Positions 1 to 32,000 of a stretch of 32,000 nt of DNA are shown here, in pieces; the first letter of the stretch is position 1, and each line of letters begins with the position of its first letter. Position numbers and translations under genes: made by a program. Under the pieces are notes generated by a model. It had not been told where the DNA came from, did no database searches, and worked only from the letters and a program-made list of their open reading frames with translations. Source of the DNA: Pandoraea communis (GTDB lineage: Bacteria; Pseudomonadota; Gammaproteobacteria; Burkholderiales; Burkholderiaceae). The stretch covers positions 778,957 through 810,956 of the forward strand of contig NZ_CABPSJ010000003.1 of the NCBI RefSeq assembly GCF_902459745.1, written 5' to 3'.

Positions 1-8
1 TGCCGCAG

Positions 9-644
9 ATGGCGTTCGACCTGTTTGCCGATGTCGCCGCCGATCTGACCTGTGGCGTGGACGAAGTCGGGCGCGGGCCGCTGGCCGGGCCCGTCGTGAC
101 GGCAGCGGTAATTCTCGATCCGTCGCGTCCGATCAAGGGCTTGGCCGATTCGAAGAAGCTCACGGCCCAGCGTCGTGAGGCGCTCTATGAGGAGATCGTC
201 GAACGCGCGCTCGCGTATTGCATTGCCGAGGCGAGCGTGGCGGAGATCGATTCTCTGAATATCCTCCATGCGACGATGCTCGCGATGCAGCGTGCCGTGA
301 ATGGTCTGTCGCGCGTGCCGACGCTGGCGCTGATCGACGGCAATCGCTGTCCCGTGCTGCCGATGCGTGCCGAGGCCGTTATCAAAGGCGACGATACGGT
401 GCCTGCGATTTCGGCGGCGTCGATTCTTGCGAAGGTCACGCGCGACCGTCAGTTGGTCGCCCTGCACGAAGAATTCCCGCAATACGGTTTCGACGAACAC
501 GTCGGTTATGGCACGCCGCGCCATCTGGAGGCGCTTCGCCAGCACGGCCCCAGCCCGCATCATCGCCAGTCCTTCGCGCCGGTTCGAGAGGCGTTTGAAG
601 TCTTTGGCGTGCTTACTGTTTCTCGTCTGGCGCGTTCGTCATGA
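9..644 (+). CDS. rnhB: Ribonuclease HII
   Basis: 211-aa ORF. The N-terminal [15 protein letters not shown] and the later DSKKL motifs are typical of RNase HII. Its stop overlaps the next gene's start (ATGA at 641-644). Confidence 0.9.
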
Positions 645-1420
645 AGCTCATCAGTTCCAAAGACAATCCGTTCTACAAGCGCCTGAAGCAACTGGCACAG
701 TCGAACCAGCAGCGGCGCAAGCTCGGTCAGACATTGCTCGAAGGCGTGCATCTGGCCGACGCTTATCTCGGCGCGCTGGGGCAACCGCTCGTTTGCGTGG
801 CAGCGGAACCGGCGCTTGAGAACGATGAAGTCGCACAGATCTGGACGAGGGTAGAGGCCGAGCGTCGCGTGTGTTTGCCGCAGGCACTCTTCGAGCCGCT
901 GTCGACGCTCGTCAACGGCGTGCCGCTACTGTTCGTCGTGGAGGTGCCCTCGGGGCATCTGCCGACGTCGCAAAAGACGGACTGCATCATCCTGGATGCG
1001 GTGCAGGATGCAGGTAATGTGGGTTCGATTCTCCGCAGTGCAGCGGCCGCGGGCGTTCGCGACGTGTATTGTATGTCGGGCACAGCGCTCGCCTGGTCGA
1101 GCAAGGTGCTGCGTGCCGGAATGGGCGCGCATTTCTCCCTGAATATCGTGGAGCATTGCACGCCGGATTCGCTCGCGCCGCGTCTGTCGGTGCCGTTGCT
1201 GGCGACGAGTTTGCAGGCGAGCACATCGCTGTACGAGCAGGATTTACGCGCACCTGTGGCATGGGTCTTCGGCAATGAAGGTGCCGGCGTATCGCCACAT
1301 TGGCTCGAGCGCGTGCAGACGCCGATTCGTATTCCGCAGCCGGGCGGTATGGAGTCGCTCAACGTGGCGGCGTGCGCGGCCATCTGCCTGTTCGAAGCGG
1401 TGCGTCAACGACTGTCCTGA
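641..1420 (+). CDS. TrmH/SpoU-family RNA 2'-O-methyltransferase
   Basis: 259-aa ORF. The C-terminal half ([20 protein letters not shown] ... [10 protein letters not shown] ... [22 protein letters not shown]) matches the SPOUT methyltransferase motifs. It is translationally coupled to rnhB. Confidence 0.8.
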
Positions 1421-1443
1421 GCGGGTTCGCGAGTGTGCGTGGT

Positions 1444-1475
1444 GCAAACAAAAAGGGACGCCGATGGCGTCCCTT
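1444..1475 (-). terminator. Rho-independent terminator downstream of ppsR
   Basis: 10-bp GC-rich stem (aagggacgcc, 1453-1462, pairing with ggcgtccctt, 1466-1475) and a 3-nt loop. On the minus strand it is followed by TTTGTTTG. It lies 40 nt after the ppsR stop. Confidence 0.6.
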
Positions 1476-1515
1476 ATGTCATCAGCGCAGCCGCAAATCG
1501 CGCGGCCGAAAGACG

Positions 1516-2394
1516 TCAGTAGACGTCACGCTCCAGTTTGATTTCCTGCAGAATGGTCGTGGCGATTTCTTCGATCGACTTGTGTGTCGACGACAGCCAT
1601 TTGATCCCTTCGCGGCGCATCATCGCCTCGGCCTCGTTGACCTCGTAGCGGCAATTTTCCAGCGACGCGTACTTGCTGCCCGGACGGCGCTCGTTGCGAA
1701 TCTCCGAGAGCCGTTGCGGATCGATGGACAAACCGAAGATCTTGTCCTTGTACTGGTCGAGCGTAGAAGGCAGCTTTTCGCGCTCGAAGTCTTCCGGGAT
1801 CAACGGATAGTTTGCGGCCTTCACGCCGTATTGCATGGCGAGATAGAGCGTGGTCGGCGTCTTGCCGCTGCGCGATACGCCTACGAGGATCACGTCGGCG
1901 CTTTGCAGATTCTTGTTGGACTGACCGTCGTCGTGCGCGAGCGAGAAGTTCACCGCCTCGATCCGGTTCTTGTAAGCCTCGCTGTCGGCGTTCTGGTGAA
2001 CGCGGCCAATGGCATGCATCGATTTGAGGCCCAACTCCACCTCGAGCGGTTCGATGAACGTCTGGAACATGTCGAGAATCACGCCGTGGCAATTGCGCAG
2101 AATCTCGTTGGCCCGCGCGTCGACGAGTGTGCTGAAAATGATCGGCCGGACATTCTCCGTTCGATACATTTCATTGATCCGTTGTGCCGTTTCATAGGCT
2201 TTATCGACAGAATCCACGAACGGAACGCGAATCTGACGGAAACGCATTTCGAATTGTGCGAGGATCGAATGCGCGAACGTTTCGGCGGTAATCCCGGTGC
2301 CGTCGGACACGATGAAGACCGGGCGTGCGGCAACCGGTGTGGCCGCTGCGGCGGGGGACATAGGGGAATTTCCGGTAGTCGAGGAGTCGCTCAT
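1516..2394 (-). CDS. ppsR: PEP synthase regulatory protein (bifunctional kinase/pyrophosphorylase, DUF299)
   Basis: FIVSDGTGITAETF near the N-terminus and a P-loop-like GVSRSGKTPT. It is divergent from ppsA, as in the conserved ppsR-ppsA arrangement. I chose the start at MSDSS (2394) rather than the longest ORF start (2514). Confidence 0.85.
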   Translation of the reverse strand: MSDSSTTGNSPMSPAAAATPVAARPVFIVSDGTGITAETFAHSILAQFEMRFRQIRVPFVDSVDKAYETAQRINEMYRTENVRPIIFSTLVDARANEILRNCHGVILDMFQTFIEPLEVELGLKSMHAIGRVHQNADSEAYKNRIEAVNFSLAHDDGQSNKNLQSADVILVGVSRSGKTPTTLYLAMQYGVKAANYPLIPEDFEREKLPSTLDQYKDKIFGLSIDPQRLSEIRNERRPGSKYASLENCRYEVNEAEAMMRREGIKWLSSTHKSIEEIATTILQEIKLERDVY

Positions 2395-2659
2395 GCGCAG
2401 AATCGCAAATTGGTGCATTGCACGGTAGAATAGCGGCAACTTGTTGGATAAGCAATTGTGCAACCATCGCGCGCCGCCCGGCTTCAGGCCCGTCTGGCGG
2501 GGCGCAGCGGGCAATTCCGATGGTTCGATGCAGGTCGTCGGGTGCTAGCCCCTGGTTCTCGACGCAGCCAAAGCGCGATTTCTTATCCAACAGGTCGATC
2601 GGTCCACGTCAGTCCCAACCGATCCTCCGAGAATTTTTTTTCTTACCTTAGGGGCTTTT

Positions 2660-5050
2660 ATGACTAACGCAGCACACGACGGCGCCTACGTGGTGCCGTT
2701 TGAGCATCTGCGCATGACCGACGTCGAGTCGGTCGGCGGCAAGAATGCATCGCTTGGCGAAATGATCAGCCAACTGGCCAGCGCCGGCGTGCGCGTGCCG
2801 GGTGGTTTCGCCACGACGTCTTTCGCCTTCCGCGAGTTTCTCCACCACAACAATCTGACTGAGCGCGTTGCCCAACGCCTCGAGGGCCTGGACGTGGATA
2901 ACGTCAAGGCGCTCGCAGAAGCCGGTGCCGAAATCCGTCAGTGGATCGTCGACGCACCGCTGCAGCCGCAACTCGAGAAGGAGATCCGCGAGCAGTTCGC
3001 GCGCATCGCAGACGGCCAGCCGGACGCCTCGTTCGCCGTGCGTTCGTCGGCAACCGCCGAAGATCTGCCGGACGCCTCGTTCGCCGGTCAGCAGGAAAGC
3101 TATCTGAACGTGGTCGGTATCGAAGACGTGCTTGATCGTATGAAGCACGTCTTCGCCTCGCTGTACAACGACCGTGCCATCTCGTATCGCGTTCACAAGG
3201 GCTTCACGCACGCCGAAGTGGCGTTGTCGGCCGGTGTGCAGCGCATGGTTCGCTCGGACTGCGGCGCGTCGGGTGTGATGTTCACGATCGACACCGAGTC
3301 TGGTTTCCAGGACGTTGTCTTCATCACGGCCAGCTACGGCCTGGGTGAGACGGTCGTGCAGGGCGCCGTGAACCCGGACGAGTTCTACGTTTTCAAGCCG
3401 ACGCTCAAGGCGGGCAAGTACCCCATTATTCGCCGCACGCTTGGCTCGAAGCTCCTCAAAATGGAATTCACGCAACCGGGCGAGCCGGGCCGCGTGAAGA
3501 CCATCGATGTGCCGATGGAGCTGCGTAACCGCTACTCGATCACCGACGACGATTGTGTCGAACTGGCCAAGTTCGCGCTGATCATCGAGAAGCACTACGG
3601 TCGTCCGATGGACATCGAGTGGGGCAAGGACGGCAAGGACGGCAAGATCTACATCCTGCAAGCGCGCCCCGAGACGGTCAAGAGCCAGGCCGTCGGCAAG
3701 GTTGAGCAACGCTTCAAGCTCAAGGGCGATGCCCCGGTGCTGACGAGGGGCCGAGCCATCGGTCAGAAGATCGGTGCAGGTCCGGTGCGCGTGATCATGG
3801 ACCCGAGCGAGATGGAGCGTGTGCAGCCGGGCGACGTGCTGGTGGCCGACATGACCGACCCGAACTGGGAGCCGGTGATGAAGCGTGCATCGGCCATCGT
3901 GACCAACCGTGGCGGCCGTACCTGCCACGCGGCGATTATCGCGCGTGAGCTGGGTGTGCCGGCAGTGGTCGGCTGTGGCGACGCGACCGACGTGCTCAAG
4001 GATGGCGCGCTCGTGACCGTCTCCTGCGCCGAAGGCGACGAAGGCAAGATTTACGACGGTCTGCTCGAGACCGAAATCACCGAGATCCAGCGCGGCGAAA
4101 TGCCGAAGATCCCGGTGAAGATCATGATGAACGTGGGCAACCCGCAACTCGCCTTCGACTTCGCGCAACTGCCGAACGAAGGGGTAGGTCTGGCGCGTCT
4201 GGAATTCATCATTAACAACAACATCGGTGTGCACCCGCGCGCGATTCTCGAGTACCCGAACATCGACGCCGACCTGAAGAAGGCGGTCGAATCGGTGGCG
4301 CGTGGTCATGCATCGCCGCGCGCGTTCTACGTCGACAAGCTGGCCGAAGGCATTGCCACGATCGCCGCAGCCTTCTATCCGAAGAGCGTGATCGTGCGTC
4401 TGTCGGACTTCAAGTCCAACGAGTACAAGAAGCTCATCGGCGGTTCGCGTTACGAGCCGGACGAAGAAAACCCGATGCTGGGTTTCCGCGGTGCTTCGCG
4501 TTATATCTCGGAAGACTTCGCCGAGGCGTTCGAGATGGAATGCCGTGCACTCAAGCGCGTGCGTGACGAAATGGGTCTGACCAACGTCGAGATCATGGTG
4601 CCGTTCGTGCGTACGCTGGGTCAGGCCGAGCGTGTGGTTAACATGCTGGCTGGCTACGGTCTGAAGCGTGGCGAGAACGGTCTGAAGCTGGTGATGATGT
4701 GCGAAGTGCCGTCGAACGCCATTCTGGCCGACGAGTTCCTCGAGTTCTTCGACGGCTTCTCGATCGGTTCGAACGACCTGACGCAGCTCACGCTGGGTCT
4801 GGATCGCGATTCGGGCATGGAACTGCTGGCCAAGGACTTCGACGAACGTGACCCGGCCGTGAAGTTCATGCTGACCCGCGCGATCAAGGCGTGCCTGTCG
4901 AAGGGCAAGTACGTCGGCATCTGCGGTCAGGGCCCGTCGGACCATCCGGATCTGGCCGAATGGCTGGCGAAGGAAGGCATTGCTTCTATGTCGCTCAACC
5001 CGGATACGGTCATCGAAACGTGGCAACAACTCGCCAAGCTGGCGAAGTAA
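2660..5050 (+). CDS. ppsA: Phosphoenolpyruvate synthase
   Basis: 796-aa ORF with a PEP-utilising-enzyme mobile domain ([24 protein letters not shown]) and a C-terminal TIM-barrel signature (GICGQ). Length and order are typical of PpsA. Confidence 0.95.
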
Positions 5051-5161
5051 TCGTCACGATCACGACCTGAGTTGGGACGCGTCCGAGCGGCATCTCGGAC
5101 GCGACCGAAAGGCAGCGCAGTCCTTGGGATGCGAGCGCCGGCCGGTTGGTTTCGTGCTATA

Positions 5162-5189
5162 AACCCCGGTAATACACCGGGGTTTTTTT
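5162..5189 (+). terminator. Rho-independent terminator after ppsA
   Basis: Stem aaccccggt (5162-5170) pairing with accggggtt (5176-5184), loop aatac, followed by a T-run. Confidence 0.75.
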
Positions 5190-5205
5190 ATGTCTGGGAG
5201 TTGTG

Positions 5206-5640
5206 ATGGAGCAAGCTTGGCTTTGGTTCGGCGTTGCCGGATTGACCGTGGTGCTGGAGCTGGCAAGCGGAACGTTCTATCTCCTGATGGTGGCGCTCGG
5301 AATGACGGCTGGCGGCATCGCGGCGGTATTACGCATCGATTGGCCGCTGCAGCTGGTGATCGCAGCAGTGGTGGCCGGCGTGGCCGTCTGGTTCCTGCGT
5401 CGCAGCCGGTTTGGCCGGCGGCGCATCAAGGTTGACGCAACGGCAGATCCCAACACCAATCTGGACATCGGGCAGCAATTGCATGTCGAGGCGTGGCAGG
5501 CTGACGGCCGCGCACGGGCGATGTACCGCGGCGCCGAGTGGGACGTCGAGCTAATGCCCGGTGAGACCGCAGATGCAGGTTGGTTTGTCATCCGGGAGGT
5601 GCGTGGCAGCCGATTGTTCGTTGCCCACGTGACGGTGTGA
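5206..5640 (+). CDS. NfeD-family membrane protein
   Basis: Hydrophobic N-terminus with 2-3 predicted TM helices and a soluble C-terminal beta-rich domain. It sits directly upstream of an SPFH/band-7 gene, the classic NfeD-SPFH pair. The ATG at 5206 is preceded by GGGAG. Confidence 0.7.
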   Translation: MEQAWLWFGVAGLTVVLELASGTFYLLMVALGMTAGGIAAVLRIDWPLQLVIAAVVAGVAVWFLRRSRFGRRRIKVDATADPNTNLDIGQQLHVEAWQADGRARAMYRGAEWDVELMPGETADAGWFVIREVRGSRLFVAHVTV

Positions 5641-5825
5641 TTGCGGGACGACTTCAGTCCATGCATCCACGTGAGAGTTAGGCATTACCTCATTACCCGC
5701 TAGGGGATAGCTCATTTTCGAGCTTCTACGTCGCATCGGGTCTGTGTTCCGTTACGATGCATGGCCTGCCATCGCGGGTGACGGGGAACCAGCCTGCCGT
5801 AATGGCGGGCGCTTCAGGGGGAAAC

Positions 5826-6809
5826 ATGTTCGATCTATCCAACGTCGCGTTTATTGTTTTTATCATCGCCGTGGTCATTGCGGCGCGTTCGATCAAGATC
5901 GTGCCGCAGCAGCATGCGTGGGTGATCGAGCGTCTCGGTAAATATCATGCGACCCTCACGCCGGGGCTCTCGATTGTCGTGCCGTTCGTGGATCGCGTGG
6001 CCTATAAGCATTTGCTCAAGGAAGTGCCGCTCGACGTACCGAGTCAGGTTTGTATCACCAAGGACAACACGCAGTTGCAAGTCGACGGGATTCTGTACTT
6101 TCAGGTGACCGATGCGATGAAGGCATCGTACGGCTCAAGCAACTACGTCGTGGCCATCACGCAACTTGCGCAAACGACACTGCGTAGCGTGATCGGCAGG
6201 CTTGAACTCGACAAGACGTTTGAAGAGCGCGCGTTCATCAACCACAGCGTGGTCAATGCGCTTGATGAAGCAGCGTCGAACTGGGGGGTGAAGGTGCTGC
6301 GTTACGAGATCAAGGATCTCACTCCGCCGAAAGAGATTCTGCACGCCATGCAGGCGCAGATCACAGCCGAGCGTGAGAAGCGTGCACTGATCGCGGCATC
6401 GGAAGGGAAGCGGCAGGAGCAGATCAACCTGGCGACCGGCGCACGCGAAGCGGCTATCCAGAAGTCCGAAGGTGAGCGTCAGGCGGCAATCAATCGGGCG
6501 CAAGGTGAGGCGTCGGCCATTCTGGCGGTGGCAGAGGCGAACGCCGAGGCCATTCAAAAGGTTGGGACGGCGATTCAGACGCAGGGCGGCATGGAAGCTG
6601 TCAACCTCAAGGTGGCCGAGCAATACGTCAATGCGTTCGGTAACCTCGCCAAAACGAACAACACGCTGATCGTGCCGGGCAATCTCACGGATTTGAGCGG
6701 CATGATTGCTTCGGCGCTCAAGATCGTGCGCGGCACCGAAGGGGGATCGATCCCGGGAGGTGATGGCGGCGGTGTTGGTGGCTTCGGTAATTCGACTCCC
6801 CGGCGCTAA
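5826..6809 (+). CDS. SPFH/band-7 (stomatin/prohibitin-like) membrane protein
   Basis: N-terminal TM helix, then IVPQQHAWVIERLGKY ... LRSVIG ... and a coiled-coil A/E/Q-rich tail. I chose the start at MFDLS (5826, preceded by GGGGGA) rather than the longest ORF start (5757). Confidence 0.85.
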   Translation: MFDLSNVAFIVFIIAVVIAARSIKIVPQQHAWVIERLGKYHATLTPGLSIVVPFVDRVAYKHLLKEVPLDVPSQVCITKDNTQLQVDGILYFQVTDAMKASYGSSNYVVAITQLAQTTLRSVIGRLELDKTFEERAFINHSVVNALDEAASNWGVKVLRYEIKDLTPPKEILHAMQAQITAEREKRALIAASEGKRQEQINLATGAREAAIQKSEGERQAAINRAQGEASAILAVAEANAEAIQKVGTAIQTQGGMEAVNLKVAEQYVNAFGNLAKTNNTLIVPGNLTDLSGMIASALKIVRGTEGGSIPGGDGGGVGGFGNSTPRR

Positions 6810-6824
6810 ACTGGCGCAACAATG

Positions 6825-6853
6825 AAAAACGGCCCAGATGGGCCGTTTTCTTT
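6825..6853. terminator. Bidirectional Rho-independent terminator between the SPFH gene and smpB
   Basis: Stem aaaacggccc pairing with gggccgtttt, 4-nt loop, T-runs on both strands. Confidence 0.7.
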
Positions 6854-6907
6854 GGGTGGTTGGCAAACGTGTTGGCTGTATCGCGCGCACCATGCCGATG
6901 CCGCGCC

Positions 6908-7354
6908 TCAGGTGGGCGTGCGCATCAAACGTGCTTTTTCGCGATCCCAGTCGCGCTTCTTTTCCGTCTCGCGCTTGTCGTGAAGCTTCTTGCCCTTGGC
7001 TAGCCCGATCTCGCATTTCACCAGACCTTTGCTGTAGTGCAGGTTGATGGGAACGAGCGTGTATCCGCGTTGCTCCACCTTGCCGATGAGTTTCTTGATT
7101 TCGTCGGCTTTCAGCAGAAGCTTGCGGGTGCGCACGGGGTCGGGCTTGATGTGCGTCGACGCGGTCTGCAGCGGGCTGATGTGCGTGCCGATCAGGAAGA
7201 TCTCGCCATTCTTGATGACGACATAACCCTCCTTGATCTGCGCCCGCCCGGCGCGAATTGCCTTGACTTCCCACCCCTCGAGCGCGATCCCGGCTTCGTA
7301 TCGCTCCTCGATGAAGTAATCGAAGAAGGCCTTCTTGTTGTCAATGATGCTCAT
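6908..7354 (-). CDS. smpB: SsrA-binding protein SmpB
   Basis: 148 aa. N-terminal NKKAFFDY ... [15 protein letters not shown] and a basic C-terminal tail, typical of SmpB. Confidence 0.95.
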
Positions 7355-7511
7355 GGATCCTTGGCGGGTAACTTGGTCGGACCCGGTGAGTCGGGCTCGG
7401 GTAAAATAGCGATTTTAACAAAGAGTCTCGGCAAGAGGCGGCTTGCGACGCGCGGGGGTCGATACAGCATCGATCGCAGGCGTGTCGTGCGAACACCTCG
7501 CCCGACAGACG

Positions 7512-7946
7512 ATGGCCGAAGTCAGTAAAACCGTTCTCGTGCATTTCTCCGATGAGCAGATGTACGACCTGGTGACCAATGTCGCCGATTACCCCAAATT
7601 CCTGCCCTGGTGCGGTGGTGTCGAGATTCGGCATCAGGACGAGCACAGCATGGAGGCGTCGCTGATGATTGACTTCAAGGGTCTGAAGCATTCATTCGCG
7701 ACGCGCAATATTCAGACGCGTCCGGACTCCATTCAAATGACGTTCGTCGAAGGACCCTTCAAGCGTTTTCACGGCACGTGGAAGTTCACCGCGCTGCGCG
7801 AGAACGCCTGCAAGATCGAGTTTGGCCTTCACTACGAATTTGCGAATTTTCTGCTCGAGAAGGTCATCGGGCCGGTGTTCAGTCACATTGCCAATACGTT
7901 CGTCGACGCGTTCGTCAAGCGCGCGGAGGCCGTGTATGTCGAGTGA
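7512..7946 (+). CDS. ratA: SRPBCC-family RatA/YfjG-like (CoQ-binding/polyketide-cyclase fold) protein
   Basis: MAEVSKTVLVHFSDEQMYDLVTNVADYPKFLPWC is typical of the RatA/Coq10 family. It is divergent from smpB and followed by rnfH, as in the conserved enterobacterial smpB-ratA(yfjG)-yfjF locus. Confidence 0.85.
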   Translation: MAEVSKTVLVHFSDEQMYDLVTNVADYPKFLPWCGGVEIRHQDEHSMEASLMIDFKGLKHSFATRNIQTRPDSIQMTFVEGPFKRFHGTWKFTALRENACKIEFGLHYEFANFLLEKVIGPVFSHIANTFVDAFVKRAEAVYVE

Positions 7947-8271
7947 GCTGAATGTCGAAGTCTGCTATGCGCTGCCTGACGAGCAGACGATCATTCCGTT
8001 GACGTTGCCGCAAGGCGCCACAATGCGTGATGCGATCGAGCGTAGCGGCGTGCTGCAACGCTTTCCCGAGCTGGATCTCGCGCGCGTGAAAGCGGGCGTC
8101 TTCGGCAAGGTGCGAGCGCTCGACGCCGTAGTGGAAGCGGGCGATCGCGTCGAGATCTACCGCGTGCTCAAGGCTGACCCCAAGGTGGCGCGTCAGCGAC
8201 GTGTCGAGAAGGTGCGTAACGAAGGAAGCCGGGAAGGGCAGAAGTGGCTGGGGAGCCGTCGCGGGAGCTAG
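7936..8271 (+). CDS. rnfH: RnfH-family ubiquitin-fold protein
   Basis: Starts at MSSELNVEVCYALPDEQ and continues GDRVEIYRVLKADPK. It overlaps the ratA 3' end by 11 nt. Size and position are typical of RnfH/YfjF. Confidence 0.8.
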   Translation: MSSELNVEVCYALPDEQTIIPLTLPQGATMRDAIERSGVLQRFPELDLARVKAGVFGKVRALDAVVEAGDRVEIYRVLKADPKVARQRRVEKVRNEGSREGQKWLGSRRGS

Positions 8272-8301
8272 GCCGGCGACAGACTCCCGGTTCTGCACCG
8301 G

Positions 8302-9231
8302 TCAGTGTGTCGATCCCCGCGAATGTAGCCGTACCGACGCGCTGACGCCCGCGAGCAGCAGCACGATGGCCGCGAGTTCCAGCAGACGCGGTACGCGCTG
8401 TTCGTAAATGAAGCCGTAGATCAGCGCGAACAGCGTTTCAAACACGATCATCTGGCCCGACAGGGTCAGGGGCAGCCGCCGGCTCGCCGCATTCCAGAAC
8501 GCGTTGCCGATAGTCGATGCGCCTATCGCTACCGCGATATTCACGATCAGGAACATTTGCCAGTCGCGCGGCACGTCGGTCGCTGCCGGGTGTGGCAGCA
8601 ACACGGCCGGGATAGCCAGCGCCAAGGCCAGAACGCCAGTGGCGACGCCCGTCAGCAACGACCATTCCTGACTCGTGAAGTGCCCGAATTGCGCCAGATA
8701 GCGGGCATTGGCCACGGCATACCAGGTCCAGCTCACCAGAGCGCCGACGGCGCAGGCGATGCCTGCGAGCGTCAGCCGCCAGTCCCCGCCACTTGCCGAG
8801 GCATGGGCGAACACGTCGACATTGATGCAGACGATACCCGCGGCCACCAGTGCCAACGGGCCCGCCAGACGGGACAAGGGTATCGCGCCGTGATCGCGGC
8901 TGCCGACCAGCGTGACCGTCACGGGCAGCACGCCAACGATCAGCGATGCGGGGGCGATGCCGGCCATCTGCACGGCACCTGCGAGGAACAGGTAATAGAT
9001 GAGGTTGCCGACCAGACTTAGCCGGAATAATGCGCGCCAGTCATGGCCTGAGACGGTATGTCGCAGGCGCGCCCAGAGCGGTGCGAGCAGTACGGCCGAC
9101 ACTAGCCCGTAAAGCACGTAACGGGCAGCCGACAGTTCCAGCGGCGAGAAGCCGGGCAGCAGGCGAGGGGCCAGAAAGACCAGTCCCCACAATGCGCCCG
9201 CCGCCAATCCGAAAGAAATGCCTTGCCCCAT
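8302..9231 (-). CDS. EamA/DMT-superfamily transporter
   Basis: 309 aa with about 10 hydrophobic helices in two similar halves, giving the EamA-like duplicated architecture. Confidence 0.75.
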   Translation of the reverse strand: MGQGISFGLAAGALWGLVFLAPRLLPGFSPLELSAARYVLYGLVSAVLLAPLWARLRHTVSGHDWRALFRLSLVGNLIYYLFLAGAVQMAGIAPASLIVGVLPVTVTLVGSRDHGAIPLSRLAGPLALVAAGIVCINVDVFAHASASGGDWRLTLAGIACAVGALVSWTWYAVANARYLAQFGHFTSQEWSLLTGVATGVLALALAIPAVLLPHPAATDVPRDWQMFLIVNIAVAIGASTIGNAFWNAASRRLPLTLSGQMIVFETLFALIYGFIYEQRVPRLLELAAIVLLLAGVSASVRLHSRGSTH

Positions 9232-9489
9232 GAAGTTCGTGCCCGTGGTTCGTGGTATCGAGATGCCGGTGATCCGTGCCGCCCGGTGTGCCGGTTGTGC
9301 CGGTCAGGGCGGTGCAGGAAGGGCGCAAGAATAGCATGGGGCCGGTGCGTGCCGATTGTGAAATCCGGCATTCGGCGGGCCAGGGCGCCGACCCAAAAGG
9401 GGGGCGAAACATACGCGAGTCGTCTCTCGGGGAAAAAGCCCCTTGACATGTGGGGCACACGTTCCATGCAACTCGCGATTTCTGTATAA

Positions 9490-10977
<1,488 letters not shown>

Positions 10978-10983
10978 TCGCCC

Positions 10984-11676
10984 ATGAAGGCCATGTTGCG
11001 TACGGTACTGTTCCTCGATGCGGCGCTGAATCTGGCACTCGGTGTGCTGCTGATCGCGTCGTTCTGGTCATCGCTGTACGTGGCCATTGAAGTGCCCGCA
11101 CCATCGCCCGTGCTCTATGCGCAGGCGCTTGGTGTAGCCTTCATCGGCGTGGCCTGGCTGCAATGGCACGCCACCGTGAACGGCCAGTTGACGGCGACTG
11201 TTGCGAAAGTGACGGGGCATATCAATTGGGTGATCGGTGCGTTCGTGCTGGGCTGGCTGATCTCCGGCCAACTGGCGGTGACGGGGGGCGGCAAGTTGTT
11301 GATGCCGGCGCTTGGTGCTGTCCTGTTGGTGGTGGGTGCCATTCTCGTCAAGCTGGCGTCGAGCGTGCGCACGAAAGAGCGCGTGCAGGCGGTGCAGCAT
11401 GCCGGCGGACGAGTGCGTGGGGGTGCCGTGAGCGACACCCGGCGCAACGCACCGTACGATGACGCGGATGCCCGGGCTCTCGACGATGCCCGAGGCACGC
11501 GCGCTGAGCCGCGCATGGAGACGCCTGGGGGCGGCTCCACCTCCGTCAACACTACGCCGGTCGCGCCTGCGGGCAGCACCGGTACTGTCACGCCCGTGCC
11601 TTCCGCCACGGCGCCGACGTCCAACGAATCCACTTCTTCCGTACCTCACGATGCACGACAAAATCCTCATTCTTGA
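10984..11676 (+). CDS. Hypothetical membrane protein (4 predicted TM helices, low-complexity T/P/S/A tail)
   Basis: ORF with a hydrophobic N-terminal 130 aa. The C-terminus overlaps the guaA start by 26 nt. No family recognised. Confidence 0.55.
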
Positions 11677-13234
11677 CTTCGGCTCGCAAGTCACCCAGCT
11701 CATCGGCCGCCGCGTTCGCGAAGCGCACGTCTACTGCGAGATCCACCCGAACGACGTTTCGGACGAGTTCATTCGCGAATTCAATCCGAAGGCCGTCATT
11801 CTGTCGGGTAGCCACGCGAGCACATATGAGGATCAGGATCTGCGTGCCCCGCAGGCGGTGTGGGATCTGGGTGTGCCGGTGCTGGGCATTTGCTACGGCA
11901 TGTTCGCGATGACGGTCCAACTGGGCGGTCAGGTCGAGGCGAGCAACCATCGCGAGTTCGGTTACGCCGAGGTGCGTGCGCATGCGCATACGCCGCTGCT
12001 CGAGGGCCTTGAGGATTTCCGTACGACCGAAGGTCACGGCATGCTCAAGGTGTGGATGAGTCACGGTGACAAGGTCACGCAATTGCCGCCGGGCTTTGCG
12101 CTGATGGCGTCGACGCCGAGCTGCCCGATTGCCGGTATGGCCGACGTGGTGCGCAACTACTACGCAGTGCAGTTCCACCCGGAAGTCACGCATACGGTGA
12201 AGGGCCGCGAGTTGCTCGAGCGTTTCGTGCTGCAGATTGCCGGCGCGAAGCCGGACTGGATCATGCGCGACCACATCGAGGAAGCCGTCAAGGCGATTCG
12301 CGAGCAAGTGGGCGACGAAGAAGTGATTCTGGGGCTGTCGGGCGGTGTGGATTCGAGCGTTGCGGCGGCGCTGATTCATCGCGCTATTGGTGATCAACTG
12401 ACGTGTGTGTTTGTCGATCACGGTCTGCTGCGCCTGAATGAAGGCAAGATGGTGATGGAGATGTTCCAGGGGCGTCTGCACGCGAAGGTCGTGCATGTCG
12501 ACGCCGCTGAGCAGTTCATGGGCCATCTGACGGGGGTGACCGATCCGGAGCAGAAGCGCAAGATCATCGGCCGCGAATTTGTCGAAGTGTTCCAGGCCGA
12601 AGCGAAGAAGCTGAAGAACGCGAAGTGGCTGGCGCAGGGCACGATTTATCCGGACGTGATCGAGTCGGGTGGCGCGAAGACGAAGAAGGCGACGACGATC
12701 AAGAGCCACCATAACGTTGGTGGCCTGCCGGAGACGCTGGGGCTGAAGCTGCTTGAGCCGCTGCGCGACCTGTTCAAGGACGAAGTGCGCGAGCTGGGCG
12801 TGGCGCTGGGCCTGCCGCATGACATGGTCTATCGTCACCCGTTCCCGGGGCCGGGGCTGGGCGTACGGATTCTGGGTGAAGTGAAGCGCGACTACGCTGA
12901 CCTGCTGCGTCGCGCCGATGCCATCTTCATTGAAGAGTTGCGCAACACGGTCGAGCCGAACAGCGGTAAGACGTGGTACGAACTGACGAGCCAGGCGTTC
13001 GCGGTATTCCTGCCGGTCAAGAGCGTGGGTGTGATGGGCGATGGCCGCACGTATGAATGGGTCGTGGCACTGCGCGCCGTGCAGACGCAAGACTTCATGA
13101 CGGCGCACTGGGCACACTTGCCGCATGACCTGCTTGGCAAGGTCTCGAACCGCATCATCAACGAGGTTCGTGGTTTGAACCGCGTTGTTTATGACATCTC
13201 GGGCAAGCCACCGGCAACGATTGAGTGGGAGTGA
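11651..13234 (+). CDS. guaA: GMP synthase (glutamine-hydrolysing)
   Basis: The start at [13 protein letters not shown] gives 527 aa. It has a GATase domain (GICYG), an ATP-PPase loop (SGGVDSS) and the C-terminal IEWE. The longer ORF start at 11459 is rejected because its N-terminal extension is Arg/Pro-rich and non-homologous. Confidence 0.95.
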
Positions 13235-13452
13235 TCTAGCATCGTCTCACACCGTTTCAGGCAGTATCAAAAACTTCACGAAACCCAAGCGGGATAAGGA
13301 GTTAGTGGCTCAGGCAGTCTCAGCCGCTATCACCCGATCTCGCTCATTTTGACGGGCGTCGTGACGGTATCGTTGGAAGCGGTCGAAAACGCCGCTTCCG
13401 GTACCGACAGGGGGTCTGACGGTATCAAGCGGCAAATCAGAGTGAGGCTGAT

Positions 13453-14790
13453 TTGCTAACTGATCGTGAGTTGGGTGCCCTGACGCCCAAGGAAAAAATG
13501 TTCAAGGTGAGCGACCGCGACGGCTTGTACGTGGCGGTGCTCCCAACTGGTACCCGGGCCTTTCGGTACGACTACCGTCTCAACGGCCGGCGCGAGACCT
13601 TGGCGATCGGGCGCTACGACCCGGCATGCAAGGTGACCCGCGATCTCGATGCGCTTGAGTACGGGATGGGTATTTCACTGCGTGAGGCGCGCACGCTTCT
13701 GGACCGTGCTCGACGCGACGTGGAGCGCGGCGTGTCGCCATCGCGCGCCAAGGCTGAGAAGCGTGCCGCAGCGGCCGAGGCGCTGACGTTCGGCGGCTGG
13801 GCGCAGACCTACTTTAAGCACAAGGCGGACCCCAAGAGCGGGGCGGAGCAGTTAGCGGACAGCACGCTCGAGCTGCGGCAATCGACGTATCGGCGAGTAA
13901 TCGAGCCCGAACTGGGCCGCCTGAAGCTTGAGGAGGTGACGCCGCAGCGCCTGATGCGTCTGTGCCTTGACGCGAAGGAGAAGCGCGGCCCGGCTGTTGG
14001 CGTCCACGTTCGGGAAGTGGTGCACGCGGTGTTCCGCCACGCACAGGGCAGTGGCATTTCGATCCCGAACCCGGCGGACAGCGTCCGCGCCAGCGCAATC
14101 GCCACCTTCGAGCCGCGTGACCGCGCATTGTCTCCGGCCGAGATCCGAAAGTTCTTCACTGCTCTGGAGCAGGTTGCGGCCGCACCAACGCTGCGCCTGG
14201 CGCTGAAGTTCGTTCTGCTGACCGGTGTGCGCAAGAGCGAGTTCATCGACGCGACGTGGAGCGAGGTCGATTTCGACACGGAGCGCTGGACGATCCCCGG
14301 TTCGCGCATGAAGGCCGGCAAAGCCCATGTGGTCCCGTTGAGCGAACAGGCGCTGGACATTCTGACGGCGTTTCGTTCGTGCTTTGGAGCAAGCCAATAC
14401 TTGCATCCAGGGCGCTATGACCACGATTTGCCCATCAGCAACGCTACGCTGAATCGCATCATCGACGCTGCGGTCGAGCGCATCCAGAAAGACGATCCCG
14501 AGTTCCAGACTTTCGGCGTCCACGACTTGCGGCGAACGTTTTCTACCGGCCTGAACCGGGCGAAGTTCGATGAGCGGTGGGTTGAAATGTCGCTCGCTCA
14601 CGCGCCGCGAAACAGGATCGCAGCCGTGTACAACGTGAACCGCTACCTGTCGGAGCGGAAAATCATGCTGCAGTGCTGGGCGGACACGATCGACTGCTGG
14701 ATGCGCGGCGAGTCGGCACGCGAGCTGATCGCCGATGCCAAGCGGCGGGCCGCAGAGGTGCACGAGGATGATCTCGACGACGATCTGTAG
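13453..14790 (+). CDS. int: P4-type tyrosine integrase (N-terminal DUF4102-like arm-binding domain)
   Basis: The N-terminus LTDRELGAL..K..KVSDRDGLYVAVLPTGTRAFRYDYRLNGRR is the typical P4-integrase N-domain. The C-terminal catalytic residues sit in HDLRRTF and LAH...VY contexts. The TTG start is required to include the conserved LTD motif. Confidence 0.9.
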   Translation: MLTDRELGALTPKEKMFKVSDRDGLYVAVLPTGTRAFRYDYRLNGRRETLAIGRYDPACKVTRDLDALEYGMGISLREARTLLDRARRDVERGVSPSRAKAEKRAAAAEALTFGGWAQTYFKHKADPKSGAEQLADSTLELRQSTYRRVIEPELGRLKLEEVTPQRLMRLCLDAKEKRGPAVGVHVREVVHAVFRHAQGSGISIPNPADSVRASAIATFEPRDRALSPAEIRKFFTALEQVAAAPTLRLALKFVLLTGVRKSEFIDATWSEVDFDTERWTIPGSRMKAGKAHVVPLSEQALDILTAFRSCFGASQYLHPGRYDHDLPISNATLNRIIDAAVERIQKDDPEFQTFGVHDLRRTFSTGLNRAKFDERWVEMSLAHAPRNRIAAVYNVNRYLSERKIMLQCWADTIDCWMRGESARELIADAKRRAAEVHEDDLDDDL

Positions 14791-14806
14791 GGTCGACTGC
14801 TAGGAG

Positions 14807-14831
14807 CACGCCCCGCCTAGAGCGGGGCGTG
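14807..14831 (+). terminator. GC-rich hairpin after int (possible terminator)
   Basis: Perfect 10-bp stem (cacgccccgc pairing with gcggggcgtg) with a 5-nt loop, 17 nt after the int stop. There is no clear T-run. Confidence 0.4.
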
Positions 14832-14987
14832 TGGCAGACTTCCTCAACTTGGTTGAATAAAATCTCTTTAAAAATCATTGGGTTACTCTAATCATTGCCT
14901 CGTGTCGTATCACGTAGTCTCGTCGTGACATTACCGTGTAGGCATTGGCTGGCGCACTGGCGCGGCCGCCACACGAGGACTAACGCA

Positions 14988-15197
14988 ATGAACCCGCCCA
15001 TTCGAATTCTGCGGCTGAAGGATGTTCAGCAACGAATCGGAATCTCCCGCCCAACTGTTTATCGGTGGCTGGACAAGGATCCGTCTTTCCCGAAGCCGGT
15101 CTCACTTGGTTCGCACTCGATTGGTTTTGTTGAGAGCGAGATCGACGCCTGGCTTGAGGCCCGCGTCCGGGCGTCCCGTGGAGAGGTGGCCGCATGA
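14988..15197 (+). CDS. alpA: AlpA-family (MerR-like HTH) phage/island transcriptional regulator
   Basis: MNPPIRILRLKDVQQRIGISRPTVYRWL...FPKPV.LG..S.GF.ESEIDAWL is the AlpA/Xis-like pattern. I chose the start at 14988 inside the longer ORF. Confidence 0.85.
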   Translation: MNPPIRILRLKDVQQRIGISRPTVYRWLDKDPSFPKPVSLGSHSIGFVESEIDAWLEARVRASRGEVAA

Positions 15198-15640
15198 GCC
15201 GCCTTCCTCCTGAACTCGATCTGCGACTGACCAATGAGGCGTCGTCAACTGCTGAGGTGCGGCGTTGCATGGCTGTGCACGGCGCGGTGCTCGAATCCTT
15301 TGGTTGGCACGCAGTCCCGGTCCAGAACGGGTTCCATCGCTGGGTCGCATTCAACCGCCAGAACGAAGGGGCTATCGCGGACGCGCATCGGGACACCGGG
15401 CTGATCGCGATTCGGCGTGAGGGCGAGTCGCCTGTTTTCAGCCTCAACATCCCATCGCTGCTAGTTGTTGCATGCCAATTCGCTCAGGAAGGGTTTGGCT
15501 GCATTCCTGATGGGGAGGTCTTGGCTGTTCTGCTGGCCTGGCTCCTTGTCGATGCCTGCGGACTGCCAATGAGCGACGAGCTCATCACGGCTCTCGCGAT
15601 TCAAAACGCAAGAATCGCAGCGGAGTACTTCCCGCAATGA
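15194..15640 (+). CDS. Hypothetical protein
   Basis: 148-aa ORF whose ATG overlaps the alpA stop (ATGA at 15194-15197), suggesting translational coupling. No family recognised. Confidence 0.5.
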   Translation: MSRLPPELDLRLTNEASSTAEVRRCMAVHGAVLESFGWHAVPVQNGFHRWVAFNRQNEGAIADAHRDTGLIAIRREGESPVFSLNIPSLLVVACQFAQEGFGCIPDGEVLAVLLAWLLVDACGLPMSDELITALAIQNARIAAEYFPQ

Positions 15641-15853
15641 CCGCACTCAACCAGCCGCGCCGCACATTGACGACTGTGGCGCCTGGCTACCGCAGCGATC
15701 AGCGCCAAACCCGTCGCAATGCCTGCCCAGGCCCGCAGTACTAAACCAAGGGCCAAAAAAATGCCGACACGCGCTTGTACCGGCATCAATGGCCCAAACA
15801 ATTCGAAGCTCATGAGTCTTCATTCTGGTATCACGACCGCCGAGACTGGCGGT

Positions 15854-18754
15854 ATGTCGCAAATTGGTGACGTCGAGCGTTACATCAGCGCCATGTTTGC
15901 ACTCGATCCGGGCATGGAACGCGAGTCGTGGGTGCGCGTGGCAATGGCGGCCAAGGCCAGCGGCATAGACCTTGAGCACTTCGACCGTTGGAGTTCAGCC
16001 GCAGACAACTACGACGCCAAGGATTGCGCGGCCACGTGGAGGTCAATCAGCGCAGATGGTCGCGTTGGCCCAGGAACGTTGATCCAGATGGCGCAGGAAG
16101 CTGGCTGGCGTTACGAAGGCCAGCGCGTTCAGCTAAGCGCAACCGAGATCGCCCGGCGCGATGCCGAGCGTGCCCAGCGTCGAGAACGCGAGGAGGGGCA
16201 GCGTGTCGCACAGCATGAAGCTGCGGCCGCGCATGCCACGAGCATCTGGAACGGCGCGAAGTCCGCCGCGAAGCCGACCGATGTCACACACGCATACCAG
16301 CGTGCCAAGGGCATTTGCTCGAACGGCGCGCGCACCGGCGACTGGCCGGTGATCGACCCGGACACAGGCGAGATCCGCTACACCGTCAAGAACGCGCTTC
16401 TCCTGCAGATCCGCGACTTCGATAAGCGCATCCACTCGGTACAAGCGATCATCGAGCGCACCGGCGAGAACGGGCGGACAGAGTTCACCAAACTCTTTCT
16501 CCCCGGCGGCGCCAAAAAGGGCCATTTCTTCCCAATTGGACAGCCGCGTCAGGGTGCTGATGGCCGCCGCACGTTCATTGTCGCCGAAGGGTTTGCGACC
16601 GCTGGGAGCGTTCATGAGGCGACCGGGCATGGCTGCGTCGTGGCGTTCGACGCGGGCAATCTCGCGCCGGTGTGTCGCGAGATCCGAGCACGGTTTCCGG
16701 GTGCGCACATCCTGATTGTCGGCGATCGCGATGCCGAGGATCACGCGCAGTCTACGGGCTCGCGCAAGGCTGCTGATGCGGCCCTCGAGGTCGGCGCATG
16801 CCTGTTCGTTCCCGAGTGGACAGGCGCTGGGCGCGATGCGAACGACATCTTTGTGCGCGGTTTTCAGCACGAGTGGGTCGATGCGGACGGCAATCACCAG
16901 ACGGTCAATATCGCCGGGCCAGACCATCTTCAAGCCTGCGTTGAGCTGGCGCTTGCGGCCGGGCCTCTGCAATCCGAACAGTTCAAGCAGACGATGGACG
17001 GTCTCGCGCGCGTATCCGCCTCACAGGCCGACGACGCGGGCAGCGCTGAGGATGCGGTGGGTGCTATCCAGCAGGCGAGTCGGGCTGACGACGTCGATCC
17101 CGAGGACGATACCGCACCCGGCGAGAACCCGTTCGCGAACAATCGGCATTTCCGCGTGCTTGGCGTCGACGGGGACGCGTACTTCTTTTTCCGGAAAGGC
17201 CGGAGAAACCAGATCCTGACCATCCGCACGAGCGGTCTCAGCAAGAACGCACTGATGTCTCTCGCGCCGCTCAACTGGTGGGAGGGGATCATGCAGGGAA
17301 ACTTCGACAAGGACGCCGCCGTTGGCTTCCTGATGGAGGCGGCCGAGGCGGCGGGCATCTATGACCCTACGTTCACGCGCGGGCGCGGAGCGTGGTGGGA
17401 CGGCGACCGAATGGTGGTGCACCTGGGCGATCGACTGTTGGTCGACGGTACATCCACAGAACTGGGCGCGATTCGCTCGGAGTTCCTCTATCAAGGCGGC
17501 CGCAAGATCGTGGCGCCTTCGGATACGCTGCTCAGCGCGGCCGATGGCACTTGGCTGCTCGAAATGGCGAACTCGTTTCGCTGGGCGAAGTCGGCATCGG
17601 CGCCGCTCCTATGCGGTTGGTTGCTGCTGAGCCCCTTGTGCGGTGCACTGCGTTGGCGTCCGCACGCGTGGATCACGGGCGGCGCCGGGTCTGGCAAGAC
17701 GACGATCCTGAATGAGTCTGTGCGCCCGCTGATCCCGGCGGGCATGGACGTGTTTGCCAACGGCGACAGCACGGAGGCGGGCCTCCGCCAGACCCTGCGC
17801 AGCGACGCGAGGCCGATCCTGATCGACGAGAGCGAGTCCGACACGGAAGCGGCGGCGACCAAGATGCAGCGCATTCTCGTCATGATCCGCCAGTCGTCGA
17901 GCGACACCGGCGCGCAAACCTATCGAGGCACCGTCGGCGGTGAGGCGCAGGCATTCCAAGTGCGTTCGATGGCGCTGCTTTCCAGCATCGGCGTCGCGCT
18001 CGACCGACAGCAGGACCTTGAGCGCGTCACCGTGCTCGCGCTGCGGCCGAAGCGGGAAGGCGAGGCGACCGACGTGAAGAACTGGCCGGCCATCCGCGCC
18101 GGGCTCAACAAAATTGCGAGGGACAAGACGCTGAGCGCGCGGCTGTTCCGCCGTTCGATCGACATGGCGCCCGTGATTATGGAGTCGATCGACGTGTTCA
18201 CGGAGGCGGCAGCCACGTTCTTCGGAACTGCGCGCGAGGGCGACCAGATCGGCGCGCTCCTGGCCGGCGCGTGGTGCCTCGTCAACGATCGATTGCCGAC
18301 ACCGGACGAGGCGTTGGCGGAGATTAAGCGGCACGACTGGCACGATTACCAGGAAGGCAAGGCCGAGGAGCAGGACGATCTGATTGCGACGCTCATGGGG
18401 CGCCCGATCACTCGGCAAGGTGGGGTTCGGACCTCGGTTGGTAAGTTGGTCGCATGCGCGGCAGGATATGCGGTCGAGGAACTGGGCATCCTGCCGACCG
18501 TAGCCGACAGCGAGCTGCACAACTTCGGCATGAAAGTGAAGGATGGTTTTGTTTGGTTCCATCCGAAGAACGCGGAGCTCCTCAAGCTGATGCGGGAAAC
18601 GAAGTTCTCGTCAGACCTTCGAGGGCGGCTGAAGCGAATTCAGGGCGCCAGCACCAAAGACGGCATCCGCATCGGTGAGGCTGCTACCAGCGGGATCCTG
18701 ATCCCATTGAGCGCCGCGCTGAGCCATCGGGATAGCGACGACCAGACGTTCTAG
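15854..18754 (+). CDS. Island replication protein: PriCT-2-like + Toprim primase + P-loop (helicase-type) NTPase
   Basis: PriCT-like segment (WVRVAMAAKASGIDLEHFDRWS, about 15866-16094). Toprim segment (FIVAEGFATA ... LIVGDRDAED, about 16571-16829). Walker A GGAGSGKTT (17678-17704) and Walker B ILIDESE. The start is uncertain, with alternatives at 15719 and 15812. Confidence 0.8.
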   Translation: MSQIGDVERYISAMFALDPGMERESWVRVAMAAKASGIDLEHFDRWSSAADNYDAKDCAATWRSISADGRVGPGTLIQMAQEAGWRYEGQRVQLSATEIARRDAERAQRREREEGQRVAQHEAAAAHATSIWNGAKSAAKPTDVTHAYQRAKGICSNGARTGDWPVIDPDTGEIRYTVKNALLLQIRDFDKRIHSVQAIIERTGENGRTEFTKLFLPGGAKKGHFFPIGQPRQGADGRRTFIVAEGFATAGSVHEATGHGCVVAFDAGNLAPVCREIRARFPGAHILIVGDRDAEDHAQSTGSRKAADAALEVGACLFVPEWTGAGRDANDIFVRGFQHEWVDADGNHQTVNIAGPDHLQACVELALAAGPLQSEQFKQTMDGLARVSASQADDAGSAEDAVGAIQQASRADDVDPEDDTAPGENPFANNRHFRVLGVDGDAYFFFRKGRRNQILTIRTSGLSKNALMSLAPLNWWEGIMQGNFDKDAAVGFLMEAAEAAGIYDPTFTRGRGAWWDGDRMVVHLGDRLLVDGTSTELGAIRSEFLYQGGRKIVAPSDTLLSAADGTWLLEMANSFRWAKSASAPLLCGWLLLSPLCGALRWRPHAWITGGAGSGKTTILNESVRPLIPAGMDVFANGDSTEAGLRQTLRSDARPILIDESESDTEAAATKMQRILVMIRQSSSDTGAQTYRGTVGGEAQAFQVRSMALLSSIGVALDRQQDLERVTVLALRPKREGEATDVKNWPAIRAGLNKIARDKTLSARLFRRSIDMAPVIMESIDVFTEAAATFFGTAREGDQIGALLAGAWCLVNDRLPTPDEALAEIKRHDWHDYQEGKAEEQDDLIATLMGRPITRQGGVRTSVGKLVACAAGYAVEELGILPTVADSELHNFGMKVKDGFVWFHPKNAELLKLMRETKFSSDLRGRLKRIQGASTKDGIRIGEAATSGILIPLSAALSHRDSDDQTF

Positions 18755-18758
18755 CCGG

Positions 18759-21700
18759 TTAGCCGTCGGCTGTGGCGTCCGGGTCTGGTTGCATTATCGG
18801 CCAAGGCTTGCCTGACGGCAGGTCGGGGTGACGCGGCTCGCCTTCCGGCATTCCGTGTTCATCCCGAATCTCGTCGATCTGACGCAGCCGGCGCGCAGCG
18901 GCGTCAGTGGGACCACCGTCCGTGGTCAGTGCAAGCAGCTTTTGGCGCAAGCTATCGGCAGGGACCGGAACAACGTTGTATGCGCCTGCCCAATCGCTGA
19001 CGGGCTCATGCTCAGTAACAAGCCGTTCAATGGTTTGCCAGCTAGCAAAGGGCCGATTTAGCTCTTGTTCGAATTTTACGAGTAACAGCAAACCGTCGTT
19101 GTCGGGAGCTTCTGCGACCGCGCGGGTCAGCAGTGCCAGCCCGGGAGTGGTCGGGCCGGCATTCAAGAGGCCGTACAAATGGGAGCGTAGGTCCGGGTGC
19201 GCTTCGATCTGGCTGCCGAGTTCCCGCGCTAGGTGCCAGTCGTTCCCCACTCGCTCGAAAGCCCCGGCGGCGGTCAGGTCAATGATACGACGCGCTGAAG
19301 ATGGTGTGCCGAGCCTCAAAACTGCCGCGCGCCACCGCTCGTTCAAGTAAAAACGCGGGTCTTCCTCGGCGAGCTTGAACAAGACCTGTTCGGCTTCGTC
19401 CGATGGAGCATTGGCAAGAACCCCGACCATTTCCTCCAAGAAGCGAGGCTCGCGCTGCGTGGGCGGCATGCCGCGCACGACAGCTAGCGCCCCGGTTGGA
19501 TGGCTTACGAACGGCAGAAGGCGCAGCCACAACTTCAATTCGTAGCCATCGCTCTGCGTCAATATCCATGGTTCGGTCTTCGCCGCCTCGAGCGTCTCGG
19601 AGATTCCGTCGGAAACAACCTTGATGTCGATCTCCTCGCCCGAAAGAACGAGGTTCAGAAGCAGAGTGGGACGCGCGCGCCTCGGTGCGAGGGCAATGAG
19701 CTTCTGGATCGTGCTGTCGCGCTGGCCGTGCGGAAGCCGTACAGCGGCAATGCCAAGCGCGACCGCGAGTGCTTTCTGTTCGTTTGTCGCGCCATCCGCA
19801 GTTAGGGGTTCGACCGCGGCGAAGATTGCTTCGGCTTCCGCAGAAGTTGCTTGAGGATCGACGGCACGCGCCCCGCGCTTCTCCTCTACGCCCGAGAAGT
19901 CCACTCCGAACATAACGCGCTTATCTTTCGGCGGCTCGTTTGCGGCGCGCCATTGGTCGGCGAGCACCTGCGCGGCGAGTTCGCCGAAGTGCTGGTCCGC
20001 CAGATATTCCTGCATCATGGCGGCGGTCTCTGGCGTTTTGATTGCCGAGAAGGCCCGCTGGTACTCGTGCGTCATGGGCTGGCGAGCTTCGTTCAAGGCG
20101 TCGCCTTGCCGCCAACCGGCAGCCTCCGCCTGCTCGCGGTAAGCGCGGAAGCGCCGCAGATTGTCGTCCAGTAGCCGTTTCAAGATAGGCAGCAGGTCCA
20201 CGGACGGAGCGTGGCTCGCAAGCGTGCCGATGCTGGCCTTTTGCCAGCGCTCCGCGTCGTCCGAGGCAAGCATCCGGTTGCCCCAGTCTTCGACGAGGCC
20301 CCGTATGGACGCCAGCGCGGCAGCGTCGAACGGTCTGCCGCGTTCGGTTTCGCCATCGGGATGTCGCGAGAGAAGTTCGGCCAAGCGCGTCATCTGCTCG
20401 TTGTCCGCCTGCGCCGACCGCGCTAGTACGGCGGCAACGAGACTCGTGCCGGGCACGTGCGCGATGCGGTTTTGTAGCCCAACGTAAAGCTCACTGGCGG
20501 CTTGGTCGAACTTGCCATCAGCGCGCACGCGCGCTCCTGTGTCGAGCAATGCGTCAACCATGCGGCCCACGGCGATCGGCCCGAGTACCGACGCGGCGGC
20601 CTCTGCACGGGCATCGTGGCGGCCAGGGTCGGAAAGCGCCAGATCGACTAGTGCGTCGTCTTCCAGAGCGAATCCAGCAGACGCTAGAAGGTCATCGGCG
20701 CCGTAGAACAACGGATGGCCCGCACGTACGCGCACCAGCAGGCCGTCCGCGATCGCGCCCAAATAGCGGTTGCGCGCCTCATAGATCAATTGCACCCCCG
20801 CATCCTGGGGCTGGTCGATCTCCATCGTGCTGACAATATCTCTCAACTCGGCGCTTCGGTCCTCGCGGCCTTGCGCGTCCACGATCCCGCGCAGGCGATC
20901 ATGAGCTGATGTGCCATTCGCCGCCTGCCGCTCGCGCGTCGCCGCGACGCCTTTTCTTACTGGCTCATCGTCAACTTCATCGATGAGGTCTCTGCGGACA
21001 ACCAGGTCGAAGGTCTTGTCGCTCGCGTTGTGCAGTACTTCTGCTACGTGGCGGTCCGCCCGCCGAAACGAGAGCGCGTCGACGACGGATGCCTGTACTT
21101 CAGGATCGGGATCGTTCTTCGCAATGGCGCTCGCGAGATCGAGGCCATCCATCCCGCTGCGCGAGGCCATTTCGCTGAGCAGCACGGTCCGGAGGTGCGG
21201 CGACAAAGCCTTGATCTTGTTCTCGGCGTCGTTTCCCAGGATCGAGGGTCTAAAACGCCTGCAATTGCGCAACGCCTTGAGGCTGATCTGATCATCTTGA
21301 TTGGTGATCAGCGGCCAAACTGCATCGAGGAATTCTGAGCGACCAGACGTGAGCATGAAGCGAACGGCGCGATCGACTGTTCCGGGTGCGTGCCAGCGCG
21401 CCACGAGTCCTTTAATGGTCTTGGCGATCTGCGACCACACTTCTTCCGTGGAGCGGAAGATCATCTCGGCGGCCAGGATCGGATCGACCTCAAATGCGGC
21501 GACGATCGCCTTGCCGCACGCGGCCCGCTGGTCCGCATCGCCGCGCGCCAGACGCTCGACTGCAAAGAGGATGGGTTCCTCCCATGCCGGGAGATTGAAG
21601 ACTTCTGCCTTCAATGTCTCGCGCCCGCTGGGATCGTCGACTTCGGCGATGATCCGGCGCTCGACCGAATGAGACGCGTACCATTCCTGAAACTGCTGGT

Positions 21701-23192
21701 GCTGAAATGAATATCCCGGTGTATCGCCGGCGCGCATTAGCATGTGGTTGCCGACAAGCACATTGAGTACAGCGTCGGGCTGCGGCTTGATCGTGATCTG
21801 TCCGTCCTCGGCCAGCATGTTCTCCGTCTCAGAGATCGATCGCCGTGCGTGTCTGTCGGCGATGGTGCTCGCCGTTCGGGTGGCGAAGACGGCGAGACCG
21901 TCGAGGTACTCCTGCTGAAATCCTCGCGCGACGGCGTAAAGGGCTTCCGCGTGGCTAGCCTCCTCCTCATGCGCGGCCACGAAGTGCCGTAGCACTTCCT
22001 CCTTGGTCGTCGGGAATGGCGCGTTATCCGGAAGCGAGAGCAGGGCGGTCAGATAGAGCGGGATTGTCACGAGCTCACGCACGCCGGCCGTGCGCCATGC
22101 CTGGTCGACGAACTTCGCGCCCCCGTCGCCGCGCATCGAAACGGCGATCTGCATTTGCTGCGCTTCGCTGAGGGGCAGAAGATCGACGCGCGTCCCGCCG
22201 AAAGGAACGTCGAGCGCTTGCCGGCGGGTCGAGACGATCAGGCCGAGTTCGGGCAATTGCGCCTTGAGGGCCGTGATCTGCACCCGCGCGCGATTCCGCG
22301 CTTGCGCGTCCAGTTCGTTCCATCCATCGAGAAGCAGCACAACGCCGGGCTGCGCGGCGGCCTTTCGATAGTCGTCTTCCGAGATCCCACGGAACGCTGG
22401 GCGCTTGAGAATCGAGTCCAGAATCGTCGCGTCTTCTGTGGCCCAATCGCCGAGCGGAACGACGAGCGGCGTCCCTTTGCCGTTCGCCAGAACGCCTTCG
22501 GCGATCTGGAAGAGCGTAGTGGTCTTTCCCATGCCGGGCGGTGCGACAAGAATCAGATCGTCCAGCGACGTGGCCGCACCTGCAAGCGCGCTTGTCGTCA
22601 CAGGCTCGTCGAAGTCGGCAACCTTCAACGTGAGCGGGACCGACGTGGACGGCCATTTCGCGGTTTGCCTGAAAACTCGCAGATCGGCTTCTGCGGCGGC
22701 GCGTACGCGCTCAGCCAATTGCGGGTCGGCGACATCTGCGTGCCCGGGCAATGCTTCGTGCCGCAGCACACGCCGCCACGACTCGTTTTCCGCTTGCCTC
22801 TTCCATTGGTGCAGCAGCGCCACGGTGAATTGCGGATCGGGGGAGTCGATCGCCTTGCCGTGATCGCGGCACATCCAGATGCCGTTCTTTGCGGAGGAGC
22901 GCTCCTCTCGCGACATCGTCGCGTCGTAACGCGGGCCGCCAGGAGCGGCCGCGCAGATGTGGGCCGCCGTCCCGATGTTGATCTCGCCTTCGCCGTCAGA
23001 CGTTGCTCCAACCGTGTCCGCGCGACATGTCGGAAACGAGCAACGCCAGCCCGCGCGTTTCGCGATCTGCAGCACCGTATCCTTATTGAAGTCGTCTCGA
23101 TTTCTCTTTGCCACCTGACGGACACTCGATTTCGGCTTACGGTTCGGAGCGAACGAGCCGAGTACATAGTCTGGCCGCCTCCCGCTGCGCAA
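18759..23192 (-). CDS. HNH nuclease + NACHT/STAND NTPase + helical-repeat (HEAT/TPR-like) protein; candidate antiviral STAND (Avs/bNACHT-like)
   Basis: 1477-aa ORF. The N-terminal HNH pattern is C51-x4-C56 ... AAH78IC ... N103GIWMC108RDH111. Walker A is APPGMGK223TT and Walker B is VVLLLD289GWNE293LD (NACHT-style). About 1100 aa of alpha-helical repeats follow. The start is a TTG at 23192 (alternative GTG at codon 27), so the 5' end is uncertain. Confidence 0.8.
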   Translation of the reverse strand: MRSGRRPDYVLGSFAPNRKPKSSVRQVAKRNRDDFNKDTVLQIAKRAGWRCSFPTCRADTVGATSDGEGEINIGTAAHICAAAPGGPRYDATMSREERSSAKNGIWMCRDHGKAIDSPDPQFTVALLHQWKRQAENESWRRVLRHEALPGHADVADPQLAERVRAAAEADLRVFRQTAKWPSTSVPLTLKVADFDEPVTTSALAGAATSLDDLILVAPPGMGKTTTLFQIAEGVLANGKGTPLVVPLGDWATEDATILDSILKRPAFRGISEDDYRKAAAQPGVVLLLDGWNELDAQARNRARVQITALKAQLPELGLIVSTRRQALDVPFGGTRVDLLPLSEAQQMQIAVSMRGDGGAKFVDQAWRTAGVRELVTIPLYLTALLSLPDNAPFPTTKEEVLRHFVAAHEEEASHAEALYAVARGFQQEYLDGLAVFATRTASTIADRHARRSISETENMLAEDGQITIKPQPDAVLNVLVGNHMLMRAGDTPGYSFQHQQFQEWYASHSVERRIIAEVDDPSGRETLKAEVFNLPAWEEPILFAVERLARGDADQRAACGKAIVAAFEVDPILAAEMIFRSTEEVWSQIAKTIKGLVARWHAPGTVDRAVRFMLTSGRSEFLDAVWPLITNQDDQISLKALRNCRRFRPSILGNDAENKIKALSPHLRTVLLSEMASRSGMDGLDLASAIAKNDPDPEVQASVVDALSFRRADRHVAEVLHNASDKTFDLVVRRDLIDEVDDEPVRKGVAATRERQAANGTSAHDRLRGIVDAQGREDRSAELRDIVSTMEIDQPQDAGVQLIYEARNRYLGAIADGLLVRVRAGHPLFYGADDLLASAGFALEDDALVDLALSDPGRHDARAEAAASVLGPIAVGRMVDALLDTGARVRADGKFDQAASELYVGLQNRIAHVPGTSLVAAVLARSAQADNEQMTRLAELLSRHPDGETERGRPFDAAALASIRGLVEDWGNRMLASDDAERWQKASIGTLASHAPSVDLLPILKRLLDDNLRRFRAYREQAEAAGWRQGDALNEARQPMTHEYQRAFSAIKTPETAAMMQEYLADQHFGELAAQVLADQWRAANEPPKDKRVMFGVDFSGVEEKRGARAVDPQATSAEAEAIFAAVEPLTADGATNEQKALAVALGIAAVRLPHGQRDSTIQKLIALAPRRARPTLLLNLVLSGEEIDIKVVSDGISETLEAAKTEPWILTQSDGYELKLWLRLLPFVSHPTGALAVVRGMPPTQREPRFLEEMVGVLANAPSDEAEQVLFKLAEEDPRFYLNERWRAAVLRLGTPSSARRIIDLTAAGAFERVGNDWHLARELGSQIEAHPDLRSHLYGLLNAGPTTPGLALLTRAVAEAPDNDGLLLLVKFEQELNRPFASWQTIERLVTEHEPVSDWAGAYNVVPVPADSLRQKLLALTTDGGPTDAAARRLRQIDEIRDEHGMPEGEPRHPDLPSGKPWPIMQPDPDATADG

Positions 23193-23221
23193 ACTTCGCG
23201 CACGCCGGTGCCCGCGACCCC

Positions 23222-23487
23222 GGGATGTTGTTGGGAATTCTCGAATCCCAACACAAACCCAACGCTCTAAATACCTGATTTATAAGAAATGTTGGGGATG
23301 TTGGGATGTTGGGATTTTTAACAACAACAAAATTATAAAGTGAAGGAAGCCACCCCGAACTCACACAAGGGTCCGGAGCGGGGATCTCCTTTCATATATC
23401 TATCTCAATCCCAACAATCCCAACAACCCAACAACCTAAGCCAGACAAGGGTATGCGGGTGTTGGGAATGTTGGGATGTTGGGAATT
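23222..23487. repeat. Iteron-like field of 8-bp (A)TGTTGGG(A) repeats in five clusters of alternating orientation
   Basis: Cluster A 23222-23238 (+). Cluster B 23244-23263 (-); A and B together form an imperfect palindrome, gttgggaattc/gaatcccaac. Cluster C 23289-23316 (+, 3 tandem units). Cluster D 23407-23436 (-, 3 or more units). Cluster E 23457-23487 (+, 3 units). Clusters C and D flank a 90-bp spacer with AT-rich ends. Confidence 0.85.
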
Positions 23488-23642
23488 GTCGCGGGAAGCC
23501 CGATCTGGCCCGGTAGGCAAACGAAAGGGCACCCCGTATCCGAGGCGCCCTCCGTTAGAACAGTCAGGCGAGTAGCAAGGCCACCGAAACCACGCCAGGC
23601 TGGATTGCATGCCTGGCAGTATCCAGTCCGATTCACCGACTC

Positions 23643-24353
23643 TCAAAATGCGCTACGAGGGATCGTCGCGGGGTCTAAGAAACGGCCCTTGTCGATCCAC
23701 CTGCAGTCGCCACTGACCCTGCCGGTTCTACGGCCCTGCTCGCGAAGGCACGTGATGATGACGCTGTTCGGCTTGTATCGGCCCGAATTGTCGAAATTCC
23801 AGCACGCTTCCATATCGGTCGGTGCCGACTGGAGCAGTAAGGAGGCGCGAGCGATTGCCCGATATCCATCGTCGGGCTTCCCCGGCACGCAAAGTTCATT
23901 GGTGAGGGTGATCGGGAAGATGTGTGCGTTACCCGGGAAGATCCCGATGACCTTGATGGGAGTTGTCTGCGGAAGAGAGTCTGATGACCGGGAAATTGGC
24001 TTGCGCGAGAACGCGAGACATTCGTCCCGCCGCAAGAAGAACCGAAAGACGCTCTCGGCGCCGTCTTCGTGTCGACCCGTGATTGTAACTAGGCGCCCAT
24101 CCTGGCTTATGGTTTCCGTTTGCTCGACACGTTCACGGTTTCCCCAGAGGTTAGCTGGCACCCCGGAATTGATCGGCGCGCATCTCTCCATGCTTGGCCC
24201 AACAACGTAGACGGTATTACTAAAAAATGCGTCCTTGGGATTGAGGTGAGGACGGTCATTGCCTTCGCCGCTCGCATGCACGCTGCTAGCTATCAAAAAA
24301 CCAATAAAGGTCAGGTAGATGCGGCTCTTTCGATGGTCTGCTTTTTCGTACAT
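23643..24353 (-). CDS. Hypothetical secreted protein (signal peptide)
   Basis: 236-aa ORF. The N-terminus has basic residues, a hydrophobic core (IYLTFIGFLIASSV) and HA-SG, typical of a Sec signal peptide. No family recognised. Confidence 0.55.
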   Translation of the reverse strand: MYEKADHRKSRIYLTFIGFLIASSVHASGEGNDRPHLNPKDAFFSNTVYVVGPSMERCAPINSGVPANLWGNRERVEQTETISQDGRLVTITGRHEDGAESVFRFFLRRDECLAFSRKPISRSSDSLPQTTPIKVIGIFPGNAHIFPITLTNELCVPGKPDDGYRAIARASLLLQSAPTDMEACWNFDNSGRYKPNSVIITCLREQGRRTGRVSGDCRWIDKGRFLDPATIPRSAF

Positions 24354-24369
24354 AGCTACGCCCAGAAAG

Positions 24370-24417
24370 CTAAGGAAGTCTTAGTGTACAAAAAATCGAT
24401 CACTAAGAACATCTTAG
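24370..24417. promoter_or_regulatory. Two palindromic operator-like sites CTAAG-N5-CTTAG in the divergent promoter region
   Basis: ctaaggaagtcttag (24370-24384) and ctaagaacatcttag (24403-24417), with centres 33 bp apart. They lie between the divergent start codons of the 236-aa ORF (24353) and the XRE gene (24439). Confidence 0.45.
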
Positions 24418-24438
24418 CCTTTGATGGAAGGGCTGAGC

Positions 24439-24741
24439 ATGGACACGCTGGCGAAACGGCTGAGAGAGGCTCGCACGGAGGCCGGGTTGTCCCAAGAGCG
24501 ACTTGGGGTTCTGGCCGGGATTGACGAGATGTCCGCGAGCGCTCGAATGAACCAGTACGAGCGAGGGAAGCACGTTCCAGATTTTGGCACTGTGGTTCGC
24601 ATTTCAGCAGCATTGAAGCTGCCTCCGGCGTATTTTTATGCCGTGACGGATGCGGAAGCGAATCTGCTGCGGAAGTTTCATCGGATGACTAAGGCACAAC
24701 AGGGCAAAGTCACTGCTCTGGTTGACAGCCTTGCCCCCTAA
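24439..24741 (+). CDS. XRE-family helix-turn-helix transcriptional regulator
   Basis: MDTLAKRLREARTEAGLSQERLGVLAGI......NQYERGKHVP is the classic Cro/CI-type HTH. The ATG at 24439 is preceded by GGAAGGG; an alternative ATG is at 24424. Confidence 0.8.
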   Translation: MDTLAKRLREARTEAGLSQERLGVLAGIDEMSASARMNQYERGKHVPDFGTVVRISAALKLPPAYFYAVTDAEANLLRKFHRMTKAQQGKVTALVDSLAP

Positions 24742-24838
24742 GCAAGGTGAAGGCATCAACGTCCGGCACTGCAGTAATTGCGGGGTTGTTGTCGTGAATC
24801 GAAACTATAGGCATCCCTGTTTTGCTGTTTTGGAGCCT

Positions 24839-25438
24839 ATGCCACGTCCATCCGATCCACGCCGCGACCAAGCAGTCGAAACTATGCGCCGTCTATGCGC
24901 CGAGCACGGCCTCAAGGAAGGCTGCCGGCTGGCTCGCGAGCAATTTTCGGACATTCCGGATGGCACGTGGGGGCGCTGGCGCGTCCAGGCGCTCGGCCGG
25001 GCTCCAGAGCGGGAGGAGCTCGAACGTGATGCGCGCGCCAACATGGCGGCTGAGGTCCGCGAGAACATCCCGGCCGTGGCGGAGCTCGTTCCTGCCGCTG
25101 AGGCCCTGCCGGCTCAGCGTCGAGCGCTGGACTTTTGGCGGATGCTTGACGAGCTCGACGAGGATGCTCGGCTGCTGCGCGAGTTTGCGACCACGACGGG
25201 GCTCGACGGCAAGCGGAAGGTCAAGGTGCCGTTTGCACTGCGCGATGCTCACCGCATGCGATGCGACTTGATCCGCTTGGCCCTGCAGCACGCTGAGGTG
25301 GCTTGGAGCACGGAACGTGCTGCGCGCTTCCACGATGCCATCCTCCAGGAAGTCTCAGCCGAGTCCCCGGAGCTTGCCGGCCGGATCATTGCGAGGCTCA
25401 AGCGCGTGGCAAGCGAGGCGGAGCAACGTGGGTTCTGA
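24839..25438 (+). CDS. Hypothetical protein (helical, E/R/A-rich)
   Basis: The ATG at 24839 is preceded by TGGAG and lies inside the longer 24722 ORF. It is co-directional with the XRE gene. No family recognised. Confidence 0.5.
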   Translation: MPRPSDPRRDQAVETMRRLCAEHGLKEGCRLAREQFSDIPDGTWGRWRVQALGRAPEREELERDARANMAAEVRENIPAVAELVPAAEALPAQRRALDFWRMLDELDEDARLLREFATTTGLDGKRKVKVPFALRDAHRMRCDLIRLALQHAEVAWSTERAARFHDAILQEVSAESPELAGRIIARLKRVASEAEQRGF

Positions 25439-25451
25439 TGCGAGAGCGAGC

Positions 25452-25709
25452 ATGGATGATTTGGGTCGGTATTTCTGGGCGCTGACGGATCACGTCTGTC
25501 GCGAGTGCTTCGTTCGCGTCGTGGCCCGTCCGGGCGACGATGACGATCAGGTTTTTCGCTGCAGCAACTGCGGCTCGGAAGCTCAAGGTAGCGACGAACG
25601 CGTGATTTGCGCCTGTGGCCTGCCTGGCGTTGAATGCCGGCCGAACGACAATCCGACGCCGGCGGATCCCGGCGAGATCATCGCGGTCGCGCCGGGACGC
25701 GCCCCCTAG
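25452..25709 (+). CDS. Small hypothetical protein with a CxxC...CxxC zinc-ribbon-like motif
   Basis: 85 aa starting at MDDLGRY, containing VCRECF and RCSNCG pairs. It begins 13 nt after the previous ORF's stop. Confidence 0.45.
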   Translation: MDDLGRYFWALTDHVCRECFVRVVARPGDDDDQVFRCSNCGSEAQGSDERVICACGLPGVECRPNDNPTPADPGEIIAVAPGRAP

Positions 25710-26098
25710 CTGTGTTCGTTGCGCAGTTCTCGTGCAATCTGCTTGAGCGCGCCACTGGTACCTGTTTTCGTGCGCCCACAAGCCGTTTTTGCATAGGCGG
25801 CCCGGACTTGTCTTCCAGGTAGGGAAGAAGGCCGTTCACTATAGACGGTAATCGATGACCGGGCTTCGAGACGACAAGGCCACTGCTGACCGTTGGGAAG
25901 GAACGGGTTTATGCATCCTCTTTCCTTCGTGCCTCGATAGAAAACGCCGACTTCTTCAAGCGTTACGGAGAAATCGCTCAGATTCTGGATTTCGATGCAG
26001 AACTGAAGATGCGAAGGAGCTCCCCCGACCGGGGTAGCATGTTTCGGGGTAACCCGTAACTTCAAGCGCGACCGATCGAGCGCAAACCATGTGTTCAT
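25706..26098 (-). CDS. Hypothetical protein
   Basis: 130-aa ORF convergent with the zinc-ribbon ORF; the two stop codons share CTAG at 25706-25709. The open frame continues upstream through a TM-like segment (GITLAIAVLGAVLGV) but has no canonical start codon there. Confidence 0.4.
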   Translation of the reverse strand: MNTWFALDRSRLKLRVTPKHATPVGGAPSHLQFCIEIQNLSDFSVTLEEVGVFYRGTKERGCINPFLPNGQQWPCRLEARSSITVYSERPSSLPGRQVRAAYAKTACGRTKTGTSGALKQIARELRNEHS

Positions 26099-26679
26099 GA
26101 CCCCGAGAACGGCACCTAGGACTGCAATTGCAAGCGTAATGCCCTGTACGAGATTGGTATTAATGACGGCCCCCGTTTTGTTTTATGTCCGGTGGAATCT
26201 AACTCCGTGACGTTCTACCACAAATTGCCTTGGTGCTTATCCGGCACGTGATCAGTCTTTAGATGGTATCCCCATCAAGGGCCGGACGACTCCGCCGTGC
26301 CTTATCTCCGGTAATCGCGCGTGCTTTCCTCTGCCTATCAATGTTGTAAGTTAACCGCTTGATTCATCCCCGCGTATGTCGCAGATCTGTGTGGGTACGG
26401 TGGACTTCGGATCACTTCGGGAAAGCGGAGCCGGAGAGAAAAATGGGCACGAGAGAGTGGAAATGGGGCAATTTGGGTGACACCCCGGAACCTCGAAGTC
26501 CGCAGGAGCTCGTGTGTACCCACCTTAGCTCTCCAAGGACGATGTTTGCGTCGAGGATCAGACTAATCTGAAACAAGGACACCAATGCCGATAGATTTTT
26601 ATTCCGTTGACGAACTCCCGCAGCCAGACAAGCTCGTCTGACCTAATGGCATCCCCGAGTGACTTTTGACTTCTCCATC

Positions 26680-28137
26680 TTACTGGCACACGGGGCCGCG
26701 TGAGAGCGCACTCGGCTTCCGCAAATTTCCCTGGATGATCAGTACGCAGACCTGAACACCATTTTCCAGGGATTGAAGACCCACCAACTGCGCGGGGTCA
26801 CGCGGCGGGCCATTCTTTGGGCTGCAATCCAGCACGCAGAGCACTGCAGTCTTTTTACCCTTCGCCACCGCATAGGATGCTGTTTGATTAGTAAAGCGCC
26901 TGCCATCCTCTAGAGCGAAAAGTGTCGATTTCTCAACCTTCAACTCAATAGGGATTCCACGGAACGATAGATCGGTGGTTCCGCCCGCTGCGTTGGCATG
27001 TTCGTCCAGTTCGATCCCAATGGATGGGCTGCGTCGCAATGCAGCACGAACATCCTGTTGGAACTCAGCTTCAGATCGTGTACCCGGAAACAGCGCGTCT
27101 TGAACCGAACTGCCAGCAAGATTGAACAGCGCGGCCAGGATTGTTAGCAGGTCAAGCAACTCCGGCTGCGCAATACCCGGCACTCTACGTAATGCTTGAC
27201 GAAACTCGATGAGGCGCCTGTCCAATGCAGGATAGCCGCACCAGGTACGCGACGGATCTGTGCCATCAACTAGCAGCGTCCGATGTCCCACAATCGCAAC
27301 CGGTTGCTCCGACTTGGGTGGTAGAAACTCGGCCGCATATTTGAATTCGAACGGCCTCGCTTGGAGACCTTGCGACACCTTCAAAATGGCGCGACCTCGC
27401 TGATGTAAGACGTACGGTGGATCACCAACCGGACGGGAAAAACGAAAGCTTGGAAACTCGTATGTTGAAGCTGGCTCCACAGAAACTGGTGTAAGTTGTA
27501 ATTCACTATGGTCCTTTGGCCATCTCGTGACGCGGACTTCCAATTCCAGATCGTGGACCTCTCCAGGCGTAAGCTGGTGGGTGTGCTGGGCGTCGATCAA
27601 GTCGATCTGAAACTTCAGAAATGCCACCGTGAGCGGAAGCGGTTCAGCCCCAGTCTTCTCGTCGAAGTGCTGGCCGTGCATCTTGCTAGTAAAGGGGATG
27701 TCTTGGGCAAACATGCCTAGCGGCAGCGGTACAGCACCGACAGCATTGAGAAGCTTTACGGCGTCGTCCAGGCTAGATACTTCAGGCAATGCTTTACTGG
27801 TTTGGACCAGACTGGCAGCCGCCGCCTGACTCTCATATTCCTTCAGCCAAAGTTGGTAGCGTGCCTTCGCGCTTCGTAAAAAGCGGTCAGCGTCTGGGAG
27901 CGCCGTCAAAATGGCATCGTGCCATTGTGCTAGAGTCGCCGAAATTCGCACCAGTCCTGCAAATGCAGCGTATGCGACCGCGGCGACTGGATTAGCAAAT
28001 GACGCCGAAATCGAGTCCAGCTCGCCGGCCAATGCACTCAGATCGTCCGTGTGTGTCGTCCCTGGGAACCCCAGCAACGCTTCCACAGCGTTCAGGCGCG
28101 GCGAACGCGCGTCGGGGCGAACTAGATTTTGTCTCAT
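26680..28137 (-). CDS. Hypothetical protein with C-terminal RecB/Cas4-type PD-(D/E)xK nuclease motifs
   Basis: 485 aa. The motif series is E356/E358 (SEAEFQQD), D389 (GGTTDLSF), E398-x-K400 (IPIELKV) and Q418-x3-Y422 (QTASY), spanning about 26728-27075. The N-terminal helical and central beta-rich regions are unassigned. The start overlaps the upstream gene's stop (ATGA at 28134-28137). Confidence 0.7.
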   Translation of the reverse strand: MRQNLVRPDARSPRLNAVEALLGFPGTTHTDDLSALAGELDSISASFANPVAAVAYAAFAGLVRISATLAQWHDAILTALPDADRFLRSAKARYQLWLKEYESQAAAASLVQTSKALPEVSSLDDAVKLLNAVGAVPLPLGMFAQDIPFTSKMHGQHFDEKTGAEPLPLTVAFLKFQIDLIDAQHTHQLTPGEVHDLELEVRVTRWPKDHSELQLTPVSVEPASTYEFPSFRFSRPVGDPPYVLHQRGRAILKVSQGLQARPFEFKYAAEFLPPKSEQPVAIVGHRTLLVDGTDPSRTWCGYPALDRRLIEFRQALRRVPGIAQPELLDLLTILAALFNLAGSSVQDALFPGTRSEAEFQQDVRAALRRSPSIGIELDEHANAAGGTTDLSFRGIPIELKVEKSTLFALEDGRRFTNQTASYAVAKGKKTAVLCVLDCSPKNGPPRDPAQLVGLQSLENGVQVCVLIIQGNLRKPSALSRGPVCQ

Positions 28138-30680
28138 TCATCACCTCTGCCGCGTTTCGCGCCTTGAAAGATCTGCCGCCATTGGCTAGCACATTTGAGA
28201 GCATCCGCATGGTTTTCTGCCGCTAGGTGTCGTTCGAACTCTATCTCAAGCACCGACAACTGCGCGTATTGCTTACGCACCAGCATCCGCGTTGTGTCAG
28301 GTAGTACTCTATGTGAATGGCTTGCAATCTTCGCGGCAACGTCCCACGCACCGACTACGCTGAGAACCTCAATGCAGGCTGCGGACAGAACCCAATCATC
28401 GGGGCGTTGCTCGCACAAGGTTACTAGGCTCGCCTGCATGCCGAGCAAATCGCCTTTAGGAAGTTCACGTAGTAACGATACCAATTGATCGTCATAGGTT
28501 TCATGATGCTCCTCCGACTGCAAGAGCCTCAGAAGCAGATCGGGAAATCCCTTTATGGGTACGAGTCGCGTCAACATCCACGAGTGGCTGTTTCGTAGTA
28601 CGATCGCTACGTCGACCTTCATCAATACTGCAACAAAGACGGGGCCCCATACACCAGCAAAGCGTGGTTTCTCATGCAGGCGGCCTACTAGCAGCTCTAT
28701 ACACGTCACAAGAAACGAATCATGTTCGCGGTCGCCTTGAGCATACGCCCAGAAAATCACCATCAACCTCTCGGTAATTCGATCTTCGTATTCCGCTGGA
28801 AAGGAAATGCGCTCGAGTGCCTCGACGGCAGACTGATGAACGCCGATGATCGGGTCCGACAACAGCAACAGAAATGCGTCATGTACAAGGGAAGGAAGGT
28901 CGGATACCCGCGAGTGACGTAATTCTCGCAATGCCTGTGCGGCGGCCATCCTCACCAACGCGGACTCCCCGACCATTGCGCCATAGAGAAACGGGAGCAC
29001 GGCATTCGTTGATGCCGCTGTGTGCATCAACGGCGGCAAGGCCTTGATGAGAGCGCTGCGGAACTGCTCTGGCCACTGTATGTCGCTAGCGATGAAATCA
29101 ATGAATTTCCCCGCAGCAGTGGTACTTTCAGTCGCGGCGCTACTCGCCCATTCCAGCATGGCAGAACGCAGACCAGCCAATTGCTGCCGTCTGTTGTGGC
29201 GGTCCATTTGCGCAAGGAAAGCGCTCGCTTCGTCGGAAGAAACCTGCGCCGGCGAATTAGTGATGTCCGTGAGAGCCTGATCCAACAACGCAGCCGTTCC
29301 CAGCAGGAGTTCCATTTGATCGCATGCGACCTGAGTAAGCTGCTCCGGAAAGTGCCGCAAGGCTTCGTGAGTCTCCTGCATCACATCGTGATTCTGCGTC
29401 GCTGCAACCCACGTCAAGAGGCGGCGTAGCGCTGTCCCGTAAGGCCTGAGATTGGAAATCACGTCGACAGATTCAAAGCGACTGCCTGGCAATCTCAGCA
29501 AAGTGGAGTAAACGCCGGCGATCCGCCCTTCGCCAGCGGAAGAAGCTCCTTGATAGTAATTTACGAGCAATGTGTCGACTTGCTGATCGTCTGCCAACAT
29601 GGCATAGACGAGCGCCCGCTCCAGTTCGTGCACGACTTCGCGCATTTCCGAGTCCGAGTCGATATCGACTAATGAATCGACTCGAGCGAGTTTTGCCGCA
29701 AGGCTGCGAACCAAACTCAATGGATAGGCATTGCCACGATACGCGAGCGGAATCGCTCTCGCCGCAGTCTCGACAATGAAACCCGAGTGACTAGCGACCA
29801 GACTATCTAACGCCTTTTCTGCCGCATCGGGAAATCTGGACACCAAAGCTTGCAGTGCCTTGGGGCGCTTCTCGGGTTCGGAAAAATAAAAGTCGCTACG
29901 CTGCGGTGCAGCCAGCAAGCACAAACTCTTGACGGCCGTTTGCACTTGAGATGCATCAACTAAGTCAAGGTGTGCCACCAGGACTTCCGCAGCAGTCTCG
30001 ATATTGCATTCCCTCGAGAGACATTGCATCGCGCAAGAAACTTGCCGCTTGTGGTCCTGGGATACTATCCGCAGACAGCTCAATGCCGTCTCGATCGCCC
30101 ACGACTCGTTCGACTCAATCAGATGGAAGAGGTGGTTGACAACGTCATCGACAAACACCTCCGGCGCGAGATGGGCAGTTGCAATGATCTTCTCGGACGC
30201 TGACTCCGTACGAGTTTGATCCAATGCCTGCAGGTCTTCAATCAAAGAAGCAACAGGTACTGCGGCACTGGCCTGCAGTGCAGAGCGCACTTTCTGGCGG
30301 GAATCGAATTCGTCGCGAAGCTTTTTTTCCTGCCGCTCTTGATCGGCGACCCTAGCAGCCACTTGCTGGTCTCGACGGCTCACGAGCTCCGCAATATTGG
30401 GGAAACGCAACGGTTGACGGACCGTGCAATTTACGCAATTTCGATCGTAGAATGCGAGCGCCGCCTCCTCGAGATGCCAAGTTGCGAACCCGTCAGCAGG
30501 GGCGTGGTCACAGGCCATTGAGTGATGGCCGATCGGGAATCCGGTAGCGGCCTCGATCATGCCAACACCACCGGTTTTTTTAATCCTCGCGTGGCCGCAC
30601 CAGTTCTGGATAAGAACCTTAACTTCCTGGTTGCGCTGGCCGACTTCTACGGTCCGCAAGTAATCCCGTTCGCTAACCAT
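28134..30680 (-). CDS. Large hypothetical protein: N-terminal Cys/His cluster + long alpha-helical (HEAT/ARM-like) repeat region, no NTPase motif
   Basis: 848-aa ORF. The Cys/His cluster is C28,H30,H52,H53,C56,H58,C82,C85 (about 30426-30599), followed by a short coiled-coil segment and then leucine/alanine-rich helical repeats. No GxxxxGK[ST] was found. GAGG lies about 10 nt upstream of the ATG. Confidence 0.7.
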   Translation of the reverse strand: MVSERDYLRTVEVGQRNQEVKVLIQNWCGHARIKKTGGVGMIEAATGFPIGHHSMACDHAPADGFATWHLEEAALAFYDRNCVNCTVRQPLRFPNIAELVSRRDQQVAARVADQERQEKKLRDEFDSRQKVRSALQASAAVPVASLIEDLQALDQTRTESASEKIIATAHLAPEVFVDDVVNHLFHLIESNESWAIETALSCLRIVSQDHKRQVSCAMQCLSRECNIETAAEVLVAHLDLVDASQVQTAVKSLCLLAAPQRSDFYFSEPEKRPKALQALVSRFPDAAEKALDSLVASHSGFIVETAARAIPLAYRGNAYPLSLVRSLAAKLARVDSLVDIDSDSEMREVVHELERALVYAMLADDQQVDTLLVNYYQGASSAGEGRIAGVYSTLLRLPGSRFESVDVISNLRPYGTALRRLLTWVAATQNHDVMQETHEALRHFPEQLTQVACDQMELLLGTAALLDQALTDITNSPAQVSSDEASAFLAQMDRHNRRQQLAGLRSAMLEWASSAATESTTAAGKFIDFIASDIQWPEQFRSALIKALPPLMHTAASTNAVLPFLYGAMVGESALVRMAAAQALRELRHSRVSDLPSLVHDAFLLLLSDPIIGVHQSAVEALERISFPAEYEDRITERLMVIFWAYAQGDREHDSFLVTCIELLVGRLHEKPRFAGVWGPVFVAVLMKVDVAIVLRNSHSWMLTRLVPIKGFPDLLLRLLQSEEHHETYDDQLVSLLRELPKGDLLGMQASLVTLCEQRPDDWVLSAACIEVLSVVGAWDVAAKIASHSHRVLPDTTRMLVRKQYAQLSVLEIEFERHLAAENHADALKCASQWRQIFQGAKRGRGDE

Positions 30681-31081
30681 GAGCTTAGAACCTCTGTTGT
30701 TTCAGGAGAATACAACTGCTGCAGTTCATTTTAATCGGTCGGCGCACCAAAACATGCAATGTCTGCTCCGGGGCGCGTTCAAACGGTCGCAACCGTCGCA
30801 AACTGGCCAGTTTTGGTCGTTCGACATGGACGGCCGGATCGTCGACAATCGCTACCTGACTTTCGTATTTCGCGTGTAATCATAGGCCAGGAGTGCTTAC
30901 GATCCCGGCAACAGTCCAAAAATCTCACGGACGCAGCCGGCAAGATGGTGTCCGGTATCAACGACGTCCGAGACGTGCTCCTGGCTACCTTTGGCCGTCG
31001 TGGCATGCGTGCCGCGGCCGATTGCACAAGGCTGTCATCGAGGGGCAGCGGCAGGACATTACCGACCTCTATAACGCGCGT

Positions 31082-31717
31082 ATGAAAATGGCCCAGGCCT
31101 CGGCGTCGATGTCTGTGGGCGAATGCGGTCGCACGGTGCCCGTGCAAGAGACCACAATGAAAGCGGCTCAGTCCGAGATGGCTGTTGCGAAGGCGGGGCG
31201 CGACAAAGCACTGTGGGAGCTTGAGGCCGGCGATACACCTGTCAGCAGCACGCAGGGGACAAATACCCTCCCGCTGCCGGGTTCCTTTAAGGGCAGCGGC
31301 AGCGGCAGCGAGACACCGGGTACCGCTACGTGTCGCGCAACAAATCCGGGAAATATCCGCTACAGTGGTTTCGCTCGTAGTGCTGGCGCTATCGGCCAGG
31401 ACAGTAGCGGCTTTGCGGTGTTCCCGGACGCTGCTATCGACACCGAGGCCATGCAGGCTTTGCTCCGGTCCTATAATGGGTGCGGTCTCAATACCGTCGG
31501 CGGCGTGGTCGAGCGCTGGGCTCCGCCGAGTGAGAACGGTACCAGTAGCTGCGCAAAATCGGTCGCCAAGCGTCTCGGGGTTCGCGCCGACGGCACAGTG
31601 CATAGCCGAGCGATTGATCTGACGGTGGATACGGAGGAGGTGCTTGTCGCGGTGCTGCGCGACGAGCAGCAGGCGGTAAGGTTCGGCTTTTTGCGGTCGG
31701 GCTCCAGCGATCGATAG
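31082..31717 (+). CDS. Hypothetical protein with a phage-associated NPGNIR...WAPPSEN-type C-terminal domain
   Basis: The C-terminal segment NPGNIRYSGF...GFAVFPD...AMQALLRSY...VVERWAPPSENGT resembles, from memory, a conserved domain seen in many phage and prophage proteins. The N-terminus is uncertain: the ORF is open from 30893 and a frameshift with the 30759 frame is possible. Confidence 0.4.
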   Translation: MKMAQASASMSVGECGRTVPVQETTMKAAQSEMAVAKAGRDKALWELEAGDTPVSSTQGTNTLPLPGSFKGSGSGSETPGTATCRATNPGNIRYSGFARSAGAIGQDSSGFAVFPDAAIDTEAMQALLRSYNGCGLNTVGGVVERWAPPSENGTSSCAKSVAKRLGVRADGTVHSRAIDLTVDTEEVLVAVLRDEQQAVRFGFLRSGSSDR

Positions 31718-31750
31718 AAGAAGCGGGCTTGAGCCACCGGAGCCGGGTGC

Positions 31751-32000
31751 TTAGCCGTGCACCGCTTGAAGGGGCTGGCCGCTTGGCTGGAGTGAGGGCG
31801 TCGGTCCGACGACGACGAGCGTGCCCTGTACCCGATCGAGGTCCATCGTCACAATCTCTATGTGATCGGACAACGCCTTTCGCAGTAGTGCAGCCTGTTC
31901 CAGCGGGACCATCGGACCGAGCAACAGCCGAGAGGGCTTGGATGGCAGATCGAAGTGTTCACTGTCAGTGATGATCCGGTACTCCTCCTCGTAGGCCCAC
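31751..32000 (-). CDS. Partial CDS (C-terminal 83 codons) of unknown function, truncated by the window edge
   Basis: Minus-strand frame open from the window edge (codons from 31999) to a TAA stop at 31751-31753. It translates to WAYEEEYRIITDSEHFDLPSKPSRLLLGPMVPLEQAALLRKALSDHIEIVTMDLDRVQGTLVVV..., which has a protein-like composition. It is absent from the ORF track because the only in-frame Met would give an ORF too short (53 aa) to appear among the listed ones. Confidence 0.35.
   Translation of the reverse strand, partial: WAYEEEYRIITDSEHFDLPSKPSRLLLGPMVPLEQAALLRKALSDHIEIVTMDLDRVQGTLVVVGPTPSLQPSGQPLQAVHG

What the first reader, a model, noticed from the sequence alone, without database searches (positions are those of the whole stretch)
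23222..23487. Dense field of 8-bp (A)TGTTGGG(A) repeats in alternating-orientation clusters around an AT-rich core; a possible island replication origin or regulator landing pad
About 12 copies of the GTTGGG core occur within 265 bp of non-coding DNA:
- Clusters A (+) and B (-) form an imperfect palindrome (gttgggaattc-tc-gaatcccaac).
- Cluster C has three tandem + units (atgttggggatgttgggatgttggg).
- A 90-bp spacer follows, with AT-rich ends (ttttaacaacaacaaaattataaag ... tttcatatatctatctc).
- Cluster D has three or more tandem - units (aatcccaacaatcccaacaacccaac).
- Cluster E has three more + units.

Short iterons in two sets flanking an AT-rich melting region is the documented architecture of SaPI/PICI replication origins, which are recognised by the island's own primase-helicase. 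This island encodes such a protein (15854-18754).

Alternatives are arm-type or recombination-directionality sites, a centromere-like site, or a multi-site operator controlling the STAND gene, whose start at 23192 lies immediately downstream on the minus strand.
Basis: partly seen in the sequence, partly recalled or inferred. Interest (0 to 1): 0.66.

Follow-up and report, generated by a model that had tools for sequence, protein, structure and literature searches.

The report
Iteron replication origin of defence island
The dense TGTTGGGA repeat field is very probably the replication origin that the island's own primase-helicase recognises with its last ~100 amino acids, which is a familiar design (phage satellites, P4) seen here in a new protein family.

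Summary
Eleven exact TGTTGGG (twelve GTTGGG) lie in 255 bp, against 0.018 expected at the genome's own rate. It is the only such cluster in the 5.7-Mb genome. Three triplets with identical 9/8-bp spacing sit in opposite orientations around a 94-bp spacer with AT-rich ends.

The origin reading is supported by comparison, not by experiment.
- Close relatives of the 1011-aa primase-helicase were found in Burkholderia, Ralstonia, Cupriavidus, Bradyrhizobium and one unnamed sequencing-run contig. All carry a field of the same architecture 3' of that gene.
- The repeat word differs between them: TGTTGGGA, TGTGGGA, TGTGAGA or TGTGAAC.
- The word tracks only the protein's last ~100 residues. It does not track the primase domain, the helicase core, AlpA, the integrase or the downstream genes.
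- The helicase, C-terminal domain and field are exchanged as one cassette. Its right edge coincides with the end of the field.
- Here a 4.4-kb NACHT defence gene sits between the gene and its origin.
- The helicase half folds as a D5/SaPI-PriRep-type SF3 helicase.

This is a new member of a known kind (SaPI/PICI and P4-like self-loading initiator plus iteron origin). The scan has reported the same kind of feature on other DNA many times. Binding and replication are untested.

The parts
15719..18754 (+). Primase-helicase (Pri-Rep type initiator). The longest ORF is 1011 aa. The database protein P0001 starts at 15854 and is 966 aa. Residue numbers in this report use the 1011-aa ORF.
   Evidence: Pfam PriCT_2 and Toprim_3. 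phrog_35358 'DNA primase', E 1e-191. The primase domain is homologous to P4 alpha (hhalign probability 99.1%, E 1e-18).
17150..18445 (+). SF3 (D5-like) helicase core, residues 478-909
   Evidence: Model m65a75803e25d has pLDDT 86. Foldseek gives E 8e-07 to 3e-05 against NrS-1 CTR, poxvirus D5/E5, ASFV PrimPol, SaPI5 primase-helicase 7ola and PriRep1 7pds. No Pfam family reaches its cut-off. The core is 86-99% identical among all close relatives whatever their iteron.
18446..18751 (+). C-terminal domain, residues 910-1011: the inferred origin-binding (specificity) domain
   Evidence: It is the only segment whose similarity follows the iteron word: 84-100% within a word and 62-82% between words. 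Model mf04fa81ba38b has pLDDT 85.7, with helix-helix-beta-hairpin elements. The best structural matches are weak and are winged-helix DNA binders, including the SaPIbov1 Rep C-terminus (Z 4.6-5.0).
18759..23192 (-). NACHT/NCAB2 STAND gene: cargo inserted between the initiator gene and its origin
   Evidence: Pfam NCAB2 (E 1e-28) and NACHT. Relatives have other cargo, or none, at this position.
23229..23264 (.). Iteron cluster A/B: TGTTGGGA (+) at 23229-23236, its inverse at 23246-23253, and a degenerate inverse copy at 23257-23264
   Evidence: Equivalent pairs occur in L154, L152, L145, L143 and L157.
23290..23314 (+). Iteron cluster C: three tandem units starting at 23290, 23299 and 23307
23315..23408 (.). 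Spacer with two AT-rich stretches (about 23314-23340 and 23390-23408) around a GC-normal centre: the inferred unwinding region
   Evidence: AT profile. Relatives have the same arrangement.
23409..23433 (-). Iteron cluster D: three tandem inverted units, with TGTTGGG matches at 23410, 23419 and 23427
   Evidence: A related copy in metagenome run X1 carries one extra 9-bp unit here.
23460..23484 (+). Iteron cluster E: three tandem units starting at 23460, 23469 and 23477. This is the right end of the exchanged cassette.
   Evidence: DNA homology to L152 and L154 stops at 23485 and 23487.
23365..23372 (+). Second short conserved word, ACAAGGGT. A second copy is at 23445-23452, between clusters D and E. 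Role unknown.
   Evidence: Direct repeat D4. Related words (acaagggtt, aacccttgt) lie at the equivalent places in L145, L142, L154 and L152.
13223..13236 (+). Left copy of the 14-bp direct repeat GAGTGGGAGTGATC at the guaA stop: the inferred attL. The right copy lies outside the window, at window-equivalent 35859-35872.
   Evidence: Core genes resume after the right copy.

Best explanation
The field is the replication origin of a 22.6-kb island integrated at guaA.

Proposed mechanism. After excision (P4-type integrase plus AlpA), the island's primase-helicase binds the TGTTGGGA iterons through its last ~100 residues. Oppositely oriented iteron triplets on either side of the spacer position the protein on both sides of the AT-rich stretches. 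The DNA melts there, and the SF3 helicase rings load themselves. The fused Toprim primase, homologous to that of P4 alpha, makes the first primers.

What is shown:
- The repeat architecture.
- Its conservation 3' of the gene in relatives.
- The exclusive covariation of the iteron word with the C-terminal domain.
- The SF3 fold.
- The homology of the primase domain to P4 alpha.

What is inferred: binding, melting, self-loading, and that the origin still fires in this island.
For: 1. Extreme, genome-unique enrichment and ordered geometry.

2. Nine independent close relatives have a field of about 260 bp with the same order of elements (pair, triplet, AT-rich, spacer, AT-rich, inverted triplet, triplet). 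It lies either 23-48 bp after the stop codon or after inserted cargo. The relatives include B. pseudomallei, B. multivorans, Ralstonia, Cupriavidus and Bradyrhizobium, plus chimeric proteins with other primase domains.

3. The repeat word differs between relatives: TGTTGGGA, TGTGGGA, TGTGAGA or TGTGAAC. Identity matrices give the following.
- C-terminal 910-1011: 84-100% for the same word and 62-82% for different words. The relation is graded: words one base apart go with 79-82%.
- Helicase core: 86-99% among the eight close relatives regardless of word. The Cupriavidus protein is 43-45% to all of them.
- Primase domain: groups quite differently. The window is 94% identical to Cupriavidus (TGTGAAC) but only 19-37% to its own iteron group.

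4. AlpA, the ORF after AlpA and the integrase do not follow the word. The downstream 236-aa / XRE / 238-aa block is 81% DNA-identical to Cupriavidus, which has a different word.

5. The cassette has clear boundaries. DNA homology to L152 and L154 runs from the primase/helicase linker (17066-17087) to 23485-23487, the last iteron. Ralstonia and Bradyrhizobium share the C-terminal domain (95%) and the word despite different cargo in between.

6. At least 15 more distant relatives (32-48% identity) have fields within 300 bp of the stop codon. Most of their words start with TGT. A field scored in 19 of 81 loci downstream against 7 of 75 upstream, and the upstream hits were mostly palindromic genome-wide words.

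7. The helicase half is SF3/D5-like, matching SaPI5 PriRep and PriRep1. The published SaPI and Gram-negative PICI origins have 6-12 iterons 3' of rep, a central AT-rich region, and at least two iterons on each side in opposite directions (PMC9371898; PMC6092414).

8. In phage P4, crr has 10 octamers in 300 bp and lies directly 3' of alpha.
Against: - No experiment exists: binding, melting and replication are all inferred.
- The C-terminal coding region and the field are physically linked. Part of the covariation could therefore be simple co-inheritance of one recombination block.
- In this island the field is 4,475 bp from the gene, not adjacent to it.
- The winged-helix assignment of the C-terminal domain rests on weak structural matches (Z of 5 or less, below the tool's stated noise level). 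Foldseek found nothing.
- There is no similarity to the P4 alpha origin-binding region (hhalign probability 0.15%).
- Contig depth in the one run that holds a related island gives no sign of amplification.
- The island has lost the virion-like genes of its larger relatives, so it may no longer be induced.
- Large virulent phages with a homologous protein show no such field.
Confidence: 0.8

Rival explanations
1. It is an origin by descent but is now inactive. The island is a decayed derivative of a prophage-like element. The field is either a relic, or is retained only as a binding site through which the primase-helicase regulates neighbouring genes.
For: - Larger relatives carry a resolvase, DUF5681 and 914-955-aa virion-type lysin proteins. 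The window keeps only short remnants of these.
- In B. multivorans L142 an IS has split the homologous field, so loss of function does occur in this family.
- No depth excess is seen in run X1.
Against: - Eleven of twelve units are exact and the geometry is intact.
- The 1011-aa ORF is uninterrupted.
- L154 and L152 keep the field at about 85% DNA identity, with the iterons better conserved than the spacer.
Confidence: 0.1
2. It is an operator or promoter region, not an origin. The repeats would be a multi-site landing pad through which a regulator controls the divergent NACHT gene and/or the 236-aa gene.
For: - The longest NACHT ORF starts 37 bp from the first iteron. Its promoter must therefore lie inside the field.
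- In four relatives a minus-strand cargo gene starts next to the field.
Against: - Relatives with no cargo gene, or with plus-strand cargo, keep the same field.
- XRE, AlpA and the downstream genes do not follow the iteron word.
- The sigma-70 scan finds nothing inside 23229-23484.
- This layout is the origin layout in tested systems.
Confidence: 0.06
3. It is a partition (centromere-like) or DNA-packaging recognition site of the element.
For: Short repeats in both orientations are also typical of parS/parC-type and some pac sites.
Against: - No ParA/ParB-type or terminase gene was recognised in the island.
- The word follows the C-terminus of the replication protein.
- The field always sits 3' of that gene.
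Confidence: 0.03
4. The repeats are arm-type integrase sites or sites for the recombination-directionality factor (AlpA).
For: The island has a P4-type integrase with an arm-binding domain, and an AlpA protein.
Against: - The field is about 10 kb from the left att repeat and about 12 kb from the right one.
- The integrase is 95% identical between the window and Ralstonia, and AlpA is 83% identical, although their words differ.
Confidence: 0.01

Closest known systems
SaPI / PICI replication modules (Rep or fused Pri-Rep self-loading SF3 helicase plus iteron ori; e.g. SaPI5 PriRep5, SaPI1 Rep1, EcCICFT073 pri-rep-ori)
   Same: - A fused primase and SF3 helicase initiator with a small C-terminal domain.
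- 6-12 short iterons 3' of the gene.
- A central AT-rich region with oppositely oriented iteron sets on each side.
- The initiator and the iterons match each other.
- An island layout of int, alpA, pri-rep and ori, all transcribed in one direction.
   Different: - There is no sequence-level relationship of the helicase or C-terminal half to any Pfam family or PDB entry.
- The family is absent from 5,426 complete E. coli genomes, except for one plasmid primase domain.
- The iterons are 8-mers rather than 5-6-mers.
- A 4.4-kb defence gene separates the gene and the origin here.
- No capsid-redirecting or small-terminase genes were recognised, and no helper phage is known.
Satellite phage P4: alpha protein with ori and crr
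   Same: - The Toprim primase domain is homologous to that of alpha (hhalign 99.1%).
- The integrase is P4-type.
- The iterons are octamers beginning TGTT (P4 type-1 repeats; and my own knowledge of their sequence).
- P4 crr, with 10 octamers in both orientations in 300 bp, lies directly 3' of alpha.
   Different: - P4 needs two loci (ori and crr) 4.5 kb apart. Here there is a single cluster in the whole genome.
- The C-terminal domain shows no similarity to the alpha C-terminus.
- crr is built of two 120-bp direct repeats, not of mirrored triplets around an AT-rich spacer.
Iteron origins beside primase-helicase genes reported earlier in this scan (e.g. e1-2418763, e1-3159109, e1-1156129)
   Same: They give the same reading from the same kind of evidence: a field 3' of the gene, and a repeat word that changes with the protein.
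   Different: They concern other protein families and hosts (Bacteroidales, Prevotella, phages). I did not re-test them.

Membership tests
SaPI/PICI-type Rep-iteron origin | The initiator is a self-loading SF3 helicase, optionally fused to a primase | tested here: met
   Foldseek on the helicase-half model gives E 8e-07 to 3e-05 against NrS-1, D5/E5, SaPI5 primase-helicase 7ola and PriRep1 7pds. PriCT_2 and Toprim lie at the N-terminus.
SaPI/PICI-type Rep-iteron origin | A C-terminal winged-helix domain reads the iterons | tested here: inconclusive
   The model is good (pLDDT 85.7). Foldseek finds nothing. The best VIA matches are winged-helix proteins, including the SaPIbov1 Rep C-terminus, but at Z 4.6-5.0, below the tool's noise level.
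SaPI/PICI-type Rep-iteron origin | Six to twelve short iterons lying 3' of the rep gene as part of the same module | tested here: met
   There are twelve units. In relatives they lie 23-48 bp after the stop codon. Here they are 4,475 bp away, because a NACHT gene sits inside the same contiguous homology block.
SaPI/PICI-type Rep-iteron origin | A central AT-rich region with at least two iterons on each side pointing in opposite directions | tested here: met
   Triplet C (+) and triplet D (-) flank the 94-bp spacer, whose ends are 80-85% AT.
SaPI/PICI-type Rep-iteron origin | Cognate specificity between Rep and its own iterons | tested here: met
   This is comparative evidence only. The iteron word follows residues 910-1011 and no other segment or protein.
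SaPI/PICI-type Rep-iteron origin | Rep binds the ori, and the ori fragment supports Rep-dependent replication | not testable with these tools
   This needs EMSA or footprinting and a plasmid replication assay.
Phage-inducible chromosomal island (PICI) as an element | Helper-phage induction, interference genes, and packaging into phage particles | not testable with these tools
   No capsid-morphogenesis or terS-like gene was recognised. Larger relatives carry virion-type proteins and may be prophages.
P4 ori/crr system | Alpha-type Toprim primase | tested here: met
   hhalign of A1 against P4 alpha: probability 99.1%, E 1e-18, residues 154-381 against 110-314.
P4 ori/crr system | A bipartite origin: two separate iteron loci (ori and crr) | tested here: not met
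   There is only one TGTTGGG cluster in the 5.7-Mb genome and in the island.
P4 ori/crr system | An origin-binding domain homologous to the alpha C-terminus | tested here: not met
   hhalign of A2 against the last 134 aa of alpha gives probability 0.15%. No P4 entry is among the best 50 VIA matches.

The most novel reading that the evidence does not exclude
The helicase, C-terminal domain and ori segment may be a swappable specificity cassette. The slot between the initiator gene and its origin would then be a dedicated landing place for defence cargo (NACHT here, an AAA_13 protein in Bradyrhizobium, a rhomboid pair in Ralstonia). The promoter of minus-strand cargo would lie inside the origin. 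Occupancy of the iterons by the primase-helicase would then couple expression of the defence gene to island induction and replication.
Probability: 0.15. Interest if true: 0.55.

Novelty: new member of a known kind. Interest (0 to 1): 0.3.

Why it matters
It assigns a function to a striking non-coding feature. It also identifies the replicon of a family of guaA-integrated islands that carry anti-phage cargo in Pandoraea, Burkholderia (including B. pseudomallei), Ralstonia, Cupriavidus and Bradyrhizobium.

The natural chimeras amount to a domain-swap experiment. They place origin specificity in the last ~100 residues of a primase-helicase half that has no curated family. They also give four matched pairs of protein domain and 7-8-bp word, which are ready for binding studies.

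Otherwise the design is the familiar one of SaPI/PICI and P4-like elements. The scan has met it many times on other DNA.

Tried and rejected
- **Single-sequence locus search.** The search for related loci with the single protein found nothing. The alignment query worked.
- **Order-wide sample.** A sample of 400 genomes gave only N-terminal primase matches and singleton motif pairs, which are chance hits. One unpublished genome, G294, appeared there only as a singleton.
- **RNA explanations.** Rfam and tRNA scans of the window found nothing.
- **Second att copy.** No att repeat lies inside the window. The right copy was found beyond the window's end.
- **Solved structures by sequence.** PDB sequence searches with the protein and with the C-terminal profile gave nothing meaningful.
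- **C-terminal fold.** Foldseek on the C-terminal model gave nothing.
- **P4 alpha C-terminus.** No similarity.
- **E. coli.** A search of complete E. coli genomes, meant to link the family to the tested EcCICFT073 replicon, found no homologue.
- **Read depth.** The only run holding a related island is a metagenome at about 5x. It gives no information on replication.
- **Promoters.** The promoter/terminator scan found nothing convincing within the field.
- **Rejected readings.** Arm-type sites, AlpA sites, an XRE operator and a NACHT-specific operator were all rejected on the comparative evidence.

Full report
**1. The observation**

The window has 13 exact TGTTGGG, and 11 of them lie between 23229 and 23483. 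Shuffles of the whole window give a mean of 2.8 and at most 8. The 6-mer GTTGGG occurs 12 times in the same 255 bp, 7 on the plus strand and 5 on the minus strand. In the whole 5.7-Mb genome the 7-mer occurs 406 times, so 0.018 copies are expected in 255 bp. No other place has three copies within 300 bp, and the tandem form occurs nowhere else.

- A palindromic pair at 23229-23236 (+) and 23246-23253 (-), plus a degenerate copy at 23257-23264.
- A triplet on the + strand at 23290-23314.
- A 94-bp spacer whose two ends are 80-85% AT and whose centre is 25-40% AT.
- An inverted triplet at 23409-23433.
- A third triplet on the + strand at 23460-23484.

In plus-strand coordinates, units start 9 then 8 bp apart in all three triplets. 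No Rfam family or tRNA is present.

**2. The surroundings**

guaA ends at 13234. It is followed by these genes:
- A P4-type integrase (13453-14790).
- AlpA (14895-15197).
- A 148-aa ORF.
- A 1011-aa PriCT_2-Toprim-P-loop protein (15719-18754; the database version starts at 15854).
- A 1477-aa NACHT/NCAB2 gene on the minus strand (18759-23192).
- The repeat field.
- A 236-aa ORF on the minus strand, an XRE gene and small ORFs.

A 14-bp direct repeat, GAGTGGGAGTGATC, lies at the guaA stop (13223). It recurs 3.9 kb beyond the window end, at window-equivalent 35859, and core genes resume after it. The island is therefore about 22.6 kb, and the field lies in its middle, about 10 and 12 kb from the ends.

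**3. Relatives**

Full-length or half-length homologues of the 1011-aa protein exist in Burkholderia multivorans, B. pseudomallei, Ralstonia, Cupriavidus, Bradyrhizobium and many metagenomes. Their contigs show the same module, int-alpA-small ORFs-primase-helicase, often at guaA.

A k-mer scan of these loci found one dense field of about 260 bp in each. It starts 23-48 bp after the stop codon, or lies behind inserted cargo. The order of elements matches the window: pair, triplet, AT-rich, spacer, AT-rich, inverted triplet, triplet. The repeat word differs between loci:

| Word | Loci |
|---|---|
| TGTTGGGA | window, L152/153, L154 |
| TGTGGGA | Ralstonia L143, Bradyrhizobium L157 |
| TGTGAGA | B. 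pseudomallei L145, B. multivorans L142 and L155 |
| TGTGAAC | Cupriavidus L149 |

**4. Which protein goes with the word**

The proteins are natural chimeras.

| Segment | Pattern of identity |
|---|---|
| Primase domain (189-420) | The window is 94% identical to Cupriavidus and 84-86% to Ralstonia, B. multivorans P0003 and B. pseudomallei. It is only 19% and 37% identical to the two proteins that share its iteron. |
| Helicase core (478-909) | 86-99% among all eight close relatives whatever their word. |
| Last ~100 residues (910-1011) | Sorts with the word: 84-91% within TGTTGGGA, 95% within TGTGGGA, 90-100% within TGTGAGA, 62-82% between words. |

The relation in the last segment is graded. 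Words one base apart (TGTGGGA and TGTGAGA) go with 76-82%.

Other proteins do not follow the word. AlpA is 83% identical between the window and Ralstonia but 45-51% within the window's own iteron group. The ORF after AlpA is 67% identical to Cupriavidus. The integrase is 95% identical to Ralstonia. The 236-aa / XRE / 238-aa block after the field is 81% DNA-identical to Cupriavidus, which has a different word.

**5. A cassette**

DNA homology between the window and L152 or L154 is one contiguous block of about 6.4 kb. It runs from 17066-17087, the linker between primase and helicase (about residue 457), to 23485-23487, the last iteron. Against Cupriavidus the picture is the inverse: homology stops at 17059 and resumes at 23967. 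So the helicase, C-terminal domain, any cargo and the field are exchanged as one unit between conserved flanks.

Ralstonia and Bradyrhizobium share the C-terminal domain and the word, yet have different cargo in between: a rhomboid protein plus a 276-aa ORF in one, and an AAA_13 protein in the other. This weakens the objection that the covariation is only physical linkage, but it does not remove it.

**6. Wider family**

Eighty more distant loci (32-48% identity) were fetched. At least 15 of them have a field within 300 bp of the stop codon, with words such as TGTGAGG, TGTTCCC, TGTAACG, TGTTACG, TGTAGCC, TGTCACG and TGTTACC. Most begin with TGT.

With a strict threshold (a 7-mer at least six times in 320 bp), 19 of 81 loci score in the 3 kb downstream. 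In the 3 kb upstream, 7 of 75 score, and those are mostly palindromic words common in cyanobacterial genomes. The cyanobacterial members and two large virulent phages (PHB04, Touem01) show no clear field. Serratia phage MQ-4 has a weak one 1.7 kb downstream.

**7. The protein**

- *Primase domain.* It is homologous to that of P4 alpha (hhalign probability 99.1%, E 1e-18).
- *Helicase half.* It has no Pfam family above cut-off and no PDB relative by sequence. Its model (pLDDT 86) matches D5-type SF3 helicases, namely NrS-1, poxvirus D5/E5, ASFV PrimPol, the SaPI5 primase-helicase and PriRep1, at E 8e-07 to 3e-05.
- *C-terminal domain.* Modelled alone it has pLDDT 85.7 and ends in helix, helix and a beta hairpin. 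Foldseek finds nothing. The exhaustive aligner's best matches are a winged-helix oriT-binding protein (5vfx, Z 5.0), the C-terminal part of SaPIbov1 Rep (8tch_B 449-556, Z 4.6) and other winged-helix proteins. These Z values are below the tool's stated noise level, so the fold assignment is only suggestive. There is no similarity to the C-terminus of P4 alpha.

In the alignment the helix DLRGRLKRI is constant across iteron groups. The loop before the hairpin and the hairpin tip differ between groups. One inference from this is that the constant helix reads the shared TGT and the hairpin reads the variable bases. This is untested.

**8. Comparison with what is known**

For SaPIs, PMC9371898 describes SF3 Rep or fused PriRep proteins that act as self-loading helicases. 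Their C-terminal winged-helix domain recognises penta- or hexanucleotide iterons. Six to twelve iterons lie immediately downstream of rep, with a central AT-rich region and at least two iterons on each side pointing in opposite directions.

PMC6092414 reports the same origin organisation 3' of pri-rep in Gram-negative PICIs, and tested it for EcCICFT073.

In P4, crr has ten octamers in both orientations in 300 bp and lies directly 3' of alpha. P4 also needs a second locus, ori, 4.5 kb away. The window has a single cluster.

The feature therefore works like a SaPI/PICI origin and shares its primase ancestry with P4. The helicase and C-terminal half belongs to a family without curated description, one that is not found in complete E. 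coli genomes.

**9. Rivals**

- *NACHT-specific operator.* Excluded as the primary role, because relatives without that gene keep the field. The NACHT promoter must nevertheless lie inside the field, since only 37 bp separate the longest ORF's start from the first iteron. A secondary regulatory coupling is therefore possible but untested.
- *Integrase arm sites, AlpA sites and an XRE operator.* These do not fit the covariation data.
- *Partition or packaging sites.* There is no candidate protein for either.
- *A relic origin.* This cannot be excluded. The island has lost the virion-type genes of its larger relatives, and in B. multivorans L142 an IS has split the homologous field. Against this, the exact iterons and the intact 1011-aa ORF argue for function.

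**10. Verdict**

Binding and replication have not been shown. The feature is a new member of a known kind. The scan's notebook already holds many follow-ups with the same reading on other DNA, so it is ordinary in kind. Its useful extras are four matched domain-and-word pairs and a defence gene lodged between the initiator gene and the origin.

Noticed in passing
L142:13290-14620 (B. multivorans, CP090714.1): An IS (rve-family transposase gene at 13322-14520) is inserted in the AT-rich core of the homologous TGTGAGA field. It separates the left iteron clusters (about 13109-13196) from the right ones (14631-14707), so this origin is probably disrupted.
   Followed up: partly
window 23405: A related island copy in metagenome run X1 (about 5x depth) carries an extra 9-bp unit, CAATCCCAA, in cluster D. 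This makes four inverted iterons instead of three, so copy number varies by whole units.
   Followed up: no
window 13223-13236, and L159:4859-4872 (window-equivalent 35859-35872): A 14-bp direct repeat, GAGTGGGAGTGATC, lies at the guaA stop and again 22.6 kb downstream. These are probably attL and attR of the island, and HxlR/SDR core genes follow the right copy.
   Followed up: partly
window 30925-31263 and 31583-31686: Short stretches are 78-91% identical to the region of Cupriavidus locus L149 that holds a 914-aa virion-type lysin gene (phrog_669) and the genes after it. They are remnants suggesting that the island is a deleted derivative of a larger prophage-like element that also carries a resolvase and DUF5681.
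   Followed up: partly
window 23365-23372 and 23445-23452: A second short word, ACAAGGGT, occurs twice in the field. Relatives have it, or its inverted pair aacccttgt...acaagggtt, at the equivalent positions between iteron clusters. Its role is unknown; it may be a site for a host factor.
   Followed up: no
L159:751-4538 (window-equivalent 31751-35538): The right end of the island carries a 944-aa helicase IV/UvrD-like protein with a Top1-type zinc ribbon, next to a DUF2971 protein. This may be a further defence-type pair.
   Followed up: no
window 17036-18751: The helicase and C-terminal half of the initiator (572 aa) has no Pfam or NCBIfam family above cut-off, although it occurs fused to at least five different primase types (PriCT_2/Toprim_3, Zn_ribbon_DnaG, Prim_Zn_Ribbon, Prim-Pol PF09250, VapE).
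   Followed up: partly
L079:3631-3922: In an uncultured Bordetella contig the densest field (CCTGACA, nine copies) lies upstream of the primase-helicase gene rather than downstream.
   Followed up: no
L157:13161-15455, L143:13034-14538, L152:13200-17555: The slot between the initiator gene and the origin holds different cargo in different hosts: an AAA_13 ATPase, a rhomboid protein plus a 276-aa ORF, or a NACHT protein. It may be a cargo hotspot.
   Followed up: partly

Follow-up and report, generated by a model that had tools for sequence, protein, structure and literature searches.

Analysis of the window, a 32,000-nucleotide stretch of the Pandoraea communis genome, revealed two adjacent minus-strand genes (28134-30680 and 26680-28137) that, judged from their sequences, very probably form an Olokun operon (oloA-oloB) carried as cargo of a mobile island. 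Olokun has already been named, and the P. communis copy is an unannotated member of a known system, real but without novelty. The operon comprises the following features.

28134..30680, minus strand: oloA, encoding probable Olokun subunit A, 848 aa, 94.2 kDa (PADLOC, AF2, Foldseek)
26680..28137, minus strand: oloB, encoding probable Olokun subunit B, 485 aa, 52.8 kDa (PADLOC, AF2, motifs)
28134..28137, minus strand: ATGA stop/start overlap of oloA and oloB, read directly from the sequence
30681..30900, minus strand: non-coding region upstream of oloA, the presumed promoter region; its GAGG ribosome-binding site precedes the ATG by about 12 nt

Both gene products match Olokun profiles

The 848-aa protein matched the PADLOC model PDLC03925 (OloA) with an E value of 1.4e-64 and 217 bits (aa 18 to 810; model positions 9 to 520 of 596). 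The 485-aa protein matched PDLC03926 (OloB) with an E value of 1.3e-56 and 191 bits (aa 15 to 444; model positions 12 to 455 of 556). These alignments span about 80 to 86% of the profile lengths and not the whole models. The OloA model was also matched by 27 of 27 diverse representatives of the OloA family, and natural fusion proteins matched the OloB model too. The initial annotation had presented the pair, located in the cargo of an island, as a candidate undescribed two-gene defence system that it could not assign to a named family. Because the profile search places both proteins in a characterised system, represented by curated models, the label "undescribed" had to be dropped. The functional reading was retained, with a helical-repeat partner devoid of an enzyme or NTPase domain and a PD-(D/E)xK effector.

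Searches of Pfam, NCBIfam, and PHROGs with either protein or with isolated domains returned nothing significant; the sole match was a sub-threshold HEAT repeat in OloA. The oloA product is 100% identical to P. communis PCO31110_02911. Both proteins are deposited as "hypothetical." The assignment corrects these two annotations and adds an instance of Olokun to the defence genes known from a Pandoraea/Burkholderiales mobile island.

Operon organization and conservation of the gene pair

The two long minus-strand open reading frames and their ATGA overlap were found at the positions given in the initial annotation. At the oloA/oloB junction, ...GGT GAT GAA TGA is joined with ATG AGA CAA... through a shared 4 nt, which suggests translational coupling of the two genes. 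A GAGG-type ribosome-binding site lies about 8 to 12 nt upstream of each start. No consensus sigma-70 site was found 5' of oloA on the coding strand, and no sigma-70-like promoter or terminator exceeded the shuffle expectation. The impression that the pair is less GC-rich than its flanks was borne out by counting: the GC content of the operon is 0.553, compared to 0.612 for core genes and 0.614 for the remaining island, and its GC3 values are 0.56 to 0.60, compared to 0.72 to 0.78 in the flanks.

Comparison with other genomes revealed an OloA homologue (30 to 74% identity) that ends where OloB begins in seven of seven genome loci and also in L011 and L012. The pair is intact in L001 to L007 and in L011 and L012. 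In the Ralstonia loci L008 and L009, an IS interrupts OloA, and L010 holds only the 3' end of OloA at a contig edge. Abutting or overlapping oloA/oloB junctions also occur in L001 to L007 and L011; gene order, adjacency, and overlap are kept down to about 30% identity. Conservation of the two genes as neighbours was observed in every locus examined. Among 12 loci, no third conserved gene was found beside the pair; only OloA is kept beside OloB. Ten natural OloA-to-OloB fusions (1309 to 1360 aa) were identified.

The pair is cargo of a genomic island

The pair is part of the cargo of an integrase/AlpA/primase island inserted downstream of guaA. All island components listed in the initial annotation, including a nearby HNH-NACHT gene, were located within the window.

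11459-13234: guaA (Pfam)
13453..14790, plus strand: tyrosine integrase, directly downstream of guaA at the island's left end (Pfam Phage_integrase, Arm-DNA-bind_3, and Phage_int_M)
14895-15197: AlpA-like ORF, recognised from its own sequence
15719-18754: PriCT-2/Toprim primase
18759-23192: NACHT and NCAB2 protein with an N-terminal HNH-type nuclease region

The counterparts of the AlpA-like ORF in L011 and L012 are 45% identical to it and are called Phage_AlpA. The NACHT gene is a separate neighbour that is not conserved beside the pair. A mobile-island setting was also seen in Lysobacter. Searches of the window for att direct repeats, tRNAs, and Rfam families gave no match.

OloA is a HEAT-repeat protein with a conserved Cys4 module

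OloA consists of an N-terminal Cys4 module of about 95 aa, a long helix, and a HEAT/adaptin-like alpha-solenoid (approximately aa 140 to 848). The AF2 model is all-alpha (pLDDT, 85.7) with a HEAT solenoid. Searching with this model in Foldseek revealed matches to CAND1, karyopherins, PP2A-A, and AP2 adaptin. Pfam gave a weak HEAT match, and in PDB sequence/profile searches OloA matched nothing but designed HEAT repeats, and these weakly. The view that the upstream protein has no Walker A or other enzymatic motif agrees with both the motif check and Pfam: neither OloA nor OloB has a Walker A motif or an enzymatic Pfam domain, and no NTPase domain was detected in OloA by Pfam or PADLOC.

The N-terminal Cys/His cluster proposed from the sequence is real, with two positions shifted by one residue: it comprises C28, H30, H52, H53, C57, H59, C82, and C85, where C56 and H58 had been given for C57 and H59. 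Conservation was counted on 113 representatives of an OloA family comprising 1033. Only the four cysteines (C28, C57, C82, and C85) are conserved family-wide (112 to 113 of 113), while H30 is shared by about 83% and H52, H53, and H59 are variable. The Cys4 cluster is probably a zinc site, and the module could be a sensing or DNA-binding element of Olokun.

OloB contains a PD-(D/E)xK nuclease domain

Three domains were distinguished in OloB: an N-terminal helical domain (aa 8 to 134), a middle beta-sandwich (aa 170 to 291), and a C-terminal PD-(D/E)xK nuclease domain (approximately aa 300 to 480). The accessible Olokun literature contains no mention of this beta-sandwich or of the Cys4 cluster of OloA. 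The nuclease residues are E356, E379-H380, D389, E398-L-K400, and Q418xxxY422. Comparison of 32 to 35 OloB homologues revealed that E356, D389, E398, K400, Q418, and Y422 are invariant, as are Q360 and E379-H380. The nuclease motif series recognised earlier was therefore upheld except for E358, which varies.

In the AF2 model of OloB (pLDDT, 84.3), a core in the order alpha-beta-beta-beta-alpha-beta is predicted around D389, E398-x-K400, and Q418xxxY422, consistent with the PD-(D/E)xK fold anticipated for the C-terminal region. The invariant motifs and the predicted core indicate that a PD-(D/E)xK active site is present. The Ig-like middle domain determined the outcome of the Foldseek search of the PDB with full-length OloB, a search that says nothing on the nuclease fold. 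PDB sequence/profile searches with OloB and with its nuclease domain revealed no relatives, and no Pfam nuclease family reached significance for OloB.

Published Olokun systems and a proposed mechanism

As cited in PMC10121019, Olokun was named by Millman et al. in 2022, with an E. coli system validated in that work, and is listed as a defence system; the name was not yet used in the 2022 bioRxiv version. According to a 2025 preprint (bioRxiv 10.1101/2025.07.10.664194), purified PfOlokun from P. fluorescens is a complex in which an adaptin-like OloA and the PD-(D/E)xK nuclease OloB are present at 2:2. It is described there as degrading DNA of T7, SECphi17, and SPO1 in vitro and not E. coli DNA, and the Pseudomonas complex also nicks plasmid DNA in vitro. 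In plaque assays, every operon tested defended against at least one phage. An OloB active-site mutant lost complex formation, which prevents a clean attribution of catalysis to this site. In the same preprint, Olokun is omitted from a list of systems with a P-loop-homologous accessory protein.

By analogy to the Pseudomonas homologue, two OloA-OloB heterodimers would assemble into a 2:2 complex in which two PD-(D/E)xK domains lie side by side. The calculated mass of such a complex from P. communis is 294 kDa, compared to a published measured mass of 278 kDa; this agreement and the natural fusions support the complex indirectly. Upon infection, the complex would cut phage DNA, and a structural or sequence feature would spare the host DNA. 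OloA, which has no NTPase, would have a non-enzymatic role as scaffold, regulator, or sensor.

Alternative assignments

The Burkholderiales clade, with its 848-aa OloA and Cys4 module, might represent a divergent sister family that has no more than ancestry in common with Olokun and differs from the characterised E. coli and Pseudomonas systems in trigger or target, acting, e.g., against plasmids or further mobile elements instead of phage. With 596 positions, the PADLOC OloA model is shorter than the 848-residue protein, and it was matched at positions 9 to 520 (OloB, 12 to 455 of 556). None of 26 other diverse representatives outscored the window protein against this model, which could mean that its seeds come from another branch, and the accessible literature is silent on the Cys4 module. 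However, each protein gave a single match that starts near the N terminus, covers most of its length, and exceeds 190 bits, and architecture, gene order, and calculated complex mass fit the published description. The Cys4 module lies within the region aligned to the PADLOC OloA model and is near-universal in the family, so the reference Olokun systems most likely have it as well. A sister family thus appears improbable.

A Lamassu-like, SMC- or NTPase-dependent nuclease system with its ATPase encoded elsewhere and OloB as an LmuA-type effector is even harder to reconcile with the data and was judged very unlikely. The C-terminal domain of OloB matches the PADLOC LmuA model PDLC03853 (E values of 3e-15 to 5e-15; model positions 487 to 654 of 655), and this match is common to 17 of 17 family members. 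Used alone, the domain matches the models of OloB and of the LmuA C terminus, and a profile search for LmuA-type relatives with the nuclease domain alone returned only OloB fragments. However, the LmuA match is confined to this domain of about 150 aa, and OloB is by far the best match of the protein. Furthermore, no LmuB/SMC or LmuC match was found among ten neighbouring ORFs, none of 12 loci has a P-loop protein conserved beside the pair, and OloB has OloA as its obligatory conserved partner, with ten proteins even fusing the two.

The weakest alternative, a nuclease that serves housekeeping or maintenance of the island (e.g., as an addiction or exclusion module of the integrative element) and does not act in phage defence, would agree with the constant location on mobile islands and with the plasmid nicking reported in the preprint, but it is extremely unlikely, since plaque assays showed phage protection by family members, Olokun counts among the defence systems listed from Millman et al. 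(2022), and the pair moves between islands with differing backbone genes.

Assignment to Olokun is thus preferred, and the family-wide features found here leave the classification unchanged. It is possible, though rather doubtful, that two of them are undescribed for Olokun, namely, the Cys4 cluster of OloA and the homology between the catalytic domain of OloB and the LmuA C terminus. The Cys4 module, the OloB beta-sandwich, the natural fusions, and the family of 1,033 cluster representatives provide targets for mutagenesis.

Comparison with known systems

Like published Olokun, the P. communis pair has OloA upstream of OloB, an adaptin/HEAT-like OloA without an NTPase, an OloB composed of an N-terminal helical domain and a PD-(D/E)xK nuclease domain, a location on a mobile defence island, strong PADLOC matches, and an expected 2:2 mass close to the measured one. 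It differs in its host clade (Burkholderiales) and is known here from sequence.

Lamassu LmuA shares with OloB the homologous C-terminal region (E value of about 1e-15), and in both systems a nuclease effector is held by a non-nuclease partner. In Olokun, this partner is a HEAT solenoid; neither the LmuB SMC ATPase that defines Lamassu nor LmuC was found among the ten neighbouring ORFs, and Lamassu was rejected as an assignment. The Lamassu effector is N-terminal, with the C-terminal domain serving in docking, whereas the LmuA-homologous region of OloB holds the catalytic D-ExK motif. If true, this homology would tie Olokun to (long) Lamassu effectors in evolution and would point to a PD-(D/E)xK fold as the origin of the LmuA docking domain.

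Hachiman-, Gabija-, and Septu-type pairs were likewise rejected, with no helicase or ATPase match in PADLOC and no Walker A motif. The D...ExK...QxxxY series on an alpha-beta-beta-beta-alpha-beta core resembles that of Cap4 and RecB/Cas4-type nucleases, but OloB differs from these in lacking a nucleotide-sensor domain such as SAVED, the Fe-S cluster cysteines of Cas4, and a partner helicase. STAND/Avs proteins also couple a large helical-repeat protein, perhaps with a protein- or DNA-recognition surface, to a nuclease effector. In contrast to these, the repeat protein OloA has no NACHT, NB-ARC, or other P-loop NTPase (Pfam, PADLOC, and Walker A check), on which ground STAND/Avs was rejected, and sensor and effector are separate proteins except in rare fusions.

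Identification of the oloAB operon as an Olokun system

The initial annotation had reported two overlapping minus-strand ORFs, and their coordinates were exactly reproduced.

28134-30680, minus strand: oloA, ORF of 848 aa, calculated 94.2 kDa
26680-28137, minus strand: oloB, ORF of 485 aa, calculated 52.8 kDa

The ATGA overlap was likewise recovered: at the junction, GGT GAT GAA TGA runs into ATG AGA CAA, and the oloA stop codon and the oloB start codon share ATGA. A GAGG-type ribosome-binding site is positioned upstream of each start, and both start codons are supported by homologues starting at identical methionines. The ~580 bp downstream of oloB (26099-26679) yielded neither a convincing ORF nor an Rfam family, and a terminator was not clearly recognisable.

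A PADLOC search, which the initial annotation had proposed, placed both proteins in Olokun, a named anti-phage system that PMC10121019 credits to Millman et al. 2022. OloA matched model PDLC03925 (E 1.4e-64, 217 bits) in one continuous stretch, aa 18-810 of 848, and OloB matched PDLC03926 (E 1.3e-56, 191 bits) over aa 15-444 of 485. The pair is therefore Olokun, already known and detected by a standard defence-annotation library. The functional reading as a defence pair of a scaffold and a PD-(D/E)xK nuclease was correct; the designation "undescribed" was not. The alignments span only 80-86% of the model lengths, which leaves a small probability that the pair represents a divergent sister family of Olokun. 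The PADLOC OloA model was matched by all 27 diverse OloA-family representatives tested. Searches of both proteins against Pfam, NCBIfam and PHROGs revealed nothing beyond a sub-threshold HEAT repeat in OloA. Because these libraries are nearly silent, OloA is deposited as a hypothetical protein (Pandoraea communis PCO31110_02911, 100% identity).

Structural models of OloA and OloB

The AlphaFold2 model of OloA, generated with 29 homologues as input (pLDDT 85.7), revealed an alpha-solenoid spanning residues ~100-848 without a break, corresponding to the helical-repeat region described initially. Its Foldseek matches are HEAT-repeat scaffolds (CAND1, karyopherins, SF3B1, PP2A-A and AP2 adaptin). 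Model confidence is low for residues 1 to ~100 (pLDDT 50-70), although no other part of the protein is as well conserved. The Cys/His cluster noted in this region exists, with C57 and H59 as the correct positions instead of C56 and H58. Residues C28, C57, C82 and C85 are invariant in the alignments made here and are kept in 112-113 of 113 full-length representatives (exhaustive profile search, <=50% mutual identity). The histidines are poorly kept (H30 in ~83%; H52, H53 and H59 variable). OloA aa 1-95 thus probably carries a Cys4 module with a putative zinc site, C28/C57/C82/C85. No mention of this cluster was found in the portion of the Olokun text consulted for comparison.

The OloB model (pLDDT 84.3) divides into three parts: residues 8-134 form a helical domain, residues 170-291 form a beta-sandwich, and an alpha/beta domain lies at the C-terminus. 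In this last domain, the predicted order is helix 356-376, strands 377-383, 387-392 and 395-402, helix 409-425 and strand 430-437. The modelled arrangement is that of the canonical alpha-beta-beta-beta-alpha-beta core of PD-(D/E)xK enzymes, the fold anticipated by the initial annotation. Of the motif series reported there, E356 (helix 1 of the model), D389 (strand 2), E398-L-K400 (strand 3) and Q418xxxY422 (helix 2) are invariant, as is E379-H380 (strand 1), and these residues sit at the positions expected for such a core.

Conserved pairing and natural fusions

OloB retrieved seven genome loci, and in each of them an OloA homologue (30-74% identity) ends exactly at the OloB start. OloA likewise abuts OloB in Lysobacter helvus, where the pair lies on an integrase/AlpA/DnaB-type island. 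The synteny that the initial annotation had suggested examining is thus present. Beside oloAB, no further window gene is conserved in the compared loci; therefore, there is no third component. In two Ralstonia solanacearum loci (L008, 6242-9960, and L009; CP022786/CP022784), an IS3-family (rve) transposase insertion at 8428-9578 separates aa 3-712 of the OloA homologue from aa 724-834, and OloB is intact; judged by sequence, Olokun is likely inactivated there. Neighbours of the split system include NERD, PoNi_C and a VgrG gene.

The exhaustive profile search revealed 1,033 cluster representatives of the OloA family, mostly of 840-860 aa; 444 of them reach E <= 1e-30. Burkholderia (86%), Hydrogenophaga (74%), Cupriavidus (72%) and Variovorax (71%) all carry close homologues. 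Single-chain OloA-OloB fusions account for ten of the representatives, each 1309-1360 aa long, with the domains in operon order (OloA at residues ~1-830, OloB from ~850 to the end), and these natural fusions support a physical OloA-OloB complex.

Fusion proteins
P0298, P0328, P0335, P0344, P0345, P0349, P0367, P0377, P0387, P0388

A further protein, P0376 (1064 aa), appears to be a truncated fusion.

Genomic context

The pair lies in the cargo of an integrase/AlpA/primase island, as initially described.

9517-10977: guaB, left of the island
11459-13234: guaA, left of the island, directly before the integrase
13453-14790: tyrosine integrase, starting ~220 bp past the guaA stop codon
14895-15197: AlpA-like ORF
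15719-18754: PriCT-2/Toprim primase with P-loop region
18759-23192, minus strand: HNH-NACHT-NCAB2 protein, 1477 aa
24421-24741, plus strand: XRE-type HTH regulator, C-protein-like (PADLOC Control_protein, E 1.8e-25)
24722-25438, plus strand: ORF of 238 aa, overlapping its neighbours after the XRE gene
25317-25709, plus strand: Cys-rich ORF of 130 aa, overlapping the preceding ORF

The insertion site appears to be downstream of guaA. Searches of the window gave neither a tRNA nor an att repeat; therefore, the right end of the island probably lies past it. The XRE regulator is followed by several ORFs without assignment and then oloBA. The operon is less GC-rich than its flanks, as noted initially (0.553 versus 0.612 for the left-hand core genes and 0.614 for the remaining island), and its GC3 is 0.56-0.60 versus 0.72-0.78 for guaA, guaB, the primase and the NACHT gene. 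The island genes and low GC3 indicate that oloAB is horizontally acquired cargo.

The protein encoded at 18759-23192 has an N-terminal HNH-type endonuclease region (aa ~25-143; PADLOC PDC-M68A and CBASS endonuclease-effector models), a weak NACHT match (aa 215-350) and, at the C-terminus, an NCAB2 domain. Its gene is a candidate STAND defence gene, to which PADLOC assigned no named Avs type. Clustered short direct repeats, (T)GTTGGGA(T/A), that are iteron- or operator-like lie upstream of it (23290-23317 and 23452-23487). The XRE protein resembles restriction-modification control (C) proteins, and the plus-strand genes at 24421-25709 may form a further regulated cargo module.

Proposed mechanism and comparison with known systems

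[quoted passage not shown] At 1 uM only, it robustly degraded T7, SECphi17 and SPO1 DNA in vitro and nicked plasmid; E. coli genomic DNA was not degraded. Mutations in the OloB active site led to loss of the complex. A 2:2 complex of the window proteins is calculated at 294 kDa, near the mass measured for PfOlokun.

Homology to Olokun, architecture, catalytic-motif conservation, obligate pairing and mobile context are observed here. [quoted passage not shown] We speculate that the Cys4 module and the concave solenoid face recognise a phage protein or DNA feature, licensing the nuclease.

A Lamassu system with OloB as its LmuA-type subunit was considered, since the OloB nuclease domain (aa ~327-480, window 26680-27160) matches one LmuA model, PDLC03853 (E ~1e-15, positions 487-654 of 655). 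However, neither LmuB nor LmuC occurs among the neighbours of the pair, and Lamassu has its effector at the N-terminus and docks through the C-terminal domain, whereas in OloB the matching C-terminal domain is the nuclease. The similarity suggests that the OloB nuclease domain and the C-terminal domains of long LmuA proteins may share ancestry. STAND/Avs systems and helicase-nuclease pairs, which require an NTPase, are excluded because a Walker A motif was found in neither OloA nor OloB; its absence, already noted initially, agrees with the omission of Olokun from the preprint's list of systems with a P-loop NTPase-homologous accessory protein. The Cys4 module, the OloA-OloB fusions and the link to LmuA provide leads into the still poorly understood Olokun system.
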